Made by a program: the position numbers and the translations under genes | Source of the DNA: a virus | Reading direction: 5' to 3' (one strand) | IMG/VR virus record: IMGVR_UViG_3300035523_000133 | Span: 695-64,694 of that record | Length of the DNA: 64,000 nucleotides | Shown: positions 1 through 64,000 of the stretch, piece after piece | Position numbering within the stretch: the stretch's first letter is position 1 | How the letters are laid out: every line of letters starts with the position of its first letter | The notes under the pieces: model-generated | What the model was told of the DNA's origin: nothing | Databases searched by the model: none | Seen by the model: only the letters and a program-made list of their open reading frames with translations

Positions 1-1
1 G

Positions 2-223
2 TTGACCGACGAGTGGATTACGGTTAGCCAGGCGGCCGAAGTCAAGGGCGTGAGCGTCCAGGCGATCCACGGCGCCATTGGCCGAGGGGAACTCGTGGCC
101 ACCGGCACCACCCGTAAGCAGGTGTCAAAGCGGTCGCTCGATGCATGGAGCCCCGTTGCCATCCGTCAGAGGGCCGGGCAGGCTCGGGCCGACAGGGCCA
201 ACGAAACCAAAATCCAGGAGTAG
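2..223 (+). CDS. HTH DNA-binding protein (excisionase/MerR-like), possibly 5'-truncated
   Basis: WITVSQAAEVKGVSVQAIHGAIGRGEL matches the short HTH_17/Xis-like pattern; converges on a terminator. Confidence 0.65.
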   Translation: MTDEWITVSQAAEVKGVSVQAIHGAIGRGELVATGTTRKQVSKRSLDAWSPVAIRQRAGQARADRANETKIQE

Positions 224-306
224 GGTTCGATCACGCTGTATTGCCGCCGACATCATCGGGGACTGCTCTCCCTGGATGTCGGCGGCAACCTCCGTTTAGA
301 GACGCG

Positions 307-349
307 AAAAAGCCCCCAGTCCGCCCATGAGAGGGTAGACCGGGGGCTT
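307..349 (-). terminator. Intrinsic terminator ending the late/lysis transcript (possibly bidirectional)
   Basis: AAGCCCCC...GGGGGCTT stem with A5 on + strand (U-tract on -), between converging genes. Confidence 0.75.
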
Positions 350-353
350 CATC

Positions 354-1676
354 TTAGTCGCCAGTTTCGATGAGGTGGTCAAGCCACTTCGGATCGGTGA
401 GCCAGTCCGGATGCCGATGCCACCGTTTACGGAAGTACATCAGCGGCTCGATGCCGGTGCGGAAGTCGTCGAAGTACAACATGCTCTTCCTGGACGGATG
501 AAAAATTACCATGGGCATCCGTGTGTCGGGGAAGATGTTCCCAGCTGCGTCCCTGCTGTGGTCGTCGGAGACTTTCAGAGCTCCGCTTCGGCACCGCACC
601 TGGTCAACCTCACCATTACGGGAGAGCTCACCGTACTGGTGGTGCAGGTGAGCAAGAGCCGTCACGTCCGGGCCGTTGTGATCCACGGAAGCCCTCCGCT
701 GGTTGTTCCCCTTGTTCACCGCACCGGCGCCCGGGTACCGATGCCAGGCGGCAATGCGATACAGCACTTGACCAACTGTGAGGTGAATTTCGCCGCCGCG
801 ACCGAGGAAGGGAATCTTCAACCGAGCCGCCAGTTCTTGCACAAAGTTCGCGTAGATCCCGGTAAAGCCGTCATGGTTGCCCAGGAGCAAGGCAATCAGC
901 GATTCCCGCAGTTCGGACTCGATCAGGTCACGGCAGGCGGCAATCTGCATGTCCGGAGGCATGACGTGCTCCTGTACGCCGATGGCCGCCAGCTTGCCCA
1001 GGAACAACTCGCCGTAGTCGCCCATGCCAATCACGCCATTGCCCTTGAGCCGCCGCCAGAGGTAAAAGTACTCCTTGAGCAGCCGGTGGTCGGTACCGCG
1101 CCCGCCGATATGCCAGTCGCCGCTGAACGTCGTAGCGTAGGGCGGCAACTCCGGGATGACCACAGGCACCGTCGTTTGGGTGGTGTCCTGGTCGTGCATG
1201 ACGCTTTGCGCCTGAATGATGGCGTCCAGGTAGCCGCTGGCCCATCCGGGCGCCGGCTTGGTCTTCAGGTCTGGAAATTGGACGGCGGGGACAGCGGGCT
1301 GAGCACTCGCTGTCGCTACCGATACCGGAAAGTCGTCAACGGTCACCCCTGGAATTGCGGGGCGGGGACCGGCGGGGGCTTCGTTCGTGGCCATCACATC
1401 GCGCACGGCGGCGGGCAGCGTCGGCCATTCAACGGAGGCGGCCAGGCCGTCAATGCCGCCGCTTTTGCGCAGGTCGAGGTATCGATCCTTGCACCGCTTT
1501 GGGGTCCAGGCGCCGCCGGGCTGTACCCAGTCGCAGAGGAGGGCCACAAAGGGCCACTTCATTGGAGTGCCGCCGTTTTGTTGATAATGGGGGTTCACGG
1601 CGTTCTCAGCATCAACGGCGGCAGAGACTTTCGCCAGCAAGGCCGGGCTCCAAGTTTGGTTAGCCACGGCCACCAC
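354..1676 (-). CDS. Calcineurin-like metallophosphoesterase with N-terminal Myb/SANT-like segment
   Basis: GDWH, GMGDYGE, LLGNHD, WH and AHLH metal motifs; N-terminal W...W...TPKRCKDRYLDL. Confidence 0.8.
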   Translation of the reverse strand: MVAVANQTWSPALLAKVSAAVDAENAVNPHYQQNGGTPMKWPFVALLCDWVQPGGAWTPKRCKDRYLDLRKSGGIDGLAASVEWPTLPAAVRDVMATNEAPAGPRPAIPGVTVDDFPVSVATASAQPAVPAVQFPDLKTKPAPGWASGYLDAIIQAQSVMHDQDTTQTTVPVVIPELPPYATTFSGDWHIGGRGTDHRLLKEYFYLWRRLKGNGVIGMGDYGELFLGKLAAIGVQEHVMPPDMQIAACRDLIESELRESLIALLLGNHDGFTGIYANFVQELAARLKIPFLGRGGEIHLTVGQVLYRIAAWHRYPGAGAVNKGNNQRRASVDHNGPDVTALAHLHHQYGELSRNGEVDQVRCRSGALKVSDDHSRDAAGNIFPDTRMPMVIFHPSRKSMLYFDDFRTGIEPLMYFRKRWHRHPDWLTDPKWLDHLIETGD

Positions 1677-1696
1677 CCCCTTTCATGGGGAGAGCA

Positions 1697-2047
1697 TCAA
1701 GCCTGCGGGGGTGCCGGAACGTTACTGCCGATTGCCACAAAGAGCCGCTTGGCCTTCTGCCGCCAATCCTTCGCCAGGTAACCAGAAACCAGCAATGCGG
1801 CGCCCAGGTATTCAGCCTGCAGGTCGGGTACGTACTTCACCAGCACCGCGCCGGCCAGGAGGGCGGCGGTGGCCGGGAGAACGTTGGTGATGGCGAACTG
1901 AGGCAACCTCTTCCAGGAGAACGGTTCGCCCAGTTTGCCCAGGAGCGCCAGAGCAACGGTCAGGCCACAGTCCACGCCGGCGGCAATGAGCACACCGGTG
2001 AGTGCCAGCCAAAGGTCAGAGCCGAACCAGGTCACGATAGCAGTCAT
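1697..2047 (-). CDS. Holin-like membrane protein
   Basis: 116 aa, 3-4 hydrophobic segments, basic C-terminus, strong SD, in lysis region. Confidence 0.6.
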   Translation of the reverse strand: MTAIVTWFGSDLWLALTGVLIAAGVDCGLTVALALLGKLGEPFSWKRLPQFAITNVLPATAALLAGAVLVKYVPDLQAEYLGAALLVSGYLAKDWRQKAKRLFVAIGSNVPAPPQA

Positions 2048-2067
2048 TCAGGATTACCTCCTCATAG

Positions 2068-2091
2068 AAAAGGGGCGCCATAGGGGCGCCC
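2068..2091 (-). terminator. Intrinsic terminator just upstream of holin-like gene
   Basis: GGGCGCC-CCTAT-GGCGCCC, then CTTTT on - strand. Confidence 0.55.
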
Positions 2092-2198
2092 GTCGATGTA
2101 GGGTTTTTGGGGGGATACCGGAGTAGCGGACATGTCGGAAAAAGCCCTCTGCGGGGTTTGCAGTGCGTCACCCTTGGAATCCTTGCGGCACAGTGCTT

Positions 2199-2768
2199 TC
2201 AGGCGTGCCCTTCCCAATTTGGGATGTCCAACACCCTTTCGCCCCGGCGTCGGGCTTCCCAGAGCGCCGTTGTTTTCCGCTCTTGCAGTTCCTCGCGACT
2301 GATAACGGCGAGGGGCAACTCCGGATGCCGGTTCTTCATCAGCGTAAGGGCGCGTTTGCTCCTCGCGTCCATGCACCCCTTGGTTTCCCATAGCGAGTAG
2401 CGACCTTCGTCCCACAGGTGGAAGTCGGGTTTATAGAATACTGTCGCGCCCTTCTTGGCGGTGAGCTTGAACTCCGCACCCTCGTAGCGGTACCAGCGGC
2501 CTTCTGCCGGCGGGGCGTCGCTTTGGATCCACGACTGATACCCGAGGAATCGAAGAAGGCGTTCGGCGTCCGCTTCGAGGGCAGAGCGCAGGTAGTGCCC
2601 GAGGCCGGCGCGTTTGCCCGCCTTGGCGTGGAACTTGCCGCCTTTGGCCGGTGCTTTCGACTCCAGCCACTTCCGAAACTCCGCCGCCGAAGTGTGGCCG
2701 GTGTGCGCCCATTCCGCCGGCGCGGCCAGTCCCATAGGATGCTCGATGCGGGCGGACATGGGCACCAC
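2199..2768 (-). CDS. PD-(D/E)XK endonuclease (DUF1064 / endonuclease I-like)
   Basis: YKPDFHL...WETKG motif. Confidence 0.7.
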   Translation of the reverse strand: MVPMSARIEHPMGLAAPAEWAHTGHTSAAEFRKWLESKAPAKGGKFHAKAGKRAGLGHYLRSALEADAERLLRFLGYQSWIQSDAPPAEGRWYRYEGAEFKLTAKKGATVFYKPDFHLWDEGRYSLWETKGCMDARSKRALTLMKNRHPELPLAVISREELQERKTTALWEARRRGERVLDIPNWEGHA

Positions 2769-2782
2769 CTCCTAGCCGTAGG

Positions 2783-3484
2783 TCAAGGGCGCGTGTCCAG
2801 GGTCTGAACGGGCGTTACGGGTGGGACCCGGCGAATGAACGCTACCCAGTAGCCGCCATAGAGAGTCAGTAGGTCCGCTGCTTTGATCCAGTACTCGCCT
2901 TTGGCTGAGCAACTAACGCGCACGCGAACAACCGGCTGAAAACGCCCCGGTTCGGGCTCCTCCCATGTCTGCTTTGCTCCAGTCAGTAGCACCCAGTGGT
3001 TTGTGCCTTCGAAGTGGCGCTCACCGTCCGGGCGCACTTGGTAGGGGCCGAGCCCGCTATTGTGGATTGTGGTCATTCCGACGTAGCCAGCCCGCAGATA
3101 TACTCGCAACCTTTTGACCCACTGCTCTTCCAAATTCCAAGGCGCCATGGCGTAAGGGTTGTGTAGATTCTGCTGCCACTCTGACATGTCAGGGGCTACG
3201 GGGTCGATTTCGACGGGCTCAATCAATCGGCGGACATGCAACCACGGACCGGCCTGAAAGAGCAAGTCTCCCCAAGAGACGGGGTGCGGCTCGGGCTTTT
3301 TACCATCCGGGTACAGTCGCAGAGAATGCTCGTACAGTTCGGGGAACGATGACTCGCCCCACCCGATGATTCCAGCCAGACAGCACGCACCGCAGTCGCC
3401 ATACTTGACGAACGCTGGTGACGGTTGCCGCAAGGTCTGAATAGGCACCTCCACGCTCCAGTCAAAACGGTTGAGTTCCGTCAC
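2783..3484 (-). CDS. Papain-fold peptidase C39-like protein
   Basis: Q...GDCGACCLA nucleophile motif and NHWVLLTG His motif. Confidence 0.65.
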   Translation of the reverse strand: MTELNRFDWSVEVPIQTLRQPSPAFVKYGDCGACCLAGIIGWGESSFPELYEHSLRLYPDGKKPEPHPVSWGDLLFQAGPWLHVRRLIEPVEIDPVAPDMSEWQQNLHNPYAMAPWNLEEQWVKRLRVYLRAGYVGMTTIHNSGLGPYQVRPDGERHFEGTNHWVLLTGAKQTWEEPEPGRFQPVVRVRVSCSAKGEYWIKAADLLTLYGGYWVAFIRRVPPVTPVQTLDTRP

Positions 3485-3518
3485 CGCTCACCTCTCCTTC
3501 CCTCGCTCCCGCGTGGCG

Positions 3519-4319
3519 TCAGTCATGGACCCAGTACTCCACCAGGCCCACCGCGGCGGTGCCGAACCCATCTACAAGGTACCCGTCGTCAAAGTTCCGG
3601 GCCCCGGCCTGCGCGATCGGAACCCCCTTGGCGGTCATGGCGCCGGGCCGAACCATGGCAACGTGCCCGATGTCCCCCGGGCGGTACCAGACGACGACGG
3701 CAGGCTGTCCCGCATTCGCGGCCGCAAGAGCGGGCCCGCTCAAAACCTTGCGCCAGCCCGCGGGCGCCCCGTAGTTGCGGAGCCAGTTGATTGTAACGTT
3801 GGCGTCCATCTCCCAGGCGTCCGCATCGCCGGGCCTTGCCGGTGAGCCAACCCCTGTCACCCAATGCGGGATTTCGGCGCCCAGAGCCCGAGAGCACCAC
3901 CACACAAAGACGTTGCAGTAGGTGTTGCCTTCGCGCGGCAGCAGGGCCGGGTTCTGCGCCACGCGGAACTGCTGGATGACGAGGTTCAGCAGGTCCGGCC
4001 ACCGGTCTTCGGGCTGAGAGATAATCGCCGGGGTTGCCATGTGCCAGGGCTGAACGTCCGCGCCTACCGGGGCGTCAGGGAGTGCAGGCAAGGGAAGACC
4101 GACGTAGAACACATGCTCAGGCGGTGGTGCGTACCGGGTGCGGAGGTGGGCGACTTCGCAGAACTTGCGGACGGCCACCTTGCCCCACTGAACGCCCCGA
4201 GTCGGCACACCAAGGGCCTGCAGAAACGCCCCGGTGTCCACAAACGCGGTCTCCACGCCAGCTACCGGCACCACATCCGCGCTCAAGGCGGTTCCGTTGA
4301 CAACAACACGCATCTTCAT
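3519..4319 (-). CDS. Endolysin: Cu-amine-oxidase-N-like domain + CHAP/NlpC-like Cys-His hydrolase
   Basis: TYCNVFV and GHVAMV...IAQAG; start moved to ATG 4319 (ATGA overlap with upstream gene). Confidence 0.7.
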   Translation of the reverse strand: MKMRVVVNGTALSADVVPVAGVETAFVDTGAFLQALGVPTRGVQWGKVAVRKFCEVAHLRTRYAPPPEHVFYVGLPLPALPDAPVGADVQPWHMATPAIISQPEDRWPDLLNLVIQQFRVAQNPALLPREGNTYCNVFVWWCSRALGAEIPHWVTGVGSPARPGDADAWEMDANVTINWLRNYGAPAGWRKVLSGPALAAANAGQPAVVVWYRPGDIGHVAMVRPGAMTAKGVPIAQAGARNFDDGYLVDGFGTAAVGLVEYWVHD

Positions 4320-4765
4320 GGGGTAGCCGCACCTCCTCCTGAAGTCAGATAGGCCACGATGCGGGGCCACAGGGCGTGTACGCCGCCCCCGCCCAGCGCG
4401 AGTACCAGTAAGCCACCGATAAGTTTGACGATGCCCTCGGCGCTCTGCAGAGACTCCCGAAACGCCTTGAGGCTGAACCCGGATCGGGGCTTCAGCGTGG
4501 CGACGTGTTCCTTGAGCGCCTGCAACGTGGCGCCCTGCGCGGCCAGTTCGACGGCGGTATGTTCCTGGGTCTGGGCCAAATGTTGCAGGGCCTCACTGAA
4601 CTCGCCCATGCGGATTGTGCTGTCCTCTTGCCCTTTGATCAACCGACCAAGTTGGTTCGACATGCCGAGTAGCACCCCCATGTCGACAGCCATGACCGCA
4701 CCGGGCGCCGCTGGGTAGCCGGGAACCGAATCCGGTGCTCTCGTCTGCGGTGGTGCCGTTTGCAC
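4316..4765 (-). CDS. Coiled-coil protein with C-terminal TM (XhlA/holin-like)
   Basis: Heptad-like middle, one C-terminal hydrophobic helix, directly before endolysin. Confidence 0.55.
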   Translation of the reverse strand: MQTAPPQTRAPDSVPGYPAAPGAVMAVDMGVLLGMSNQLGRLIKGQEDSTIRMGEFSEALQHLAQTQEHTAVELAAQGATLQALKEHVATLKPRSGFSLKAFRESLQSAEGIVKLIGGLLVLALGGGGVHALWPRIVAYLTSGGGAATP

Positions 4766-4909
4766 CGACCATCACCTCCGATACGTTTCTGCAGGAACAT
4801 TTCGGTATGCGCAGAAACATTGGACCCGCGGTGCCATGTTCAATCTGCCAAGACGCGAGCATGGCAAGGGGCGGCTGCCGCCTCCGACAGTCGCCCCACC
4901 GCACAAGTT

Positions 4910-4932
4910 AACCCCGCCAGATGGGCGGGGTT
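4910..4932. terminator. Hairpin/terminator after subtilase
   Basis: AACCCCGCC-AGATG-GGCGGGGTT; better U-tract on + strand. Confidence 0.5.
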
Positions 4933-4954
4933 GTTTGCTACTCCGGGTCCGGCC

Positions 4955-6130
4955 TTACTTGTTGTCCGTGGGTCCCATGTCCAACACATCAATAGTGGCC
5001 ATGCCCTTTTGCGCGGTCGGGTCCCATTCGACCTGTGCGGCCCCCAGGACGTTAGACAGGCCCCGGAACTCTGCCACGAAGCGGCCGGGGTCCTCGATGT
5101 GGGCGGGCACGTCTACCTGATAAGTATCGGTGGTCATGCCTGCCCGATTGCCGTGCTCGATGGTGATGGTTGCAGAATCCTTGGTCAGGGCCACCCGGCG
5201 GCGCTGGACCAGCGGGGCGGCGTCAATCTCACCCACACCGGCGAGGATGTCGCGGCCGGCCGCGCTGATGTCCCGGGTGTGCCACAGGCACAGGGAGACC
5301 GCTTCGGGCTCAGTTGGGTAACGCCCGGTCTGGAGAAACCAGGCTTCATAGAGGCAAGCGGCCAAAGCCACCTGCATGGGCGCGGCCATGGACGTACCAC
5401 TCATGTACACGTAGCCGCCACCCGGTGCGCAGGAGTAGACGTCGGTGCCCGGTGCGCAGGTGTCCACTTCGGGACCCGCCGCGGAGTAGGTGGCAATCAC
5501 ATCGCCCATGCCGGGGTAGAGGTTCGGCACCATCTGGAACGTGCTTGCCACGGCCAGCGGGCTCTGCCATTTGGCGGGGTAGATAACCGTATCCAGAGTC
5601 AACACCTGATGACCGTCATTTCCGGCCGCCGCCACGAACAGAATGCCTGCCGCTACGGCGTCATCGACGGCGGACTTCAACACACCGTCCGTAGGTTGCG
5701 CCGGGTCGCCCCATGATGCGTTGATGATGTGCACACCCAGGTCGATGCAGCGCCGGATAGCTGCAGCCAGCCATGCGTCCTCGCCGTATCCGTCGTCGCT
5801 GATACCCTTCAGGATGATCAGGTCGCAGCCGGGCGCGCCCTGACGGATGATGCCTGAAACATGGGTACCGTGCCCAAAGTGGTCGTGCACGTCGGACGCC
5901 GGAAACCCGGGCGTAAGGTTTTCGCCCTGCCGAATGGCGGAAGCCAGATATGGATGAGTGACATCGCACCCGGTGTCGATGATCGCGACCCTCACGCCTT
6001 TGCCGGTGATACCGGCCTGATGAAACGCGGCCAGACGCCGCTCTCGGACCCAGCGACCGAAATCCGTGGACACCGGTGTTACATCGGCGGGGGTAATGAC
6101 TGCTGCGGTACCGGTTGGCACATAAGGCAT
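4955..6130 (-). CDS. Subtilisin-like S8 serine protease with C-terminal Cu-amine-oxidase-N-like domain
   Basis: Catalytic set intact: IIDTG, HGHGTHVSG, AAGND, GTSMAAP. Confidence 0.92.
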   Translation of the reverse strand: MPYVPTGTAAVITPADVTPVSTDFGRWVRERRLAAFHQAGITGKGVRVAIIDTGCDVTHPYLASAIRQGENLTPGFPASDVHDHFGHGTHVSGIIRQGAPGCDLIILKGISDDGYGEDAWLAAAIRRCIDLGVHIINASWGDPAQPTDGVLKSAVDDAVAAGILFVAAAGNDGHQVLTLDTVIYPAKWQSPLAVASTFQMVPNLYPGMGDVIATYSAAGPEVDTCAPGTDVYSCAPGGGYVYMSGTSMAAPMQVALAACLYEAWFLQTGRYPTEPEAVSLCLWHTRDISAAGRDILAGVGEIDAAPLVQRRRVALTKDSATITIEHGNRAGMTTDTYQVDVPAHIEDPGRFVAEFRGLSNVLGAAQVEWDPTAQKGMATIDVLDMGPTDNK

Positions 6131-6156
6131 CTCCTTGTCCTCCTCCTCTCTAATAC

Positions 6157-6185
6157 AAAGGGACGCCCCGTTTAGGAGGCGCCCT
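6157..6185 (-). terminator. Intrinsic terminator between tail and lysis genes
   Basis: AGGGCGCC...GGCGTCCCT followed by TTG on - strand. Confidence 0.5.
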
Positions 6186-6232
6186 ACGATGTGATGGTGA
6201 TGTGCTTCCCGCCACCCGGGCGGGGCCGCTCC

Positions 6233-6637
6233 TTACAGCAACTGCAGGAGAGCCGCGTTTAGGACCTCCTGATCCACCACCGCCGCAATCATCTGTGCGA
6301 TGTGCTCTTCTGCTCGCTGCTGAGCAGTCGCCGTGTCCATGGCCATCAGCCCACTTTGATTCGGGTCATGCGGTTGAACTATCTGCAACATGCCGTCCAC
6401 CCGAATGCAAAACACTTCGCCCCCGGCGGGAAGGTCGCCCCTCTGCAGCCAGTATTCAGGCGGTTGGCCAGCAAGCGGACTGACCTGGTCCCAAATCTCA
6501 GCTTGATACCGGCCAAGTTCAGTTGCTTCCTTTGCAGCTCGATCAATGCCGCTCAGAACCGTTTGCACCTGAGCAAGGGTCGCCACACTACCAAGCGACC
6601 GTGCCCGTTCATAAATCTGCAAGGCTGTAAGGGCCAA
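6233..6637 (-). CDS. Hypothetical tail-associated protein
   Basis: 134 aa, TTG start coupled to Kelch stop. Confidence 0.6.
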   Translation of the reverse strand: MALTALQIYERARSLGSVATLAQVQTVLSGIDRAAKEATELGRYQAEIWDQVSPLAGQPPEYWLQRGDLPAGGEVFCIRVDGMLQIVQPHDPNQSGLMAMDTATAQQRAEEHIAQMIAAVVDQEVLNAALLQLL

Positions 6638-6638
6638 C

Positions 6639-7622
6639 TCAATAACCCCCTGTCAAGATTAGGTCACGCAGAGCTGTGTAACTCGAATCGGGACTGGCTT
6701 GGTACCTGTAGGCTGTGTTGTGGTAGGTCGCGCCACCAGGCCCCCAGTAACCACCGATCTCGTAACATATATGATCTTTTACCGCCACGGCATATTCCTG
6801 GCGAGTCGTAGATGCGCCCTTGTCTATCCACCTGTTCTGAAGCGCAGAGTACTCATAGACATGCTGAGACGAGGGGCCACCAAGAGTGAGAATACGATCC
6901 ATAGCTGAGTCAGGAACGACAGCGCCCAATTTGTAGTCCCCAGCTAAGGCGGTTGCCTTGGTAGACCAACTGTTAGCTACAGGGTCGTAGGCATACATAG
7001 CATTGAGCACACTAGAGTTGTAATCTAAACCGCATATGAAGTAGCCAATACCTCTGTATACGGCTGTGGCAGCATCTCTGAGGTAGTATCCATTTCCGTA
7101 CGGAACAGACGCCTTAGTACTCCAGGTATTAGAACCCGGTGTATACGCCTGCGTAGCAAGGTAGGTCGAAGTTGATGCTACCCCGCTTGGTACGTAGAGA
7201 GAAGCACCAATAGCAAACGCCTGATTTTGGATATTCGCCACGGGGGTAAGCATGGTAGCTTTCGTGGTCCAGCTATTTGCTACAGGATCATACTCATAAA
7301 TTCTGGAGGAAGTACCGTCAGGCGAGTTAAGGCCACCCATGTAGTAGGCTTTTCCCGATACTACAGCAGATCCTCCTCCATAGGTAGCTATGGGCAAATC
7401 GGCCTTTGCCGTCCAGGTGCCTGTAGTGGGGTCATACGCCTGTACACTTGTTAGGCGATTTCCGACGCTATCAAGGCCCGCAGCTACGTAGATCAGACCG
7501 TTCAGTTCAAACCCTGCGCACTGATACCTGGGGTACGCGAATGTAGCCGTAGGACTCAGGTAAGAAAGAACTAACTCAATCCACTTGCTGATGGCCATCA
7601 CATAAGCCTTTAGCAGGCTCAT
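6639..7622 (-). CDS. Kelch-repeat beta-propeller protein, candidate receptor-binding/tail-tip protein
   Basis: About six repeats of GG...Y/E-YDP...W; AT-richer than flanks. Confidence 0.85.
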   Translation of the reverse strand: MSLLKAYVMAISKWIELVLSYLSPTATFAYPRYQCAGFELNGLIYVAAGLDSVGNRLTSVQAYDPTTGTWTAKADLPIATYGGGSAVVSGKAYYMGGLNSPDGTSSRIYEYDPVANSWTTKATMLTPVANIQNQAFAIGASLYVPSGVASTSTYLATQAYTPGSNTWSTKASVPYGNGYYLRDAATAVYRGIGYFICGLDYNSSVLNAMYAYDPVANSWSTKATALAGDYKLGAVVPDSAMDRILTLGGPSSQHVYEYSALQNRWIDKGASTTRQEYAVAVKDHICYEIGGYWGPGGATYHNTAYRYQASPDSSYTALRDLILTGGY

Positions 7623-7625
7623 GGG

Positions 7626-7964
7626 TTAAGTCACCTCCAGGCCGCCGAGAGCGATTGTGATGCCGGTCGCAGAACCCTTTGCCCGGAGGATTTCGTTGGG
7701 CTCCAGAACGATCTTCAGCGGAAACGTGTAAGGCAGGCCGGGAACGTCCAGGCTGTAGTTGTACATGTAGGCGTTACCCGCCGCCTCTGCCCCCGCTGCA
7801 CAGAGGTGGATATAGCCAGTCAGCGCGGCAGCAGTTGTGTTGCACAGTGTTACGGATAGAACCTCTGCGTACACAAGGCCCGCGGCGTTCGCCGTATACA
7901 CGGTCCCGTAGACGTTATTCCCCAGGGCCACCGGCCCGGCGAGCCGCTTCGGACGTGCTCCCAT
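7626..7964 (-). CDS. Small beta-rich virion protein
   Basis: 112 aa in tail-fibre region, SD present. Confidence 0.6.
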   Translation of the reverse strand: MGARPKRLAGPVALGNNVYGTVYTANAAGLVYAEVLSVTLCNTTAAALTGYIHLCAAGAEAAGNAYMYNYSLDVPGLPYTFPLKIVLEPNEILRAKGSATGITIALGGLEVT

Positions 7965-7976
7965 AGTTGATCCCTC

Positions 7977-8846
7977 CTATCCAAATAGCATGGCGGCCAC
8001 CGGGTCCAGGTAAGCAGGGGTGCCGGGCTGTCCCCATGTTCCAGGTGTACCAGCCACCGAGCAAACCCAAATGGCGGCGGTCTGGTCAATCACGAAGTCA
8101 CCGACTGCAAAAGTACCGCTGACAGGGGGACCGGCAACGGTAGCGCCCACGTATCTGGAAGCCGCTGTCGCACCAGTGAGGCCGGTGGCAGAGAGCGAAG
8201 GCGCTGTTACGTTCTGGTAGAACGTCGGGAGACCCGTATCGTCGGCTATCTGAAGCACATTGACCCAATTGGGCACGCCTGCTGCGTTGGTGTTAACCTG
8301 CAAGAACAGAGCGCCGTTAGAGTCCTGCGCCCAACGATGTTCCGGTACATTGGTGTTATAGACGGTAACCGGAACGTAGTTGCCAGGGCTGGGGGGTGTG
8401 GCGTTTGTGTTCATGACCGGCAGCGTGAATCCTACCAGCCGTTTATCCACCGTACTGGTGACGGAACTGGCCCCAGCCACTGCCGTACCGATGAGCAGAC
8501 TATTGGCCGGAGGCGTCCCGGTCGTGTTTGCTGTGAACCCTGCCGTGGTGACGTGGCTACTGCCGTCCAAGGTCAGCACCAGGTAAATGTAATTGGTATT
8601 GCTGGCGGTACACACGACGTTGGTTGATGCGTCGATGGTCACCCAATAGCCCTGTAGCATGGCCTGACCCAGCGGGACTGCGATGGTCAGTGAGGCACTG
8701 GTAGCAGGCAGCAAAAAACCGCTGATCACAAAATCAGCGGCGGCGATTGCTTTTAGCCACGATGTTGCATTAGCTTCTTTCCAGGTGATGCCGTCTCCGG
8801 CCGATCCGGCCACATCGTTCGCGCTAGGGAAAATCTTGACCGCCAT
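7977..8846 (-). CDS. Tail fibre-like protein
   Basis: Thr/Ala/Gly-rich beta protein; TGATG coupling with upstream gene. Confidence 0.65.
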   Translation of the reverse strand: MAVKIFPSANDVAGSAGDGITWKEANATSWLKAIAAADFVISGFLLPATSASLTIAVPLGQAMLQGYWVTIDASTNVVCTASNTNYIYLVLTLDGSSHVTTAGFTANTTGTPPANSLLIGTAVAGASSVTSTVDKRLVGFTLPVMNTNATPPSPGNYVPVTVYNTNVPEHRWAQDSNGALFLQVNTNAAGVPNWVNVLQIADDTGLPTFYQNVTAPSLSATGLTGATAASRYVGATVAGPPVSGTFAVGDFVIDQTAAIWVCSVAGTPGTWGQPGTPAYLDPVAAMLFG

Positions 8847-9424
8847 CACGCCACCCCATCATCAGCAAATGAGTTGTCCCATGTGAATGTCCATGCCTGG
8901 GCAGTCGTTTTGGCGTCCGCCGCGAACACCGACCGGGCATAGAGCGTACCGCTGTCCGTTGTCGCTGTGGCCGCTCCACCACACTCTCCGGCCTCTGTGT
9001 AGCTGTTGCCGTTGCCCGCAGTCGAAGGCAGGTAGTATTTGGCGTAGAGGTGACCGTTGGCTACCGCTGTGGACGTAAGGGTATCGCGATATAGCTCGGT
9101 CTGCAGCTTCACATCGCCGGCCGCGGCCGCCGTTGTCCCGGCACCCAGGGCGAAGTAGGTGATGCCCACCGCCACCGTGCCCCGGAGTAGGTCCCGAATC
9201 AGGTTTAACCCCGAAGTCGGGACCATGTTGTGCACCTGGTCCTCACCGAGCAGCCTCCCGAGCCGGTCCGGGGTAAACCCGTGATCCAGCAACCATCCGC
9301 GGAGTCGCGAAAACACCCACAGCTTACGAATGAGGTGCTGCCTCCACGTGGGGGGCAGCACCTCATAACGGCGTCTGGTAACGTTGACCGACACCAATAC
9401 CCCAGTGCGGGCCGCAATTTGCAT
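8846..9424 (-). CDS. Tail-collar/baseplate-like protein
   Basis: YFALGAGTTA...D..L.TE.YR...YLP...GN...TEAG...LYAR pattern of tail-collar fibre proteins. Confidence 0.6.
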   Translation of the reverse strand: MQIAARTGVLVSVNVTRRRYEVLPPTWRQHLIRKLWVFSRLRGWLLDHGFTPDRLGRLLGEDQVHNMVPTSGLNLIRDLLRGTVAVGITYFALGAGTTAAAAGDVKLQTELYRDTLTSTAVANGHLYAKYYLPSTAGNGNSYTEAGECGGAATATTDSGTLYARSVFAADAKTTAQAWTFTWDNSFADDGVA

Positions 9425-9439
9425 GAACTCCCTCCTCTC

Positions 9440-12400
9440 TCATGAGGCAACCTCGCCGAAGCCGGTCTGCATGGTCTCTGTGCGCGACTCCGGACCCGCC
9501 TTGGAGTAGGTCAGTGTGTCGCCGACAATGACGCCGTCCTTGAGGCTCTTGGCCTTCAAGAGCACCTCGTTGTCGCGAATTGAAAACGCCTGGCCATTGG
9601 CGACCAGACGTTTGTAAAACTGAATCCACGACCCGACCGCAGAACCATCCAGGGCTTTGATGGTGTAGCGGTACTGATTGGCCACCGACCCGCCGAAGTC
9701 CTGAAGCTCGACCTCTTGGATCAAAAACTGTCCACTGGCGCCCACCGCCGGAACTGTGATGGTTTGGAGTTGGCCCGCCTTTAGACCCACCACCTCCGTC
9801 TCATAGGACACATCGGCGTTCAGGCGGGCGTATCTGGTCAGTTCGGCAGTTGTGGCCTCCAGGGCCGCTGTGGCGCTATCCAGCCCGTCGTAATCGGTCG
9901 ATGCCTCATAAATCCCAGACGTGCCCTCGGCCGCGGCCCGTGTCGCTATCTCCGCGGGATTCTCCACTCGCACCCGAGTCGGGAACAGGCCCTGGTAGGT
10001 GACCGCAAGCGTGTCGGTGCTGATGAGAATTGTTCCGGCGTCGTCCTGGACAATTACCTGACTGCCTTTTTGCCAGTACCAATCTTTTCCGGTATCCAGT
10101 CCGAGAATGCCGACCGCTTTCGTTACTCCGTTGACCTTGACGGTCGGCACCGTCGCTAACGGGTAGTTCATGGTGAAAGCTCGGGTCTTGCCGTCACCGG
10201 GGCGACTGTCTGTTCTGACACTGGTCACGTCTTGCACAGGCCGCCCATACTGCACGTTGCGGTAGTTCTCCGGGTGCTTGCGGACTTCGATGCTGCGGAT
10301 TCTCGAACTCGTGGTCACGTTCCACGGAGCCAAACTGGTGCTGCGGTCTGCGAAATCCAACGTCTTATCCGGATTGATGCGCCAGTAATACCCCGCTTGC
10401 TGGGCCAAATCGTCCAGGACCTTGCTGATCGAGACGTTGTAGTCGCCCACGTAGCGAGTGACCACCGGGCCATCCTGGATGACGCCTGCTGTCACTCCAT
10501 CTGCTGCCAGGTAGTTGGTGATGGCATACTGGACAATCTGCCCGCAGGTGAGCCCGTCGTGCGTTTCTGGGTACATCCGCCGATCTGCCAGCAGGTGATT
10601 GTCCACGCAGTTGAGATTTACCCAGTGTTCGGTGCGGTCTCCGTCCTCAACCATCAGTTTTGCTGTGGGGTCCCAGGCGAATCCAGCGAAGGCGACCACA
10701 TTTGCGAGATAGACCACCACGGCGTCCAACGAACCGGGGATGTAGAGGCCGGAAGTGACGCTCAACATCATCGCCGCCGTGCTGCGCTCGTTAAGTCGGT
10801 CGTCGACCCGTAGCGTGCGCTCTCGCAGGAGGTTGGTCCGGTCCACCCCGCCGATCATGAGGACAAAGCTGTTGATGGTGACGGTCAAACCGGAAAGTGT
10901 AGGCGTTGCAGTCGCCGCCGTGGTGCTCAGGATGATCTCAAACTGGATATACCTCAGCACGCAGCCGGAGATTTGACCGCCCGTGAACGCGCTCCACGCG
11001 TTCCACGCACCGCCGTTCGCTGAGTCCCGCCACCGACTGATGGTTACCGCAGTGCCCGCCGGGGCCGTTGTGGTAATGGCGGCCGAGATGGTCGGACGGC
11101 GCGGACCCGCCAGATCAAGGGCCCTGGTCGTTATCGTCGCCTGGCTCGGGTAGTCCGATACCAGGTTGCCATCGAAGGGGCAGAGGGCCAACGTGGATGC
11201 ATCCGCCGTCAGGGGCGACGTAGCCGTCGCATGAGCAGCTATCTCTGCATCACTACGGGCTATGTTGGAGATGTGGAGTTCGTCGAAGGTGGTGTTGAGG
11301 TATCCATTGACGGCCCCGCCGCCGACATACAGTGACGTAGCGAATGCTGCAGGCATGTGGGGCGTGTTCTGCGTTATCTTCAATGCTCCGTCAATGTAGG
11401 CTTTCACCGTAGAACCGTTCCAGGAAACGGCGAAGTGGTGCCATCCGTCTGGCGTAACGGAATCGGGCGTATAGCTTGCTGCTGCAGTTGTACCGTCGTA
11501 TGTCATCAGTTCCCAGTTGGCGGACGTTGCGTGTAGGAGAGAGAAGTACGAACCGGACGCCTGTCCCCTAACGCACCAGAGTTCGGAGTAGTTAGTGGTG
11601 CGCCTCGCCATCGCATTGACGTAAGCCCACATCTCTACCGTCCCCTGTGTAGGGGATAGACCAGTAGTGGGAATGGTCGCTGTTTCGTTGGCGCGGGTGG
11701 TGTCGGTCCAGGATGTCGCATACGTCTTTGGCTCAACCTGCACCAAATCGACATAACCCATGATGCCGTTGGCGAGGTACAGCAGGGCCTTAAAATACCA
11801 TGTCCCGGTCTCGGTCGCTATTACCGAGAACGACACCCTGGTGTAGCCGTTTGCCTGACCATAGGAATGTTGGACCGCGAGATTGTCACCGCTTGCGCTC
11901 TCAAGCGCCAAAATCAAAGCGCCACCGCTGGCTGTGGTGTTCTGATAGGCGACAGTCACCGTGTAGGTCGCGCTGTTTGTAACGGCTACTGCTTGTTTCA
12001 GCGTCTGCGAATATGTGGTGGCACCACTGCTGTTCGTCGCCTTTGCGGCGTTGGTACTCATGTAGCCGCCAGACCCCGCCGCCCACACGAGGGCACCATA
12101 GAAGTTTCCTTGCGTCCAACCGGTTAACCCGTTCTCGAAACTGCCGTTGGTTACCAGGGTAGTCGTGCCCTCTTCGATGAAGAGTCCCTGTCCCGTTCCA
12201 CCGGGGCGCCAGTCGGTGAGACCGCCCTCCTCGACTTGCCAGCCATCCGTCCAGAAAGTGATAGCCTGGGCCGGGGTATCCGTATTGGGGATGAAGTTGA
12301 TCGTTCCACCGACAGCGTCGGCAGTAACCTGCAACGAGTACCGTGTCCATGCCGGTCCTAGCGTGATCAGGGGGCCTGTCACGCCACCAGCGCCAACGCT

Positions 12401-12868
12401 CGTCGCCCCATTCAGCGTGATCTTAAGCGTGCCAGTGCCCGTGAGGTATAGACTTGCCCTGTAAGTTCGCCCTGGTTCGGCGTTGAAGGACACTCGCGTC
12501 CCTTGATACGCTGCAGCGCCATCGCAAACCACCTTCAGGCTGGCGCTTCCATGCCACGCTTTGCTAGAGTCACGCGTCAGGGTGGTAACCCCGCCGCCAT
12601 TCGTTACGAAACCAGAGATGTCCGTCTCCACGTCGGCCTGATTCGCGGTGAGCAGGTTCTGGTACCGCCCGTTTGGATACCGCGGCGCGCCCGCTGCTAC
12701 CTGTACCCCCGTCTCCGGGTGGTAGGCTACAGAGGCGCGCGTAAACGCCGGTGTAGGCCGGTAGAGTTGCACAGCACCGGGGGTAGACACCGCATCGGCT
12801 TGTGGGGGGAGGGCACCTGCCTGCCAGTCGGCTTGCGAATTGATGACTCGTTGTGCCGGGGTCGTCAC
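9440..12868 (-). CDS. Large tail-tip protein: two CBM-like domains + LamG/ConA-like domain + C-terminal hub-like region
   Basis: NLLT...VE, NGSFENG CBM starts; GTVEMW...WHHFAVSW...YIDG...DELHISNIARS LamG; GTGA coupling to TMP. Confidence 0.75.
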   Translation of the reverse strand: MTTPAQRVINSQADWQAGALPPQADAVSTPGAVQLYRPTPAFTRASVAYHPETGVQVAAGAPRYPNGRYQNLLTANQADVETDISGFVTNGGGVTTLTRDSSKAWHGSASLKVVCDGAAAYQGTRVSFNAEPGRTYRASLYLTGTGTLKITLNGATSVGAGGVTGPLITLGPAWTRYSLQVTADAVGGTINFIPNTDTPAQAITFWTDGWQVEEGGLTDWRPGGTGQGLFIEEGTTTLVTNGSFENGLTGWTQGNFYGALVWAAGSGGYMSTNAAKATNSSGATTYSQTLKQAVAVTNSATYTVTVAYQNTTASGGALILALESASGDNLAVQHSYGQANGYTRVSFSVIATETGTWYFKALLYLANGIMGYVDLVQVEPKTYATSWTDTTRANETATIPTTGLSPTQGTVEMWAYVNAMARRTTNYSELWCVRGQASGSYFSLLHATSANWELMTYDGTTAAASYTPDSVTPDGWHHFAVSWNGSTVKAYIDGALKITQNTPHMPAAFATSLYVGGGAVNGYLNTTFDELHISNIARSDAEIAAHATATSPLTADASTLALCPFDGNLVSDYPSQATITTRALDLAGPRRPTISAAITTTAPAGTAVTISRWRDSANGGAWNAWSAFTGGQISGCVLRYIQFEIILSTTAATATPTLSGLTVTINSFVLMIGGVDRTNLLRERTLRVDDRLNERSTAAMMLSVTSGLYIPGSLDAVVVYLANVVAFAGFAWDPTAKLMVEDGDRTEHWVNLNCVDNHLLADRRMYPETHDGLTCGQIVQYAITNYLAADGVTAGVIQDGPVVTRYVGDYNVSISKVLDDLAQQAGYYWRINPDKTLDFADRSTSLAPWNVTTSSRIRSIEVRKHPENYRNVQYGRPVQDVTSVRTDSRPGDGKTRAFTMNYPLATVPTVKVNGVTKAVGILGLDTGKDWYWQKGSQVIVQDDAGTILISTDTLAVTYQGLFPTRVRVENPAEIATRAAAEGTSGIYEASTDYDGLDSATAALEATTAELTRYARLNADVSYETEVVGLKAGQLQTITVPAVGASGQFLIQEVELQDFGGSVANQYRYTIKALDGSAVGSWIQFYKRLVANGQAFSIRDNEVLLKAKSLKDGVIVGDTLTYSKAGPESRTETMQTGFGEVAS

Positions 12869-15800
12869 GTCCTCACCCCCAGTTTCATCAGTGCGCCGGG
12901 CTGGTGTCTGATCATGGATTCAGCCAGTACGCGGCCATCCAGAATCTGCTGGATGATCATCGGCGCGCCGGACGCGTTGGCACCGGTCGACGCGATAGCT
13001 GGAGACACATTCGGCCTTGGCATGGAATTGGCGACGGTAGCAGCAACGCGATGGGTAAAGGCGCTCATCCGTTCCCATAGGTCGGACAGGGGGATGATCC
13101 CCTCTCCCTGCGGGTCGGGTGAGTCACCCACAACGGCCAGGGTCGGCCGGGTGGCGATTGCACCGCTGGCGAGGTGAGGCAAGCTGTCCACGATGTTCTG
13201 GCGGGCCTGGTCGCGCGACAGGTCCGGGAATGCTTCGACCACCAAGTCTACGGCGTCCTCGATAGCGCCCATCTGGGCCAACTGTGCAGCCTGATCGAGT
13301 TTGCCGATTCCGGGCGTCAAGGGCGCGCCCACGGGCTGCGCAGTCACGGGCGTCGTCTGCGCTGCGGCTGTTGGGGAAGGCGCAGCAATCGGCGTAAACG
13401 GTGTTGTCGCCGACCCGCTGGTAGTCGCAGATGGGACCGGCAGCGAAGGTCCCGCAACTGGTGGCACCATAGCCGCCAACGAGGCAACACCGGCGTTCCA
13501 GTCGGCGATGAACCGCTGCTGCGCGGAATGCTTGTCCTCGAACGAGGTTTTCAGGTCTTCCAATTCTTGCTTGTACCGCGTCTTGCGGTCTTCCTGTGCC
13601 CGGTTCCAGGCTTCAAATTCATCGGCCTGGCGGTCCTGGAGTGCCTTCAGCGCGGCCTTTTGCTGGTCGTCGTAGGCTTTCAGTTGGTCGGCCTGTTCAC
13701 GTGCGAACCGCTTCTTGCGTTCGGCCTGCCGCTCCTCGAAGGCCGTCTTATCGTCTGCCAACCGCTGCTCATAACGCTTCTTGGCGTCTGCCCGCTTGCG
13801 ATCGAACCCGAGTTTTTCGGCTGCGATTTCGGCTTCTTCCCGCTGAAGGCGCCTCGCCTGGCGCCCTTCCCAACGAGTCTTCTCGTCCTCAAGTTCGCGC
13901 TGATAGGCCTGGAGAGCCGTCGTTTGGCTTTCCTCCACGCCCTTTTTCTGGGCGTCCTGCTTATCCTTGAGGGCCTGAAGGTCAAGGTCCTTCTGCGTCC
14001 GCAGGGCGTCCATCTGATCCTGAAGTTGCTCTAGTTGACCCTTACGCTTCAGATCGGTCTCAAACGCAACCTGGGCTTCAAGGGCGGTGCCAACCCGCTC
14101 CTGCGCATCGGCGATGGCCTGCAAATCGCCCTTTGCCAACGCCTTGCCCAGTTCTTCCTGCGCCTTATGAACGCTCTTGGCGAGCTCTTCGCGCCGCTTG
14201 GCGGTCTGCTCGATCTCCTGCTGGTCCTTAATGGCATCCTGCTGGCCCTTCAGGGCCGCGACCTTAGCGGCGTAGTCTTTATCGACCGCCGCCCGCTCTG
14301 CATCCTGGCGCTTGCGCAGGGCCTCCAGCTCATCCGACTGTCGATCCTTGAAGGCATTGAGCAGATCCTGCTGGTGCCGCTCGTATGCGGTTTTCTCGCG
14401 AGCCTGGGCCTCCTTGAATCGGTCCAACCGGTCCTGCAGCGCCTGCTCTTCGGCGCGTTTTGCGTCCTCCTGCCTGCGCTCGAAGGCGGTTAGTAGATCC
14501 TGCTGGTGGCGTTCGTAGGCGGTTTTTTCCTGGGACTGCCCTTGCTCGAAAGTGGCCAACTTGTCCTGCTGCGCCCGCTCAAAGGTGGTCCTGGCGGCCT
14601 CCTGGCCGTGTTCAAAAGCAGCTAGCTGGTCCTCCTGCCCGTGCTTGAATGCTTCGGTCTGGTCCTGAACCGAACGGTCAAAGTCGGTCGTGGCCTTGTC
14701 ATTCGCCCGCGAAAACGCCACATCGAACTCTTCAAGGTACTTTTTCTTGTCGGCGGTAGCGTCGGCCGCCGCTTGGGACTCGACATCCCTGGTCGCCTGG
14801 GCGTTTTGCTGGGCCCGTCGCAGCGCGATGCTGGAGATATCCCGGTCGTTAGAAATGGGCGCGTTGCCGCTTTGGGCGTGAAGCTTGTCCATGTTCGCTG
14901 CCGTGGTTTCGATCTGCTCGTTGATTTTCGCAAGCTGGTCCCGCAGGTGGGCGGCGCTCTTGACGGTCGACACGAACTTGCCGCCGGGCGACACGATGGC
15001 GTTCCCCCGCGCTTCGGCCTTGACGATTTCCTCCTGCAAACTCTGGCGTTGCTCCACCAGCGATTTCAGGGCGTCGCGGTTTTTCGCTAGTGCGGCCTCG
15101 TTGGCGGCCGCCACGTTTGCGCGGGCAGCGACCGTGTTTTCCCGCAGTTTGTCGGTGTCGAGTGACACAGCTTTTCCGTGGTCGTCCCACTTCTTCACCA
15201 GCCCCGGGAACGCGTCGCCAATCTCCTGGATGATCCGCTTCTGCTCTTCGCCCGCAGCCTTGCGTTCGGCTTCGGACTTACCGCTGTCGTTCATCGCCTG
15301 GGTGAGTTGACCGTACCGACTGGACAGTTCGACCAGTGACTGCGCCTGCTTGTGCTGCTCTTCCTGGGCCCTCTTCTGTGCGTTGATGAACGCCGCGACC
15401 GCAATCGTAGCGGCAGCCAGCCCGGCGACAATCAGGATGATGGGATTGGCGGCCAGGAAGGTCATGGCCTTCGCCAGCAGGGCCACCGCACCGCCCGCTT
15501 TTTCGGCCGCAGTGATGAGAGCGTTCAGACCAGGCACCAGTTTGGCGATTCCCCCAAGCAGAGCAGCGAAATTAATCTGGGTAATCGCTACTGCGACCAA
15601 ACCAATGGTCGTGGCCAGGACGCCAAGCTTGACAATGGGCTCGTCCCATGCCTTGGCGATGGTCCTTGCAATCGCAGCAAGCGCCACACCGGCCGCAATG
15701 AACGGCAGAAGGGGGACCGTTGCTCTTAGCGCGTGAAGCGCCATCTGGGCCAAAGCTGGGACCATGGCGCCCATGATGGCCCCGGCGAGCAGCGTGATGT

Positions 15801-16683
15801 TTCGGTGAAGGCTTTCGGGGATGATCGCGTTGATAGCCTCGCGGATGCCGCCACTCTTCAAATGAGTCGTGAACTCCTCAAGCAGGGCGTTCGCCTTTCC
15901 CAGAATGCCCTTCAGGTCAAACGCCTGGATCAGGTTGGCGCCGATGATGCGCCCGGTTGCGGCCAGCGAATCCTTGGTGTTGGACCACATGCCTTCCAGG
16001 CTATGGCTTTGGGCCTCCATCAAGCCGCCAAATTTCGCGTTCATGCCTGCCAGGATGGCCGGAATGGCGACCGCAGAGCTGATTGCACCTTCCTCGGCCT
16101 TTTTCATGGCGCCCGGGACCGTGGTCCCTATGGCGTCAGCAAGCATTTGCCATGCCGGAATGCCAGCCTTAGCAAGTTCGCGCATTTCCTCGGCGGAAAC
16201 TTTGCCCTTGGCGCGCATCTGGCCGAGCGAGTTGGTCACCCGGTCAATCATTTCAGCGCCGCCGCCCAGGCCGGCCACGGCATCGCCTAACGTGGTCATG
16301 ATAGGCATCACATCTTTGGCGGCGAAACCAACGGCCAAGAGATGCTTCGAGGCTACCAGCAGGTCATTGAACTGGAACGGGGTGCGGGCAGCGAACTCTT
16401 CCATTTGGCGCAGAAACGTGTCGGCTTTTTGCGCCGATCCGAGCAGAGTCGTAAACGCAATCCGGTTCTGCTCCATGTCGGCGGCCAATCCGATTGACGC
16501 AGCGCCCAAAGCGCCCATAGCCGCCCCAACCACCGAAAAGGCCGTTACTACGCTCCGCGAGGCCGCCATCGCATCGGTTCCAAGCGTTTTGGTCATGGCC
16601 CGCTCGACCTGAGCCATGCCTTTGTTGAAGTCTTTCAGGTCTGCACCGACTACGACGAGGAGTTCGGCTAAGGTCGTGGCCAT
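12865..16683 (-). CDS. Tape measure protein
   Basis: Tape_meas-type N-terminus (FTTLLGSA...TPF...GKVSAEEM), TM segment, long 11-residue-periodic coiled coil; start set at MATTL after SD. Confidence 0.92.
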   Translation of the reverse strand: MATTLAELLVVVGADLKDFNKGMAQVERAMTKTLGTDAMAASRSVVTAFSVVGAAMGALGAASIGLAADMEQNRIAFTTLLGSAQKADTFLRQMEEFAARTPFQFNDLLVASKHLLAVGFAAKDVMPIMTTLGDAVAGLGGGAEMIDRVTNSLGQMRAKGKVSAEEMRELAKAGIPAWQMLADAIGTTVPGAMKKAEEGAISSAVAIPAILAGMNAKFGGLMEAQSHSLEGMWSNTKDSLAATGRIIGANLIQAFDLKGILGKANALLEEFTTHLKSGGIREAINAIIPESLHRNITLLAGAIMGAMVPALAQMALHALRATVPLLPFIAAGVALAAIARTIAKAWDEPIVKLGVLATTIGLVAVAITQINFAALLGGIAKLVPGLNALITAAEKAGGAVALLAKAMTFLAANPIILIVAGLAAATIAVAAFINAQKRAQEEQHKQAQSLVELSSRYGQLTQAMNDSGKSEAERKAAGEEQKRIIQEIGDAFPGLVKKWDDHGKAVSLDTDKLRENTVAARANVAAANEAALAKNRDALKSLVEQRQSLQEEIVKAEARGNAIVSPGGKFVSTVKSAAHLRDQLAKINEQIETTAANMDKLHAQSGNAPISNDRDISSIALRRAQQNAQATRDVESQAAADATADKKKYLEEFDVAFSRANDKATTDFDRSVQDQTEAFKHGQEDQLAAFEHGQEAARTTFERAQQDKLATFEQGQSQEKTAYERHQQDLLTAFERRQEDAKRAEEQALQDRLDRFKEAQAREKTAYERHQQDLLNAFKDRQSDELEALRKRQDAERAAVDKDYAAKVAALKGQQDAIKDQQEIEQTAKRREELAKSVHKAQEELGKALAKGDLQAIADAQERVGTALEAQVAFETDLKRKGQLEQLQDQMDALRTQKDLDLQALKDKQDAQKKGVEESQTTALQAYQRELEDEKTRWEGRQARRLQREEAEIAAEKLGFDRKRADAKKRYEQRLADDKTAFEERQAERKKRFAREQADQLKAYDDQQKAALKALQDRQADEFEAWNRAQEDRKTRYKQELEDLKTSFEDKHSAQQRFIADWNAGVASLAAMVPPVAGPSLPVPSATTSGSATTPFTPIAAPSPTAAAQTTPVTAQPVGAPLTPGIGKLDQAAQLAQMGAIEDAVDLVVEAFPDLSRDQARQNIVDSLPHLASGAIATRPTLAVVGDSPDPQGEGIIPLSDLWERMSAFTHRVAATVANSMPRPNVSPAIASTGANASGAPMIIQQILDGRVLAESMIRHQPGALMKLGVRT

Positions 16684-16720
16684 GTGCGCCCCCCCTTCCC
16701 ATCTGCAATCCAACCGCTGT

Positions 16721-16755
16721 AAAAACGAAAACAACCCAGCAGAACAGCCAGGTTG
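16721..16755 (-). terminator. Strong intrinsic terminator about 37 nt upstream of TMP start
   Basis: CAACCTGGC-TGTTCT-GCTGGGTTG-TTTTCGTTTTT on - strand. Confidence 0.7.
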
Positions 16756-16832
16756 CCTAAAAGCATCGCGCAGGAATTTTCGGTTAAAGCTCGAACTGGA
16801 TTCGCTATGGATTTCGATATGGAGGGGTTGTA

Positions 16833-17639
16833 ATGTTCAGGTTGTCGCGCGTTTTCCTCTTGACGATCGGCATCTGCCTCGCGGCGGCTACCGCCGTGGC
16901 GGCTGGCCAGACCTATCAGGGCTTCGCTGTCGTAAACGTAGTCGTAAATGGGAAGCCACTGCAATCAGATGTGCCGGCAGTAATCTTTTACGGCCGCACC
17001 GTGTTGCCGTTACGGGCGGTGGCGGATGCGGCAGGCATGGATGTGGCGTGGGATACCGCGGCCAATACCGCTACCCTTACCAGCAAGGTTGTTAAGACAG
17101 ACAATACCGCAGGCCAACAGCTTGCTGATTTGAAGACCCAGGTCGACCAACTGCAATCGGACAACTCCGGGCTGCGGGCCCAGTTAGCGCAAGCCGCTAG
17201 CGGTCTCACCGCTGCCGAAGCAACACGACTCAAAGCCATGACCGAAGGGGACTTTGAAACATATCTGCAGCAGAACTTCGGGACTCTCGGCGGAAACAAG
17301 CTGGATTATGGGAGCCTGGAAGGCTATAACAACTACTATTTCACATGCCGGAATGACGAGACGTGCAGAAGCATCAGTGTCCACGACCGGCTGAACTGGC
17401 TGGACCGTTTCGCGACGGCTCTGACCGCCCGGCATGCGAACGCGCAATACAGTGGCAGCCTCTATTTTGACTATTCGTACCCGACGCTGACCTCTGTCCC
17501 TGATCGATATATTGGCGATGCGCACCTCCAAAGCGACCGCAAATGGCGCGTCCATCACTTTGTCATGGGCGTTTCACGCGTCGATCTTCAACAGTTCGGC
17601 GGCCTTCAGCCCGCCACCGTTTCAATGGGAGACGACTAG
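16833..17639 (+). CDS. Secreted protein with Cu-amine-oxidase-N domain (moron, antisense to tail operon)
   Basis: Signal peptide; VVVNGK...GRTVLPLRAVADAAGMDVAWD; coiled coil. Confidence 0.85.
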   Translation: MFRLSRVFLLTIGICLAAATAVAAGQTYQGFAVVNVVVNGKPLQSDVPAVIFYGRTVLPLRAVADAAGMDVAWDTAANTATLTSKVVKTDNTAGQQLADLKTQVDQLQSDNSGLRAQLAQAASGLTAAEATRLKAMTEGDFETYLQQNFGTLGGNKLDYGSLEGYNNYYFTCRNDETCRSISVHDRLNWLDRFATALTARHANAQYSGSLYFDYSYPTLTSVPDRYIGDAHLQSDRKWRVHHFVMGVSRVDLQQFGGLQPATVSMGDD

Positions 17640-17667
17640 CCGCCATCGCAATGTTTCCAGATTGGAG

Positions 17668-18036
17668 TTACCGTGCGCCGGCCCGCTTGGTCTTTCCAGT
17701 GACGGCCTCCAGCACCGCAGCCAGTTCTGGTTCCTTACCAGCGAGTGCGTTGAAGAACTTCACCAGGTCTCGGGAGAGCGGCGCCAGGTCCAGCAGACCC
17801 ACGATGCGGCCAACTTGATCCTCGGTCAACTCGGCGTCTTCCTGTTTCAGGCCGATCCAGAGGAAAGTTCGCAGGGCCTTCAGGTCGGGCTTCTTGTCGG
17901 GCACCAGTGCTTTGCCGAGGGCTTCGATTTCGACGCCGAAGGTTTCGCTCAGTTCGATCAAGGCGTTCAGGTTCAGGTCGATTCGCCGGGGTTTGTCCAG
18001 GTCTACCAGGATTACATTGCGTTCAGCATCGGCCAT
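17668..18036 (-). CDS. Tail assembly chaperone, gpG-like (stand-alone copy)
   Basis: VDLDKPRRIDLNLNAL...LRTFLWIGLKQED.ELT..QVG; SD before ATG 18036. Confidence 0.8.
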   Translation of the reverse strand: MADAERNVILVDLDKPRRIDLNLNALIELSETFGVEIEALGKALVPDKKPDLKALRTFLWIGLKQEDAELTEDQVGRIVGLLDLAPLSRDLVKFFNALAGKEPELAAVLEAVTGKTKRAGAR

Positions 18037-18068
18037 ATCTCTCGTTCCTCCCTTGATTTCAGGCACGC

Positions 18069-18095
18069 AAAAAGGCCGGTTAAGCACCGGCCTTT
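18069..18095 (-). terminator. Intrinsic terminator between the two chaperone genes
   Basis: AAAGGCCGGT-GCTTA-ACCGGCCTTTTT on - strand. Confidence 0.75.
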
Positions 18096-18102
18096 GTTGT
18101 CG

Positions 18103-18750
18103 TCATGAGTAAACCTCAACTATCTGTCCACCGCAGGCGGCATTGAGCATCTTCACGATCGAAATCTGGTCATCTACGGCTTGCGGTCTTTGCGCCCGCT
18201 TTGAGCTTTCAAGCGCAAAGAAATCGGTCGGCTTGGCCTCTACCCCAACCGAGGCCATGATTGTGGCGGCAAGCACACCGGCCCGGTAGTCGTCCGCCTC
18301 TCGCTCCTCGGTCCTGCGTTGGACTAGAGCGTCAAACTCGCGCGGGGTGGTGCGCCAAAACCCTTCCTCGGTGAGATGCAGTCCGACCCGGCCGGTTGCC
18401 CATAGGTCGTCCCAACTAACCAGAGCATCGCTCGCCCCGGCCTCGCCGTCCGCCTGCTCCGATTTTTGCGGCAGGGATTGGTTGCAAGCCCCATAGACGA
18501 GGCTGACGATTTTCTCCAGGCCGCTAGAGACCGCCAGAGCATAGACGGTGCCCCTGGCGATATCCGGCTGTTCATCGAGCAGGAGTGCCCAGAGCAGGGT
18601 TAGTACCCCGTCTGCGTCCAGAGCGGTCCACGTCTCCGGCAGCAACAGACTGCGACTCGTCACATCCTCAAAGGACCGCATGGCCCCGAAGGTCAGGATA
18701 AGCCTCCGGGGCCTGTCCAATTGCACCGTAGTCGTCGGGAACGGCCTCAC
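18103..18750 (-). CDS. Tail assembly chaperone, in-frame gpG-gpT fusion
   Basis: N-half resembles 17668-18036; C-half W..G..GL....FW..TPREF.AL...D.RAG.LAA typical of gpT-like segment. Confidence 0.75.
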   Translation of the reverse strand: MRPFPTTTVQLDRPRRLILTFGAMRSFEDVTSRSLLLPETWTALDADGVLTLLWALLLDEQPDIARGTVYALAVSSGLEKIVSLVYGACNQSLPQKSEQADGEAGASDALVSWDDLWATGRVGLHLTEEGFWRTTPREFDALVQRRTEEREADDYRAGVLAATIMASVGVEAKPTDFFALESSKRAQRPQAVDDQISIVKMLNAACGGQIVEVYS

Positions 18751-18766
18751 TGGTCACACCCCCAGG

Positions 18767-19495
18767 TTAGGCCCTGGCCAGGTTGACGGTGTACGTCTTC
18801 GCCGCCTTGTTGGTTTCTTTGACGCTGATGGTGATAGGCGTCACACTCCCGGCACCGCCGAGGGTGATGGCGCTGGCGGCCACCCCGGTTGCGACTGTCT
18901 GACTTGTTCCACCCGCCGTGATGGTGATGACGCCGGCGGCCGCGGTCGGCGTGATGATGATCGAGGTAACGCCCGTGAGGACGGTAGACACATAGGAGGT
19001 TACCGATCCGGATGCGGCCGGGACTAGGGTTGCGCTGTTGTTTAGCGTGAAGAACGGCGTCGTCAAGCCCGTGCTGGTGGCGACGGCCAGGACCGGCTGG
19101 CCGGTGATTTTCAAGGAGGCTTTGAACCCCAGCTTGGTATCCTTGGCCTTGGCGTCGTCAACTTCGAACGATTCCACAAGGGCGTTAAAGGTGAATGTAG
19201 TCCCGGTGGAGGCCGGGAACGTGATCACAAACGCCTGCACGGTGCCGGCGTTCATGTCGGTGACGAGACCAATCTGCCCGTTTGTGTCGCTTCCAATGAA
19301 GTTGCCGTCAAGGTTCACCGAGCCGCCGCTCAAAATGCCGCCGATGAATTCCTCGTACGCGGCGGGGGACTGCATGTTGGTGACATCGACGGTGCTCTGC
19401 TTGAGTTTGGGGCTGCCAATTGTCGTCAGTTCAGCAATGACGTTGCTCGCACGCGTTAGAGTGGTTCCAAAGGTTACAACCGCAGCACTGGTCAT
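18767..19495 (-). CDS. Major tail tube protein with C-terminal cadherin/Ig-like domain
   Basis: IAELTTIG.P...TVDVTNM.S...EEFIGG...G.V...GNF; C-terminal ITPTA...KTYTVNLARA. Confidence 0.85.
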   Translation of the reverse strand: MTSAAVVTFGTTLTRASNVIAELTTIGSPKLKQSTVDVTNMQSPAAYEEFIGGILSGGSVNLDGNFIGSDTNGQIGLVTDMNAGTVQAFVITFPASTGTTFTFNALVESFEVDDAKAKDTKLGFKASLKITGQPVLAVATSTGLTTPFFTLNNSATLVPAASGSVTSYVSTVLTGVTSIIITPTAAAGVITITAGGTSQTVATGVAASAITLGGAGSVTPITISVKETNKAAKTYTVNLARA

Positions 19496-19587
19496 AGACG
19501 ATTCCTCCTTGCAATTGGGAAAAATGAACACAGCCAAAGCCGATACGGCTCTAGCTGTTGGTTTGGGGGCTTATGATCGTCGCTTTC

Positions 19588-19983
19588 TCACTCCGCATGC
19601 CAAAGGAACACATCCACAGGGCAGTGGTAGACACGCGTCTCGCCGTCATAGAGGTCCGGTTGGTCCTCCACGAATGACGCCTGGATGTACAGGTCGCCCA
19701 TCAGGCCCACATAGCCGGACAGGGCCGCCTTGACCTGGTTGGAAACGCTCTTGGCGGAAAGGTAGGTCATGGCCCAACATGAAATCTGAAACCGCTTATG
19801 GACCAATCCAGCCGGGCCATCGTGGGCGTACTCGTGTTCGCCGCTGATCTGAGAAAATGTAATGGCCGGAAGCGTTCCCGCCTCCGGCATCACCAGGGGA
19901 TATATCCGGTCTGCAACCAGAGACTTTAGGCCGGGATAGCCTGTTAGGTAGGTGTACAGTGCTTCCTCGGTGGTCGTGCTCAT
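19588..19983 (-). CDS. Tail terminator/completion protein (DUF3168-like)
   Basis: LVADRIYP...P..TLPAITF..IS...RFQISCWA; position. Confidence 0.85.
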   Translation of the reverse strand: MSTTTEEALYTYLTGYPGLKSLVADRIYPLVMPEAGTLPAITFSQISGEHEYAHDGPAGLVHKRFQISCWAMTYLSAKSVSNQVKAALSGYVGLMGDLYIQASFVEDQPDLYDGETRVYHCPVDVFLWHAE

Positions 19984-20423
19984 CGCAGCACCCTAGCCAA
20001 TCCCACCAGTTTCGCCCGAAGGCCCTCGGTGATGGTAACGAGCACCCGCTCTTTGGAGGCGTCGAACGCTGGACGAAAAAATGGATGCGGCGGCACGTGC
20101 CCTACAACATGTCCGCCCTCGCCCAACTTTCCGCCTTTGACCAGCAGGTGACCAAACTCTACCAGGTGTCCAGCAGCGGATATTTTGCGATCGGTTGCCG
20201 CGATGGCGGAGGCGAAATCCCTACCTCGGCGTCGTCCGATCTTGGCCTTTAGCGCCTTCTTGAGGCGGCCTTCCTTCACGGGGACCCGGCTATCAGCCTC
20301 ATCCCGGATAATCACTGCGCCTTCCAGGAGCGTCTTTTCAGTTTCGCGAGGCTCCAGGGCTTTGATGGCTAGTTCAAGCGCCTGCAGGGCCTCCTCGAGT
20401 CCTTGCACCTCTACACCAGCCAT
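19980..20423 (-). CDS. HK97 gp10-like neck protein
   Basis: VEVQGLEE...VPVKEGRLKK...HLVEFG...PHPFFRPAFD. Confidence 0.88.
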   Translation of the reverse strand: MAGVEVQGLEEALQALELAIKALEPRETEKTLLEGAVIIRDEADSRVPVKEGRLKKALKAKIGRRRGRDFASAIAATDRKISAAGHLVEFGHLLVKGGKLGEGGHVVGHVPPHPFFRPAFDASKERVLVTITEGLRAKLVGLARVLR

Positions 20424-20758
20424 CAAATCACCTCCCGACAGGTCAGCCGCAGTTTTCGGTTGCGCAGGTCGATGTCCGCCACAGCCCGGATGTCGTAAAT
20501 GGTGGTCCCGAACTTTATCCGCATGGTGGGCTTGACACCAATCCGATAGCGGATTGTGACGATGGTCCATTGCTCCGACGTGTCACGGGCGTCCGCGAAC
20601 CACTCTTTGCCTTGCAGTGGCTCTATCCCGGCCCAGATGGTGGCCAGATCTTGCCAGGTTGTTATCGTACCGCCCATGCTGTCACGGGCCTGCACCGGCA
20701 TCTGCAGCACAACCCGATGGCGCAGAAACCCCGCCGAAATGGTCTCCGTCGTGGGCAT
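20423..20758 (-). CDS. Head closure protein (SPP1 gp16-like)
   Basis: AGFLRHRVVLQ...D.MGG...W..LATIWA.IEPLQGKEWF...IRYR...MRI. Confidence 0.9.
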   Translation of the reverse strand: MPTTETISAGFLRHRVVLQMPVQARDSMGGTITTWQDLATIWAGIEPLQGKEWFADARDTSEQWTIVTIRYRIGVKPTMRIKFGTTIYDIRAVADIDLRNRKLRLTCREVI

Positions 20759-20762
20759 ATCC

Positions 20763-21755
20763 TCACCACCAGTTCCAGATTCGGTATGGCGCCCAGAGGG
20801 CATCGACGGTAAAGGGCACCTCGATAGCCTGCATACCGCGCCCGGTGATGACCGTCTCCCGGTTCTCATAGAGGTGACTGATGAGCAGCTTCAAGCCTTG
20901 TCGAATTGGTTGCGGCACTTTGTCTGCCGTGCTGCCGTAGCCGCAGGTGAACGGGATCGTGACCGAGTTCGCCGACTGCGGGATATAAATGGGCCACAAC
21001 CGGGCATAGGCCAGGATCAAACGGCCTGGTTCGGAACCGGTGTCCACGATGTAGTTGCTGGAATCCCAGTTGGCCGAAATGTTGGCTGAGTTCACATACG
21101 AGATGGTCCCAATGCTCTGCAACCGCGGCAGTGGAATCGTCAGCCTGTCCTCGTCATAGGGAAATTGGTCCAAGACGAGGTTCCATGTCTGCGTGATCAA
21201 GGCGCGGCGGAGGTGCAGTTCGGCAGTCTGCCGGGCTACGGTAATCAGGGCGTTCAGCAGGTCATCCTCCACCGACGTAACGGCAGATTTGATGACCGTC
21301 GCGCCGAATTCGCAGGCCGCCATGGCCACGGTGGCCACAAACCGAACATAGGCCTTGGTGCCGGTGTAGGACATTTCATAGGTGGCGTTGTTGTTGGCCG
21401 TGGTTGCCTGAGCGAACGCCCCGCCAACCACATCGACATACGACCCGTCAACGTCCTGATCCGACTCCTGCAGTTTGGCATTTACAGTGCCGCCTGTTCC
21501 GAAGGCCCCAGCCTCCAAAACGACGACCGCCTGGTAGCCGGTCACGTTGACGCCGGCACCTTTGAGGCTGTAACTAGCGGCAATTCCATGCGAACCCGGC
21601 GCGATGGACTGGACGGGCAGGATGTTGGTCGCCAGGTCCGTTGTATCCAGGCGCAGGTGAGTTTTGACCTCGGCCAGAGTCAGGGGTTCGACTGCCGGAG
21701 GCGTAACCTCCACCAGCGACCAATGTTTCGAATCTGTGATGCGCCGGAACGCCAT
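20763..21755 (-). CDS. Head-tail adaptor (gp6/gp15-like) with inserted beta-sandwich domain
   Basis: PAVEPLTLAEVKTHLRLD ... EDDLLNALITVARQTAE...RALITQTW ... VPQPIRQGLKLLISHLYENRE, split by about 120 aa. Confidence 0.85.
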   Translation of the reverse strand: MAFRRITDSKHWSLVEVTPPAVEPLTLAEVKTHLRLDTTDLATNILPVQSIAPGSHGIAASYSLKGAGVNVTGYQAVVVLEAGAFGTGGTVNAKLQESDQDVDGSYVDVVGGAFAQATTANNNATYEMSYTGTKAYVRFVATVAMAACEFGATVIKSAVTSVEDDLLNALITVARQTAELHLRRALITQTWNLVLDQFPYDEDRLTIPLPRLQSIGTISYVNSANISANWDSSNYIVDTGSEPGRLILAYARLWPIYIPQSANSVTIPFTCGYGSTADKVPQPIRQGLKLLISHLYENRETVITGRGMQAIEVPFTVDALWAPYRIWNWW

Positions 21756-21785
21756 GGCCAAACCCTCCCTTCAAGCCCGGCCGCA

Positions 21786-22151
21786 CTACCGCAGGTACAG
21801 GTAAACCGTGCCGGACTTGGCGTTTCCGGCGTTCGTGATGCTCAGTGCCAGCGTATCGTTCGCCACCACGCCCAGCGAGGACGCCAGCACCTGCTCTGTG
21901 GCCGCATTGCTGCGGTTGGCCCCCGCGCCCATGAGCACGTCGGTGCCATCCTGGTCGTTTACCGTCACGTCATACTGGTCGGTCGGCTGCGCGCCGGCCG
22001 TACCGGGGACTGTAACCAGGCGACGGATTTCGCCCGAGTACGCCCCGTCCGTCGTGGCCGTCGCGATGCCGCCCGCCGTGCTTGTCCACGCGAACGCGAT
22101 TTTCTTCATGGTGCTGTAGGTCTCTTCGGCAATGGTCACGGTACCTGCCAT
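21786..22151 (-). CDS. Hypothetical virion protein (beta-rich)
   Basis: 121 aa in head-neck region, SD. Confidence 0.65.
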   Translation of the reverse strand: MAGTVTIAEETYSTMKKIAFAWTSTAGGIATATTDGAYSGEIRRLVTVPGTAGAQPTDQYDVTVNDQDGTDVLMGAGANRSNAATEQVLASSLGVVANDTLALSITNAGNAKSGTVYLYLR

Positions 22152-22167
22152 GCGATCACCCCTTCAG

Positions 22168-22194
22168 CAAAGGGGCCGGGCAGCGCCCAGCCCC
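22168..22194 (-). terminator. Intrinsic terminator
   Basis: GGGGCTGGGC-GCT-GCCCGGCCCC-TTTG on - strand. Confidence 0.6.
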
Positions 22195-22202
22195 CGCCGT
22201 TA

Positions 22203-23216
22203 TTACGAACCGATGACATACCGCAGGAACACATGAACCTTGCCAGCGGTGAACGCCTGGGTGGCGATGGTAAACGTTACGTTGCGGGCCTGGGTTGTCT
22301 TTACCGCCGTGGCGGCCGAACCGACCGGTACCACATCATGCCGTCCGGCATCCCACGGGTTGCCGCCGTTGCTCACCGCGATCGCGGCTACGATGTCGTT
22401 TGCCCCTTCGACCGAGATGGCCATGGTGCCAGCGTCCCCGCCTGCCGTGGTGCAGGTGGTCTTAACATCAACCATGCCGTCCAGGATGACCGCGTTGGCG
22501 GGGATGGTCACACCGGAGTCGATTGCAGAAATGGCCCCACCGTTAACAGCGAAGTCGTAGGTGGCGCGCGCCACCCGCACCGGGTGAAGCCCGTCCGCGT
22601 TGGCGGCGACGAGGTGGGACTCCGCGACGGACAGGCCCTGCAGTTCGTTACTGCCGAACTTGATGACGGTGGCCAGCCCGAGGTCGAAACGGATTTCACC
22701 GACAGTGGCCGATTTCACCGAAACATTGCCGACCCGCTGCGCGATCGCGTTCGCCGCAGTTGGGGCCGTCAGAGTCCACCCACCGGCAGTGGCGCTCAGG
22801 TAGACCGGATCGCCCGCGGTGGCCGCGTTGGTGTTCAGGGCGGTCAGTGTATGGGTGCGATAGGCCGTGCCGGTGGCACCGCTGGCGACAGTTCCGTGCA
22901 TGATCAACGTGGCCAGCTTGCCTGCCGCATCGGCGTCGGCCTTGTTGACCACAAACGCCGCACTGGCGGCATTCCAACCGCTGACATAGACCAGGTCGCC
23001 TTCGACCAGGTTTTCGCCCGCATAGATGGCCAGCGCCGTAACGATGCCGCCCGAGGTCGTACTCAACGTGCCGCCGGTAACGTCGAGCGTGGCCCCGGAC
23101 GGGATCTGCAGAGTGAGCGTGGCCGGATCAAAGACCGCAATGTTGCCACCGGTGATCTGGTCAAACCACTCCAGTTTCCCGGCGTTCCAGCGGGACCCTA
23201 CATTGGTAACAGGCAT
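22203..23216 (-). CDS. Head decoration/fibre-like protein
   Basis: AGENL..GDLVY...KADAD...ATAGDPVYLS..AG (DUF2190-like) plus C-terminal beta domain; start MPVTN after SD. Confidence 0.65.
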   Translation of the reverse strand: MPVTNVGSRWNAGKLEWFDQITGGNIAVFDPATLTLQIPSGATLDVTGGTLSTTSGGIVTALAIYAGENLVEGDLVYVSGWNAASAAFVVNKADADAAGKLATLIMHGTVASGATGTAYRTHTLTALNTNAATAGDPVYLSATAGGWTLTAPTAANAIAQRVGNVSVKSATVGEIRFDLGLATVIKFGSNELQGLSVAESHLVAANADGLHPVRVARATYDFAVNGGAISAIDSGVTIPANAVILDGMVDVKTTCTTAGGDAGTMAISVEGANDIVAAIAVSNGGNPWDAGRHDVVPVGSAATAVKTTQARNVTFTIATQAFTAGKVHVFLRYVIGS

Positions 23217-23287
23217 TCGGGTGCCTCCCTTCGGGTTAGCAAAGGACCGGCCACCCCAAGCGAGGCGGCCGGTCGTCACGGGAACGA

Positions 23288-23755
23288 TCAGGCGAGGACC
23301 GTGGCCGACTGGGTGCCCGCATACCGGGACCCGCTCAGGGCGACCGTAGCACACGCAATCACGCTGTTGGCGCCGTTGGTCAGGGACAGTTCAACCCATG
23401 GCGAATCGGCGGGCAGTTCGGCGGAATCCAGCTCGATCAAGTACATGATCGAGTCATTGGCGCTCGGGGTCAGGCCGGTCGCCGCAACCAATGTGCGGGC
23501 GCTCAGGACATCACTGGCGGTCGTCTCGCAGGAGTAAACATGGAACGGAATGGCCGTCGCAACGCCTGCGGTAGCCAGGGTGCAGGCATTGACAATGATC
23601 TTTGTGAAGGTCGCCGCACTGACACCGATCGACAGGGTGATCGTGGCATGGTTGTGCCGCCCCAACGTGAAGCGATCCGCAAGAACGCCACCGGTGATAT
23701 CCACCGGGGGCAGGATGTTCACCACATGGCCCATCTCAGCCGTAACAAAACGCAT
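23288..23755 (-). CDS. Capsid accessory protein
   Basis: Beta-rich 155 aa downstream of MCP; SD. Confidence 0.65.
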   Translation of the reverse strand: MRFVTAEMGHVVNILPPVDITGGVLADRFTLGRHNHATITLSIGVSAATFTKIIVNACTLATAGVATAIPFHVYSCETTASDVLSARTLVAATGLTPSANDSIMYLIELDSAELPADSPWVELSLTNGANSVIACATVALSGSRYAGTQSATVLA

Positions 23756-23775
23756 GGTAAGGCCCCTTTCTTTGG

Positions 23776-23800
23776 AAAACAAAAAGAGCCCGAAGGCTCT
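23776..23800 (-). terminator. Intrinsic terminator after capsid-HNH pair
   Basis: AGAGCC-TTCG-GGCTCT-TTTGTTTT. Confidence 0.75.
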
Positions 23801-23818
23801 CAGGGTGGATTGGTGATG

Positions 23819-24445
23819 TCAGAACAACCTCGGTTGGAATGGCTTGCTAAGCCTAGCGCCCTTCGACATGTTGTCTTTGGCCCAAAGGGGCTGAAGATTA
23901 TCCGACCCCCAGCATCTTTTGAAATCAGAGTGCTCCGGGGTTGAATAGTTAAAGGCCGCCCGCGGGATCACATGGTCAATGTGCCACTCGCCCATGTTCT
24001 CCCATGACATTCCGGGCAAGAACTTTTGTTCAAGGTGCGCCATTAACTGTTCCAGGGTGTAGCCAGCAAGCGATTCCCAAGACCTTCCGTTCTTTCTGTC
24101 TCGAAGGGCATTTCTCATCACTGCACTAACTCGCTCATGAACCTGTAGGGCCGGATTGTTTGCACGCCTCTTTCTAGCTCTAGCCGCGACCACCGCCCGC
24201 GCTTCATCAGGCGACAGTTTGTCCCGCCAATTGTTGCCCTTGTTCCATGCCACTGTTCCCTTACGGGTCGCAGAGATTTTCGCCCGAACTTCAGGGTTGC
24301 GGTTCGCGTTATTGGCGCTGAGTCGCTCCAGATACTGCAGGCGACGTTCTTCCGTCCATCCGGCCTTTGTAGCGCGAACGGACTCTACCCGCCTCCGTAT
24401 ATGTTCAGGCGTTTGTTTGCGGCCCGTAAGGGCATGCGGGCTCAC
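23819..24445 (-). CDS. Free-standing HNH homing endonuclease with NUMOD3-like N-terminus
   Basis: GRKQTPEH..., GTVAWNKG, WHIDHVIP...NLQPLWAKDNMSKG; AT-richer. Confidence 0.85.
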   Translation of the reverse strand: MSPHALTGRKQTPEHIRRRVESVRATKAGWTEERRLQYLERLSANNANRNPEVRAKISATRKGTVAWNKGNNWRDKLSPDEARAVVAARARKRRANNPALQVHERVSAVMRNALRDRKNGRSWESLAGYTLEQLMAHLEQKFLPGMSWENMGEWHIDHVIPRAAFNYSTPEHSDFKRCWGSDNLQPLWAKDNMSKGARLSKPFQPRLF

Positions 24446-24446
24446 G

Positions 24447-25784
24447 TTAGCTTCTCGTTGCCAAGGCTACGAACGGGCTCAGGGTGTTGGCAGAGCCGGA
24501 CGCCGGGGTCAGGGCGGTCTTCCACTTGGGCTGTCCGTTGACACGCATCGTCCACCGGAACGTCATCTCATCGTAAATGAACCGGACATGCATGGACGAG
24601 GCGCCCTGCAGGCCATCCTTGCGGACAAGGACATACTGGCTCAGGTCGGCCAGCACGATGTCACCCACGGTGCCCAGAGTGGCGGCCTGTTCAATCGGGA
24701 TCAAGGGAGCGCCGTACAGGGTGTCATACGGCAGGCCGCTGGCGCCGTTGGCAGGCATGAACACGGGCAGACCACCGGTACCCACCGCCAGGGACATTTT
24801 GTGCAACTGCGGCTCGATGTCCTGGTTGTAAAACCAGACCATTTTGGCGCGGCTTTTCGCCCAGAGCCGAGACCGCATGTTGACGATGTTGTCCCACATG
24901 ATCGTCTTGGCCCCCTGCCCGGTCTCTTTGCCAACCGTCACCAGGCAGGGGGCCTTGGTGATGCCCAAGCACTGACCGGCGCCGGTTCCCTGGAAGATTT
25001 CGTCGTCCAGCTTGTACCCGAATTCCGAACTGAACGCATCCCCGTAGATTTTGCTCATGGCCGGGGCGTCGCGGAGCAGGCGGTCGGTGGCGTAGGCCAA
25101 GCCCTTGAGGTCCTCCAGGCGGGTTTCCATCTTGCCGATCTTAGGCCGAGTGGCGTTGACAGCGTCGGCTTCGTTGGCGCGGTAGACCTGCACGCCGCCC
25201 CAGCGGGAACCGGTGACCCGCGAGGTTTCATCGACATACGGGACTTCGAGCGAGTCGGAGCCCTCGCCGATTTCGACCGGGTCGCACCGCGAGGCCAGAA
25301 CACCGGTCTCATAAGCGCGCTGGAAAATCTGGTCCGAGTACTCGGGGTGAATCAGGAAACCGCCATCCGAGGGAATGGAGCCCGCGCCGCCGGACGGATC
25401 ACGCACTTCCAGGAGGCGCCTGTCGACCTCACCGCCGCGATATTCGCCGAATGTAGTACCGCGGGGCGCAGCCGCAGCGACGATCATCTGCAACTGCTCA
25501 CCGAAACTGCGGAATGGCTTGTCCAGGGACCGCTCGCGGCCAACCTCCACGCCACTCGCGGCAGCCCGCGGCGCAGGGATCTTACGGAGTTCAGCCTCTT
25601 CGGCGGCGACAGATTCCTCGGCGGCGATCATGGAGTCGAAGCCGCGGGCCTCGGCGGTCAGAGCTTGGACTTTGGTATCCTCTTCAGCGGTAAAGCCCCG
25701 GTTCTCACCCTGAACCTTGGCCAGCAGGGCGCGGGCCTCGGCAATTTTGGCAGCTTTCGCCTGCCGCATCTCGATCAGAGTCAA
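24447..25784 (-). CDS. Major capsid protein, HK97 fold with delta domain
   Basis: N-terminal coiled coil; PSDGGFLIHPEYS, GTGAGQCLGI, LYGAPLIP, GDIVLADLSQY; TTG start with AAGGAGG. Confidence 0.95.
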   Translation of the reverse strand: MTLIEMRQAKAAKIAEARALLAKVQGENRGFTAEEDTKVQALTAEARGFDSMIAAEESVAAEEAELRKIPAPRAAASGVEVGRERSLDKPFRSFGEQLQMIVAAAAPRGTTFGEYRGGEVDRRLLEVRDPSGGAGSIPSDGGFLIHPEYSDQIFQRAYETGVLASRCDPVEIGEGSDSLEVPYVDETSRVTGSRWGGVQVYRANEADAVNATRPKIGKMETRLEDLKGLAYATDRLLRDAPAMSKIYGDAFSSEFGYKLDDEIFQGTGAGQCLGITKAPCLVTVGKETGQGAKTIMWDNIVNMRSRLWAKSRAKMVWFYNQDIEPQLHKMSLAVGTGGLPVFMPANGASGLPYDTLYGAPLIPIEQAATLGTVGDIVLADLSQYVLVRKDGLQGASSMHVRFIYDEMTFRWTMRVNGQPKWKTALTPASGSANTLSPFVALATRS

Positions 25785-25810
25785 GGTTGGTTCCTCCTTT
25801 TCATTGCAAC

Positions 25811-25838
25811 AAAAATGGCCCCCCGAATTCGGGCGGCC
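25811..25838 (-). terminator. Terminator-like hairpin between protease and capsid genes
   Basis: GC-rich hairpin followed by ATTTTTGTT on - strand. Confidence 0.5.
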
Positions 25839-25857
25839 TGGATGGACGGGTTTTCGG

Positions 25858-27669
25858 TTAGTTGCCTTCGAGTGCCAGGAGGTCTAACTCCCGGCGCCGC
25901 AACTCCAGCACGTCGCCCGTCTCGGTGTGGCTGGGCGCCGGCACCGATTCGGCTCCGCTTGTAGTGGTGGCTTTGGAGTGGGCTCGTTCGCCCGGCTCCG
26001 GCTCCGACTGCAAGGCGGACAAAACTAAAGCGGCTCTGTCTTTCGGCAGGCCGCTCATCAACGATTTCAGCTGGTCATCGGACATCGTGCCCATGGCGCC
26101 CTGGATGGCGTCGATTTGGTCCGGCTCGTCCAGAAGCCCCAAGGCGGATCCATGGATGGTGTGGATGGCGGTTGTGTCCTCGGCACTATGCCGCTTGCCC
26201 GCCCTGGTCTCCGGCTTGGCGCCGTGGCCGCCTGCCGCCCCCATGGCGGCGTTTCGAGTGGCCCAGCGCACGCCCCTGGCCCTGGTAGCCTTCGGCAGGT
26301 AGGCGATTTCGACCGGTTCCAGGTCGCCCAACAGAACCGCCCCGTCCTTCATGATGTAGGATACTTTGAAGTAGTCGCCGGACTGGCGGTCCTCAATCAC
26401 CACGCTGGCCGTGCGGGGAGACACAACCTCGTACCGGGCGTATTCCCAGCTTCCGTCCATGATGGTCCCGAGGTTGCGGACGGCTCGCCAGATGGCTTCC
26501 AGGCGCTCGTAAAGGTCATAGTCGTCGCCCTCGGCGCCTTCGCCCGCGTCTTCCCGGCCGTCATCCTCGGCCAGTTCTTCAATGCAGTCAGCATACTCGC
26601 CGATGCATTCCTGCATCATGGCGATACAGGCGTTGAGTACGGTCGGCTCCTTGACCGCCACGTCAAGCAGCGTTCCGGTGCGCTGGAATAGTTCCGCCCC
26701 TTCGTTGAGGCATTCGGCGCATTCCTCCATGGTGTCATCGCTCATCTCGGTCTGCCCGCAGGCGACGATGCATTTCGCTGCCGCCAGGGCGCCGTTAGCG
26801 CACAGGCCTCGGCACGAATCGGCGTTGGCCTGGTTCCCGGCGATGGTCGGCAGCAGGGCAGCGCATTGCTGGGCGATAGCCCGGCACTGCTGCACCAGCC
26901 CAATCAACTCCTCTGGCGTCATTGACCTCTTCTCCTTGTGGACCCGTTTGGTGTTCCGCTCTTGTTCCTTGGACGTCTTGGCTTCTGCGCTTTCGGCCTT
27001 GGAGGACCGCTCCTGCACCTGGATTACCTCTCGCCGCGGTTCAGGCGCAGTCGCAATCGGACCGGCCTTCGTCCAGATGTCCAGGGTGCTCCTCATCAGC
27101 GCCGCGAGAGTGGGGTCTGACAAATCCCCGTTTCGCAGGTGCTTGTCCAACCGTTGCATGCGCTGCATGACGTCGGCCGCGCGCACGTCCGTGATGGGCG
27201 TGTTCTCGTTCGCACCCCAGGTTACGGGGCCATATTCATATAGGCGAACCTCTGTCAAGTGCCGCTTGCCGTCTGGCGACCGAGCGGCCGGAATGTCTTT
27301 CAGCGACTCAAAGGCGAAGCTCTGCTCGTTCAGCACCCCGTCTTCGATGAGCAGGAGCACGTCCTTGCCGTAAGTGGTGGGTGTGACCTTTGTCTCGTGG
27401 TAGGCCCCGAAGCTGCGCTCCTCCAGCACCAGAGGCTTTCCGAGCAGTGCGGAATACGGATCATGCTGATAGGCGCACTTGATCCGAGGGTGGGCACTCG
27501 TCGGTCCCCATTCCGCCATGGTTTTGGCGAAACAGCCGGCATTGAAAATCGTATCGTAGCTGTCCACCGAGCCGAAGTTCGAGAAGTAGCCGGAGAAAAT
27601 TCCCTGTTTGGCGTCAACATCTCGAACCTCCATCAACGAGAACCGGCGTTCGAGTTCAGGCATTCCCAT
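25858..27669 (-). CDS. HK97-family prohead protease with long C-terminal extension incl. Cys-rich helical segment
   Basis: FSGYFSNFG..DSY...AYQHD...GK...SFAF...EVRLYEYGPVTWGANE.T; residues ~255-365 carry 11 Cys. Confidence 0.9.
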   Translation of the reverse strand: MGMPELERRFSLMEVRDVDAKQGIFSGYFSNFGSVDSYDTIFNAGCFAKTMAEWGPTSAHPRIKCAYQHDPYSALLGKPLVLEERSFGAYHETKVTPTTYGKDVLLLIEDGVLNEQSFAFESLKDIPAARSPDGKRHLTEVRLYEYGPVTWGANENTPITDVRAADVMQRMQRLDKHLRNGDLSDPTLAALMRSTLDIWTKAGPIATAPEPRREVIQVQERSSKAESAEAKTSKEQERNTKRVHKEKRSMTPEELIGLVQQCRAIAQQCAALLPTIAGNQANADSCRGLCANGALAAAKCIVACGQTEMSDDTMEECAECLNEGAELFQRTGTLLDVAVKEPTVLNACIAMMQECIGEYADCIEELAEDDGREDAGEGAEGDDYDLYERLEAIWRAVRNLGTIMDGSWEYARYEVVSPRTASVVIEDRQSGDYFKVSYIMKDGAVLLGDLEPVEIAYLPKATRARGVRWATRNAAMGAAGGHGAKPETRAGKRHSAEDTTAIHTIHGSALGLLDEPDQIDAIQGAMGTMSDDQLKSLMSGLPKDRAALVLSALQSEPEPGERAHSKATTTSGAESVPAPSHTETGDVLELRRRELDLLALEGN

Positions 27670-28918
27670 TCGCCTCCTTTCCCTTTGTCGTTACCGGCAC
27701 CGCTTGCGGCAATTGACCGGCCGGAACCATGTTGAGCGGCTCCAGATAGTCATCGCCGCCAGGAATCGGGTTGCCGCCTTCGCGCTCCAGAATGTCGTTC
27801 GCAGACAGCCAGCCCCAATTACGACCAATTGCATAGGCTTCGTACCTGCTCTTGATGTCGCCGCGCAGCCGTCCGTCGACGAAATGCTCGACGAAGTATT
27901 CCTTGCGTTCGGTCGGGGTCAGCAGGCGCATGTCGATGCCTTTTTCCCACCTGACCAACCACGGCGTCAGGGTGTCCTGGACGTACTCCAGCGACTGATG
28001 CTCGATGTTGGAAAAAGTGGCTGAGGCCATTTCGTTGATCTTGTGGAGCGGCATACGATACATCCGGGCGACTTCCACCACTTGGAATTTGCGCGTTTCA
28101 AGAAACTGAGCATCCTCGGGCGGGATGCCCACCTCATGGATGGTGACGCCCTCTTCAAGCACCGCCACCCGATGCGAGGCGTCAAGTCCGAGGTGCCGCT
28201 TTTCGAACGACTCCCGCAGGTTCTGCTGCCCCGTGTCGCCGAGGTGTCCGGGGTGAGTTAGCACAATGCCGGGCCGAGCATCGTTGCCGAAAAACCGAGC
28301 GCCGAACGCCTCGGTCGCCAGTGCCAGGCCTACCGCCTCTCGATGCAGCCGGATTGGCGAATAGCCCATGATGCCATCGGCGCCGAATCCCCGGAGGTGA
28401 AGCACAAGGTCGGGATCGAGGTCTTTCGTTTTGTTTTCGTTGCCGCCCGAGTCCGGTGGAAGGGTGTAGCGATAGACCAACCGCCGCGTCGCCGAGTCGC
28501 GGAACACGTGCATTTTGTCGGGGCGCAGCGGCCACAGTTCCCGAACCCGACCGCCGTTGTCCCTGACGATTTCGGCGTAGGCGTTTCCCCACAGGCCCAG
28601 ATGCCCCTGCAGGGTCTGGCGAAGCTGCATGGCATCCATTTCGGGATTTGCCACGTTATGCAGCACGTCGTAAAGGGGATGGTCGCGGGCGGCCGCCTTC
28701 CCGCGTGGAGTAAGATGCCGAAATACGTTCAGGGGCAGGGAAGCGATATCCTCGGCCAGAATCCGCACGCAGCCGTAGACGGCCGTCGATGCGAGTGCGC
28801 TGTCCGGGCTGACGCGCAGGCCGGTGTTGGTTGGTTGTGCGCTCAGGCCCATTGATATCAGGCGGTCCATGTCGGCGACCGTCATGCGTTTCTCCAGGGT
28901 CCTGCCGATTAGTCCCAC
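27656..28918 (-). CDS. Portal protein, HK97 family
   Basis: AVYGCVRILAEDIASLPL, HLRGFGADGIMGYSPI, DAQFLETRK, LTPW..RWE, NDILE.EGGNPIPGGD. Confidence 0.95.
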   Translation of the reverse strand: MGLIGRTLEKRMTVADMDRLISMGLSAQPTNTGLRVSPDSALASTAVYGCVRILAEDIASLPLNVFRHLTPRGKAAARDHPLYDVLHNVANPEMDAMQLRQTLQGHLGLWGNAYAEIVRDNGGRVRELWPLRPDKMHVFRDSATRRLVYRYTLPPDSGGNENKTKDLDPDLVLHLRGFGADGIMGYSPIRLHREAVGLALATEAFGARFFGNDARPGIVLTHPGHLGDTGQQNLRESFEKRHLGLDASHRVAVLEEGVTIHEVGIPPEDAQFLETRKFQVVEVARMYRMPLHKINEMASATFSNIEHQSLEYVQDTLTPWLVRWEKGIDMRLLTPTERKEYFVEHFVDGRLRGDIKSRYEAYAIGRNWGWLSANDILEREGGNPIPGGDDYLEPLNMVPAGQLPQAVPVTTKGKEANGNA

Positions 28919-28921
28919 GCG

Positions 28922-29203
28922 TTAGTCACCTCTTTCCCGCCCTCCAGGCTTGGAACCAACAGCGCCACTCATCCAGATGCCTAAAGGGATCACGATCAGG
29001 CTGGGACCAATCCAGCCGGCCGGCGGATAGACCAGCCAGAGGCCGCGGGACAGGAGCGCCAAACCAGTCATCCAAAGCAGATCCCAAAACCCTTCGGTGA
29101 TGAAACTGGCAATGCGGCGCCCGGCCCCAACCGCAAGCCTCCCGGTCGCCTTAACGGCACGCAAAAAAAGCGCACCGATGGTGCGCCAGGGTATCCTTTT
29201 CAC
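28922..29203 (-). CDS. Small membrane protein before portal
   Basis: GLWLVYPPAGWI..., common at this position in HK97-like phages. Confidence 0.7.
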   Translation of the reverse strand: MKRIPWRTIGALFLRAVKATGRLAVGAGRRIASFITEGFWDLLWMTGLALLSRGLWLVYPPAGWIGPSLIVIPLGIWMSGAVGSKPGGRERGD

Positions 29204-29214
29204 TTGGTGGCCCC

Positions 29215-30933
29215 CTATATGGAAATTACCCCTCTGGTCTCGTAGATTGAGCGCGTCGGCGGCGCCTTCAGCATCGCTCGAACATGGGCGTTCATCAATG
29301 CGGCAACCGGGTCAATTCGCTCCACGGATTTGGCTTTGTCCAGCATCATGTTTCGGTTGTGGTCTTCCCGAGTGAGCGCATTGCTCATGGCCCAGGTCAG
29401 GACTTCGTTCCCGTCATGACAGATCATGCGTGATAGCACGAGCGCCCGAAAGTCCTTGGTTGGCTCACTGAGCGTTTTCATGCCCTGCACAATCTCAACC
29501 ACTTTGTAGCCCTTGTCTGTCATCTCGTTAGCGAAGTTGGTTGCGCTCCACTGGTCAAAGCACAGCTCCTTGACAATCCACCCGTTGGCTGCGACCTGGT
29601 CCTGGATATATTGCATGACCAGACGCTGGTCGACCTGGGCGCCTTCTGTTTCCGTGATCCATCCGTCTTTGATCCATTTGTCGTATGGGACTTTGTCTGA
29701 CTTGCGATGGGCCGCGACCGTCTCCGCCGGCATAAAGGAATGCGAAAGGACGGCGAATTTGCCGTCCCCAAGGTCGAACTCAAACGCGACGCTGGTCAGG
29801 TCAATCCTGGCCGACAGGTCAACACCGGCATGGCATTCTCGGCCTTTGAGGTCCGGCATGATGTCGACCTTGCACGCCTTCCATTTCAGCATCGGCATGT
29901 AACCATCTTCGCGCTGGTCGACCCAAACATTCATGCTCTTGGTCATGAAGTCCCGCATCTTGCGGGGGTCGTCCAGTGCCTCATCGAGTTCGGTTTGTAG
30001 GAACTCCATGCTGAACGAGTCATCTGCCAGCAACGGGTTAGCCTTGGCCCAGTTCGCCGAATCCTTGATATCGTCGTCTTTGTCCAGTTGGGCGATATAG
30101 GCGAAGTACCGCTCATTCGGCGGTAGGGTGCCGTCCAGGGTCTTACAAAGATAGCTGTACTCTTTGTAACAGGGGCAGTTGAGACTATGGCCAGCAGTTG
30201 TGATGATCATGAGGAGGGGCTGCCGCCGCTTGGCCATGCCCTTAACGAGCAGATTGTACATCTCGTCTGTGCGGTGGGCGTGATACTCGTCGATGATGCC
30301 GAAATGGGGGTTGAAACCATCGAGGCTCTTGGTGTCCTTGGACAGAGGAACAAACTTGCTGTTTGACTTCAGGTGGTAGATCTTGTCCCGGCCCGGCTCC
30401 AGGCGTTTGAGCAGGTCCGGCGACGATTGCACCATGACCTTTGCGGAGTCATAGACAATCCGGGCTTGGTCCTTCTTGGTGGCTGTCGCATAGACTTGTG
30501 AGCCGGGCTCGCCCTTATGCCCAGAGGTCTTCCAATCCGGTGGCCGATCCGCCATCAGCATGTAAAGACCGATTCCGCTCAAGCTGGTGCTTTTGCCGTT
30601 CTTGCGCCCGAGTTGGATGTATGCTTTGCGAAAGCGTCGATAACCGGTGTCCTTATGGACCCAGCCGAACACGCTACCGAAGATGAATTTCTGAAACGGC
30701 GCCAGGATGATGGGTTCTCCGGCTAGTTCGCCTTCGACATGCCGGCAGAACCCGAAGAAATCGAAAACCCTCTCCGCCCGCTCGATATCGAACACATAGG
30801 GAAACCCATCTGTGCCTTGTCGGTCTATGTCACGCAGATGCCGCTCACATGCCAGCCGGACCCAATTCCCGGCGATGATCCGGCCCTCTGCCACGTCCAG
30901 GGCATACTGGGTCGTTGCATCGAGGTCGGGCAT
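29215..30933 (-). CDS. terL: Terminase large subunit
   Basis: RKNGKST Walker A, IIDEYH Walker B, ITTAG, GVDLS, FDQW, RIDPVAA. Confidence 0.97.
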   Translation of the reverse strand: MPDLDATTQYALDVAEGRIIAGNWVRLACERHLRDIDRQGTDGFPYVFDIERAERVFDFFGFCRHVEGELAGEPIILAPFQKFIFGSVFGWVHKDTGYRRFRKAYIQLGRKNGKSTSLSGIGLYMLMADRPPDWKTSGHKGEPGSQVYATATKKDQARIVYDSAKVMVQSSPDLLKRLEPGRDKIYHLKSNSKFVPLSKDTKSLDGFNPHFGIIDEYHAHRTDEMYNLLVKGMAKRRQPLLMIITTAGHSLNCPCYKEYSYLCKTLDGTLPPNERYFAYIAQLDKDDDIKDSANWAKANPLLADDSFSMEFLQTELDEALDDPRKMRDFMTKSMNVWVDQREDGYMPMLKWKACKVDIMPDLKGRECHAGVDLSARIDLTSVAFEFDLGDGKFAVLSHSFMPAETVAAHRKSDKVPYDKWIKDGWITETEGAQVDQRLVMQYIQDQVAANGWIVKELCFDQWSATNFANEMTDKGYKVVEIVQGMKTLSEPTKDFRALVLSRMICHDGNEVLTWAMSNALTREDHNRNMMLDKAKSVERIDPVAALMNAHVRAMLKAPPTRSIYETRGVISI

Positions 30934-31397
30934 TACCCGAACCGTTCCTCGAACGGGTCTTTGGGCTCCTCATTGCTTTGCGCGACAGCGATTTTGGCCA
31001 GAGCCGCCGGGTTAAAGCCAAAGTCCGTCGCATATTGCCTGATGATCTTTGCAAAGGTGTCTAGGATCTTAGCGTTCGGTGCAGGCCTTTCATCCTCATT
31101 CTCACCCGCCCAGTCCTTACCGGCCTCGGTTTCGTGCCGATACCGGCTGACGGCGTCCGCATATATGGCCAACGGTACCATATAGACGTTTGCGAGCAGA
31201 CCGCGCTGCCGCAAATCGGCCGCCACTCGGCGGAATTCGCTCCGACCATATGCGTCCAACCAGGCAGGGCAATGAACGTCGTTGGAGGCCGGCTTGATCC
31301 GTTCTTCGGCCGCGGCACGTTGCCGAATTTCCTTTTTGGTTAAGTGCTTCTTGCCATCATTCTTAAGCACTTCTAGCGGGCGTGCTCTCCTCCCCAT
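30933..31397 (-). CDS. terS: Terminase small subunit, P27 family
   Basis: GKKHLTKKEI..R...E, CPAWLD...EF.RV, FGFNPAALAKI, DPFEERFG. Confidence 0.9.
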   Translation of the reverse strand: MGRRARPLEVLKNDGKKHLTKKEIRQRAAAEERIKPASNDVHCPAWLDAYGRSEFRRVAADLRQRGLLANVYMVPLAIYADAVSRYRHETEAGKDWAGENEDERPAPNAKILDTFAKIIRQYATDFGFNPAALAKIAVAQSNEEPKDPFEERFG

Positions 31398-31434
31398 CGT
31401 GTCACCCCCTGCTATCTTGACTGATTATCATAAA

Positions 31435-31520
31435 GGGACCTTTGCGCGCGTTTGACCTACCAACGGTCTGGGAGTTGGTGTTCGCTGGAAATTCGACCCC
31501 CCTACCCCCCAGGGGTACCA
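31435..31520. other. Probable cos (cohesive-end) packaging region
   Basis: Non-coding; - strand GGGGGGTAGGGGGGTCGAATTT...GACCGTTGG...AAACGCGCGCAAA just upstream of terS, a typical layout for 3'-cos HK97-like phages. Confidence 0.6.
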
Positions 31521-31573
31521 GTCTGATTTCCAAGTTTTGACTTACAGCTTCCGCATCTTCCTGCCGTTTCCAT

Positions 31574-32125
31574 TTAGGGTACTGCGGGCCGTACCCCCGT
31601 CACCGCAGCGGATTCCTGAGCCTCTGCCCTTGGCCCGTCCGGCGTTGCCGCGGAAGCGGGTTCATCCTCGGCAGGGGCCATCACAGTTACCGCAGTCTCA
31701 TCCTCGCCCTTCGCCAGGTCAACCCCAATGACGGCGAGCCGTTCCGCTTCGGCATCTATCTGGCGTTCGAATGCTTCAACCTCTTGGTCGAGCTTCGCCT
31801 TGTATTCCGCCACCGCATCGGCCGCCTTGTCCCGCAGTTCCACCCGGCCCCGCTTCTGCTCCACGCAGGTTCCATCCCCACATGAGCACAGGTGAGCGGC
31901 ATGGTCGTTGTTCTCCCTGTGGTCGCAATAGAGCAGCGCCCAGCCGGCTTCGCTGAGTTCAGCCTCGACGCAGCGGTCAGAGACGTTGACCCCATCCAGA
32001 TAGATGGCCTTCGTCGCGTCGTTCCATAGTTCATCGTCGAACCTTTTGCCGATGTGAAACGGCCCGCGCTTATAGAACGGGATGGCGTAACGCTCGGGAT
32101 GACAGGATTGACACTGGTGATCCAT
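31574..32125 (-). CDS. Cys/His-rich hypothetical protein, paralogue A
   Basis: HQCxxCHPER...HLCSCG.G.C...KRGRVEL. Confidence 0.75.
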   Translation of the reverse strand: MDHQCQSCHPERYAIPFYKRGPFHIGKRFDDELWNDATKAIYLDGVNVSDRCVEAELSEAGWALLYCDHRENNDHAAHLCSCGDGTCVEQKRGRVELRDKAADAVAEYKAKLDQEVEAFERQIDAEAERLAVIGVDLAKGEDETAVTVMAPAEDEPASAATPDGPRAEAQESAAVTGVRPAVP

Positions 32126-32310
32126 TAGTTGCTCACCGCCCCCGCCACCTGAACCATCATGGTGATTGACTCGGCGTTGTGCCGAATCTGCTCCGACAGT
32201 TCCGTCGCGTTGCTCTGCGATGCAGCAAACACCGCCGACAGCATTGCGTTGATCTCCGCTAGGGTCTTAACCTGCTCCATCACGATTTCCCGGTTCGTCA
32301 TCCTCTTCAC
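32125..32310 (-). CDS. Hypothetical protein
   Basis: 61 aa, SD, coupled. Confidence 0.55.
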   Translation of the reverse strand: MKRMTNREIVMEQVKTLAEINAMLSAVFAASQSNATELSEQIRHNAESITMMVQVAGAVSN

Positions 32311-32320
32311 GCTCCTGTCC

Positions 32321-32584
32321 TTATCGATATTCGATGATTCCCTTCAGGCTTAACCCGCCGTCCTCTGCCCTGGCGTACTTGGGCATGATGTGCTGACGCT
32401 CGCCGTATTCCTGGGTGTTCACCCGAATGCAGAGTTCGGCGTCCCCGTTCTCCGGCCTTACCTCAGTGATGGGCCAACGCAGTTTCATGGCCTTCTGCAG
32501 TCCAACCAGGTCCAGGGCTTCCGTCTCGATCTTGGCGCCAAGGATCTCCTCTACCAGAACGCGTTCGATGTGGATTTCAGCCAT
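32321..32584 (-). CDS. Hypothetical protein
   Basis: Start MAEIH after SD. Confidence 0.55.
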   Translation of the reverse strand: MAEIHIERVLVEEILGAKIETEALDLVGLQKAMKLRWPITEVRPENGDAELCIRVNTQEYGERQHIMPKYARAEDGGLSLKGIIEYR

Positions 32585-32589
32585 GGCCC

Positions 32590-33270
32590 TTAGCCTCCAA
32601 TTTGGATCGAACCGTTCATGCCGGTAGTCGCCTCCATGCAGGTGCCATGGGCGATAGCGAACCATTCGCTGTTGCCGATTCGCACCTCGGCGTGCAGGTG
32701 CCGGAGCAGAGCGTTGCCAATGCGCGCCGCCGTCTTAGCCTTGAGGGCGGTCAGGCGCATGAAAAAGGCCAGCACCTTCATGCCAGCCAGGACGGGCTTT
32801 TCATTTCTCAGCCTTGCCTCCACCTTGACCGTCAGCGCATTCATCGCCGCGTCCGCTTCCTTTCCTTGTTCGTCTCGACGCCCGTTTCCGGGTCCGTCTG
32901 TACCGCAATCTCCACGCTCTGCCCCGGGATAAGCCAGGTCTACGCCGATGAATGCGGGCTCGTAGGGGATGGGGACGCGTTGTCCGTTGGTCACCAACTC
33001 CACCCGTCCCCGCTTAAGTTCTTGGCAGACACCCTGACCGCAGGAGCAAACGTGAGGGCGCTGGTTAACGTCGCCATGATCGCTCTGGACGACTACCCAA
33101 CCTTCCTCGCCCGCCATGGCTTCGGTGACGCGCCGCATTTGCACGCCGTTCAGAGCGACGTTGAAGCCGATGTTCCAACTATCAAACCGACCCGCCACGT
33201 GGTTCGGTCCCTGCTTCTCCGCTGGCAGGCCGAAGCGTTCGGGGTGACACGCCGGGCATTGATGGCTCAT
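32590..33270 (-). CDS. Cys/His-rich hypothetical protein, paralogue B
   Basis: Same N-terminal domain as 31574-32125; possible internal start MNALT. Confidence 0.7.
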   Translation of the reverse strand: MSHQCPACHPERFGLPAEKQGPNHVAGRFDSWNIGFNVALNGVQMRRVTEAMAGEEGWVVVQSDHGDVNQRPHVCSCGQGVCQELKRGRVELVTNGQRVPIPYEPAFIGVDLAYPGAERGDCGTDGPGNGRRDEQGKEADAAMNALTVKVEARLRNEKPVLAGMKVLAFFMRLTALKAKTAARIGNALLRHLHAEVRIGNSEWFAIAHGTCMEATTGMNGSIQIGG

Positions 33271-33286
33271 GATTCTCGCTCCCTCG

Positions 33287-33667
33287 TTACATCCACCAAC
33301 CGTTACAGGCCAAACGGCCCGTCCTTATGGCTAAGTGCACTTTGTCCGGGTACTCGCCCGGTTGCGTCCAGACACCGTTAAGTCGCAGGCCGTCCAGGGT
33401 TGTGCAAGTCCCGGCCATCACGCGAATTGTGGCCCCTGGCAGCGCGATGCTCCATTCCTGCTTTGTGGTCCCGCAGAGCACGCCGCCAGCGGCCTCCTTC
33501 ACCGCTTCACGCAACTCCGCCCAGACCGCTTCCCGTTGTGGCGTTCGCGGCACCATCACCAGGTACTGCCGGTGCTCCGTCACTTGCTGCAGTTGAGTGC
33601 GGTTCTTCAAGTCCGTGAGCACGCGCCCGACGAACTCGACAGTCTGCGCGCTTATCGTTAACCCCAT
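33287..33667 (-). CDS. Hypothetical protein
   Basis: 126 aa, SD. Confidence 0.6.
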   Translation of the reverse strand: MGLTISAQTVEFVGRVLTDLKNRTQLQQVTEHRQYLVMVPRTPQREAVWAELREAVKEAAGGVLCGTTKQEWSIALPGATIRVMAGTCTTLDGLRLNGVWTQPGEYPDKVHLAIRTGRLACNGWWM

Positions 33668-33680
33668 GGGCCTTTCCTCC

Positions 33681-33812
33681 TTATCGACAGGCCCAGGTCC
33701 ATCCGCGCCAGCACCAGTAGGGACCCCAAACCCAAAGGTTTGACCAAATCGCCAGTCCCGCTAACAAGAGCCAGATAAGAATCATGCCGGTCGCCTTGAA
33801 TATCACCTTCAT
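33681..33812 (-). CDS. Small membrane protein (43 aa)
   Basis: GAGGAGG SD, one TM, Trp-rich. Confidence 0.5.
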   Translation of the reverse strand: MKVIFKATGMILIWLLLAGLAIWSNLWVWGPYWCWRGWTWACR

Positions 33813-33825
33813 AGCGTCTTCCTCC

Positions 33826-34191
33826 TCAGCTTTTCGTCTCTCGTCCGAAACCACCGTCTTCCCGAGCGGTTTTCGAATCGTGGCACGGCTTACAAGTTCC
33901 TTGGTGATCGGTCGGGTCCCAGAACAATTCATAGTCGCCCTTGTGGGGTTTGATATGGTCCACTACCGTACTCGCGGTGACTGTCCCGCTCTGAAGGCAG
34001 ATGCGGCACAGGGCGTTCTCTGGTTGCGCCAGGAACCACTTCCTGTACCGCTGCCACCTGGCATCATAGCCCCGTTCCGCCGCCGATCCCCTGTCTCTCT
34101 CTCGCTTCTTGGCATGTTCAGGGCAGGGTCCGCCTTGAGTCAGGTTCGGGCATCCGGGAGTCGTGCAGGGCCGTTGTGGTTTCATGGGCAA
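33826..34191 (-). CDS. Terminase-associated HNH endonuclease (HK97 gp74-like)
   Basis: MP.KP.RPC..PGC, RGSA.ERGYD.RW, CRIC, VVDHIKPHKGD..LFWD, CKPCHDSKT. Confidence 0.92.
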   Translation of the reverse strand: MPMKPQRPCTTPGCPNLTQGGPCPEHAKKRERDRGSAAERGYDARWQRYRKWFLAQPENALCRICLQSGTVTASTVVDHIKPHKGDYELFWDPTDHQGTCKPCHDSKTAREDGGFGRETKS

Positions 34192-34299
34192 TGCTCTCGT
34201 CTCCTCCAGAAACGCAAAAAAGGAGGCCGCCATAGACAGAGATGTCCCCCTGCAAAAGGGGAACGGTCTCATGTCCATGACGGCCTCCGAGTTTTTCGG

Positions 34300-34587
34300 T
34301 CAGCCTTTCCGCTTATGCTCCTTCGCCCATTTGAGTTCCTGAACAGCTATGCCGAAAACGAAGCGCGCTCCGACTTCGCCGGCCGCTATCGTTCCCTGGC
34401 TCAGATACACAAGCACGGTCAATGCCTCTCCAGGCAATGGAAAACACACTTTTACGGCTGGGTGAGGCGGAAGTTCCTCCCCGGTTCCCGGATCATCCCG
34501 AACCGCTTCACCCATAACAGCGGTTGCCCCCGCCTCGGCGGCGAGTCTGTTCAGACATGCTGCGAATTCGTCAGGGATTTGACTCAC
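34300..34587 (-). CDS. Hypothetical protein
   Basis: GTG start after AGGAGGAGG. Confidence 0.55.
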   Translation of the reverse strand: MSQIPDEFAACLNRLAAEAGATAVMGEAVRDDPGTGEELPPHPAVKVCFPLPGEALTVLVYLSQGTIAAGEVGARFVFGIAVQELKWAKEHKRKG

Positions 34588-34615
34588 GGTTGGGCACCTC
34601 CTCCTGTTGTTCAGG

Positions 34616-35119
34616 TCAGCCTTCGTGCGTGAGCTTCGCAATCTGGTCCTTGCAGCGAAGAGTGCCGCGTGGCGTTTCGGCACCAGGGATGCCGTATAGG
34701 ATTGGCCAGAGATTCAGGTCTTCGCTCGGCTCGGTGTATCCAGCTACTACGTCGCCATCCCTCATTTCCGCATACGACCTACCATAGACCAGTTCGAACG
34801 CCCGCAGTTTGAACTGGCTGCGGTCCCGCTCTGTGACCGGCGCCGTGTTGCGGAATTTCTCAAGCGCAGCTTCGAATTCGGCATCCGCCTCGGCGCGCGT
34901 TTTGCACGCCCTGGTGCCAAGGGGGACGTAGTATTCGTCAAAACTTCCGACATAGGCGACTTCGACCGCGAACTTATTCTCCCCCGCAATTGCGGGTGCA
35001 ACGAGAGCCCGAACCGTCACGCGGTATCCGCCAACATCCTTGCTGAGAAAGTGGCCGTCTCGTGCATAAGTTTGACGACCAAGCATGCTTGTGTTGGCGC
35101 CGGGAGCCTTTTCGCACAA
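34616..35119 (-). CDS. Hypothetical protein
   Basis: 167 aa, SD. Confidence 0.6.
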   Translation of the reverse strand: MCEKAPGANTSMLGRQTYARDGHFLSKDVGGYRVTVRALVAPAIAGENKFAVEVAYVGSFDEYYVPLGTRACKTRAEADAEFEAALEKFRNTAPVTERDRSQFKLRAFELVYGRSYAEMRDGDVVAGYTEPSEDLNLWPILYGIPGAETPRGTLRCKDQIAKLTHEG

Positions 35120-35138
35120 GATCTTTCCCTCCTCCGTC

Positions 35139-35975
35139 TTATACGGTTGGCTTATTGCCCTCGTGGGCCAAGGCTCTTGCCATAGCGTTTATGAGGGCGT
35201 GGATAGGCGACGCAATCCCGGTGCTCCTGCTGTCGTCTGGTTGCAGGTTTCCAGCCGCATCCTCCTTCAATGCAAGGCGCCCAAGCCCGAATGCTTGCGG
35301 CACTTCGCTGACGATGCGCCGCGCCTGCATCAGTTCAACGACCAACCGAGTCGGGTGTGTCAGGCTATGAAAGCCTTGCCTAACCTCTGCGGCGGCCAGT
35401 CCGGCGTGGGTCAATCGGCCCGCAACGGCGGCCATATCCCAAGGGTCGAACCCCACTTCGGGGAAGTTGTATGTGTCGGCGGCATCCATGACGGTGGTGG
35501 CCACCGTGTTGGCGTTGACCGCTTCTCCGTGTGCCGCTGTCCAAGTCCAGTCCAGTGTCCGCCATTGACCTTCCGAGTCATCGGGGGGGAACAGCAGCAC
35601 GAATGCCGCTTCTCTTCCGTGTCCAGCCGCGCTGAGACCGCCAAAGCAGCGGCGGCCCCGCATATCGGTCGGATGTCGGGTGGTCGGCGGGTAGTCCAGC
35701 CACAGGGTCGGTGCCAAGTCAGAACCAAGTCCAGGTTTGTGCTTCGTCAGAATCTCCACCAGGACCGGCTTGCCGTCCTGTATCTTGACCGTCACATCGC
35801 AGAAGGGCGTCAGGTGGGATTCTTTCTCCTCAAGGACCGCCTGAATTCGCCTGGTGATCGCAGCGAATTCCTCATTGCGCACGGACGCTGTCCCGGACTC
35901 CTGCGGAATTCGGGGCGGCGGTTCGTGCCGGTAAGGCGGCAACGGTTTCGGATCACTCTTCGGCTGATACGGCAT
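35139..35975 (-). CDS. DUF2292-like domain fused to degenerate terminase-large-subunit nuclease domain
   Basis: VTVKIQDGKPVLVE; then GRRCFGGL...AFVLLFPP...GFDPW...QGF..L..PT...EDAAGNLQPD...ALINAMARAL collinear with TerL C-terminus. Confidence 0.8.
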   Translation of the reverse strand: MPYQPKSDPKPLPPYRHEPPPRIPQESGTASVRNEEFAAITRRIQAVLEEKESHLTPFCDVTVKIQDGKPVLVEILTKHKPGLGSDLAPTLWLDYPPTTRHPTDMRGRRCFGGLSAAGHGREAAFVLLFPPDDSEGQWRTLDWTWTAAHGEAVNANTVATTVMDAADTYNFPEVGFDPWDMAAVAGRLTHAGLAAAEVRQGFHSLTHPTRLVVELMQARRIVSEVPQAFGLGRLALKEDAAGNLQPDDSRSTGIASPIHALINAMARALAHEGNKPTV

Positions 35976-36026
35976 GGTTCTTCTCCTCCTTCACTCGGGC
36001 TTCCCCGTCGTGTTCCTTGGGTATTA

Positions 36027-36053
36027 CAAAAGCCCCCGCATCGGCGAGGGCTC
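36027..36053 (-). terminator. Intrinsic terminator
   Basis: GAGCCCTCGC-CGAT-GCGGGGGCTT-TTGT. Confidence 0.7.
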
Positions 36054-36070
36054 CTTGTTTTCGGTTTCCT

Positions 36071-36379
36071 TTACTTGACCGCTCGTTCCCTGGCTGCGGC
36101 CTTGAACTCTTCCCAGCCTCCGCAGTGTGCTTCACCGGCGGTGACCAGTTCAATGGTCGCACCAGATGGCTGGGTGGGGGTGATTGACGTCACATAGAAC
36201 CGCATGCCGTGGATTTCGATTTGCCCGTTTTGCTCCATCGCTTGGCGGGCGATCTCCACAAACGGCGCCCTTTCGTCAGCGGTCCGAAGTCGGACGGCAA
36301 AACTGCGCAGGTATTCCGATGATGTGTTGATAATGGACTCGCACATCAACTCCGGCGGCATCGTAACCTTGAGTCCCAT
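36071..36379 (-). CDS. Hypothetical protein
   Basis: Start MGLKV after GGAGGG. Confidence 0.55.
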   Translation of the reverse strand: MGLKVTMPPELMCESIINTSSEYLRSFAVRLRTADERAPFVEIARQAMEQNGQIEIHGMRFYVTSITPTQPSGATIELVTAGEAHCGGWEEFKAAARERAVK

Positions 36380-36416
36380 CTCTATCCCTCCATTCGGGTT
36401 GTTCCCGTTCTTGGCT

Positions 36417-36944
36417 CTATCGGTCAATCAGCTTCAGCAGCCAGTCAAGCACTCTGTTCTCGTGGGCTGCTTTTGTGATTTCGGCTCCTAACTCCATAAC
36501 GGCCTCGCTTAACTCGCAGGCCGTCCCGCGGAAGGTTTCTTTCTCCAATTTGAAGGTATCGCCTCGAAGCGCCCGCTCTTTGAGCGCCTCCAGTTCGGCA
36601 ATGGCGTCGCCGGATGTCACTGCGTCGAGAATCATCCACCGAGGGGCGCCGGCGCTCTGACATTCAAACCGTAGACCATCAACCTTGAGAGCGATCTCGA
36701 ACCCGGCCGCAGCGTCCCTCATTTGCTGCAGGTCGCGGATATAGGCCAGTGCACCGTCGAAATCAAGGGGAGTGGTCTCTGCCATCTCCAGGGCAAGCAT
36801 TAGCTCCTCGTCGGAATATGCAGTCTGCCACACGGCACAGCGTGGCGCCAGATGCGCTCTGACACCAGGCAACCGCTTCGCCTGCCGCTTGCGCCGTTCT
36901 TCGTTCCATTCGACCCCCAGGGCCTTCGCTAAATCGATACTCAT
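36417..36944 (-). CDS. Hypothetical protein
   Basis: Start MSIDL after SD (ORF extends to 36998). Confidence 0.6.
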   Translation of the reverse strand: MSIDLAKALGVEWNEERRKRQAKRLPGVRAHLAPRCAVWQTAYSDEELMLALEMAETTPLDFDGALAYIRDLQQMRDAAAGFEIALKVDGLRFECQSAGAPRWMILDAVTSGDAIAELEALKERALRGDTFKLEKETFRGTACELSEAVMELGAEITKAAHENRVLDWLLKLIDR

Positions 36945-37103
36945 TCTCTCGCTCCCTTTCGCTTGGGTTTTCCCATCGCCATCGCACTTCTTATGCATTC
37001 AGCCCAATATTGCGCATCGTTCGTTCCGCGCGGTTTCAAAAATCCGTGAACCTTCCGCAGGAATCCAACGTTCTTTCGAGTATGTCTGCAATAATCTCTA
37101 CGA

Positions 37104-37511
37104 GTGGAGGGGTTCGTTGTGTTTATCTTCATCATTGCGGTTGCGGTCCTTGCGTTCGTTGTCTATGCCCTGGTCGCAGGCCCAAAGCACCGGTTGACCG
37201 GTGAACAGCCGATCGCGGCCGGCACTTCTTCCTCGGTACCCCTTGCCGCAGAACCAGACCGCCTATCGCTTGGGTTTGGCGACAGCCTCAGCGCCGATGG
37301 CGTATTCTTCGAATGGAAGGGTCCGATGGGACGGGGTGGCTTCAAGGTGCCCCGCCAGTTGGTGCAAGGGGTCACCGTTGAGAAGGTCTCCTTTGGCAAG
37401 GTCACACTGAAGGTCTTTGGCGCCGGGTCAGAACTCGCTTCTGTACCGAATCTGCTCCCTAGCCAAGCCGAACAGGCGCAAACGTGGATGATGGAACGCA
37501 TCGGCAAGTGA
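37104..37511 (+). CDS. Membrane-anchored protein with PH-like C-terminal domain (moron/exclusion candidate)
   Basis: N-terminal TM; KVPRQLVQGVTVEK..FGKVTLKV; opposite strand. Confidence 0.7.
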   Translation: MEGFVVFIFIIAVAVLAFVVYALVAGPKHRLTGEQPIAAGTSSSVPLAAEPDRLSLGFGDSLSADGVFFEWKGPMGRGGFKVPRQLVQGVTVEKVSFGKVTLKVFGAGSELASVPNLLPSQAEQAQTWMMERIGK

Positions 37512-37521
37512 CCGCCAGGAG

Positions 37522-37556
37522 AAAGCCCCCACAGCCATAAGGTTGTCGGGGGCTTT
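37522..37556. terminator. Bidirectional terminator
   Basis: AAAGCCCCC-ACAGCC-ATAA-GGTTGT-C-GGGGGCTTT between converging genes. Confidence 0.75.
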
Positions 37557-37606
37557 GTCGTTCCCCGGGTAACAGTTAAGGCCGCCCCTTTCCTATGGGA
37601 CGGCCC

Positions 37607-37813
37607 CTACTTTGGTACCGGCTTTTCTTCTTCTTCCCGCAGCTCGTCGACGTAGGTCATCACATCTTCAAACGCCTCTACCGGGGCGCCCCTCATCCCA
37701 TGCAGCAACTCCAAGGCATCCGATACAGCGGCCAAATCCAGTATGGCAGGCGCTCCCATTCGTACCGGGGGCGGCCCGGCTTGGCGCCCCGGAAATTCGA
37801 TCACCTTACCCAT
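37607..37813 (-). CDS. Hypothetical protein
   Basis: MGKVIEFP start typical of phage small proteins. Confidence 0.55.
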   Translation of the reverse strand: MGKVIEFPGRQAGPPPVRMGAPAILDLAAVSDALELLHGMRGAPVEAFEDVMTYVDELREEEEKPVPK

Positions 37814-37816
37814 GGA

Positions 37817-38638
37817 CTAACTCGCCGCCTTCCGTCCAAACAGGTGATAGGCCAGGGCGTACAGTTTGTCCATCAGCCCTTCGGCCTCCGCTATGTCCAG
37901 GGGCGGTTTTTTGCTGGATGCCCGCGCCTTCAGGTCGACGTGGTAGCGGTCCCGGAATTCCAGGTAGAGCCGGCCCCACGCCTCCGAGTGGCCGAAGCCG
38001 TTCTCCAGGCAGTAGCTGCGAACCAGGCGGTTCAGTTGCGCCCGAGCGGTCAGGCCGGGAACGTCGCCCGCTGGCGCTGGCAGGGCCGTCAGTTCCTCGG
38101 TTGCTTCCTGTTGCCTTGCCTGCATCCCTTCCACTCTGGCGGCAATGTCGGTTACTTGGACTTGCGTCGTTGCCTGCGCTGTTGCCAGTTCCAGGAGCCG
38201 GCGTTCGTGAGCTTCGTAAGCCTGGGCCATGGCGACGAGAAGTTGGCCTTGGGTGGGTGGGACGACCTGCCGTTGCTCATTCTGGTACGTGCTAACTGCA
38301 AAGTAGGTCTGCGCCATCGCAATTTCGGGCTTGCGCGGGTCTCCGTTCATCGCGATCAGGTAGCAGGCGTACCGGGTCAAATGATAATCCGGTACCTCTC
38401 GCACGCTTCCGCTCCCCAGGTTGACCATCTTCCCGGCTCCGGGAAAATGGTCCGGTGCGTTTCCACCGCTGTTCTCGCAGGCGGCCTTTGCTCGGTCGAT
38501 GGCATCCTCGAAGCGTTCCCATTTCTCGTAGCCCAGACAGGGTTGTAGGTCGCGGGCTGACCAGAACTCCGAGCCGTTCCCTCTGGTCTGCTTGATGCTG
38601 TCGAACAGGGGCCGGGCCTCTACCATCAACTCGTTCAC
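37817..38638 (-). CDS. Antirepressor-like protein (BRO-N/DinD-like N-terminus)
   Basis: FWSARDLQPCLGYEKWERF...DYHLTRYACYLIAMNGDPRKPEIAMAQTYFA. Confidence 0.88.
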   Translation of the reverse strand: MNELMVEARPLFDSIKQTRGNGSEFWSARDLQPCLGYEKWERFEDAIDRAKAACENSGGNAPDHFPGAGKMVNLGSGSVREVPDYHLTRYACYLIAMNGDPRKPEIAMAQTYFAVSTYQNEQRQVVPPTQGQLLVAMAQAYEAHERRLLELATAQATTQVQVTDIAARVEGMQARQQEATEELTALPAPAGDVPGLTARAQLNRLVRSYCLENGFGHSEAWGRLYLEFRDRYHVDLKARASSKKPPLDIAEAEGLMDKLYALAYHLFGRKAAS

Positions 38639-38847
38639 GGTTCATCGCTCCCTTCCATTCGTTTGCTCCCGTCGATTCCAAGGGGTCGCCGACGCGTCCA
38701 CCTGCGGGGAGCGTTCGCAGGCAGACTCAGCCTGGCCGGGCCGGTCGGCGGTAAAGGTTAAGGCGCCCTCATAGGAGAGCGCCTGTTGTTCGCACGGTCG
38801 TTTATCGCTGTCGTGTGTATTATTCAAAATTTCTTTAGCTCAGGCTA

Positions 38848-38877
38848 TTGTACTTAGTACTGTCCCTATGTTATGCT
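38848..38877 (+). promoter_or_regulatory. SigA-like promoter with overlapping inverted repeat
   Basis: TTGTAC...TGnTATGCT; GTACT-T-AGTAC palindrome. Confidence 0.5.
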
Positions 38878-38896
38878 CTAGCCAGAGGTGAGGGAA

Positions 38897-39667
38897 ATGC
38901 CCCGGAAGGGTTACGTTCCGCCCGAGGGTTCCAAGCAGGCGCTGATCTACATCCCTGGTACGCTCCATGCTGCGGCTACCGAGGCCGTCAGGCGAATCAA
39001 GCGCACCAAGGCACCGGGTTACAGTCTCCAGCAGTTTATCCTGGATTCGATGAGCGACAGGCTTTCAAAGGAGGGTTCTGCGATGTCTGAGAAGCAGGTC
39101 ACGTTCCGCGTTGACTCCATGGTTCCGGCTGGCTTGATTCAGGTCGATGGGTCCGCTAACCCCGTCGCCGCCATGGCGATTCTGCTCTGCCTGGATACCC
39201 GCGATGGTTCCGCCTGGATCACCCATCGCAACCAGTGTGAGAACGGCGTGCCGTCCACCGTCTACCATGGCCTGGTCCTGGAGTGGTCGATTGCGGTCAC
39301 AACCGACGCTCAGCGGTTCGCCGCCGACATCAACACCGGCGAACTGGACGCCCTGCTCACCCGCATCGTGGTGGGCGCTTCTACCCGGTGGAATGGCAAC
39401 AATACGGTCGGCGTGCTCTCCGACGACGCCCGGGGGGCGGGCGAGGCAGTCGAGCAGTGGTTGAACGACTGGGATGGCACGATGCCTGAGTCCGGCGGGC
39501 TGTGGGAGGCGGGCGACTGGTTCCAGGACGGCGTTGAGGGGTTCCGGGCCGACATGACCGACGAGGAGCTGGCTGCTCTGGCCGACTCCCTGGACCGTGA
39601 AGCCCTGGCCGATAACGTGGTGCTGGCAGACACTCTGCAACACCTGCGCCACCTGCGTGATCGGTAG
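38897..39667 (+). CDS. RHH/Arc-like domain fused in frame to phage protein with its own SD/ATG at 39083
   Basis: QALIYIPGTLHAAA...SLQQFILDSM; AAGGAGG before internal ATG. Confidence 0.65.
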   Translation: MPRKGYVPPEGSKQALIYIPGTLHAAATEAVRRIKRTKAPGYSLQQFILDSMSDRLSKEGSAMSEKQVTFRVDSMVPAGLIQVDGSANPVAAMAILLCLDTRDGSAWITHRNQCENGVPSTVYHGLVLEWSIAVTTDAQRFAADINTGELDALLTRIVVGASTRWNGNNTVGVLSDDARGAGEAVEQWLNDWDGTMPESGGLWEAGDWFQDGVEGFRADMTDEELAALADSLDREALADNVVLADTLQHLRHLRDR

Positions 39668-39679
39668 CCACCACACGGG

Positions 39680-39704
39680 AGGCCCCGGCAGGTCCGGGGC
39701 CTTT
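39680..39704 (+). terminator. Intrinsic terminator
   Basis: AGGCCCCGG-CAGGT-CCGGGGCCT-TT. Confidence 0.6.
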
Positions 39705-39724
39705 GCCGATAAGGAGTGACCAAA

Positions 39725-40657
39725 ATGCCTGCCCGTCAATGGACGAAGGAGTCGATCCTGGGCGCTATTCGAACTCGCCACGATGCCGGTCTGTCGCTGC
39801 GGTCCACGTCCGTCAACGAGACTGACGGTCCACTGTATGGTGCCGCCCACTACTGGTTCGGTGGTTGGAGTGCCGCCGTCGCCGCCGCTGGGTTCGACTA
39901 TAAGGCAATTGCAGGCCGTGTGCGGCATTCGGCCTGGACCGCAGATAGCGTTAAACCGGCGCTCCGGCAACTCCTTGCCGATGGGCTCCCGCTGGCCTCT
40001 GGCGCGGTGCGCAAACACCATAGTGGACTCTACACCGCTGCGCTACAGTTGTTTGGGTCCTGGGACAACGCCCTGCAGGCCGCCGGAATCGCCCCCGCCA
40101 CTATTCGCAAAACTCTGCCCGCGGCCGTCTCCGCCGTACCGGTCGCCCTGTTCACTGCGGGCAACCGTCTACCGCCGGGATTCTGGCAGGACGTGCCTAA
40201 CGCGGTGGCGGTTCTGCGGCACGTCCTGAGCGAGACAAACATTCGGCTGGACCAGGCGCCCGGCCTGTGTACTCGCAGGTGGTTTGCCGCTCACCGGCTG
40301 GAACCGCTGCTCAGGTACTACTGCAACTCACCCGCCCGACTCTTCTGCGCCCTGTTCCCGCAACAGTTCACGCTGGACATGTTCACCACCACACCGGCCG
40401 GTGAGCGATCGCCACGGACAACAGCCCACGCCGCCCGCGTGGTCTGCACGAAATGCACTCGTGGTTTCCGACCGGATAAGGTGCACGCCGCAGCCGTCCG
40501 CTGCTGTCCGTTCTGCCGAGCATCCCTGGACCGCCAAGCGGAGACCCCGGATATTACTCCGGGGTCCCTTCGCGTCTACCGCGCCACTGGTTTTGGGCTT
40601 GCCTTCATCGCCCGGTCGAGTCCCTCCCGGTTACGGTGCGCGTCGCACAGATCGTGA
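39725..40657 (+). CDS. Homing-endonuclease-associated-repeat-like protein with C-terminal Zn ribbon
   Basis: Two WT..S........LY.AA...FG.W..A..AAG repeats; CTKC...CPFC. Confidence 0.65.
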   Translation: MPARQWTKESILGAIRTRHDAGLSLRSTSVNETDGPLYGAAHYWFGGWSAAVAAAGFDYKAIAGRVRHSAWTADSVKPALRQLLADGLPLASGAVRKHHSGLYTAALQLFGSWDNALQAAGIAPATIRKTLPAAVSAVPVALFTAGNRLPPGFWQDVPNAVAVLRHVLSETNIRLDQAPGLCTRRWFAAHRLEPLLRYYCNSPARLFCALFPQQFTLDMFTTTPAGERSPRTTAHAARVVCTKCTRGFRPDKVHAAAVRCCPFCRASLDRQAETPDITPGSLRVYRATGFGLAFIARSSPSRLRCASHRS

Positions 40658-41160
40658 CTGTCGTCGCCCACAATGGCCACACCCTGGGTCCACGTCCCGC
40701 ACACTTCGCATTTCCGCTGTTCGTTGGCCCGCATCTGGCCGTCGAAGCGGGCGTGGTCCAGTTGGTATTGCCGGAAGTGCTCCTCCGCCTCTGCTGAAGT
40801 CGCATGGCCGGGGCAGGGGTTTTCCTTGCGAACGACGCCTTTATTTCCGCACTTCTCGCAGGTGAAATCGGATCGCATCCACGATTGGCCCTTGCACTCC
40901 GGGCACGTTTCCCACGGGGAGCAATGTCCGACCGGATGCGCGCCGCGGCTGTTGCTACAGGTGTAGTGATACAAACCCGTAGGCTTGCCGTTCTCGTCCA
41001 TGAGTTCCAGGGCTTGATAAATCTCCACGTTCGCCTTTCCTCTTTCGTCTACTCTCCAGGAGTGCCAGTGTCTACACCACCAGGGACCGATCCCGTTCGA
41101 CGGCCGCGCTACTACCGGAGCACCGCAGATTGGACAGTGTCCGAGGTCTCTGTCTCGCAT
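40576..41160 (-). CDS. Multi-Zn-finger hypothetical protein
   Basis: CPIC, CPEC, CEKC, CEVC motifs. Confidence 0.6.
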   Translation of the reverse strand: MRDRDLGHCPICGAPVVARPSNGIGPWWCRHWHSWRVDERGKANVEIYQALELMDENGKPTGLYHYTCSNSRGAHPVGHCSPWETCPECKGQSWMRSDFTCEKCGNKGVVRKENPCPGHATSAEAEEHFRQYQLDHARFDGQMRANEQRKCEVCGTWTQGVAIVGDDSHDLCDAHRNREGLDRAMKASPKPVAR

Positions 41161-41233
41161 TCCAATCGCCTCTCTTATGCATGTTTGCATGAAAAGTGTC
41201 CCGTTTTGCCGGGGTGGAATGCATAAAGGCCGG

Positions 41234-41288
41234 TTGACTCGCTGTACATGTGGTGCTACACTTATTTCAAAGTGGTCTGTAGCCCCAC
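41234..41288 (+). promoter_or_regulatory. SigA promoter P1 with inverted 11-bp operator pair
   Basis: TTGACT-N17-TACACT with TG extension; GTGGTGCTACA (41250-60) and TGTAGCCCCAC (41278-88). Confidence 0.7.
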
Positions 41289-41319
41289 AGGTATGTTACG
41301 ATGGGAGGCGAACTGCGGG

Positions 41320-41529
41320 GTGGTGACTATCGGACGTAAACCGTTGGTGAAAGGGGTCCGCCAGGCCGACATCGACCCGGCACAGCGTGAGGGCACCAAG
41401 TTCAAGCAGGTCCGCATGTCTGAGTTGCTGATCAAACGCATCGAGGCGTATGCAGAGGCTAACGGCCTCAAGAGCCGGCCCGCCGCCATCGCTCACGCCC
41501 TGGACATCGCAGAAGGCAGACCAAAATGA
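41320..41529 (+). CDS. Ribbon-helix-helix (CopG-like) regulator
   Basis: KQVRMSELLIKRIEAYAEANGLKSRPAAIAHALD; GGGAGG SD. Confidence 0.7.
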   Translation: MVTIGRKPLVKGVRQADIDPAQREGTKFKQVRMSELLIKRIEAYAEANGLKSRPAAIAHALDIAEGRPK

Positions 41530-41566
41530 GAAGGCTTCGGAGTAACCCTCCGGGGCCTTCTTGTTT
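41530..41566 (+). terminator. Intrinsic terminator
   Basis: GAAGGCTTCGGA...TCCGGGGCCTTC-TTGTTT. Confidence 0.7.
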
Positions 41567-41583
41567 ATCGAAAACTTTTATAT

Positions 41584-41630
41584 GTGGGGCTACATTTTAT
41601 CTTGACTTGGCTTTTGTGTGGTGCTACATT
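41584..41630 (+). promoter_or_regulatory. SigA promoter P2 with two direct copies of the same operator
   Basis: TTGACT (41602)-N17-TACATT with TG extension; GTGGGGCTACA (41584-94), GTGGTGCTACA (41618-28). Confidence 0.7.
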
Positions 41631-41670
41631 TATGGTGGGTAGAGGAGATGAACCGAAGGGAGAGTTCAAA

Positions 41671-42066
41671 ATGGCGAAGTACTCCAAGGAGCAGCGGGCT
41701 TACCTGGTCGCTAAGGCCGCTTACGATACGGTTTATGCCCAGTACAAGCAGCGTGCGGCCCAGGAACTGCCGACCTACACCAGCGAGCAGATTGACGCCC
41801 TGCCTAGCGCCGAACTCAAGGCCCTGTGTGATGCGGACACCGTCATCTACCGGGAATGCGGTCTCCCCGCCCTTCGCAAAGCCCTGGACGAAGCCGAAAA
41901 CGTTCTGGTCGCTTGGGGATACGAAGTGGTCAAGCGCAGCCCGATGTATCAGGCCAAGAAAGCTGATTTGGACTACCTCTTCAGCGGCAAGCACGGACGG
42001 CTCGACATTCACAACCAGCTGGTTGACATGACCATTCGCCTCAAGGCAACGTCCATTCCCGCTTAA
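41671..42066 (+). CDS. Hypothetical helical protein
   Basis: Start MAKYS after GGGAG. Confidence 0.65.
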   Translation: MAKYSKEQRAYLVAKAAYDTVYAQYKQRAAQELPTYTSEQIDALPSAELKALCDADTVIYRECGLPALRKALDEAENVLVAWGYEVVKRSPMYQAKKADLDYLFSGKHGRLDIHNQLVDMTIRLKATSIPA

Positions 42067-42126
42067 CTACCAAAGGCCAGCCGGGGGCCATAATACCCGG
42101 CGCAGTAAGAAAGGGGTTGGCGAGAA

Positions 42127-42342
42127 ATGAAGAAGGCTGAGCACGTCGCCGCAATCCGCGAACTCTGCCAGAAGCACGCCGCCACGGTGGCCGCCGTAAA
42201 GGCCGCCTGCGAAGCGGAGAGGGCCGAACTCCAGGCTGTCATCGACAACTACGCCACCGCCCTGGATCGTCAGGATGCCCTGATTGCTCACCTCGAAGAG
42301 CTGCTCAAGGCAAACGGAATCGCCATCACATACCCGGCCTAG
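42127..42342 (+). CDS. Small coiled-coil protein
   Basis: 71 aa, SD. Confidence 0.6.
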   Translation: MKKAEHVAAIRELCQKHAATVAAVKAACEAERAELQAVIDNYATALDRQDALIAHLEELLKANGIAITYPA

Positions 42343-42453
42343 CCCCTTCGGGGGCAAAACCACGGATAAGGCGGTGCGAAGTGCTAGGCCGCCACCTTCC
42401 GAAGGGAAGGTCAAAGTGGAGCCGCTTAAGGGGATAGAGGACTTAGGAAGGAG

Positions 42454-42672
42454 TTGGCAACCGTGCCGATGTTGCAGCAAGCCGCCGAGACTGCGAAGGA
42501 GTTGGGCATCAGCGAACAGGAGGCCATGGTGCTGGAGTTCTTGGCGCTGGAGGCATGGGCCGACGTGCTGAACAGCAACAAAGGCCGGGCTGCCTTCCAC
42601 ATCGGAGCCGTGCACGCGGCCGGTAAGATGGATGCTCCGACGATGCGCAAGTGTCTGGCCCTGCTGAAATAG
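42454..42672 (+). CDS. Hypothetical protein
   Basis: 72 aa, SD; start may be GTG 42463. Confidence 0.6.
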   Translation: MATVPMLQQAAETAKELGISEQEAMVLEFLALEAWADVLNSNKGRAAFHIGAVHAAGKMDAPTMRKCLALLK

Positions 42673-42726
42673 TCTCAGTCTCCCCTCCCACTCCTATAGG
42701 GGGGGTATAGAAAGGAAGGATCGACC

Positions 42727-42927
42727 GTGAAACGTGACTGGTACGTCTACGGCATCGACAAGTACGGGCGCCGCCACAACGCCGCTGGCGGTGGGTTCAC
42801 ACAGAAGGGCGCCGTCGAATGGGCATCGGCCCCTGCGGCGCTTCGGGACGCCAAGACTTGCGGCTTCGGCAAACTCCTCGCTACCAACGGCTCCGAACGG
42901 CATGAGTTCACGGTCCCGCGGAACTAG
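42727..42927 (+). CDS. Hypothetical protein
   Basis: 66 aa, AAAGGAAGG SD. Confidence 0.6.
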   Translation: MKRDWYVYGIDKYGRRHNAAGGGFTQKGAVEWASAPAALRDAKTCGFGKLLATNGSERHEFTVPRN

Positions 42928-43070
42928 CCGGGTACACCCCGGCCCCCTCTCAGCCAGTGCTGGGTATCTCCCGGCTCCCTGGTCCCTGTCGCCCAAGGGT
43001 TTGAGCGATACGGACCAAGGATGACTAGCCCGGTACTCTACCAGGAGTCTCCCTATAGGAGGTGTTGAGG

Positions 43071-43274
43071 ATGGCCGATGCCTGCCCCATCACGGTCGGA
43101 GAAGTCTACATCGAGCACACCAAGCGATTCGATGTACGGCACACGGCGACGGCTACCATGCGGGATGCGAAGCGCGGGTGGCTTGTCCACTTTGACACGG
43201 ACGGGCCGTTTCCCATATGGCACCACGTTGACGGGATTCTCTGCCGCATGGAGAAAGAGAAACCCGTGCCCTAG
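43071..43274 (+). CDS. Hypothetical protein
   Basis: GGAGGTG SD. Confidence 0.55.
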   Translation: MADACPITVGEVYIEHTKRFDVRHTATATMRDAKRGWLVHFDTDGPFPIWHHVDGILCRMEKEKPVP

Positions 43275-43324
43275 TCCCGGTCTCCGTCTCCCCCTCTACC
43301 CGCCTTGAAAGGAAGTGTCGCAAA

Positions 43325-43540
43325 ATGTGGGTCAAGATTACCTCCAACCTTGTGGACTTCAACATGCTCCCCGTCCCCAAGGGCGCCGTGATGTTCGTCA
43401 CTGAGGATCACGGGTTCAACCTTCTCCAGCACAAGGAAGCCGTTGTCGCTACCATCGCAGAGGTGACCGCCGTACTTGACGCCGCAGAGGCGATCGCTCA
43501 GGAGGCGTTGCAAGCCCAGATGAGGTACCAGGGAGTCTAA
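43325..43540 (+). CDS. Hypothetical protein
   Basis: 71 aa, SD. Confidence 0.55.
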   Translation: MWVKITSNLVDFNMLPVPKGAVMFVTEDHGFNLLQHKEAVVATIAEVTAVLDAAEAIAQEALQAQMRYQGV

Positions 43541-43594
43541 TCCGCTCCCCTTCCCTAATGCAACCGATGCCGGGTCACAAGCCCCGGAGGTGGA

Positions 43595-43864
43595 ATGCAG
43601 AGTGGGGATAGAAAGGGGGCTTCGATCGTGTTCATACTGCGGCTCCTGGACAACAAGGATCAGGTATCGGCCACTCACTGGCGCCGTGTTGCCGACAAAA
43701 CCACCGCCATCGAAGACGCCCGCAAGTGGGTTGCCGAATCCACCGGTGCCGATCCGTGGGCGTTTGTCACGGACGACGGCCGCGAGAATGCGGGGCGAAC
43801 GGTGTTCTTGATCGACCGTAGCCGGGAGTGGTCAGTGGAAGACCTGTCGCAGCCTGTAGCCTGA
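43595..43864 (+). CDS. Hypothetical protein
   Basis: GGAGGTGG SD. Confidence 0.6.
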   Translation: MQSGDRKGASIVFILRLLDNKDQVSATHWRRVADKTTAIEDARKWVAESTGADPWAFVTDDGRENAGRTVFLIDRSREWSVEDLSQPVA

Positions 43865-43953
43865 TTGGGAGCCCTTCGCGGCTCCGTCCCTGCTACCCAC
43901 CGGGCTTTAGTGGGTGGCGCGGACGGAATCTCGAATGAGTCTCAGGGAGGTGC

Positions 43954-44292
43954 GTGAACTTGAAGCCTGTTGCCAGAAAAGACGTTTGGGATGCGTTGCT
44001 TCGACTCGGTGTTACGGGGGAATACGCCTCAGTGTCGCTGCAGGAAAACAACAGTCTCCTTCTCTGCCTCTACGAGTGTAATCCTGAGTTGCTTTCTGCT
44101 ATTTCCACCGCCTTCACCGCCGCAGGCATCGTTCACTCCGTTGAACGATCCGGATTGCGCCGCATCATCTGCACAGGCGTCAAGGATGAGGTGTCCGACG
44201 CTCAGGCTAGTCCGGCACCCGCTCCCGTCTACAACCCGGTCGGCTTCGTGCTTGATTCCGTGTTTGGAAAAAGGGTAACCGGTCGCCCTTAA
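43954..44292 (+). CDS. Hypothetical protein
   Basis: GGGAGGTG SD. Confidence 0.6.
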   Translation: MNLKPVARKDVWDALLRLGVTGEYASVSLQENNSLLLCLYECNPELLSAISTAFTAAGIVHSVERSGLRRIICTGVKDEVSDAQASPAPAPVYNPVGFVLDSVFGKRVTGRP

Positions 44293-44394
44293 ATGCTGGC
44301 CGCGGCGCTCGTCAGGTCAGGCGGGCGCCTGGTACCCGAAGGAGTTCCGAGGAGCGTGCAGAATAGCAAGTCTTTGAGAGGAGTTGAGGGAAGG

Positions 44395-44583
44395 ATGCAA
44401 CAGGCTGTTGAGCCCGGTGACGCCGTCAGAATTACCATGATTGGCCATCCCGACTTCCACTGTGAGGTGCTGGTTGAGCGTGTTGCGGATAGCGGCGTCT
44501 ACTACCACCACAACGGACAAGAGGGGTATACATGGTTGACCTACGTTGAGGTGACCCAAAAGGGGAGCCGGCCCCATCCCTGA
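44395..44583 (+). CDS. Small SH3-like hypothetical protein
   Basis: VEPGDAVRI...V.V..V...GVY pattern. Confidence 0.5.
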   Translation: MQQAVEPGDAVRITMIGHPDFHCEVLVERVADSGVYYHHNGQEGYTWLTYVEVTQKGSRPHP

Positions 44584-44602
44584 GAGGAGGATAAGCCCCT
44601 AC

Positions 44603-44633
44603 GGTCCCGGTCCTAATGGGCCGGGGCCTTTCT
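44603..44633. terminator. Terminator at convergence of plus island and minus block
   Basis: GGTCCCGGTCC-TAAT-GGGCCGGGGCC-TTTCT. Confidence 0.65.
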
Positions 44634-44747
44634 CTATGCCCGCCGCTTGTCCGCCCACATGCTTAGGGCCGTCAGACCGTAGGCAATGGTCATGCAGAGC
44701 GCGTGAAACGCTACCGCCACCGCGCCGGCTTGAATCCATTCCCGCAT
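44634..44747 (-). CDS. 37-aa single-TM peptide (below ORF-track cutoff)
   Basis: MREWIQAGAVAVAFHALCMTIAYGLTALSMWADKRRA, SD GAGGG. Confidence 0.45.
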   Translation of the reverse strand: MREWIQAGAVAVAFHALCMTIAYGLTALSMWADKRRA

Positions 44748-44825
44748 AATCCCTCACCCCTCGCGGATACGCTAGATGCGCGGCTCGGTTGGTCGTTCCC
44801 CCGTCAGCTGGTGGCGGGGGATTTG

Positions 44826-45164
44826 CTATGCCTGGGCCGTTTTCAGCAAGACCCGCAGTTCGTCGGCGATTTCCATGGGCGGGTTGCCGCTCAGTCCACG
44901 TTCGATGAGTTGCCGCGCCGTTGCCGCCTCCCCGCATTCCAGGGCCAATGATGCCGCGCTTCGGAGTAGAACCGAACGGGTCGGCTCAAGGTCCGTGCGG
45001 TCTTGGATCAATTCCGCCGCCTGGCGCTCCTTCGCGAATGCCTCTGCATTGAGCGTCCGGGCGCGTGGGTGATTCCCCTCAGATCGTTCCAACATCGCCA
45101 GTTCTGCGAGGTCCATCGCTTCGCTGTGCAGGGTTTGGAATTCGGACAGTGTCGCGTCCATCAT
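44826..45164 (-). CDS. TPR-like helical protein
   Basis: LHSEAMDLAE...EPTRSVLLRSAASLALECGE...GL.GNPP.EIADEL. Confidence 0.7.
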   Translation of the reverse strand: MMDATLSEFQTLHSEAMDLAELAMLERSEGNHPRARTLNAEAFAKERQAAELIQDRTDLEPTRSVLLRSAASLALECGEAATARQLIERGLSGNPPMEIADELRVLLKTAQA

Positions 45165-46009
45165 GGCCGGTTCTTCTCCTCTCCCTGCACGGGGCTGCCG
45201 ATCGTAAACTCTGCCCCGGGTCGCTCGTGGTCGAACCGTTCGGCCATTTTGCGCAGGGTCTTGCTGATGCTGTACGCCTTCCCTGGCTCCGGGAGAGCCA
45301 TCAGAGGCACATCGATACCCCTTCGCCGTGCATCGTCCGCTACGGCCTCCAGGAGCGTAATGGCGGTATCCGGGATGGGCGCTTCAGCTTTGAGCGCACC
45401 TTCGTTCTTGCTCAGGAACCGAAGGGCCTTGGCCTTTACCCGCCCGCCCCGGTCCCCGGCGACTGCTGAGTTGATCAGGGCCGCGGCCGCCTGGAGGTTG
45501 ACCAGGACTTCGGCCTCTCGGGCGCCATCTTCGGGTGTGAACCGGTCGCCTCGCTTGGGGGTCCGTATCACGCCGGTTTGCCTGAGCCAGTCCGTGAACT
45601 GCGCCAGGCTCATTTCGTTGTCCGCCGCGCGAGTGAGCCATTCGACCCGTTGTTCTGGCGTGTACCGGTCCCCGCCGGCCGCGGCCGCTTTCTCCAAGTG
45701 GCTCCACGTCAGCCCGACGTGCCAGGCACATTCACCGCCTGGGCCGGGGAACGCCTTGGCGAGAAGGTGGTACGGCAGACGTTCAGGTACCTCCAGGTAG
45801 TGCGCGATGCGGTCCGCCGCGATGTTGCGCCGGGAACCAACCCGGTTGATGGTCGCTTCGCGCTCAGGGCTACCCAGGGGCATCCATCGGACCAGCTGGT
45901 GCAGCTTGTACACCCAGCGCGCCCGCCCTTGCCGCTCGTCATCGATGTCGTCAATTACGCTTTCCAGGGCCTCCATGGGCCGCTCCCGCTCCCGTTCTGC
46001 CGCTACCAT
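45161..46009 (-). CDS. Hypothetical protein (helical, DUF1016-N-like stretch)
   Basis: LTWSHL...EQRVEWL..A....MS; coupled to MT-A70 gene. Confidence 0.6.
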   Translation of the reverse strand: MVAAERERERPMEALESVIDDIDDERQGRARWVYKLHQLVRWMPLGSPEREATINRVGSRRNIAADRIAHYLEVPERLPYHLLAKAFPGPGGECAWHVGLTWSHLEKAAAAGGDRYTPEQRVEWLTRAADNEMSLAQFTDWLRQTGVIRTPKRGDRFTPEDGAREAEVLVNLQAAAALINSAVAGDRGGRVKAKALRFLSKNEGALKAEAPIPDTAITLLEAVADDARRRGIDVPLMALPEPGKAYSISKTLRKMAERFDHERPGAEFTIGSPVQGEEKNRP

Positions 46010-46024
46010 GGAACCCCTCCCCGC

Positions 46025-46588
46025 TTAGGTGCCGGTAGGCATCACGATATCCGATTCGACTTCGTTGCCCCACACGGACCATCCGGGGCGCTTGCGCCGG
46101 GCGAACATTTCCAGCCGGGGCTCGTACCAGTAACGTTCGGCGACGCGGTAACTGTGCTCAGGTTTTTCGCTGTGCTCTGTGACGGGCGCCGAAAACCAGG
46201 TGGGCTGCACCTTCACCAGCGGTTTCACCTGTCCTTTTACCCCCAGGAGCATGTGTTCCGTGGCGCCGCGAAGCCAGTAGCCGCACCCAACGAAGGGTGT
46301 CACCCAGTCGTTCTGCGTCTTAGCCCACGTCACCATGCCTTTGTAGGTAAAGCCCCAGTGCTCCAGCAACTCAAAGCCGCGAGCCATCAGCGGGTTGACA
46401 ATCCAAAGCCAGAGCACCGCATTGTCTGCGGCGAGTCCCGGCACCGGCAGGGCTTTAATGTCCGCGAACTTCATGGTTGGGTAGTGCCGCTCACCCGCTC
46501 CTAGCCATCCCGTTCCGGGGGTTTCGGTCTTCCGCGTCTCGTACGAGTACATCCAGGGCGGGTCCGCCATAATGGTCGAAAACTTCAC
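46025..46588 (-). CDS. MT-A70 family N6-adenine methyltransferase
   Basis: ADPPW, HYPTM, LWLW, WGF.Y, GYWLRG.TEH.L, HSEKP, LEMFAR; GTG start after GGAGG. Confidence 0.92.
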   Translation of the reverse strand: MKFSTIMADPPWMYSYETRKTETPGTGWLGAGERHYPTMKFADIKALPVPGLAADNAVLWLWIVNPLMARGFELLEHWGFTYKGMVTWAKTQNDWVTPFVGCGYWLRGATEHMLLGVKGQVKPLVKVQPTWFSAPVTEHSEKPEHSYRVAERYWYEPRLEMFARRKRPGWSVWGNEVESDIVMPTGT

Positions 46589-46650
46589 CGCGAACCCTCC
46601 CCGTCTCAAAAAGTGCGGCTACCCCTCCCCGCCCCGGTTCTGTCACACCC

Positions 46651-46743
46651 CTCAAAGCCGTTTAGCGCCGGGGGCCTCTGGTTGGACGGGATGATGTATA
46701 GATGATCACCCGTTGCCTACCAGATGCAGCCCGGACCTCTGAG
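46651..46743 (-). ncRNA. 93-nt long imperfect hairpin in MT-A70 leader
   Basis: Nested CTCAGAG/CTTTGAG, CCGGG/CCCGG, TCTGGT/ACCAGA, ACGGGTGAT/ATCATCCCGT. Confidence 0.45.
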
Positions 46744-46796
46744 CCGTTGAGATAGAGATTAATTGGTGCCGCCAGGGCGGATCATTGGGGTAGCCG

Positions 46797-47075
46797 TCAC
46801 AGGTACTCGCGTTGCGATTCCAAAACCTCGTCCACGCCGGCGTATGCCCGGATGCCCTGGGTTCCTGCGATGCCCAACTCTTGGTCACCCTCGGACGGGT
46901 AGCCTGGTAGCAACACCACGGCATCGCAGACTGCGAGGAACGCCAGGCGGGTCGTCTCCATGCCAGGGCGGTACGAAGCAATGTAAGGGGCGTAGCCTGC
47001 GGCCCTCAGCCGTTGGTCCGCCTCCGTGGTTTCGATGTCAGGCGGTCCGCTCACGTACACGCGCAGATAGCGCAC
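46797..47075 (-). CDS. DUF4406 / nucleoside 2-deoxyribosyltransferase-like protein
   Basis: VYVSGP...LAVCDAVVLLPG..SEG...E. Confidence 0.7.
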   Translation of the reverse strand: MRYLRVYVSGPPDIETTEADQRLRAAGYAPYIASYRPGMETTRLAFLAVCDAVVLLPGYPSEGDQELGIAGTQGIRAYAGVDEVLESQREYL

Positions 47076-47204
47076 GTTCTCATCCCTCTCAGCAACTCAG
47101 GGGCCTCCAGGAAGTCAGGAACCATAGCCAGGGATACCACCGTAGCTTTGGATGATGCATGGCTTGCTGTGCCTCCTCAGACGTAACGGGCTGGTCTCCA
47201 ACCG

Positions 47205-47480
47205 TCAGGCTTTGCTCTCTTCTCCGAAGTAGACGCGCCATATCCAGTACCATTTGCCGCCCATGTACCGGTAGTTGAAGCCCACCTGAAGCAAGAAGGT
47301 GAGAGACTGGTAGACGTCTGTGTGCCGCCCGAGCCACACCAGTGCGTGATTGCGCCCGAAGCTGAAGCCGGGTTGTTCGACCTGGTTGCCCACCGACCAC
47401 CAGACTACGGTGAGGAGTGCAACCAGACCGGGGGCGAATAGAACCAATCCAAACGCTGCGCCTCGCCAGAAGTCGTCCAT
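47205..47480 (-). CDS. Membrane protein
   Basis: N-terminal TM, SD GGAG. Confidence 0.6.
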   Translation of the reverse strand: MDDFWRGAAFGLVLFAPGLVALLTVVWWSVGNQVEQPGFSFGRNHALVWLGRHTDVYQSLTFLLQVGFNYRYMGGKWYWIWRVYFGEESKA

Positions 47481-47500
47481 CTGTCTCCTGCACCTCCGTA

Positions 47501-47686
47501 CCAGATCGCTCTGGCTGATTGGTTAGTGGCGAGGGGCGACGAATGCTCCGCGTATGCCCGTCGCCGCAGGACCCGCCCTCGGGGACTTCGTTGCGTCCTT
47601 CGGTGGGCATGGCGCGTACGTTCGCCGTCCCCACAGGTCTCCACTTGGAGGTGTCGCCCGGACAATCCCCGCCACTAGCCAACCAG
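47501..47686 (-). ncRNA. Candidate multibranch structured RNA (about 185 nt)
   Basis: 19-bp closing stem with one mismatch plus at least five internal helices and a 3' GCGA-loop hairpin; no ORF with SD. Confidence 0.6.
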
Positions 47687-47690
47687 GGCC

Positions 47691-47984
47691 TTATCGCCGC
47701 TTTCCGGTTTCGTATGACCCCGGAGCCCGCTTTCCAATTCCCCACAACTGCCACGGCGAAGCCGGTGTTGGCGGGTTGTCAGCGGGCCACATTTTCCGTT
47801 TTGGCCCTGTGACCTGTTGAATTGGGCGCCCCCGAATTTCTTTTCCGAACAACGTCTTGGTGACGCTTTCGCGCCTCGCACAGACGACGTTGTTGGCGCC
47901 GCATTTCCGACAAACTAGAGACGTCTTGGTGGCCGTCGTTTGAATATCCAGCGTCGCGCCGCACCCGCCACACGGTACTTCCAT
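47691..47984 (-). CDS. Com-like zinc-ribbon protein
   Basis: VPCGGCG...LVCRKCGANN, basic tail. Confidence 0.6.
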   Translation of the reverse strand: MEVPCGGCGATLDIQTTATKTSLVCRKCGANNVVCARRESVTKTLFGKEIRGRPIQQVTGPKRKMWPADNPPTPASPWQLWGIGKRAPGSYETGKRR

Positions 47985-48043
47985 CCGCCATCACGCCCCT
48001 CGTCAACACTACGGAACTTTCTGGTATAATGTCCCAGAGGTGA

Positions 48044-48232
48044 TTGTGCAGAATGTGGGTGGACAAGACGACTCGGGAGCCCGTCCCGCCCGGCAGGAAG
48101 CTTGATCTCAGCAAGCATGCTCCTGCTTGGATATTCGAAGAGGACTCGAAGAAATGGCCACCGTCAGCGGTTGCTTATTATGACTTGGTATGGATCGCTT
48201 TGGAAAGGAGCGTCGCCGGACAAAAGCCGTAG
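48044..48232 (+). CDS. Possible small antisense ORF
   Basis: 62 aa, weak SD. Confidence 0.35.
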   Translation: MCRMWVDKTTREPVPPGRKLDLSKHAPAWIFEEDSKKWPPSAVAYYDLVWIALERSVAGQKP

Positions 48233-48403
48233 GGTGCTCTGCCGTTTATGCAGGGCCGTCTCCGTCACATGCCAGGCACAAGTCCCGCATGGTTCCGCCA
48301 CTCAGGACCATACGTCCCTGACCGGGAGACGACACCACAGCAACAGCAGAGAGCCGTTGCCTGGGGACTGTGCCGGTGCGCCATTCCCGGCAGGTCTTCG
48401 GCG

Positions 48404-48514
48404 CTAGCGGCCGAATGTGGCGCTTACAAACCCGAGGCAAATGCCCCATTCGCCCTTCGGTCCATACCGCCCGGGACCGCAAAGGCGCTTCCAGCCATGT
48501 ACCCATACGTCCAC
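48404..48514 (-). CDS. 36-aa peptide
   Basis: AAAGGAGG SD + GTG; below track cutoff. Confidence 0.4.
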   Translation of the reverse strand: MDVWVHGWKRLCGPGRYGPKGEWGICLGFVSATFGR

Positions 48515-48568
48515 GATTCTCGCCCTCCTTTCATCCCCCTCAGTCCACTCCTAGACCAGGGGGAGGGG

Positions 48569-48736
48569 TTACTGAGCCCGCTTGTGGGGAGCATACAGGT
48601 GGGCGGGTCCGTTCGGTCGCTCTACCCCGGCGCCATCCAGCAGGGCCTTCGGTGCACTACGCAGCATCATCGCCGGGGTATCTGGCTTATCGAACAGGGA
48701 CTTCATCCAGGACGCAAACTGTTGCGAATCGGTCAT
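48569..48736 (-). CDS. 55-aa hypothetical protein
   Basis: GGAGGGAG SD + ATG (MTDSQQF...); below track cutoff. Confidence 0.5.
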   Translation of the reverse strand: MTDSQQFASWMKSLFDKPDTPAMMLRSAPKALLDGAGVERPNGPAHLYAPHKRAQ

Positions 48737-48778
48737 TGGAATCTCCCTCCTTGACGGCTCTATAGGGCCGCCCCTATG

Positions 48779-49018
48779 CTATCTGCACCGCGCCGCATCG
48801 ACGTAACGGTTTGTGCGCATGATGTGGTCGGTGGTTTCTGACTTGCGTTGCTGGCCCTTCGGCACGTGGACCGCTGCCAGTTGCACGCGGCCGGCTACTC
48901 CGTAGGTAGAGAACGTGGTCACGCGACCACGGCGCGGACAGGGCAGTTCCAGATGGCGGACTTCTACGACGGTACCAAACTCGTGGCCGCACGTAGCGCA
49001 CTTCAGCGTCCACACCAT
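48779..49018 (-). CDS. Com-like zinc-ribbon protein (4th ligand altered)
   Basis: LKCATCGHEF...LELPCPRRG resembles Mu Com CxxC...I.CPRC. Confidence 0.6.
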   Translation of the reverse strand: MVWTLKCATCGHEFGTVVEVRHLELPCPRRGRVTTFSTYGVAGRVQLAAVHVPKGQQRKSETTDHIMRTNRYVDAARCR

Positions 49019-49152
49019 CCGAATCACCACCCATCCTTCGAGGGTAGCGGGGGCGCCGCCATGTTAGTTTGTGCGTGTACGCGCGCCCCGCCATTAGGAA
49101 TTACCCTCTCAATATAGGAATGGGAGTAGGTATAAACGTTTTTATGCTAGAT

Positions 49153-49761
49153 TTAGGAAGTCCTGTCTAGTGCGTCCCTCAACTTCATTCGGCTTATAGC
49201 CCGCCTTACAAGGATCTCGACAGTTACGGGGGATGTCGCCATGAACTCGGCGGCCTCTTCGGCCTCGAAGCCGTACCCCCGCACCAGAATCCAAGCTTCG
49301 GCTTCTCGCTGGGTCAGGTGTAGCTCCTCCATCCGTTCGTCCAGGGTGGGCTTCCGAATCCCATCTTCCGGGAGGGGTAGCGTGATTGCGTCATCTTTCC
49401 ATGAGTTGTCCCATGCCCATTCCGCAAGGCGCCGGGGGTCCCTCGGCAGTTCTTTGGTGTGCTGGTCGCGCCCATTCTCCAATGCGATCAACCCGTGGAT
49501 GATGTCGTCCCGCTCCTTGGTGGTGAGTCTGTCGTCCAGGAGGGCGGGCAGGCGGGTCGCCATGCCGGCGCAGTACTTGGCATCGTACCGGTAATCCGTG
49601 ATGGAGCCGCACTGGTCACCCAGGCGCCCATCCGTGGTGCGGGTCTTGGCCGCCATCAGGTCACGGCACCGTTGCTCATAGAGTTTGGCTGCGCCCTTGT
49701 ACGCGGCCACCACTTCGGCGATTCGCTCCCGTAGCCACGGAGGCAGCGGACTTGGCAGCAC
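49153..49761 (-). CDS. Sigma-70 region-4 HTH transcriptional activator
   Basis: LTQREAEAWILVRGYGFEAEEAAEFM..SPVTV..LVRRAISRM. Confidence 0.8.
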   Translation of the reverse strand: MLPSPLPPWLRERIAEVVAAYKGAAKLYEQRCRDLMAAKTRTTDGRLGDQCGSITDYRYDAKYCAGMATRLPALLDDRLTTKERDDIIHGLIALENGRDQHTKELPRDPRRLAEWAWDNSWKDDAITLPLPEDGIRKPTLDERMEELHLTQREAEAWILVRGYGFEAEEAAEFMATSPVTVEILVRRAISRMKLRDALDRTS

Positions 49762-49764
49762 AGC

Positions 49765-50007
49765 TTACTCCTCCTTTATCTCCCGAACGGGAACCCATAC
49801 CTGCCGGGCCCGGTTGCGGATGTGGTGAATAGGGCGTCCGGTCGCTTCAAGGTGGTTCAGGCACTTCTGGATGGTCTCGGTCGAAAAGTGCAGTCCTGCC
49901 GCCATTTCCTTGTGGGAAGGCTTCCGGGCCTCGCAAACCAGGTAGTCGTGAATCCACTCGTATAGGCGGTCGGCCTTCTGCTCCAAAGTCTCGTCGGCCA
50001 CGCTCAT
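49765..50007 (-). CDS. LexA-DBD-like winged HTH protein
   Basis: LYEWIHDY...KPSHKEMAAGLHFS.ETIQKCLNHLEATG. Confidence 0.75.
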   Translation of the reverse strand: MSVADETLEQKADRLYEWIHDYLVCEARKPSHKEMAAGLHFSTETIQKCLNHLEATGRPIHHIRNRARQVWVPVREIKEE

Positions 50008-50147
50008 TCGCCCTCCTTACAGGGGGAGACGGGGAATCCGATGGGTTTAGCACCGACCCCGCCCTCCCTGTGGGTAGTGGCGTAAGGCCTTATAGGTTTC
50101 GCTGTATCTCTAAGCCTCCGGGCTGTGCCCTGGTAGGCGGTTGATGA

Positions 50148-50327
50148 CTACTTGGACGATTGAACTGATTCGCGGCCTCGGTTGGCCCACTCAACTTTCG
50201 GGATGATTTGCGGCCCGCGCAGTTCGACCGTCACATCGCCGTAGCCGGTTTCGCCGTGGGCTTTACGGACGGCCGCCCGGATTGGGGCCATGAGAGCGTC
50301 TAACTCCTGTTCGCTCAACTCGGGCAT
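50148..50327 (-). CDS. DUF2292-like small protein (59 aa)
   Basis: IRAAVRKAHGETGYGDVTVELRG; below track cutoff. Confidence 0.55.
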   Translation of the reverse strand: MPELSEQELDALMAPIRAAVRKAHGETGYGDVTVELRGPQIIPKVEWANRGRESVQSSK

Positions 50328-50351
50328 GGGTGTATCACTCCTTGGTGGTCG

Positions 50352-50531
50352 CTATCGGTGGTTTTCTTCCGCCGGGTAGGGGTCTGCCAGAGCGCTGTCG
50401 ACGTAGGTGTTCCACTGTTCTTGAGTCATTCGCGGGCGGATCGTTCTGGCGGCTTTGCGCTCCTCCCGAAGCACCAGCCACAGCACGAAAGCGGCGCCGC
50501 ATCCAAACCCAACAACGAACACTTCGCCCAT
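50352..50531 (-). CDS. Small membrane protein (59 aa)
   Basis: GGAGGAG SD; N-terminal TM. Confidence 0.5.
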   Translation of the reverse strand: MGEVFVVGFGCGAAFVLWLVLREERKAARTIRPRMTQEQWNTYVDSALADPYPAEENHR

Positions 50532-50544
50532 CCTTGTCTCCTCC

Positions 50545-50994
50545 TTACTCCTTGGTCTCTCCAGTAGGCGGGGGTGGCGGGGTCTCCTCCTTCGGTCTGC
50601 GGAACATGTCCATGATCGTCCACGCTGCGAGTTTCACGCCTTGCCACGCTTCCACCTGGTTGGGCACCAGTCCGCTTCGGGCACACCGCTCCTTGACTTC
50701 GGCGGTCTGCTGAATCCATTCCGTATGCTGCTCCAGAGCGTCCATGTCGGGCTTCGATATCGTCACGGTCCCCTCTGGGGGCTGTATCAGACCAAGGACC
50801 GTTGCGGCTTTGGCGATGAGTGCCATGTCGCTGTTCACGTCCACGATAGGGGCGGCTTCGTTCAGCAGTCTGAACCCGGTCGCCGTGGTTCCAAAACACC
50901 AGTGTTCGATGTATGTGGACCGCGAGGTGAGCAGGTGAAACCCGATGCCCTCCAGAGCGGCCCGCGTCTCTGGGCTGGTAGGCAGATGTGTCAC
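50545..50994 (-). CDS. Hypothetical protein
   Basis: 149 aa, coupled. Confidence 0.6.
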   Translation of the reverse strand: MTHLPTSPETRAALEGIGFHLLTSRSTYIEHWCFGTTATGFRLLNEAAPIVDVNSDMALIAKAATVLGLIQPPEGTVTISKPDMDALEQHTEWIQQTAEVKERCARSGLVPNQVEAWQGVKLAAWTIMDMFRRPKEETPPPPPTGETKE

Positions 50995-51419
50995 GGTCTC
51001 TCCTCCTCTCTCCCTTGGGATGGGGCTGCCGCTTCGATGGTGCTTTTTTGCTGCATCCTTGCCACCTGCCTATCTACCCTGTCGGCAGCTTCCTGGAGGC
51101 GGGCAACGGCATCTTCCTTGGTTTCACCCCAAGCGTCGATGCACGGTAGGCCAGCATGGTACGGCAACGGCCTTCTGAGCCACGGGACAGGAATGTCCAC
51201 CGAAGGCGTAACGAGCACTCTTCCGGCCAATCGGTTCCTGGCCTCGTCCAATTGCCTCTGTAGGCCCTCGATGGTGGCGAGGGCGCCGCCCATGTCCACG
51301 GCGTACCACTCCGCGAACCCAAGTTCTTCTGTCGGGTCGGCCATCCGTTGGGCGATACCCAACCGGTCCCGGACTGCGGCTATTTGCTCGCCGGTGAAGG
51401 GCTTGTACTCCTGGGTCAT
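50991..51419 (-). CDS. Hypothetical protein
   Basis: Start MTQEY after GGAGGTG. Confidence 0.6.
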   Translation of the reverse strand: MTQEYKPFTGEQIAAVRDRLGIAQRMADPTEELGFAEWYAVDMGGALATIEGLQRQLDEARNRLAGRVLVTPSVDIPVPWLRRPLPYHAGLPCIDAWGETKEDAVARLQEAADRVDRQVARMQQKSTIEAAAPSQGREEERP

Positions 51420-51601
51420 GGCGTCTTCACCTCCTGGGGTGCTGTAGGGGGCCATACCGCGTCATGCAGGGCCTTGATATGCTTGTCGCATGAGCGCCCA
51501 CATCTGGCCTGCTCAAATCGGCAGTCGGGGCAGTTCTCAATTTCTCGGAGGATGGGGCGGCATCTCTCGATGGGAGACGGTCCCCACTTAGGCTCATCCA
51601 C
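51416..51601 (-). CDS. Small Cys-rich protein
   Basis: CPDC...C...C..H; GTG start. Confidence 0.5.
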   Translation of the reverse strand: MDEPKWGPSPIERCRPILREIENCPDCRFEQARCGRSCDKHIKALHDAVWPPTAPQEVKTP

Positions 51602-51944
51602 CGTTCTTGCCGCCTCCCTCCTGGTGCTTCTGGGCCATGAGCCGGTCAATCTCAGCAGCGATGAGGGCGCCAGCCTTGACGAGATTGCGGATTGCGTCCG
51701 TGCTCGGCTTCCAGTAAGGGTCATCCCACGGCCAGAGGCGCGGTACGCCCTCCCCGGCGCGGTAGCCGTCGCTGAACGTGACGCAGTTCGGCCCGTACTG
51801 GGTGGCCTCGGCGGCGTAGGCGTAGCAGATTGCGGCCTCCACAAGTTCCTCGCGCTTGTGCTGTGCGTCGTGCTTCGCTGTCCAGCCTTCAACCTCGATT
51901 TGCCGCTGCCGTTCGGCGGCGATCAGTTCAACACCCTTGCTCAT
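51594..51944 (-). CDS. Ead/Ea22-associated-type phage protein
   Basis: IAAERQRQIEVEGW...HD...ELVEAAICYA...WPW...WKP...NLVKAGALIAAEIDR. Confidence 0.8.
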   Translation of the reverse strand: MSKGVELIAAERQRQIEVEGWTAKHDAQHKREELVEAAICYAYAAEATQYGPNCVTFSDGYRAGEGVPRLWPWDDPYWKPSTDAIRNLVKAGALIAAEIDRLMAQKHQEGGGKNGG

Positions 51945-52270
51945 GTTGTCTTCCCTCCTTGGGGTTCCTGGGGCTTTAGGGCGGCCTCTGCGATGGTCTG
52001 CAAGTCTTGGATGTCGGTGACATGCCAACCGCCTGTCGTTAGGCGGCTGCGGGGCATCTCTGCGATTTCCTCCAGGGCCTTGGTCTTGCGCCCCTCTGAA
52101 TCCAGGAGGAACTGCAGGGCGTCCGCACGGCGGTCGTCTTCCTTGGGCGACTTCACCAAGCCTATCTCCCTACTGATTTCAGCCGCCCGTCGGTACTCGC
52201 CCGCCATCGTCTGCACCGTTGCCCGAACCTCTTCCCGGCTCATGGGTTCCTTGGGGGTCTGCTCATCCAT
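51941..52270 (-). CDS. Hypothetical protein
   Basis: 109 aa, SD. Confidence 0.6.
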   Translation of the reverse strand: MDEQTPKEPMSREEVRATVQTMAGEYRRAAEISREIGLVKSPKEDDRRADALQFLLDSEGRKTKALEEIAEMPRSRLTTGGWHVTDIQDLQTIAEAALKPQEPQGGKTT

Positions 52271-52685
52271 GGTTCTGTTCGCCTCCCTTCGCCTTCAGGG
52301 TGAACCCCTTCGGGCGCTGCGACTCCATCGCCCCACACTCTTTCCAGGGCACGGCACCGATGGGGATGGCGCCCGCTACGATTTTGCCGTCCAAGGTGAT
52401 GGACTCGAAGTGCAGACGGTCACACCACGCCCGCCAGAAGACCGACCGCAGCCCCAGGGCGTTGGTGAACCACATCCGGCGTACCTGGTCGAAGACTTCG
52501 CGGAGTCGGACTTCGATGGCGTCCGCTTCGGCCTCCGTGATGTTGGGGCTCACACCCTCGAAGGCGAAAATGCCGTTGTCGATGTTGTAGGCCACTTCAA
52601 GGGTGATGCCGTCCAGGGCGTTGGGTTCGTCAGCCTTTTGTTCAGCCGCGGGTTCCTGCGGGGTCTTGGGCTCCTCTACACTCAT
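52263..52685 (-). CDS. Hypothetical protein
   Basis: 140 aa, coupled. Confidence 0.6.
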   Translation of the reverse strand: MSVEEPKTPQEPAAEQKADEPNALDGITLEVAYNIDNGIFAFEGVSPNITEAEADAIEVRLREVFDQVRRMWFTNALGLRSVFWRAWCDRLHFESITLDGKIVAGAIPIGAVPWKECGAMESQRPKGFTLKAKGGEQNHG

Positions 52686-52948
52686 GGAGTGACCCCCTGC
52701 CCTGTAGCCGCACAGACTTCCTTGGGAACCCCCTCAAATCCAGCGCTGGAGTACCCAGGATTGACGTTTATCCAGCACCCGCCCGTCCACGCGTCATGCA
52801 GAATCTGCACGTAGGGGGTGCTCTGCTCATACACCACCACGAACCGCTTAGGCGTGTTGGCCGCCGCCTTGGTGTCACATCCCTGCGTTCCGAGGATGAT
52901 GCCGACCACCGCCCCAACGAACAACGTTGCTATAATCACCCATTTCAT
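52682..52948 (-). CDS. Small exported/lipoprotein-like protein
   Basis: Signal-like N-terminus, TQGC. Confidence 0.6.
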   Translation of the reverse strand: MKWVIIATLFVGAVVGIILGTQGCDTKAAANTPKRFVVVYEQSTPYVQILHDAWTGGCWINVNPGYSSAGFEGVPKEVCAATGQGVTP

Positions 52949-52963
52949 CCGCTTGCCCTCCCT

Positions 52964-53164
52964 CTATGTCGGGCCGGGGTTTTTCGCCTCGGTTGCCGCT
53001 TCTTTGAGCCGTTTCTCCAGCGTGTCCAGCGGTTCGGAAGCGGCCTCGTAGTCCGTGTTGTCTCGCTCGTCGTGGACCATGACTACGCCTTTCGCTGTCA
53101 GCTCCACCTCGCCGCCTCGGGCTAGAATCCAGGCATCCATGATGGTGCTCAGGGTTTTACTCAT
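52964..53164 (-). CDS. Hypothetical protein
   Basis: 66 aa, coupled. Confidence 0.55.
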   Translation of the reverse strand: MSKTLSTIMDAWILARGGEVELTAKGVVMVHDERDNTDYEAASEPLDTLEKRLKEAATEAKNPGPT

Positions 53165-53523
53165 GCCGTAGCCTCTCGTCTTGCCTGGCGCCCGGGGCGT
53201 CCGGGGGCGATTCCGAGTTCGCGCAGTCGCTTACGTACATGGTCCCGGTTGGTGTGCCCGAGTGCCGCCGCCACCGCCCGGATGGTCCGAAGTTCCCGAA
53301 AGAGTTGCAGGAGCATGTCGTCGGCAGGAAGGGCGGTGTTCTCGGGCTTGGGGCCGGCGCCGGAACGCCCGGGTGGAACACCGGCCCGCCGGAGTCGCCT
53401 GGCTACCCAACAGTGATCGACGTAGCCCGCCGCCCGAGTCACCCGGGTGATGCTCCCCTCCTGGACGAGGAGGTCAAGTAGTTCCGAGTCGCTTACCCAT
53501 GGGCCGCGTCCGGTCTGGGGCAT
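53161..53523 (-). CDS. Tandem HTH protein
   Basis: Two SD..LL.L...gsi..VA..lG...V..RLR..GI repeats. Confidence 0.65.
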   Translation of the reverse strand: MPQTGRGPWVSDSELLDLLVQEGSITRVTRAAGYVDHCWVARRLRRAGVPPGRSGAGPKPENTALPADDMLLQLFRELRTIRAVAAALGHTNRDHVRKRLRELGIAPGRPGRQARREATA

Positions 53524-53536
53524 TGTTAGTCCTCCC

Positions 53537-54118
53537 TCAAACTTCGGTCGATGCAAACGAACCCGCGGAGCTTTCGCCTTTTTCTACGATTAGGTGATCG
53601 CCGGGCTTGAGTGCGCGCCCCCTCTGCAAAGGGCCAACACGGACTCGGAAGCGGCGATAGCAGCTAAGGCTGCAAAACTTGGCTTTGCGCGGGGATGGTT
53701 GGATGAACACTTTCCCGCATTCTGCGCAGACGATGGCCGGTCTTGGGGTCTGGGAAGACAGGAGCATTCCTGAACTAAACTGGATGCCGCGTTTGTGGAC
53801 CATGAGATGATGACTGGCGCAAAGCCAGGCGACATTCTCGTGTGAGTTGTTCATAGGGTTTCCGTCGATGTGATGACGATGGACACCTTTCTTGTCGCAG
53901 TTGCCAACTTCGCATGTTTTGGGCTCGGGGTAGATCCGTTGGCATCTCTGGTGACCAGTAGTTTCTGGCGCAGTACTGACGACCCCGACCCAAGCCGGGT
54001 GGTTCTCCATGCGTCCGAAACGGCACCGAGCGCACATCCGCGCCGAACGTGTCATAAGTCGGCCACATATTGGGCACGGAATCTTGTAGTCGTCGAGGTT
54101 CTTGTGTGGCATTGCCAT
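53537..54118 (-). CDS. HNH endonuclease with Zn ribbons
   Basis: CPICG, HRHHIDGNPMNNSHENVAWLCASHH, CAECGK..FCS..C. Confidence 0.85.
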   Translation of the reverse strand: MAMPHKNLDDYKIPCPICGRLMTRSARMCARCRFGRMENHPAWVGVVSTAPETTGHQRCQRIYPEPKTCEVGNCDKKGVHRHHIDGNPMNNSHENVAWLCASHHLMVHKRGIQFSSGMLLSSQTPRPAIVCAECGKVFIQPSPRKAKFCSLSCYRRFRVRVGPLQRGRALKPGDHLIVEKGESSAGSFASTEV

Positions 54119-54335
54119 CCCCTCCGGCTACAGTGTCCGTCACGTCTGGCATACACACGTGTGGTCACGTCCGCCAAGAATGCGATCAGTACACGTAATT
54201 CCGCCGCCCGTCCTTGCGCTGGTGGTATTTCAAGAGCGTGTCGCAGTTCAGGCAGTGCGTGGCTTCGGCCAGCATTCGCCGAACCTCGGGGTCGTCCGTC
54301 TCCGCAATCCGTTTGGCCAACCAGTCTCTCTCCCC

Positions 54336-54755
54336 TCAGTCCGCCGCATGGGCCAACAGTTGCTTGGCTGTATCCCTACCCGCTTCGGTGATTGTCCACG
54401 CTATCGGGTCGTTGCACGTCGTGCCCGACTGGCTGGCGACATAGCCCTTTGACTCCAGCCGCCGGCCCATCGACCGGATTCCCGAGGATTCCTTCCCCGT
54501 CGCAGGTGCCAGTTGGGCGGTAGTAGTTGTCCCGTGGCGGTAGAGGTGGACCAGTATCAACTCCTCGGTGGCGGTCACCCGGAGTCGGCCTCGAAGCACC
54601 CGCTCCCAGGACATCCCTTGGGCTTTGTTGATTTGCGGTCCCAGTCCCTTCCCGTGCGAGAGTTGACCGTGGAGGTAATGCTTGTAGAGTTGCAGCCTGC
54701 CGGGGTCTGGCCGTCCGGGTAGGGGTTCCTCGTTTAGAAACCAAGGAGTCGCCAT
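54336..54755 (-). CDS. Winged-helix DNA-binding protein
   Basis: ILVHLY...TTAQLA..TG...IRSMGRRLESKGYV...WTITEAGR. Confidence 0.65.
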   Translation of the reverse strand: MATPWFLNEEPLPGRPDPGRLQLYKHYLHGQLSHGKGLGPQINKAQGMSWERVLRGRLRVTATEELILVHLYRHGTTTTAQLAPATGKESSGIRSMGRRLESKGYVASQSGTTCNDPIAWTITEAGRDTAKQLLAHAAD

Positions 54756-54762
54756 GGGGTAC

Positions 54763-56412
54763 TCATCTCTTTCCTGCCGCTGCGGCGTCGTTCGCTTCCG
54801 CCTCTTCGAGGAGAGCGAACAGTCCGCCGTTGTAGGGTTTCGTGTCGGTCTTGCGTTTTTGCCGTGCCCGTCCGGTCAACCGGGCTTCGATGATGGACAG
54901 GTTCCGCTCGTCCAGATCGATGCCTATGGTTGTAGGGGCGCAATAGTCGCCATCCACCGTTACGGGCTTCACCGCTTCGTTCACGCCCTGCGCTGTGGAG
55001 CCGCTGCCGAAGAAGGGGTCAAGGGCGATTGCGCCTTCATAGCCCGCTCCACATCCGCAGTCGGTGTAGCCGATGATGTGCCCGACGAGTACCGGACCCA
55101 TCCGCAAATCGTGGTTCGCCCGTACCTGCCCCGCCAATCCGGGATCCAGATTCTTGCCTCCGATTTCGCCCGGTTGCCGCCCCGCCCGACCGCTGCCGCC
55201 CCGGTACTCCCGGCTCACCGCATATACCGCTTGCCGGGGGCACCCGCACCTTTTGCAGATGGCCTGCGGTATGGTCGCCTTCGCCGGGATTTCACAGATG
55301 CCGGGCGGGTAGCAGGCAAAGTGGGCGAGAGGGAAGGGTGAAAGCGGCACGAACCACAGGTCGCCCGGGTTGCGTCCGAGGGGGTTGTCGATACGTTCCG
55401 CCTGGCTTGTCCGCCCGAGACCGTTGACGCCTGTTTTGCCCTCTGTGTAGGTGCTGCCAGACAAGCCTTTGACCATCGGCTCCCGGATTTCGTCCAGGTT
55501 GTAGAAGTAGTCCTCAGAAACCCACAGGGGCCTCTGCTTGGGCTTGCCGTTGGGCAGGTATACCTGATTGCCCGCCTCGTCCAAAACGGGCTCGTACTCC
55601 TGCCTGGGCTTCTTGGTGACTACTTTGCACGTCTGCTGGTGAACCCACCTGACCGGCTTGTTGGACCTGACGAAGTGATACCACTGCTCCCAGGTCTCTT
55701 TGAGCCGGTCCTCTGCCGAGATGGGCATTCCGTTGCTCGTCAGGGCGACGGTTTCGCTGTCGTCCGGGCGATCGGTGGCATCCTTGCCTTTGAACCAAAT
55801 GGGCTTGTTCCGGCAAATCCAGCCCCGGTCAATCATGGCGATGAGGAAACGCTCAGGAATGGCCGTCAAGGATTTGCGGGGGATGGATGACTTTCCGGGC
55901 TTCCATTTCGGTTGGCCTTCTCGCAGACCGCCTTCGTTGTAGTCACCGCCTGCACCACCGCTGCCTGACCACGTATCCCCGAGGTTCACCCAGAGGCTTC
56001 CGTCCGGTCGTAGTAGCGTGTCGCCGATTGCACAGAACAGGTCGACCAGTTTGACGATGAACTCTTGGGGATTGCTCTCGCTGCCGATTTGCCGATCCAC
56101 GTACCGAGCGCCACAGGTTGGGCACACTCCGCCGGTCCGTTGGAGCCACTTCGCAGCATTGGCGGAAAGTCCGTTGCCAGACCCCACGCCATCGCTGCCG
56201 GGGTCGTCTGCCCACGCCGGCGGTTGGTGCTTGCAGGACGGGTCGCCCCCTACCCATGAGCCCGTGCCGTAATTGCGCTTCCACAGGTACGGCGGCGAGG
56301 TAATCACGGCGGAGACCTTATGCGGACAGCGTTCGGCAAGGCGCTTGACGGTCTCCAGAGCGTCCCCGATGTAGACCTCTACGCCGGGCAGGGTCAGACG
56401 TGGCTCAATCAC
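54763..56412 (-). CDS. Beta-class amino-MTase (SPPY, likely N4-cytosine) with Zn-finger insertions
   Basis: GDALE, ITSPPY, NLGD, WICRNKPIWFK, RNPGDLW, HFACYP, LDPFFGSGST, GIDL; GTG start after GAGGAG. Confidence 0.9.
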   Translation of the reverse strand: MIEPRLTLPGVEVYIGDALETVKRLAERCPHKVSAVITSPPYLWKRNYGTGSWVGGDPSCKHQPPAWADDPGSDGVGSGNGLSANAAKWLQRTGGVCPTCGARYVDRQIGSESNPQEFIVKLVDLFCAIGDTLLRPDGSLWVNLGDTWSGSGGAGGDYNEGGLREGQPKWKPGKSSIPRKSLTAIPERFLIAMIDRGWICRNKPIWFKGKDATDRPDDSETVALTSNGMPISAEDRLKETWEQWYHFVRSNKPVRWVHQQTCKVVTKKPRQEYEPVLDEAGNQVYLPNGKPKQRPLWVSEDYFYNLDEIREPMVKGLSGSTYTEGKTGVNGLGRTSQAERIDNPLGRNPGDLWFVPLSPFPLAHFACYPPGICEIPAKATIPQAICKRCGCPRQAVYAVSREYRGGSGRAGRQPGEIGGKNLDPGLAGQVRANHDLRMGPVLVGHIIGYTDCGCGAGYEGAIALDPFFGSGSTAQGVNEAVKPVTVDGDYCAPTTIGIDLDERNLSIIEARLTGRARQKRKTDTKPYNGGLFALLEEAEANDAAAAGKR

Positions 56413-56449
56413 CGGGGCCTCACTCCTCACTTCGCCGCCGTGTTTGCCG

Positions 56450-56686
56450 TCATGATGAATGGGACTCCTCTGGAGTGGGGATGGGCAGTACCGCTGCCAG
56501 GGCGTCGTTTTTTGCTCTCGCCAAGGTGTTGGCCGCCCCCGTTGCAATGATCTTGCCGGTGACCTCGCAGACAACCGCCCAGGGGTATTCTTCGGGGCCG
56601 TGCTCTTGAACGCTCAGAAGCAAGGGGTCGATGCTCCACTCCCACACAACACCCAGCAGTCGCCCAACTTTACGCTCCCAGGTCAT
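56450..56686 (-). CDS. Hypothetical protein
   Basis: Start MTWER. Confidence 0.5.
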   Translation of the reverse strand: MTWERKVGRLLGVVWEWSIDPLLLSVQEHGPEEYPWAVVCEVTGKIIATGAANTLARAKNDALAAVLPIPTPEESHSS

Positions 56687-56705
56687 CGCTCTTAGGGGCC
56701 TCCTC

Positions 56706-57200
56706 TCAGCCTGTCCGCTTCTCGCTGTCCGCCGGTCTGCTCGCACCAGGGATGCCGTCCCGCTTCGTCTCAGGATCAGGCCACAGACGGTCAATGGTGG
56801 CCATCACCTTGGGCTCCGCGGCCTGGACGATTGCGGCTACGGCCGCCTCTTCTCGTTCCGCCCTCAGCCTCTCGATGAAGAAGGGCCAGAGGTGTTCCGC
56901 CATGTGCCCGAGGCGCTTTTGCACTTCGTCTAGCGTCTTCTGCGTCCGAAGGGAAACGGTGTTTGAGACCGTCTGCTCCAGGCAACTCGTCAGATAGTCC
57001 GCACTAATCCGCAGCAGGAACGCCTTGAAGTCCGGGCCGGGGGCCGACCACCGGGCAGCGTAGATGCCGAAGTCGCCGTGGATTTGCAGCAGACCAAGTG
57101 CGGGGGCGATTGTGAAGTAGCCGTACCACCCATGCTTCGGATGCTTGACGTAGTAGCACTCAGCCGCGAACGGCTTGGTTAGGTCGATGTCCTTGCCCAT
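56706..57200 (-). CDS. Hypothetical phage protein
   Basis: Start MGKDI after AGGAGGAG; LQIHGDFG.Y. Confidence 0.6.
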   Translation of the reverse strand: MGKDIDLTKPFAAECYYVKHPKHGWYGYFTIAPALGLLQIHGDFGIYAARWSAPGPDFKAFLLRISADYLTSCLEQTVSNTVSLRTQKTLDEVQKRLGHMAEHLWPFFIERLRAEREEAAVAAIVQAAEPKVMATIDRLWPDPETKRDGIPGASRPADSEKRTG

Positions 57201-57213
57201 CTGTTTGCTCCTC

Positions 57214-57522
57214 CTATCGGCTCTCGCCGGGAACGCCGTCCTTGACCCAGACCCATTGTTCGTGTCCGGCATCGCTGGCGATCTGCCCCGCATCGGCGTA
57301 GGACGGGGCCTCCACCTGAACAACCTTAACGCTCCGCGGGTGTCCACCCGTCGGGCTGTACACAGTTATCGCCTGGGGCGCCTTGTCGGGGAGGTACGCA
57401 CCAAGGAAACAACTGCCGCCCGTCAGCGTGCGGACTCTCATCCCGCCTGAGCAGTCTTTTCTGCCTTTGGGTCCCCTTGTGCAGTGCAAACAAGGAACAC
57501 TCTGGCAATCGGGTTTCGGCAC
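57214..57522 (-). CDS. Small Cys-containing protein
   Basis: CQSVPCLHC; SD. Confidence 0.55.
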   Translation of the reverse strand: MPKPDCQSVPCLHCTRGPKGRKDCSGGMRVRTLTGGSCFLGAYLPDKAPQAITVYSPTGGHPRSVKVVQVEAPSYADAGQIASDAGHEQWVWVKDGVPGESR

Positions 57523-57525
57523 GTT

Positions 57526-57723
57526 CTACTCCTCCTTTGGCTTACGCTTGGCCGCTCGTTCCGCTTTGCGTTCGGCCTTCACCGCCGCATTCAACCAGTC
57601 CAGCGTCATCAGGGAGACGGTCCGGGGACTGAGGGGAATGCCTGACTCCGTTACCGCTACCTTGACTTTATCCAGAGCCTCGCAGATGGTTTGCGGCTCC
57701 AGCATTCCAAGCAGGTGATTCAT
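57526..57723 (-). CDS. Hypothetical protein
   Basis: 65 aa, coupled. Confidence 0.55.
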   Translation of the reverse strand: MNHLLGMLEPQTICEALDKVKVAVTESGIPLSPRTVSLMTLDWLNAAVKAERKAERAAKRKPKEE

Positions 57724-58430
57724 CGTTCTTGTGCCCTCCTATCTGCTAACCAGGTCCCGTAACAGTAGGTATCCATAACGGGTCGAACCTCTGCCGGGTC
57801 CAACCGGATGCCGTCTTGTGGCGGGTTCGCTTTGGCGCCCTTCTCCCGAGTCAGGCGGAGCAGGTCCGCTTTTGCGTCGGCGCCGGGGTCGGTGTGATCA
57901 AGCCATTCGTGGAAGTCCGCACACGCCGGGAGGTTGTTCCAGTCCTCGTTGCGGGTCGATTCGGCGCCTCGGGGGATCAGATGCGCCCGGCTGATGAGCC
58001 CCTTCCCCGGTACCCCATCCACTCCGGGCCGTTGGTGGGCGTTGCATCCGCAGACACAAGGCAGGATGTGGACGGCGGCTTCGCATCTGCGATCGGCCAG
58101 TTTGAGCCGCCGTGCGCGTCGGCCCTCTCGTTTCAGGGTGGTGTTGCGGTTGACGCGTCCCCGGACGTATGTAAGGCCACCCTTGGCGTAGCCGATGACG
58201 TTCCGCCCGAGAATCTTCACGGCTTGCAGCCGCGTGTATCGCCGCAAAGGCTTGCGCTGCCGCCGCTTTTTGGGTTTCTCCTTTTGCCGCTGTTGATGGC
58301 GCAGGATCTCAGGAACCGTTGCCAGTTTCAGGGGGCTGATTTCTTTGGGCTTCCCGGTGGCCTTGCCCTTCTGTCGAAAGCCGCTCGACTCCCGGCGCTC
58401 TCGCGGTTCGGGCTTCGGACAAGCCTGCAT
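57720..58430 (-). CDS. Basic protein with C-terminal HNH-like (NinG/DUF968-type) domain
   Basis: RCE...CVCGC...RAHLIPRG...NNLPACADFHEWLD. Confidence 0.6.
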   Translation of the reverse strand: MQACPKPEPRERRESSGFRQKGKATGKPKEISPLKLATVPEILRHQQRQKEKPKKRRQRKPLRRYTRLQAVKILGRNVIGYAKGGLTYVRGRVNRNTTLKREGRRARRLKLADRRCEAAVHILPCVCGCNAHQRPGVDGVPGKGLISRAHLIPRGAESTRNEDWNNLPACADFHEWLDHTDPGADAKADLLRLTREKGAKANPPQDGIRLDPAEVRPVMDTYCYGTWLADRRAQER

Positions 58431-58449
58431 ACCGGGTCACCCCCTCCTC

Positions 58450-59793
58450 TCAGTTCCCGAGGACTTCCGCCCTGATGGTGTCCGCCAGGTCCGGATCGCC
58501 GCCGTCATGCTCCCACCAGTGCTTGATCCATCGGATATCGTCGTCGGTCACCGTCTTGAATCCCGGCAGTCCCTTCTCGATTTCGAACAGGTCCCGGAGG
58601 AATTCCGCCCTGACTCCCAGCAGGTAGGGGCCGGGGGTCACGTCGGTTGACGATGCTCCTGTCGTCATGGCGGCTTCGGTCCACCTCACACCGGCCAGGA
58701 AGGCTAGGAGTTGTGTCGTGGGGACCTCGCCCGCTGCCGCCTCCCAATCCTGTCCTGACGGTTTGTAGTGCTCCCGCTCTGCCCACCGGGCGCCTGTTTC
58801 GAAGGCGTCGATCGAGGCTTCGTCCTCGCCAGCGTGGACCTTGGCCGCCATCGTCCGGGCCGTGCAGTTCAGTCGCAGTCGCCCGTTTCGCCCGATTGGG
58901 TCCCGCTTGCTGTAGTCGTTGCGATACCGCAGAATCTTGTCCCGGAAGGCGAGGAGCGGAGCGTACTCAGGGGTCACGACGCGAACCATGTTTCGCATGG
59001 AGATGTCCTCGGGTACGACCGTGCAGACGAAGCAGCCGAACCGGGAACCGCCGCAACTGGCCGTCCGCCGGTCGAAATCGAGCACGCATTCGCCGCCGTG
59101 GGCGCCCTGGTACATCTCGAAAAGTTCCTCGTTGCTGCCGCCCCAAGGCTTGGGGAACAGTCGCAAATACTCCCATACGTTATCGTTATCCCATTCCTGG
59201 ATGGGCTGGAAGCTGATTCCTTCGGTCAGGCTGCCGCAGGTGCCGAACTTGCCTTCGATGGCGTGCGCCTCGATGCTGGCACCCCGGGCCTTCGATTCCT
59301 TCTTGCGGCTGCCCAGGAGTTGGAGAATGCGCCCACTCTTGTCGATGTTGGCCCTGACCCACGTTTCCGAGGGTTCGATCTTCAGGCGGCCGGTGCACCA
59401 CCGGAAATCCTGGGTGGGTGCTGGGTAGCCCCGGCCGATCAGGCAGACCCAGAAGGATTGCTTGGGATCTGGCGTCACCTTGACCACCGTCACCGGCAGG
59501 TCGTATCGGGTCGCCACATCCCGCAGTTCGGCGTGGCACTTGTCCAGCCAGGTCGCCACCGCGGGGTTCTCGACCAGCGTGTCGGAGGAGACCACATAGA
59601 CCGGCTTCGTCCGCTGCTCCGCAGGCAGGGCCATCAGCATCCGGTAGGTGAGTTGGACCACTGCGGAGGAATCCTTGCCGCCTGAGAATCCAATCACCCA
59701 GGGTCGCCCGTCTGGCCGCAGGTAAACCTCCCGCATCTCCGCTACCAGGGCGTCTATCACCGGTTGCTCGACCGGCTCATGGTCGAAGTCCAT
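58450..59793 (-). CDS. dndC: DndC-like DNA phosphorothioation sulfurtransferase (PAPS-reductase fold); possible ACG start at 59820
   Basis: PWVIGFSGGKDSS, VYVVSSDTLVENP, SFWVCLIGRGYPAP...FRWCT.RLKIEPS, LLGSRKKES..R, PWGG.N..L..MY.GA..GEC, CG.SRFGCFVCTVV.ED.SM, GPY. Confidence 0.88.
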   Translation of the reverse strand: MDFDHEPVEQPVIDALVAEMREVYLRPDGRPWVIGFSGGKDSSAVVQLTYRMLMALPAEQRTKPVYVVSSDTLVENPAVATWLDKCHAELRDVATRYDLPVTVVKVTPDPKQSFWVCLIGRGYPAPTQDFRWCTGRLKIEPSETWVRANIDKSGRILQLLGSRKKESKARGASIEAHAIEGKFGTCGSLTEGISFQPIQEWDNDNVWEYLRLFPKPWGGSNEELFEMYQGAHGGECVLDFDRRTASCGGSRFGCFVCTVVPEDISMRNMVRVVTPEYAPLLAFRDKILRYRNDYSKRDPIGRNGRLRLNCTARTMAAKVHAGEDEASIDAFETGARWAEREHYKPSGQDWEAAAGEVPTTQLLAFLAGVRWTEAAMTTGASSTDVTPGPYLLGVRAEFLRDLFEIEKGLPGFKTVTDDDIRWIKHWWEHDGGDPDLADTIRAEVLGN

Positions 59794-59908
59794 GCGGAGT
59801 TGCCGCAGTTGCCTGGCCGTTGGTCTCGCCTCCCGTTCACCGTAATTTCGTTCCTGTCAACCCGGCCCTTGGACTCCGTCCCTCTCCGCTCGGGTATCCC
59901 CTAGGGGT

Positions 59909-60457
59909 TCAGGCGGTTTTCCGCCGCTTTTCACGAGGGGGCACCGTCCGTACCTGAAGCCGTTGCCGTGCCCAGTTGACCCGGCTTTTGACCGTGCCTA
60001 TCGGGATGCCCAGCCGTTTGGCGACTTCTTCGAAATGCACGCCCTCAGCAATTGGGATGAGACAGGCCGCTTCTTTGGGCGTCAGTAGTCGGCGGACCTC
60101 GGCCAACTCCTCACGGATGATTACCTCGTCCTCAATGCTTTGCGGGGTGGGGAGTGGCGCTGCAGTCTCCAGAGACACCGTTTGCGTTTCGCCTTGCTTG
60201 CGCCGCATGGTCCGCACCCGATCGTTACAGAGTTGCCCCACCACCCTGAATAGCCAGTGGCGGAGGTGCTGAGAGTCCTGGACGCTCCCGGCGTGACGCC
60301 ACAGGCGGACGAACGTGTCCTGGACAATCTCCTCCGCGTTCTCCCAATTGTGAACGTAGTCGTTGGCGTAGCGTTCCAGCCGACCACGCCAGTAAGCCAT
60401 CAGCGGTTCCCAGGCCATTTCGTCACCCGCCGCGAGCCTCGCCAGAATCTCCTCCAT
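59909..60457 (-). CDS. ECF-type sigma-70 factor
   Basis: AEEIVQDTFVRLW...WLFRV...CNDRVR; region 4 FEEVAKRLGIPIGTVKSRVNWARQRL. Confidence 0.92.
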   Translation of the reverse strand: MEEILARLAAGDEMAWEPLMAYWRGRLERYANDYVHNWENAEEIVQDTFVRLWRHAGSVQDSQHLRHWLFRVVGQLCNDRVRTMRRKQGETQTVSLETAAPLPTPQSIEDEVIIREELAEVRRLLTPKEAACLIPIAEGVHFEEVAKRLGIPIGTVKSRVNWARQRLQVRTVPPREKRRKTA

Positions 60458-60481
60458 CTCCCTCTGCCCTCCCCTTCTCCC

Positions 60482-62239
60482 TTAGCCGAAGTTGAACTTG
60501 GGTTGCTCGATATCCGCTCCGACCCGTGCCTTTGCGATTCGAACGTAGTCGGGATCCCGCTCGATCAGTGTGCAGTCGAACCCTTCCGCTTCGGCGGCTT
60601 TTGCAGTCGTGCCGGATCCGCCGAAGGGGTCTAGTGGTTTGCCGCCCGGCGGAGTCACCAGTCGCACCAGCCAGCGCATCAGCCCGACCGATTTGATTGT
60701 GGGGTGGAAGTTGCGGGCCGCTCGCTTCGTTCCCTCAGCCTGGAATGTGCCAGGGTTCGCCTCGCCGCTTGACCAGTTCAGCGGCTTTTCCTCCAGGGCT
60801 TCGCAGCCTCGGTTCCTTTCGCTTCGGCTGGCCTTCGCGGCGTAGAGGAAGATGGCTGTCTGAATGTCTTCGGGCTCCCATGCGAACTGTGGAAAAAAGC
60901 GAGATGCTCCGCCTTGGTCCTCGTACTCCGCTCCGGTGTGGGTCATGCCATACCCGTTGCCCGGTTGCGCCGATGCTCTTGGTTGACCTTTCCGGCTTGC
61001 GCTTTGCCCGCTCTGGCGGTCCAATTCGAGTACCGGGCATCCTCCAGCACATTCCCAGGCTTCGACCGTCTCCATGCCATTCTCGTCAGCACGGTCGCCG
61101 TCCCACTTGCGGGTCCCAATCGGTTGGTCTGGGTTCAGAATCCCGCCCTTGGAGGTGCTACCGCCGGTCTGCGCCCATCCGCTGCCGCCCTTCACGGTCT
61201 TCGTCCCCGCCCTGCGGCAGTCTGCATGGTGGGTCAGTACCAGATTCGCAGGAAACCGTCCAAGCGATTCGGCCTTGGCGACGTTACGCCCGATGCGCTC
61301 ATTCGCAGCTTCCATCGCTTCCTCGTCGTGCTTCCAGGGTCGATCCCATCCGTCCGAATCACTGCTTGTCCGCCCTCCATCGAGGCTTTCGCCGGGCTGG
61401 GTCTTGATTCGGCACCCGTCTATGTTGAGCGCCCCTACGCCATGCTTCAGGAGGTTTTCCGCCACGGTGTCTTCGCTCGGGGGCTTGCGGACGAGGAGCC
61501 ACTGTTCTTGGGATGGCTTGATGTCCGTGCCGAACCCTTCCCACTTCGCCGCCTCGGGTGAGCCGGGCGCTGTAATGGCCTCCTGCTGCCCGGCGTAGTC
61601 CGGGGCGCTCTGGAATTGCAGCCCGTCGCTGCCTATGTAGGGGTTGCGCTGTTCTCTGAAGCCGATTACAAATCGCTTTCCGACCGGTGGCCCCCAGACG
61701 GTCGTGGCAATCACGCACCACTTCCAGGCCCATCGGTCTTTGGGAACGCTGGTCCAGAGCCGCTTTGCCCACCGTATCGCCTTTGGTCTGTGCTCCATCA
61801 GCCATTCGGTGAAGAGCATGAAGTCGATGGCTTTTGACACATCCAGGCTTTTCGGGAAACCCGAACCAAAAAGGTGTTGGATTGAATTACGAATTTCGAA
61901 CCCCGCCGCCCGCAGGCCCAGCCCGGTCAGGTCCGCCGTCCGGGGAAGTGCCCAGACCACCCCGTAAGCGCCGGGCTTCAGGAGTCGCAGGGCCTCCGTC
62001 GCCCAGTCCGCTGTGAAGGCTACGAATCCTGCTTCCCACGGCTCAAGGGCGAGTACCTGCAGGCTTTCCAGGACGGCCCGGCCCTTCTCCGACTTCGGCA
62101 CGTACTTGCTGTGAGAGTCCCACGCCTTGCCCATGAAGCTGACCCCCGCCGGCGGGTCCGTCACCAGGGAGTCGAACGACTCGGGCGGTAACGTCGGCAT
62201 GATGTCCATGTTGTCGCCCTGCAGTATCTGGTAGTCCGT
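60482..62239 (-). CDS. Beta-class amino-MTase (DPPA motif, likely N6-adenine); conserved domain begins upstream of first ATG (62209), ACG at 62239
   Basis: YQILQGDN, VTDPPAG..FMGKAWD, FGSGFPKS, GRFPAN, FHPTIKS, LDPFGGSGTT, IERD. Confidence 0.88.
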   Translation of the reverse strand, partial: TDYQILQGDNMDIMPTLPPESFDSLVTDPPAGVSFMGKAWDSHSKYVPKSEKGRAVLESLQVLALEPWEAGFVAFTADWATEALRLLKPGAYGVVWALPRTADLTGLGLRAAGFEIRNSIQHLFGSGFPKSLDVSKAIDFMLFTEWLMEHRPKAIRWAKRLWTSVPKDRWAWKWCVIATTVWGPPVGKRFVIGFREQRNPYIGSDGLQFQSAPDYAGQQEAITAPGSPEAAKWEGFGTDIKPSQEQWLLVRKPPSEDTVAENLLKHGVGALNIDGCRIKTQPGESLDGGRTSSDSDGWDRPWKHDEEAMEAANERIGRNVAKAESLGRFPANLVLTHHADCRRAGTKTVKGGSGWAQTGGSTSKGGILNPDQPIGTRKWDGDRADENGMETVEAWECAGGCPVLELDRQSGQSASRKGQPRASAQPGNGYGMTHTGAEYEDQGGASRFFPQFAWEPEDIQTAIFLYAAKASRSERNRGCEALEEKPLNWSSGEANPGTFQAEGTKRAARNFHPTIKSVGLMRWLVRLVTPPGGKPLDPFGGSGTTAKAAEAEGFDCTLIERDPDYVRIAKARVGADIEQPKFNFG

Positions 62240-62327
62240 TGCGTTCGCCTCCCTTACGTATCCCCTCGGGCCTTCCGTAGTCGTAGTCTATTGGCAGGTC
62301 ATCGTCCCAGGGGTCTTCCATGGGGAC

Positions 62328-62606
62328 TCAACTCCTTTGGGGCAACGGGATGTTGAACCGCTTCGGGTCGTGTACGGCACAGAGGGGGTTGTGCCATTCC
62401 TTTGGCGTCAGGCGCATACTGCCGTTGTACCGGTTGATGTACCGGGTCCGACACTTCCCGTCCTCGGTGTAGCCCATCACCACCATGAGCATGGCGGACT
62501 CCTTGGCGTCGGCGTCGTGGATGACCGGAGCGCCCGGCGGCCACTGCACGGTGTTGGGCTCGTAGTTCAGACTGCCGCCGCATTCGGGGCACTTGGGCCA
62601 CTCCAT
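62328..62606 (-). CDS. Zn-ribbon hypothetical protein
   Basis: CPECGG; SD. Confidence 0.6.
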   Translation of the reverse strand: MEWPKCPECGGSLNYEPNTVQWPPGAPVIHDADAKESAMLMVVMGYTEDGKCRTRYINRYNGSMRLTPKEWHNPLCAVHDPKRFNIPLPQRS

Positions 62607-62626
62607 TACTCAGCCCTCCCTGCCCG

Positions 62627-63037
62627 TCAGAACGGGACATCATCGTCGTCGGTGAACTTGGGTTCGCTGCCCCCGGCGGGCGTCGTCTTCGGCCCGCTTG
62701 CATGTTCGCCGTCGTCCTTGCCCTTGTCCAGGAAGCGGACCGTGGAGGCGACTACCTCTGCCTTCTCCCGCTTCTGGCCTTCCCGGGTCTCGTACTGGCG
62801 GATTTGGAGCCGCCCTTGGACCGCCACCAGCCGGCCCTTTTGCAGGTAGTTCGCGGCGGTTTCGGCGGTCTTTTCCCAGACCACGCAATCTATCCAGTCC
62901 ACCTCGTTATTGCCTTGGGGGTCCTTGGTGCCCCTGTCGACTGCCAGACGCAGAGTGGCAACCGCCTTGCCGCTGGTCGTATACCTGAGTTCCGGGTCCT
63001 TGGTTAAGCGGCCGATCAGGACCACTGTGTTAAGCAT
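62627..63037 (-). CDS. ssb: Single-stranded DNA-binding protein
   Basis: LNTVVLIGRLTKDPELRYT.SG...LAVDR...KGRLVAVQGRLQIRQYE, DDDVPF tail. Confidence 0.97.
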   Translation of the reverse strand: MLNTVVLIGRLTKDPELRYTTSGKAVATLRLAVDRGTKDPQGNNEVDWIDCVVWEKTAETAANYLQKGRLVAVQGRLQIRQYETREGQKREKAEVVASTVRFLDKGKDDGEHASGPKTTPAGGSEPKFTDDDDVPF

Positions 63038-63040
63038 GGG

Positions 63041-63334
63041 TTACTCCTTCCTCTCCCCTTCTGGGGGCGTCGTACCGACCGCCATCCGTTGCGCCGCGAA
63101 AGCCTGCGTTGCCGCCGTTCTCACCGCCTGAAGGCGATTCTCCAAGTTAGCCGCCGCCGTCTTCGCCGCTTCACTGGCAGCCTGGGGATTGTCGTAGCCG
63201 ACGCCGCAGCCCATCTCACCGGACCGCCCGATTTCGTAGCCCCACCGACCGGCGGTGAACTCGCTTTCCACGATGGCGACTGTGTACCGCCCGTCCACCT
63301 TGCCGACTACCTTGCGCTTTCGCTTGGTGCTCAC
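63041..63334 (-). CDS. Hypothetical protein
   Basis: 97 aa, coupled. Confidence 0.55.
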   Translation of the reverse strand: MSTKRKRKVVGKVDGRYTVAIVESEFTAGRWGYEIGRSGEMGCGVGYDNPQAASEAAKTAAANLENRLQAVRTAATQAFAAQRMAVGTTPPEGERKE

Positions 63335-63759
63335 TCTTTGGCACCCCCTTCCGCTTTGGTCTGACCAGGTTCGACTGAACCGGCAGACCGCTTGGTTGCC
63401 TCCGTTCGCAACTCCCGCATGAACCAGACCTGGGCATACGGGTAAAACCTCCGGAACACGGCGCTAACCGTCTCCAGGGAGACCATCCCTGTCATCTGTG
63501 CCTTCAGGGACGCCAGTTCTGCGGCTACATCCTTGTAGCGGAGTAGGGCAGGAAGGTCGGTGATATCGCCTTCGACCTTCGCCTCAAAGCGGTGTCCGTC
63601 GTATGTCCGCATGATGGCGAGTTGTTCGTCCATCTGCCGGTCGTTGAGCCGGTCGTAAAGAGGGTATTCGTCGTCCGACTGCCGCAGGGCAAACCCGAAC
63701 GCTTCCGGTCTCATCCCTCGGGCGTTCACCTCGGCGATGATTTTCTGCTGCTCTCCCAT
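63331..63759 (-). CDS. Hypothetical protein
   Basis: 142 aa, SD. Confidence 0.6.
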   Translation of the reverse strand: MGEQQKIIAEVNARGMRPEAFGFALRQSDDEYPLYDRLNDRQMDEQLAIMRTYDGHRFEAKVEGDITDLPALLRYKDVAAELASLKAQMTGMVSLETVSAVFRRFYPYAQVWFMRELRTEATKRSAGSVEPGQTKAEGGAKE

Positions 63760-63777
63760 AGCCCTAACCCCTTTCCG

Positions 63778-63999
63778 CTACGCCGTAGCCGCCGGCTTCT
63801 GTGCAAGTTCGTCTCGTAGGTGCGCCTGCAAGATGGGGAACAGTTCCCTGACGAAACTCCGGGCGTCCGGCGGGAAGTCCATGACGGCCAGTTCGTAGCC
63901 GTCTCGCTCACAGAACTCTTGCTGTTCCATGACCCAATGCATCAGGTCGTCAGTAAATAGCACGTCGTCCCAAAGTTCCTTGGCCCGGTCCTTGGTAAC
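63778..63999 (-). CDS. Hypothetical protein, 5'-truncated by window edge
   Basis: Frame open to the end of the window. Confidence 0.5.
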   Translation of the reverse strand, partial: VTKDRAKELWDDVLFTDDLMHWVMEQQEFCERDGYELAVMDFPPDARSFVRELFPILQAHLRDELAQKPAATA

Positions 64000-64000
64000 G

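Follow-up and report, generated by a model that had tools for sequence, protein, structure and literature searches.

A catalytically degenerate terminase nuclease domain fused to a small hairpin module, encoded upstream of the packaging genes of an HK97-like prophage

The gene at 35139..35975 (minus strand, stop codon included) of the 64,000 nt stretch of DNA analyzed here, hereafter the window, encodes a protein of 278 aa in which a small N-terminal module (residues 1–90) is joined to a TerL nuclease domain that has lost its first and third catalytic aspartates. Judged from comparison with its homologues, the gene is genuine, accessory to the phage and maintained by selection, and not a decaying singleton. 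No enzyme of tailed phages is better conserved than terminase, which is also one of the main targets of bacterial immune sensors and satellites. To our knowledge, almost no work has been done on stand-alone copies of terminase domains that have lost catalysis. The gene described here provides a concrete test case: a dead nuclease domain that appears to be kept by selection, is fused to a portable module, is optional, and is found near packaging genes.

Genomic setting and identification of the nuclease domain

The window forms part of a 204-kb contig, and the genome to which it belongs (6.26 Mb, 99% complete) was assembled from a soil metagenome; the element carrying the gene is a prophage in a soil bacterium, with an HK97-like siphophage region on the minus strand. 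A search of sequencing runs pointed only to the soil metagenome that is the probable source, and no RNA run was listed. Along this strand, DNA methyltransferases, a DndC-like gene and a sigma factor (54–62 kb) are followed by a Bro-N gene (37817–38638), several ORFans and the dead-nuclease ORF, and then by one ORFan, an HNH gene, about six ORFs, and the genes for TerS, TerL, portal, protease and capsid. TerS (30933..31397, minus strand) was assigned by its Pfam match (Terminase_4), and the resident TerL (29215..30933, minus strand) is complete by domain matches and alignment, with both ATPase and nuclease domains and intact catalytic aspartates. The HNH endonuclease of the packaging module is given here in its 119-aa form (33826..34185, minus strand), based on a Pfam HNH match, homologue length and synteny; the ORF was listed as 33826–34278 (150 aa), and the start at 34185 follows the database call (P0180, 119 aa) and some 900 homologues of ~120 aa. 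A sequence-only reading of this DNA had described the dead-nuclease gene as expressed just ahead of the real TerL. It is indeed upstream, but the two are not adjacent, as HNH, TerS and about six unassigned ORFs intervene before TerL, which starts 4.2 kb further downstream. Two paralogous, Cys-rich ORFs (31574–32125 and 32590–33270, both on the minus strand) are inserted between HNH and TerS. They matched no Pfam or PHROG family, are 47% identical over their first ~97 residues, and both begin M-x-H-Q-C-x-x-C-H-P-E-R.

The frame of the dead-nuclease gene opens with an ATG at 35975, placed after a strong Shine-Dalgarno sequence. This start is favored over the database call at M32 because the first residues (YQPKSDPKPLPP) are identical in P0004, one of the homologues described below. 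These first twelve residues after the start are common to the two proteins while their DNAs differ at synonymous sites, which supports the upstream start and points to constraint on the peptide itself. The GC3>GC1>GC2 pattern is normal in both halves of the gene and resembles that of its neighbors. A longer Pro-rich N-terminal peptide (YQPKSDPKPLPP ... EPPP-x-IP-x-E), found at 35880–35975 (minus strand) in the window and at 169–290 in locus L006, is conserved between the window protein and P0004 far above the rest of the protein, and a weaker version is present in P0179, a stand-alone module protein (see later). From its pattern of conservation, this peptide may be a short linear interaction motif.

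Residues ~91–272 are a genuine TerL nuclease domain, with an RNase H-like fold and an auxiliary beta-hairpin (the C-terminal part, residues 91–278, is encoded by 35142..35705, minus strand). The Pfam family TerL_nuclease (PF20441) matches residues 146–272 above its gathering score (E = 4.4e-13, 49.5 bits versus a cut-off of 24), PHROG families of terminase large subunits match at 2e-14, and BLASTP aligns residues 104–269 with the resident TerL (25% identity, E = 2e-14). The AF2 model, built on a 41-row alignment, has a mean pLDDT of 83 and exceeds 90 across residues ~100–270. Its best match in the PDB is HK97 TerL (6Z6D, E = 2.3e-10), followed by the terminase nucleases of G20c, D6E, P74-26 and SPP1, and searches of BFVD and the ESM Atlas agree with a terminase nuclease fold. 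Neither net charge nor pI distinguishes the domain from real TerL nuclease domains. No match to an ATPase domain (PF03354 or equivalent) was found in the protein, residues 1–90 matched no family in Pfam, PHROG or NCBIfam, and PADLOC and NCBIfam gave no matches for the protein, its neighbors or its homologues. The earlier proposal of a second, degenerate TerL nuclease domain with an intact frame and no ATPase part is thus confirmed, and the motif pairs that it had listed by eye are reproduced in the BLASTP alignment to the resident TerL. Two other arrangements were considered and rejected: a split terminase with separate ATPase and nuclease genes, as the resident TerL has both domains with its aspartates intact, and a functional TerL, as the dead-nuclease protein has neither an ATPase domain nor a full catalytic triad.

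Catalytic center, N-terminal module and origin of the fusion

The catalytic center of HK97 TerL consists of D302, D388 and D471, and K463 reaches into it (PMC9410871). A profile alignment to 6Z6D, in which the chain numbering is offset by 10 relative to the paper and the catalytic residues fall on the motifs GLD, FD(R/P)W and RID, places S115, D177 and S256 of the window protein at the three aspartate positions. The first and third positions are Asp in all 35 catalytically intact TerL nuclease domains that were aligned (34 taken from complete TerLs, and the fragment P0005), so that the claimed loss of the first and last acidic residues stands. Both are also lost in the three homologues P0003, P0004 and P0007. 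Across the four family members, the first position is occupied by S, S, C and V, and the third by S, S, N and a gap. Since the replacements differ among members, no alternative active site appears to be maintained. The equivalent of K463 is an Asp in the window protein, and D, H, R or A across the family. Two residues do not vary among the four: D177, at the second catalytic position, and D239, part of the auxiliary hairpin. With two of the three metal ligands gone, DNA cutting by the TerL mechanism is not possible, and the protein most likely acts by binding.

Other parts of a TerL nuclease domain are missing as well. The window protein and P0003 lack ~30 residues after strand 3, a segment that is kept in P0004 and P0007 and aligns to HK97 ~332–360 (paper numbering), where it has a helix-helix-strand structure. 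It is probably the extra alpha-alpha-beta element of HK97 TerL, a region that Fung et al. proposed as a possible platform for HNH (PMC9410871). The C-terminal tails of all four members are also short, at 5–10 residues compared to a median of 18 in TerLs; the C-terminal arm of TerL has been proposed to contact the portal (PMC5727402).

The N-terminal module (35706..35975, minus strand) is predicted by AF2 to consist of a Pro-rich head, one helix (residues 30–52) and one beta-hairpin (residues 59–77) that ends in TKHKP. The hairpin motif is conserved in all four family members, with the consensus V-T-V-K-V-Q-D-G-K-P-V-L-V-E-I-T-T-K-H-K-P, and is also found in two proteins that carry the module alone: P0179 (144 aa) in locus L009, and the product of L011:277-720 (147 aa), from a phage that was recovered again as L014. 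These stand-alone proteins end just after TKHKP or carry a short, unrelated tail. In L009 the gene order is Bro-N, module (P0179), two small ORFs, a 583-aa ORF and portal, and in L011/L014 the module gene lies upstream of an HNH gene whose product is 78% identical to that of the window. As two other phages carry the module by itself at the corresponding position, the fused proteins look like a module plus a whole TerL nuclease domain. The join is found exactly at the linker strand (W92) that follows the ATPase lid in HK97 TerL. The 583-aa ORF of L009 (2004–3755) occupies the TerL position between the module gene and portal; it had no Pfam match at E ≤ 0.01 and may be a highly divergent terminase.

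The earlier description of this region as a DUF2292-like N-terminus holds for the fusion to a distinct module, but the likeness to DUF2292 itself is weak, consisting of one sub-threshold match and one structural neighbor. PF10055 (DUF2292) matched the N-terminus of P0007 only, with 15.1 bits against a cut-off of 22 (E = 0.018), while the scan gave no match for the other four of the five pieces, the N-termini of the window protein, P0003, P0004 and P0179. The top structural neighbor in the Atlas is a 50-aa cluster in which 11% of the members carry DUF2292, with a TM score of 0.69 by hit and 0.45 by query. When modeled alone the module reached a pLDDT of 59, too poor for a fold search. What DUF2292/YezD proteins and the module would have in common is a short beta-hairpin with the pattern V-x-V-Q-D-G-K-P-V...E-I-x-T-K. 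We know of no function for DUF2292, and the hairpin module may serve self-association.

The tree of nuclease domains is a star, in which the window protein and P0003 form a clade (100/100) on a long stem, while P0004, P0007 and the resident TerL are unplaced, the first two on long branches. Descent of all four members from one ancestor is not rejected (AU p = 0.40), and the N-terminal module common to all of them favors one fusion event. With only 25% identity to the resident TerL, the domain did not arise by recent copying of that gene. An FPP motif had been taken as a sign of capture from a different TerL lineage. The motif is present, but it is the majority state among TerLs, with the resident TerL being the odd one, and the star-shaped tree does not identify a donor.

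Family, gene order and leader motif

An exhaustive HMMER search of 1.84 billion cluster representatives retrieved three metagenomic homologues with the same two-domain layout: P0003 (255 aa, 45% identity to the window protein over nearly the full length), P0004 (345 aa, about 34% identity) and P0007 (300 aa, about 34% identity), all of which also match PF20441. The family thus comprises four fused members among the ~15 billion proteins searched. Other searches added none. A word-indexed search with the single protein returned only itself and a TerL fragment, the genomes of 60 relatives contained only ordinary TerLs and no further family member, 400 genomes of the phylum gave only weak, chance-level matches to an N-terminal profile, and viral contigs and one scan of genome contigs held no further members; a metagenome scan recovered only the second copy of the L011 phage (L014). 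The sequence-only reading had regarded a lack of homologues with the same fusion as the mark of a decaying remnant, and the three found here share both the fusion and the lost aspartates. The last helix is strongly conserved in all four proteins (A-L-x-N-A-M-x-R-A-L-A-H). Four intact frames of 255–345 codons at 34–45% identity, together with a normal GC pattern and a confident model of the core, argue for purifying selection.

The loci of the homologues are short metagenomic contigs, and in both of those with downstream sequence the gene lies directly before an HNH gene homologous to that of the window. In L005 the two are separated by a 60-bp gap, and in L006 by a 43-bp gap, with HNH followed by TerS (Terminase_4, E = 7e-27). 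HNH proteins of the HK97 gp74 type are packaging accessory factors encoded beside TerS and TerL, and have been reported to bind TerL and to stimulate cos cleavage (PMC13595911, PMC9410871). The packaging module of another locus, L010, is the closest relative of that of the window (TerL ~77%, TerS ~76% and HNH 73% identical overall; ~75–80% in tblastx segments), and neither the module nor the dead nuclease was found between its Bro-N and HNH genes. The absence from L010 indicates that the gene is accessory or optional, and that its protein is not a core subunit of this type of terminase.

An 18-nt motif, ACGGGAACAACCCGAGTG, is shared by all six loci with a family member, across which the proteins are 28–46% identical, and is found directly 5' of the Shine-Dalgarno sequence each time. 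It is present in a gapped form in the window (35992..36008, minus strand), and at the same place in L005 (169–186), L006 (134–151), L007 (about 1–16), L009 (about 1001–1018) and L011 (247–264). The motif could form a 4-bp hairpin (CGGG/CCCG), and L009 has a compensatory stem (CAGG/CCTG). When the 18-nt motif was used to scan public collections, all matches were at chance level and none came with a related ORF. A role as an ECF-type promoter was considered and dropped, as no conserved -35/-10 pair at fixed spacing was evident by eye, and no sigma-70-like promoter was found for the dead-nuclease gene. Between this gene and its upstream neighbor is a terminator-like stem-loop with a U-run (36026..36058, minus strand; RNA fold -20.5 kcal/mol, z = -2.9 versus shuffles), which a scan with a simple terminator consensus did not list on the minus strand. 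A second copy of the leader motif in the window (36391–36408, minus strand) precedes the next gene upstream. This gene (36071–36427, minus strand), the product of which gave no family match, is listed from a TTG at 36427 but more likely starts at the ATG at 36379 (MGLKV...), with a GGAGGG Shine-Dalgarno and the leader motif just upstream.

Possible roles and relation to known systems

The conserved position upstream of the HNH-TerS-TerL genes of a cos-packaging module suggests a partner of the TerL nuclease domain, and the reading preferred here, held tentatively as a real possibility somewhat short of probable, is that the protein binds without catalysis and thereby modulates cos packaging assisted by HNH. 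The dead domain would occupy a partner of the TerL nuclease domain, for which the candidates are cos-proximal DNA, the HNH accessory nuclease or TerL itself, and such occupancy would tune HNH-assisted cleavage or packaging by the terminase, with the protein serving as an optional modulator and not as a core subunit. Several observations count against it. The segment aligned to the proposed HNH platform (PMC9410871) is the one missing from the window protein and P0003, the family is tiny, and a conserved order in phage late regions is no proof of interaction. The gene also sits in a variable, ORFan-rich region between Bro-N and HNH that would suit counter-defense or competition genes equally well. 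A complex prediction for the dead-nuclease protein with HNH scored 0.00, and carries no weight either way. A broader and rather unlikely version would make the protein a trans-acting "pseudo-nuclease" subunit in HNH-dependent cos phages, in which a dead TerL nuclease domain, linked to a small hairpin module that self-associates and expressed under a conserved leader element of its own, would dock on the terminase/HNH/cos complex of the phage itself or of a rival and govern the timing, the site or the choice of DNA for cutting; the protein would then be one instance of a wider, unrecognized class of dead terminase-domain regulators.

The same accessory status, patchy among close relatives, and the variable ORFan region next to Bro-N would also fit a role in competition between phages. 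Here the domain would act as a dominant-negative mimic, poisonous to assembly or cos cleavage in related superinfecting phages or satellites but harmless to the machinery of its own phage, and a TerL-derived fold could in principle compete for TerL partners. There is a precedent in the satellite protein Gpi, which binds the TerL of ICP1 and blocks packaging (PMC11417361). We consider this role unlikely, however, as the gene shares the strand of the late genes, follows a terminator-like hairpin and has no recognizable promoter of its own, so that expression in the lysogen is not indicated, and as the protein lacks the TerL C-terminal arm proposed to contact the portal (PMC5727402). The retained fold would further allow a counter-defense decoy or shield that binds a terminase sensor (Avs1-3, Upx) without triggering it, or masks TerL. 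The natively folded nuclease domain is a ligand of SeAvs3, certain nuclease domains can elicit a response from KpAvs2, and other stand-alone paralogues of terminase domains exist in phages, such as T4 vs.8 (PMC13601566). Against this, the features that SeAvs3 reportedly reads (active-site residues and bound ATP) and the one mainly read by EcAvs2 (the ATPase domain) are all absent here; sensor binding normally activates Avs, and vs.8 is toxic with EcAvs2 (PMC13601566). PADLOC shows no related family. The absence of the features read by Avs2 and Avs3, and the activation that follows binding, weaken the decoy reading to the point where it is quite improbable.

A non-functional remnant, produced when a 3' fragment of TerL was joined to an upstream gene by illegitimate recombination and has yet to decay, would account for the lost catalytic residues, the internal ~30-residue deletion, the shortened tail, the rarity of the family and the dispensability of the gene in L010. 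It would not explain why four members at 34–45% identity keep long frames, fold-defining residues and the conserved last helix, why the coding GC pattern is intact and the core is modeled with a pLDDT above 90, or why leader motif and N-terminal peptide are conserved between loci that carry synonymous differences, and its probability is accordingly put very low. Less likely still is a nuclease or nickase with a non-canonical active site, perhaps formed by D177 and D239 or together with HNH: these two residues are invariant, but what replaces the first and third Asp is not conserved in the family, and the active-site lysine has also been lost.

Among known proteins, the HK97-type TerL nuclease (PF20441; HK97 gp2, 6Z6D) is the best match by profile and structure, sharing the RNase H-like fold, auxiliary beta-hairpin, preceding linker strand and motifs. 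The dead-nuclease protein differs from it in lacking the ATPase, in the replacement of two of three Asp and the Lys, in the ~30 missing residues, in its short C-terminal arm, and in its foreign N-terminal module. A terminase nuclease fold without catalysis is likewise found in phi29 gp16, where it has been called an inactive vestigial domain (PMC9410871), and provides a precedent for a structural or binding role. The two are likened by fold; the phi29 domain is in cis with its ATPase and part of an essential motor, whereas the protein described here is separate, optional, and encoded beside a complete TerL. T4 vs.8 is also a phage-encoded, single-domain TerL paralogue beside a real terminase, of unknown function (PMC13601566), but it is a copy of the ATPase domain with Walker motifs, while the present protein is a copy of the nuclease domain without its catalytic residues. 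For gp74-type HNH proteins the relation is one of context and not homology: HK97 gp74 is a non-core cos-packaging factor encoded directly upstream of TerS/TerL in the circular map (PMC13595911), and the dead-nuclease family sits upstream of that HNH gene, but gp74 has an unrelated fold, is catalytically active and is essential in vivo, whereas the dead-nuclease gene is absent from a close relative. With Gpi, which is encoded by the PLE satellite (PMC11417361), there may be a functional analogy, that of a small accessory protein acting on the packaging motor by binding, and no homology is claimed; binding of TerL by Gpi has been shown experimentally, while for the dead-nuclease protein binding is what we infer.

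Should the protein indeed modulate cos cleavage, or compete for the partners of terminase, HNH-assisted packaging would gain a further level of regulation, and even without a phenotype the family would document the exaptation of terminase fragments, with a general reach that is limited by its rarity.

A different phage-like contig carries a protein (P0038, 222 aa) that consists of a stand-alone TerL nuclease and has no N-terminal module. Its gene (L021, 5728–6396; also found in L022, 5232–5900) is located after head and tail-completion genes and before the gene for a HIRAN-domain protein. P0038 has a Glu at the first catalytic position and an Ala at the third, shows the same ~30-residue deletion, and is apparently an independent case of a TerL-nuclease-only protein.

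Follow-up and report, generated by a model that had tools for sequence, protein, structure and literature searches.

What can a single gene of the DndC type do in a phage that carries none of the partner genes with which DndC normally makes DNA phosphorothioates (PT)? This question is raised by a gene in the window, the whole stretch of 64,000 nucleotides analysed here, and all the evidence that bears on it is computational. The gene lies on the minus strand, among the early DNA-modification genes of a prophage whose host is a soil bacterium. It spans 58450-59820. Its single open reading frame, at 58450-59793, encodes 447 amino acids counted from the ATG at 59793, with the stop codon at 58450-58452. 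A conserved in-frame extension continues upstream of this ATG and reaches an ACG at 59820, preceded by GGGAGG at 59829-59834; it is to this ACG that the end coordinate given in the preliminary description corresponds. No ATG, GTG or TTG is present from the TGA at 59857-59859 down to 59793. Since the N-terminal RQL motif conserved in the relatives is encoded here upstream of the ATG, judging from the alignment, the true translation start is probably also upstream, near the in-frame ACG.

The protein product scored 356.9 bits against the NCBIfam model for DndC (TIGR03183), above the curated cut-off of 290.4, with a match limited to profile positions 2-358 of 447, and 366-380 bits against the PADLOC DndC models. 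SspD (Ssp) and BrxP (BREX type 4) share with it a PAPS-reductase-like PP-loop core, which works with different partners, but their PADLOC models gave only 44.9 and 46.2 bits, respectively, against 380 for DndC. Moreover, no SspB/SspC or BrxC-like partner was found among the Pfam matches of the seven loci compared, and the protein was not assigned to either of these families. Pfam PAPS_reduct (PF01507) matched residues 33-211 only, at 43 bits. Neither can the protein be placed with CysH and the PAPS/APS reductases, whose members would match that family best, measure about 230-300 aa and stand in a sulfur-assimilation context, whereas the context here is DNA modification. In a tree rooted with the CysH-type paralogues of the genome to which the window belongs (C40, C41), these paralogues are separated from DndC by a branch of length 5 and the phage protein falls inside the DndC family. 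The judgement in the preliminary description that it is closer to DndC than to CysH is upheld by the tree and by the scores, and every motif of the DndC-type signature listed there is present and invariant in the relatives.

All the catalytic motifs can be located on the minus strand. The PP-loop SGGKDS (residues 37-42; 59668-59685), an ATP pyrophosphatase signature, is invariant in 16 of 16 members of the clade, as it is in canonical DndC. The DndC specificity loop, G122-YPAPTQDFRW-132, is followed by C133, equivalent to Cys146 of Escherichia coli B7A DndC (59395-59430), and contains the variable triplet T-Q-D. The cysteines C236, C247, C254 and C257 (59023-59088) correspond to B7A Cys262, Cys273, Cys280 and Cys283. 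In the B7A protein a [4Fe-4S] cluster is held by Cys146, 273, 280 and 283, and Cys262 is also conserved (PMC12193691). The five phage cysteines are all invariant in the alignments, and by mapping to that protein the cluster ligands, and hence cluster binding, can be predicted. Around the cysteine cluster the apo model has low pLDDT, as is to be expected of a model built without the Fe-S cluster. The cysteine stretch is followed by a variable helical insertion (residues ~310-384; 58642-58866; pLDDT 82-95), present in some clade members and missing from others (alignment gaps in P0007, P0008, P0011, P0013 and P0014), and by the last conserved helical domain (residues 385-447; 58453-58641), with which the protein ends, the DndD-docking tail being absent. 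The predicted fold is that of PP-loop thiolases and APS reductase. Foldseek returned generic PP-loop enzymes only, the best PDB matches being 2goy, NcsA and LarE, and the best of these, the APS reductase 2goy, had a TM of 0.30/0.56. Among PDB sequences, neither the protein nor its family profile nor a homologue from a Thermus phage retrieved a solved relative of the DndC or TdpC type.

Phage-type DndC forms a small monophyletic clade (SH-aLRT 99), found on seven phage-like contigs, which groups with the DndC subclade that holds the host's own DndC. Identity in the clade is down to 47-75%, and the fact that the PP-loop, the five cysteines and the loop are unchanged across such divergence points to a working enzyme and not to a relic. 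The best canonical DndC found is at most 48% identical to the phage protein. No further clade member was detected among 185,579 species representatives, which contained only canonical DndC at that same level of identity. Likewise 17 of 50,697 deposited phage records matched, none at more than 44% identity, and the phage genomes among them at no more than 31%. The specificity loop and its triplet code have been described for DndC, with three classes of triplet, TRS, TQN/NQT and RxK/R (PMC12193691). The T-Q-D of the phage protein lies outside all three and differs from the R-Q-G of the host DndC. The pattern T-x-D/E occurs in 13 of the 18 clade members and in none of 103 canonical DndCs. In addition, the triplet varies within the clade at its middle position (T-Q/R/S/N/A-D), and such a clade-specific triplet fits enzymes that read DNA motifs of their own. 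The acidic residue in a DNA-reading loop could also indicate a different substrate.

The most evident difference from canonical DndC is at the C-terminus. The phage protein ends at a position equivalent to residue ~395 of the 507 of the host DndC, or ~418 of the 543 of the Salmonella DndC, and all 18 clade members lack the DndD-contacting region, each ending about 110 residues early in the alignments. In E. coli B7A DndC it is residues 433-482 and the last helix that contact DndD, and the mutant L458D/E462A/R471A loses this binding (PMC12193691). The absence of the tail was judged from alignments; a table relating tail length to DndD by tblastn was discounted, as it had mis-scored insertion-bearing proteins and one frameshifted gene. 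Tail-less forms make up 52 of 130 sampled representatives of the DndC family, and others found without dndD/E are those of L105, L106 and the Thermus phage Tsatsa (gp3). In a Polaromonas locus a 393-aa tail-less DndC is directly followed by DndD, which scored 282 bits, and by an FtsK-like ATPase, so that a DndD partner can be compatible with a tail-less DndC. In chromosomal islands, some tail-less DndC genes have DGQHR and HNH_4 genes as neighbours.

Partners for the protein were sought in the phage and in the host. In about 85 kb spanning the prophage, tblastn with the host's own DndA, DndB, DndD and DndE as queries gave nothing better than E = 0.09, in agreement with the earlier remark that no other dnd gene is nearby, and DndA, DndB, DndD and DndE are likewise absent from six related phage-like loci. 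By contrast, canonical loci with sufficient flanking sequence nearly all have DndD beside DndC. The genome to which the window belongs carries a complete dndB-C-D-E-A set, together with the restriction genes PbeC and PbeA, on contig C22. The gene had been called an orphan, which is correct for the phage but not for this genome; dndD and dndE do not adjoin it as a normal operon and were found only in the host island. This island is compositionally foreign and lies on a separate contig; C22 is tied to contig C9 by composition and, as the genome is a metagenome bin, the linkage falls short of proof. Among 15 genomes of the host's bacterial family dnd is found in one. Another genome of the same family, G008 (identical with G001; 98% complete), has a phage-type gene with 66% identity and no canonical DndC, DndD or DndE; the search for DndE succeeded, as a positive control, on the genome to which the window belongs, and G008 is a single case.

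Directly upstream of the DndC gene, and co-directional with it, a phage ECF-type sigma factor is encoded at 59909-60457 (minus strand), confirming the neighbour named in the preliminary description, and no minus-strand terminator-like site lies between the two genes. The gene downstream (57720-58430, minus strand) encodes a protein of 236 aa, basic in its N-terminal half and of HNH/NinG/DUF968-like character in its C-terminal half. The label HNH-like that it had been given can be kept as a lead only, being backed by Atlas look-alikes of the HNH/NinG/DUF968 type (0.92-0.94) but by no match among Pfam, NCBIfam and PHROG models. It has no homologue in the six related loci and is thus not conserved beside DndC. 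Another HNH gene is found at 53537-54118. The same early block includes N6/N4 DNA methyltransferases at 60482-62209 and 54763-56574 (both minus strand), the second being 60% identical to the methyltransferase beside the DndC relative in L006. At least four DNA methyltransferases are encoded in the prophage, and in five of the seven loci such genes lie within 1-9 kb of DndC. The DndC gene belongs to the early lytic genes and shares its strand with the replication and structural genes, and its position is not moron-like. An all-against-all BLAST of the seven loci revealed no conserved partner gene, DndC being the sole gene common to all seven. A protein of about 180-230 aa is common to three loci and absent from the window. 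Near the prophage ends no integrase was found in a search with the serine recombinase of a related phage.

The explanation that we favour, with less than even confidence and as a tentative reading of these sequences, is that phage DndC is a DndD/E-independent DNA sulfurtransferase, fed by a host cysteine desulfurase, which protects the phage DNA. The protein has lost the piece that docks to the machine yet keeps all the catalytic parts, and may therefore be self-sufficient. Among the possibilities raised in the preliminary description, DndC acting alone with host IscS appears to fit best. The enzyme would be a catalytically intact member of the DndC type, with a PP-loop ATP pyrophosphatase and a [4Fe-4S] cluster, from a phage-specific lineage that lost the DndD-docking tail. 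It would be expressed together with the phage early DNA-modification genes, several methyltransferases among them, and would receive persulfide sulfur from host DndA or from one of at least three IscS/NifS-like paralogues. DNA would be bound via the retained specificity loop, with T-Q-D in place of the host R-Q-G, and backbone phosphates would be converted to phosphorothioates at the enzyme's own motif without DndD or DndE. The sulfur marks may then protect phage DNA, both while it replicates and once it is packaged, against nucleases, including those of PT-based systems, such as the host Dnd-Pbe, and ordinary restriction enzymes for which the scissile bond would be thio-substituted. We infer the autonomy, the DNA backbone as substrate, the protective role and the sulfur donor. 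Canonical systems make PT only when dndC, dndD and dndE are all present (PMC8569181), so that autonomy requires a mechanistic bypass. A precedent is offered by tdpC, a single gene sufficient for PT synthesis according to PMC12914056 (citing An et al. 2025), but this precedent is functional only, as no sequence relationship could be detected in PDB searches.

The host possesses DndDE, and co-operation with phage DndC is thus possible in this host. The phage protein could replace or supplement host DndC in the DndD-DndE machine, with faster PT marking of replicating phage DNA, or retargeting to the motif of the phage loop, in Dnd-positive hosts. The complete dndBCDEA and Pbe genes in the host genome would favour this, as would the grouping of the clade with the host DndC subclade, the different loop, which is the reported motif setter, and the Polaromonas operon in which a tail-less DndC accompanies DndD. 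We consider it unlikely, however, because no clade member has the region documented to bind DndD or the terminal helix, because G008 carries the phage-type gene without dndD/E, and because in a family with dnd in so few genomes a dnd-dependent phage gene would rarely be useful. The earlier suggestion that the phage borrows the host Dnd machinery is now less likely on account of the missing tail and of G008, which also lacks canonical dndC. A sulfur-transferring enzyme of different specificity is a more doubtful alternative: a PP-loop/Fe-S thiolase whose substrate would be, for instance, a DNA base, tRNA or a nucleotide and not the DNA backbone, or an auxiliary gene of sulfur assimilation, as the customary annotation in phages, "PAPS reductase", would have it. 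It would agree with the fold shared with 2goy, NcsA and LarE, with the matches to PHROG families of that name and with the acidic loop residue, absent from canonical DndCs. Against it, the DndC score is 8-fold above that of the PAPS reductase models, the DndC-specific loop GYPAP...FRWC and the post-cluster helical domain are kept, and the surroundings are those of DNA modification and not of sulfur metabolism.

Still less probable is an anti-defence decoy or sulfur sink that draws DndA/IscS persulfide away from host DndC or contends with it for DNA sites, and so disturbs the PT marking of the host or the Pbe restriction that senses PT. The protein is indeed a phage-borne paralogue of a defence component in a host having that defence, it lacks the surface for completing the DndCDE pipeline, and phages are known to counter Dnd by other means, for example with the kinase JSS1_004 (PMC12345140). 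In a decoy one would look for a retained docking surface, while catalysis could be dispensed with; the reverse is seen, which weakens the proposal made earlier that the phage poisons the host complex. A decoy would not need an ATP-binding loop, a full set of cluster cysteines and a DNA loop as strictly conserved as they are here, the phage-type gene also occurs in a dnd-less genome, and loss of host PT in a host that restricts by PT would presumably harm the lysogen. The least likely of these readings is that the prophage PT-marks the entire lysogen chromosome, either as the modifying half of a prophage-borne exclusion system, whose PT-sensing nuclease would have escaped recognition, or for an epigenetic or antioxidant effect. 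The nuclease-like gene 20 bp downstream, the further HNH gene and the islands in which other tail-less DndC genes adjoin DGQHR and HNH_4 genes could be cited for it. The adjacent gene, however, is not kept with DndC in related phages and resembles a common phage nuclease of the NinG/DUF968 type, and the lytic early position on the replication and structural strand is not that of a moron.

The autonomous enzyme that we favour can be compared with known systems. With canonical DndC of dndBCDE(A) loci (E. coli B7A, Salmonella Cerro 87, Streptomyces lividans; TIGR03183) it has in common the PP-loop, the equivalents of Cys146/262/273/280/283, the GYPAPxxxFRW loop and the post-cluster helical domain; it differs in lacking the DndD-binding segment and terminal helix, in being phage-borne, in never standing beside dndD/dndE in the loci examined and in its T-x-D/E triplet. 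TdpC (TdpABC) would resemble it in writing PT without DndD or DndE, as reported in PMC12914056, but belongs to a cellular defence operon, whereas phage DndC is a phage gene. Phage "PAPS reductase" genes (PHROGs 424, 12882 and 2302; Tsatsa gp3; the "DndC" of Pseudomonas phage phiC725A) are also solitary phage-borne PP-loop/Fe-S proteins, but phage DndC is far nearer to true DndC (357-380 bits, against 51-97 on the PHROGs). Tsatsa gp3, with 319 aa and 31% identity, shares the loop, the CxxC and the terminal helical domain, and is also tail-less. Orphan DNA methyltransferases of phages are stand-alone modification enzymes of the early region that pre-empt host restriction. Such genes stand in the same block here, with base methylation in place of the proposed backbone sulfur.

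To our knowledge phosphorothioation is the only modification of the DNA backbone that occurs in nature. In the literature searched, PT appears only as a cellular defence trait of multi-protein machines (Dnd, Ssp, BREX-4) or of TdpC, no phage PT writer has been demonstrated, and orphan, solitary or phage-encoded DndC is found only in passing mentions of PADLOC matches in prophages. A self-sufficient DNA-marking DndC of a phage may therefore not have been described before. It is conceivable, but on present evidence doubtful, that this is the first phage-encoded writer of a DNA-backbone modification, a minimal single-protein Dnd-type PT enzyme with anti-restriction function, requiring only a housekeeping cysteine desulfurase and having its own specificity (T-x-D), and that the tail-less DndC-like genes represent an unrecognised class of DndD/E-free PT writers. 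The related lysogens, one with the full host Dnd-Pbe and one with none, constitute a natural experiment. If the phage DndC core works without DndD/E, phages would write backbone sulfur themselves as a counter-defence. If so, it would also provide a minimal Dnd-type enzyme for studying the exchange of oxygen for sulfur and the reading of DNA by the specificity loop, and would give a testable function to the many solitary phage genes annotated as "PAPS reductase".

The DndC gene of the phage is a single open reading frame on the minus strand (58450-59793) which encodes 447 amino acids counted from the first ATG. Its product reached 356.9 bits with TIGR03183 (NCBIfam DndC, curated cut-off 290.4 bits), over profile positions 2-358 of 447 only, and 366-380 bits with the PADLOC DndC models, against 44.9 bits for SspD and 46.2 bits for BrxP (both PADLOC) and 43 bits for Pfam PAPS_reduct. 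Alignments showed that the PP-loop SGGKDS (residues 37-42), the specificity loop (G122-YPAPTQDFRW-132, followed by C133) and the cysteine cluster C236/C247/C254/C257 are invariant across the relatives. Since the reading frame is single, the DndC cut-off is passed and the listed motifs are real, the preliminary description of a DndC-type signature, much nearer to DndC than to CysH, is confirmed. The protein is also matched (257.7 bits, residues 15-337) by the PADLOC model PDLC03333, named 'Type II methyltransferase'; this model seems to have been built from DndC-like proteins and therefore automatic 'MTase_II' calls may mislead.

The upper coordinate first proposed for the gene, 59820, is an in-frame ACG that follows GGGAGG at a distance of 8 nt; position 59808 holds a CTG. 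Since the codons for the clade's conserved N-terminal motif 'RQL..DFDH' lie 5' of the first ATG, within 59794-59859 of the minus strand, and no in-frame ATG, GTG or TTG exists between the TGA (59857-59859) and that ATG, the true start probably lies further 5' and a non-canonical start codon is likely.

A search of 5.8 billion proteins gave as top matches 17 sequences with 47-75% identity (349-672 bits), below which the score falls to 308 bits or less, where the canonical DndCs (about 505-535 aa) begin. In a library of 50%-identity representatives the clade is reduced to one representative (611 bits) and the next match has 381 bits. In a tree made by a quick method and rooted with the CysH-type paralogues of the window's own genome, the 18 sequences are united in a single group (SH-aLRT 99, stem length 1.4); the group is placed inside the DndC family, its nearest neighbour being the subclade with the host's DndC. 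No further member was returned from 185,579 species-representative genomes, and the 17 matching records among 50,697 phage records all have at most 44% identity. For six relatives the flanking DNA sufficed, and each of them stands in a phage-like context; between them these contexts hold genes for Rad52, Mu Gam, an SNF2 helicase, a serine recombinase, sigma factors, HNH_3 and DNA methyltransferases, along with many small unknown genes. None of the six has dndD or dndE beside it. An all-against-all BLAST of the seven loci found DndC to be the only gene common to all; methyltransferases lie within 1-9 kb of it in five of them.

All clade members end where residue ~395 lies in the 507-aa host DndC and residue ~418 in the 543-aa Salmonella DndC. 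In the DndC of E. coli B7A (540 aa) the interfaces with DndD are formed by residues 433-482 and the final helix, and the substitutions L458D/E462A/R471A abolished the DndC-DndD pull-down (Fu et al., PMC12193691). Exactly these DndD interfaces are missing from the phage clade. The B7A cluster ligands (Cys146, 273, 280 and 283) and the major-groove 'specificity loop' (G135-W145) are, however, all represented in the phage protein. Three central residues of this loop track the phosphorothioate (PT) motif: TRS with GAAC/GTTC, TQN or NQT with GATC, and RxK/R with GGCC (PMC12193691). The phage triplet is T-Q-D whereas that of the host DndC is R-Q-G. A T-x-D/E triplet with a variable middle residue occurs in 13 of the 18 clade members, and an acidic third residue is absent from all 103 canonical DndCs.

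The window is a prophage, with the terminase large subunit (29215-30933), portal, protease, major head protein and tape measure (12865-16734) genes all on the minus strand. An exact 17-bp direct repeat (window 3775-3791 and C9:39628-39644 of the surrounding contig; E = 0.02 in the space searched) brackets it with copies 74.3 kb apart. The two copies are possible cores of attachment sites, and neither has an identified integrase nearby. Within the early block, DndC is preceded by an N6/N4 methyltransferase (60482-62209) and the ECF-type sigma factor (59909-60457) and followed by a 236-aa HNH/NinG-like protein (57720-58430) and a second N6/N4 methyltransferase (54763-56574); no terminator-like site was found between these genes on the minus strand. 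Of the two neighbours first described, the sigma factor stands, while the HNH likeness is a lead only. Past the window end, on the same strand, two C5 cytosine methyltransferases (L090:12441-13760 and 14456-15532, plus strand in that locus) stand upstream of DnaD-like and DnaC-like replication genes, bringing the prophage to at least four DNA methyltransferases (two C5, two N6/N4) plus DndC. A tblastn search with the host DndA, B, D and E gave no match below E = 0.09 in the ~85 kb surrounding the gene, so the lack of a dnd partner in the phage is borne out and no normal dndD/E operon lies just outside the window.

The term 'orphan' holds for the phage but not for its host. The window (C9:53747-117746) belongs to a 6.26-Mb genome of 99 contigs, probably derived from a soil metagenome, in which contig C22 carries the host dndD/E within a complete island (C22:134288-145499, L003:8789-19999): dndB (503 bits), dndC (647 bits, 507 aa), dndD (535 bits), dndE (121 bits) and a dndA-type cysteine desulfurase (472 bits, just below the model cut-off of 480), adjoined on the opposite strand by PbeC (693 bits) and PbeA (827 bits) of the PT-based Pbe restriction type. 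Two large genes without assignment (983 and 684 aa) are found upstream of the island. With 57.8% G+C, the dnd operon (C22:134288-140434) lies below the genome value of 63.9%. Tetranucleotide profiles agree with the rest of the genome for C22 (r = 0.998) and the C9 flanks (r = 0.993-0.998); lower correlations mark out the prophage (r = 0.95) and the dnd island (r = 0.89). The phage protein shares 46% identity with the host DndC over residues 12-291, and the genome encodes at least three more IscS/NifS-like desulfurases besides the dndA-type gene.

Because the catalytic and DNA-reading parts are kept, the docking part is gone, no partner is present in the phage and the gene sits in a block of modification enzymes, the best fit, seen as tentative, is a stand-alone modification enzyme. 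It would draw on a host cysteine desulfurase for sulfur and thiolate phage DNA at a motif of its own, as a defence against restriction. A precedent for a single gene sufficing for PT is tdpC (PMC12914056); TdpC is not detectable as a sequence relative of the phage DndC. Action on a substrate other than the DNA backbone is improbable. The AlphaFold model (pLDDT 79) is similar to APS reductase and further PP-loop enzymes in the N-terminal core only, and it contains a helical insertion of ~75 residues (58642-58866, minus strand, pLDDT 82-95) shared by the clade proteins P0001, P0002, P0003, P0005 and P0017 and missing from others.

With a complete Dnd system in the host, the phage protein could plug into the host DndDE, which we regard as unlikely, or serve as a decoy or sulfur sink directed at the host Dnd, which is less probable still; a module of benefit to the lysogen is the least probable reading. 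Dnd is found in only one of 15 genomes of the host family, that of the window. Another genome of the family, G008 (= G001; 4.8 Mb, 98% complete), has a phage-type DndC (66% identity) on a contig of 87 kb whose genes look like those of a prophage, and no canonical DndC, DndD or DndE was found in it, the DndE search having been validated on the window's own genome. This single data point argues that the phage-type gene is kept where DndDE is absent. Nevertheless tail loss is no strict bar to pairing with DndD, because in a Polaromonas variant operon (L046:9899-16878) a tail-less DndC (393 aa) is followed by DndD (692 aa, 282 bits), an FtsK/EssC-like ATPase (512 aa) in the place of DndE, a 186-aa protein without family match and DGQHR_dnd_1.

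Other tail-less proteins are found in varied settings. A chromosomal island (L106:4830-10132) encodes a DndB-like protein, a tail-less DndC (395 aa), a DGQHR/DndB-domain protein (443 aa), a 136-aa protein and HNH_4, with no dndD or dndE, and may be an undescribed PT-related system. At locus L105 the neighbour is a DUF1156 methyltransferase. In the cultured Thermus phage Tsatsa (20.8 kb) the gene stands alone, adjoining a replication gene (gp3, L108:1710-2669, 319 aa, 31% identity), and its product resembles the phage clade in the loop, CxxC, terminal helical domain and missing tail. By alignment, 52 of the 130 family members in a FastTree phylogeny lack the tail, and well-supported branches force at least 13 changes of tail state, some of which may reflect truncated gene calls.

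Lone genes of phages and prophages called 'PAPS reductase' or 'DndC' have been mentioned in passing (e.g. PMC12429752), and the former are also present in PHROGs. No study of an orphan, solitary or phage-encoded DndC was found in the searchable literature, where the phage counter to Dnd that we found is the kinase JSS1_004 (PMC12345140). Among these phage genes the present clade is the nearest to true DndC, and that literature does not describe its mark, the loss of the DndD-docking tail combined with a clade-specific loop. Judged by sequence, the clade is a well-defined candidate, easy to test, for a backbone-modifying enzyme encoded by a phage.

Follow-up and report, generated by a model that had tools for sequence, protein, structure and literature searches.

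In the tape-measure gene of phage Corndog an ACG stands where sister phages have ATG, and no canonical start precedes the N-terminal peptides found by mass spectrometry (PMC4351075). A literature search on phage ACG starts with methyltransferases and on natural initiator tRNAs with a CGU anticodon revealed nothing relevant except Corndog. In that phage peptides were detected, the ACG is common to three phages, expression is undiminished and bypassing was not ruled out (PMC4351075), whereas the prophage described here carries ACG as a putative start in two non-structural, DNA-modifying genes of one genome. In Staphylococcus aureus, which like our host belongs to the Bacillota, a strong Shine-Dalgarno sequence (SD) combined with a near-cognate codon lowers the output of ccpN, cvfC1, citZ and infC (PMC13009471). 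Those codons are AUU or AUA, were measured and are mostly conserved; in contrast, the prophage has ACG behind a 6-nt SD, and its ACG is not conserved.

Further comparisons are offered by DNA-modifying enzymes. The mom gene of phage Mu is restrained at translation initiation and has a non-AUG start, a GUG within a hairpin that is opened by Com (PMC6483171). The prophage leaders are unstructured and no clear Com-like gene stands directly ahead of either; in the DndC-like case the preceding gene encodes a sigma factor. M.EcoGI/GII and Hia5/Hin1523 are prophage adenine methyltransferases unexpressed in the lysogen, M.EcoGII being of the beta class, but their silencing is transcriptional or Com-like (PMC5778455, PMC3299994). 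The DndC of dndABCDE systems (PMC10853773) shares the PP-loop and cysteine motifs with the prophage protein, which is 45% identical to the DndC of the host over the core. Nevertheless, the latter belongs to a stand-alone phage clade, and dndA, dndB, dndD and dndE are absent from the prophage.

The window analysed comprises 64,000 nucleotides of this prophage, which is carried by a soil bacterium of the Bacillota with a genome of 6.26 Mb. A canonical start is absent in only two of the about 110 prophage genes, those for the DndC-like protein and for a methyltransferase. Both lie on the minus strand, and in each GGAGG is followed, after an 8-nt spacer, by an in-frame ACG (59820 and 62239), from which the frames stay open for 456 and 585 codons, respectively. 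Thus far the leaders read as a sequence-only reading had claimed. Its statements that the frame contains no ATG, GTG or TTG from the preceding stop codon up to the first ATG, and that this ATG lacks an SD, also proved correct for both genes; the ATG lies 9 codons downstream of the ACG in the DndC-like gene and 10 in the methyltransferase gene. Both genes are among the six DNA-modification genes of the prophage (hypergeometric p ~0.002-0.004, post hoc). It had further been noted that the other two methyltransferases start with GTG. This is correct in the window for a second N6/N4 methyltransferase (54763-56412, minus strand) and an MT-A70 methyltransferase with structured leader (46025-46588, minus strand; z -2.09), but outside it the prophage carries two more C5 methyltransferases, with TTG and GTG. 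Short N-termini were also found for P0149 and P0016, which adjoin a LAGLIDADG gene and a contig end. No tyrosine integrase was detected on the prophage contig, and no sigma-70 promoter in 57500-64000.

The DndC-like gene (58450-59820, minus strand; SD GGGAGG at 59829-59834, ACG at 59818-59820) encodes an orphan PP-loop/Fe-S protein (PF01507; PADLOC DndC, E 4.5e-114). Its SGGKDS and cysteine motifs are intact. A conserved RQL lies ahead of the first ATG (59793), and Q7, invariant among 16 DndC-clade proteins, likewise precedes it. The neighbours are sigma factor and hypothetical genes; dndD and dndE are not beside it. The host carries dndB, C, D, E and A together with pbeC on its contig C22.

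The second gene (60482-62239, minus strand; SD GGGAGG at 62248-62253, ACG at 62237-62239) encodes a beta-class N6/N4 DNA methyltransferase (PF01555, phrog_67) with DpnA, CcrM and M.RsrI as PDB relatives. The beta-class motifs are present, DPPA at residue 28 (62158-62144), which is the clade consensus, and the SAM-binding DPFGGSG at 537 (60631-60611). The first strand (62233-62213) had been described as conserved and encoded ahead of the first ATG. This was confirmed: G8 and a strand at E3-7, modelled with pLDDT ~90, precede the methyltransferase ATG. An ECF-type sigma factor gene with ATG start (59909-60457, minus strand) lies between the two ACG genes, and the locus of the orthologue L078 has the same gene order, methyltransferase followed by sigma factor. 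A 92-codon SD-led ORF (62043-62321, minus strand) with poor coding score and no family overlaps the methyltransferase start in another frame. As to a Com-like zinc-finger gene ahead of the methyltransferase, the ORF at 62328-62606 contains a CxxC and gave a weak Zn-ribbon match below the cut-off; its Atlas matches are hypothetical proteins. ACG is not among the start codons of table 11. Since it lies outside this set, gene callers cut both proteins, and the database versions have 447 (DndC-like) and 575 residues, the methyltransferase missing its first strand.

The SD of the methyltransferase gene aligns with that of L078, which has ATG in the column of the ACG and the same 8-nt spacer. For the DndC-like gene the same spacer leads to TTG in this column in L064 and to GTG in L574. 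Judged from these alignments, with TTG or ATG at the same position in the closest orthologues, ACG has replaced a canonical start codon in both genes. Exact loss of the start codon, proposed earlier as an alternative, is disfavoured because the orthologues share the 8-nt spacer and align without a gap; a loss of 2 nt was rejected on the same alignment. One of the comparison sites named for it, 41320, lies on the plus strand.

The resemblance of the two leaders was only partly borne out. The 16-nt pattern GGAGGCGA-NNN-CAACG, defined after the fact, occurs at these two sites only in the 6.26 Mb genome, but GGAGGCGA is inherited and also stands ahead of the TTG and GTG starts of orthologues. The two leaders resemble each other only modestly more than host leaders do; of the host pairs, 0.7% match equally well. 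In viral contigs the 18-nt leader pattern was matched 60 times. Just one of them heads an ORF of at least 80 codons without upstream canonical start, and this lies 149 codons into its frame; the matches look like chance. We also considered whether CAATGG is avoided because it is a restriction site, but dropped the idea, as the prophage showed no clear depletion (z -1.2).

The comparison of orthologues proposed earlier was carried out. No ACG start was found among about 145 methyltransferase and about 100 DndC homologues; all have canonical starts, save one DndC-clade phage gene (L572) with an SD and CTG. Therefore, these approximately 245 homologues give no evidence of conservation for ACG. 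The nearest relatives are only 56-72% identical, and single-protein searches of viral sequences gave distant loci only. ATG is the start in only two of nine DndC-clade genes read from DNA (p 0.03-0.13, a weak effect). Catalytic motifs are all kept in both proteins, and invariant columns showed no excess of departures (1/117; 4/100 counting the start).

ACG probably serves as a start in three host genes, as judged from orthologues or a paralogue. At C32:107402 the orthologues of the family have ATG or GTG in nine of nine cases, and at C57:21255 the paralogue has ATG. At C12:42588 the ACG is kept in seven of eight genomes of the family, with CTG in the eighth. Several candidates were not counted, namely C34:9673, which is an ileS leader, C7:44312 and C32:178671, for which no orthologues were found, and C22:64024, whose N-terminus is not alignable. 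Sampling about 186 host genes anchored by orthologues yielded a single ACG in this genome and none in three relatives, a rate biased upward by inclusion of the known case.

We consider leaky ACG initiation behind a strong SD, throttling both enzymes, as the most probable explanation, with a probability of roughly 55%. The host 30S subunit would be anchored by a strong, unstructured GGAGG at the preferred spacing, 8 nt being the commonest in the host, and the ordinary initiator tRNA would occasionally pair with ACG. The product would be a little full-length, Met-initiated enzyme from each gene. The replacement of a canonical start by ACG would have arisen in this phage lineage, where it would throttle, at a fixed level, two DNA-modifying enzymes of a lytic early/middle operon. 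Both leaders have less structure than their shuffled versions (z +1.35 and +1.51), and the centroid structures leave the start regions open. The sequences themselves show the codons, their aligned position, the intact frames and the host ACG precedents; a start at ACG, low output from it and selection in its favour are inferred. In E. coli Met-initiated protein is formed from ACG at ~0.1-1% of AUG (10.1101/063800), while in S. aureus AUU and AUA behind extended SDs give 10-30%, ACG not being among that site set (PMC13009471). Of the earlier proposal that the enzymes are throttled or conditionally unlocked, the throttle is the best supported part, by the orthologous position, intact enzymes, the sister CTG and the host ACG genes. 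Against it, ACG ranks with the weakest E. coli starts, and the intact frames would equally fit a very recent knockout. Furthermore, the four other prophage methyltransferases retain GTG or TTG, and toxicity of the two enzymes is hypothetical.

Recent silencing in the lysogen is rather unlikely, but carries some weight. Both starts would have changed from ATG to ACG since leaky expression harms the host, and no useful product would be made. This agrees with the occurrence of the ACGs in one genome only and with reports that methyltransferases of prophages frequently stay silent and that they can slow growth (PMC5778455; PMC3299994). The host has its own dndBCDEA with a PbeC-type ATPase gene nearby, and a second DndC could interfere with it. 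However, many more routes would kill each gene: single-base nonsense options number 194 and 90 for the two genes, compared with one ATG-to-ACG option each. As the nonsense routes are far more numerous, one and the same start change in both genes is better explained by tuning than by knockout, and by a crude count it would occur by chance in about 1 in 2,400 to 1 in 19,000 cases. The conserved sites are without decay, the structural ORFs of the prophage have their full length, and one end carries a gene for a large serine recombinase. A repressed lytic operon would also leave the host little to select against.

A conditional switch, in which the ACG gate opens in lytic growth or co-infection through a trans factor (a CGU initiator tRNA, for instance from another phage, a Com-like protein that recognises the shared leader, antagonism of IF3, or C-to-U editing that creates AUG as in plant organelles), is improbable. 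The CA-ACG-G context of both genes, the pattern unique in the genome and a leader likeness above most host pairs (0.7%) point in this direction, but GGAGGCGA is not confined to ACG. An initiator tRNA with CGU anticodon was not found by five methods, although a host copy is not fully excluded as the assembly is without some tRNA types. ARAGORN, Rfam and a custom hairpin scan revealed no CGU tRNA in the prophage, and this anticodon was seen only in two elongator tRNAs for Thr with G1-C72. No altered IF3 was found, the IF3 looking ordinary, nor an occluding hairpin at the SD or start in either leader. A search for the PF00383 family gave four deaminases, all outside the prophage. The unlocking part of the earlier proposal hence found no support.

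Slightly less probable is entry by other routes, so that neither gene would need its ACG: ribosomes would reach the methyltransferase frame through a +1 shift out of ORF 62043-62321, and translation of the DndC-like protein would begin at ATG 59793 or at a CTG in its frame. The overlapping ORF is led by an SD, its phase at the methyltransferase start suits such a shift, and a T-to-C change leaves its own protein unaltered; the DndC core may survive the loss of 9 residues. The shift proposed earlier is thus possible for the methyltransferase, but inapplicable to the DndC-like gene, which lacks an upstream ORF of matching phase. Moreover, its ATG and CTG are without SD, RQL ahead of the ATG is conserved, no slippery site was identified and one pattern would require two unrelated mechanisms. 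No RNA run was among those listed with the region, a result that has no bearing on expression. An error of sequencing or assembly, or neutral chance, is least probable of all, even with one sample only: the Logan contig (depth 16.6), a re-assembly of the sole run containing the region, probably the source sample, and neither raw reads nor an independent sample, shows 0 differences to 50000-62861 of the window, both ACGs match the orthologous starts exactly, and at the host ACG rate of ~0.1% two in six modification genes have p ~1e-5 and two anywhere in 110 genes p ~0.006.

If the genes are silenced, they would be a minor example of prophage domestication. If initiation at ACG is true, the prophage would offer a natural case of ACG initiation in bacteria, employed twice to set the dose of DNA-modifying enzymes. 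This would represent a simple alternative to control of the com/mom type and a test case for the rescue of a poor start codon by a strong SD in Bacillota.

Two minus-strand genes of the window, a beta-class N6/N4 methyltransferase gene (60482..62239) and an orphan DndC-like gene (58450..59820), carry the leaders described in the sequence-only reading: GGAGG, 8 nt and ACG, at 62239 and 59820, respectively. From these ACG codons the frames stay open for 585 and 456 codons. As had been claimed, no in-frame canonical start was found upstream in either gene, and the first ATG, 10 codons downstream of ACG in the methyltransferase and 9 in the DndC-like gene, has no SD. The observation of the two ACG codons is solid. 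The other callable prophage genes have canonical starts throughout, and both ACG genes fall among the six DNA-modification genes of the prophage, two of which lie outside the window (p ~0.002-0.004, post hoc). This pairing of ACG with DNA-modifying genes is unusual and is known from one genome. Two more genes, at 51604 and 57726 (minus), have ACG 8 nt from GGAGG, then directly GTG or ATG at 11 nt. A 203-codon frame without family match (42067-42678, minus) has GGAGG, 5 nt and CTG; it overlaps plus-strand ORFs and hence is possibly no gene.

The conserved first strand of the methyltransferase is encoded before the first ATG, as proposed earlier. Among the residues in question is G8, which hardly varies, and the model places a strand there with confidence (E3-7, pLDDT ~90), corresponding to the first strand of DpnA-type structures. 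In beta-class enzymes, the Asp following this strand contacts the SAM adenine. All 16 proteins compared in the DndC clade share Q7, and the first ATG coincides with an internal position that varies. A long decay of the ACG genes is excluded, since the catalytic motifs of both proteins are intact, neither exceeds its relatives in departures at invariant columns, and pairwise dN/dS is ~0.2-0.35.

The nearest methyltransferase gene with alignable DNA (L078), which also precedes a sigma factor gene, has GGAGG, 8 nt and ATG and aligns gap-free from the SD onwards. In L064, a DndC-like gene from a prophage of the same host family, GGAGGCGA and an identical spacer precede TTG, and the codon count to the conserved DFDH is equal; another gene of the clade (L574) has GGAGGCGA and GTG at the same spacing. 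Since these relatives keep the start at the same spacing, the start codon was replaced in place by ACG, and the exact loss of a start codon, considered before, is disfavoured. Similarly, the Corndog tape-measure gene has ACG where sister phages have ATG (PMC4351075). The shared leader motif is present in both ACG genes, but it also precedes TTG and GTG in the orthologues, so it is inherited and independent of ACG. The likeness of the two leaders is somewhat above that of host pairs, 0.7% of which match as well.

ACG is no family trait. Among ~145 distinct methyltransferase homologues the prophage gene is the only one with no canonical start ahead of the first strand, and each of ~100 DndC homologues has one; in the comparison of orthologues proposed by the sequence-only reading, ACG was thus not conserved. 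A DndC-like phage gene from another metagenome (L572:1440-1500), truncated by the gene caller, has a strong SD and an apparent CTG start in the aligned column, with no canonical start ahead of the conserved block, which points the same way as the two ACG codons. DndC-clade starts read from DNA were ATG in 2/9 cases versus 59% in neighbouring genes (p 0.03-0.13), suggesting a weak trend away from ATG. One homologous methyltransferase (L575), called without N-terminus downstream of a LAGLIDADG gene, is possibly split by an intron.

Leaky initiation at ACG, with low but non-zero output, is the best reading, at a probability of roughly 0.55. Selection for such output of both enzymes would have changed the start codon to ACG with SD and frame retained, and ACG behind a strong SD would give a small amount of Met-started full enzyme. 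In E. coli, ACG yields Met-started protein at ~0.1-1% of AUG (10.1101/063800). For near-cognate starts behind strong SDs in S. aureus 10-30% was reported (PMC13009471), and by analogy the prophage genes may work in the same way. Silencing in the lysogen is a possible but clearly less probable explanation, as the intact sequence is compatible with a recent knockout. Both predict the same sequence; hence the choice is one of likelihood. Single-base nonsense changes could kill the ACG genes in 194 or 90 ways, besides indels and missense changes, yet the same start change occurred twice with SDs and frames intact, which favours selection for low output.

Conditional unlocking, also suggested earlier, is improbable. 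Only two CGU-anticodon tRNAs were found in the genome, both elongator tRNA-Thr, and neither a CGU-anticodon tRNA (ARAGORN, Rfam, custom scan) nor a PF00383 deaminase was detected in the prophage. Both ACG leaders fold less than shuffled sequences, in contrast to Mu mom with its GUG inside an inhibitory stem (PMC6483171). The two leaders appear to belong neither to a com/mom nor to a private-initiator-tRNA system. The MT-A70 leader, whose stem spans SD and GTG (46550-46640, minus; z -2.09), is nearer to the mom arrangement. Other entry routes are about as improbable as conditional unlocking: a +1 shift from the overlapping ORF is possible for the methyltransferase, but no such route exists for the DndC-like gene. 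This ORF starts with an acidic peptide (62255-62321, minus) that resembles the tail of SSB, encoded two genes upstream; as a TAA immediately ahead of the methyltransferase SD falls outside its frame, the ORF may be a frameshifted short gene. Least probable is error or chance, as the Logan contig of the sole run holding the region shows 0 differences, although this run is probably the source sample and its agreement rules against assembly error only.

The host appears to tolerate near-cognate starts. A genome scan gave ~20 CTG, 14 ACG and a few ATT, ATC or ATA candidates, of which many are noise. Three of the ACG candidates were substantiated: a regulator of HxlR type (C32:107402; ATG or GTG in 9/9 family orthologues), C57:21255 with an ATG paralogue, and C12:42588, which overlaps the upstream gene and has ACG in 7/8 family genomes and CTG in the remaining one. 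In an orthologue-anchored sample near-cognate starts were suggested for <1% of host genes. Host IF3 is ordinary in appearance, its own gene apparently lacking a canonical start. In the host (G000), strong SDs also precede probable starts, ATT (tadA) or CTG, at C32:6048, C55:118823, C52:73672, C50:73927 and C22:214830; tadA orthologues have ATG/TTG nearby and oppB-like homologues ATG.

The window corresponds to C9:53747-117746 in a genome from soil (6.26 Mb, 64% GC); a DndC-like protein of a host-family member (P0005) is labelled Bacillota. The prophage spans ~C9:33 kb to 133 kb and is mostly covered by the window. Replication genes occupy its left part, the ORFs for head and tail proteins are full-length, and its right end carries a large serine recombinase together with a 24-bp direct repeat; the whole genome has 24 large serine recombinase matches. 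The early/middle operon runs ssb, two small ORFs, methyltransferase, ECF sigma factor, DndC-like gene. CGCG reaches only ~0.55 of its expected count in the host as well as in the prophage, and GATC and AGCT are among the most depleted sites in the prophage. At 43552-43608 (plus) a type-P1 twister ribozyme is weakly matched (37.5 bits, below the gathering cut-off, E 1.4e-4). The part of the prophage to the left of the window contains two tRNA-like genes (L084:4258-4328 and L084:4374-4447; G000:C9:44257-44446), each with a CCA end and an enlarged anticodon arm. Of these, the second (56.9 bits on RF00005) resembles tRNA-Gly(UCC) plus two extra bases; tRNA-Gly(UCC) is absent from the ARAGORN list for the assembly. 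The pair may represent a decoy, a frameshift suppressor or decay.

The host itself carries a dndBCDEA cluster and pbeC, the dndB-C-D-E-A genes lying with a convergent pbeC-type gene at G000:C22:134-143 kb (L087). In the core region, the orphan DndC of the prophage shares 45% of its residues with the host protein. This cluster may be the reason why the dose of DndC could matter to phage or host.
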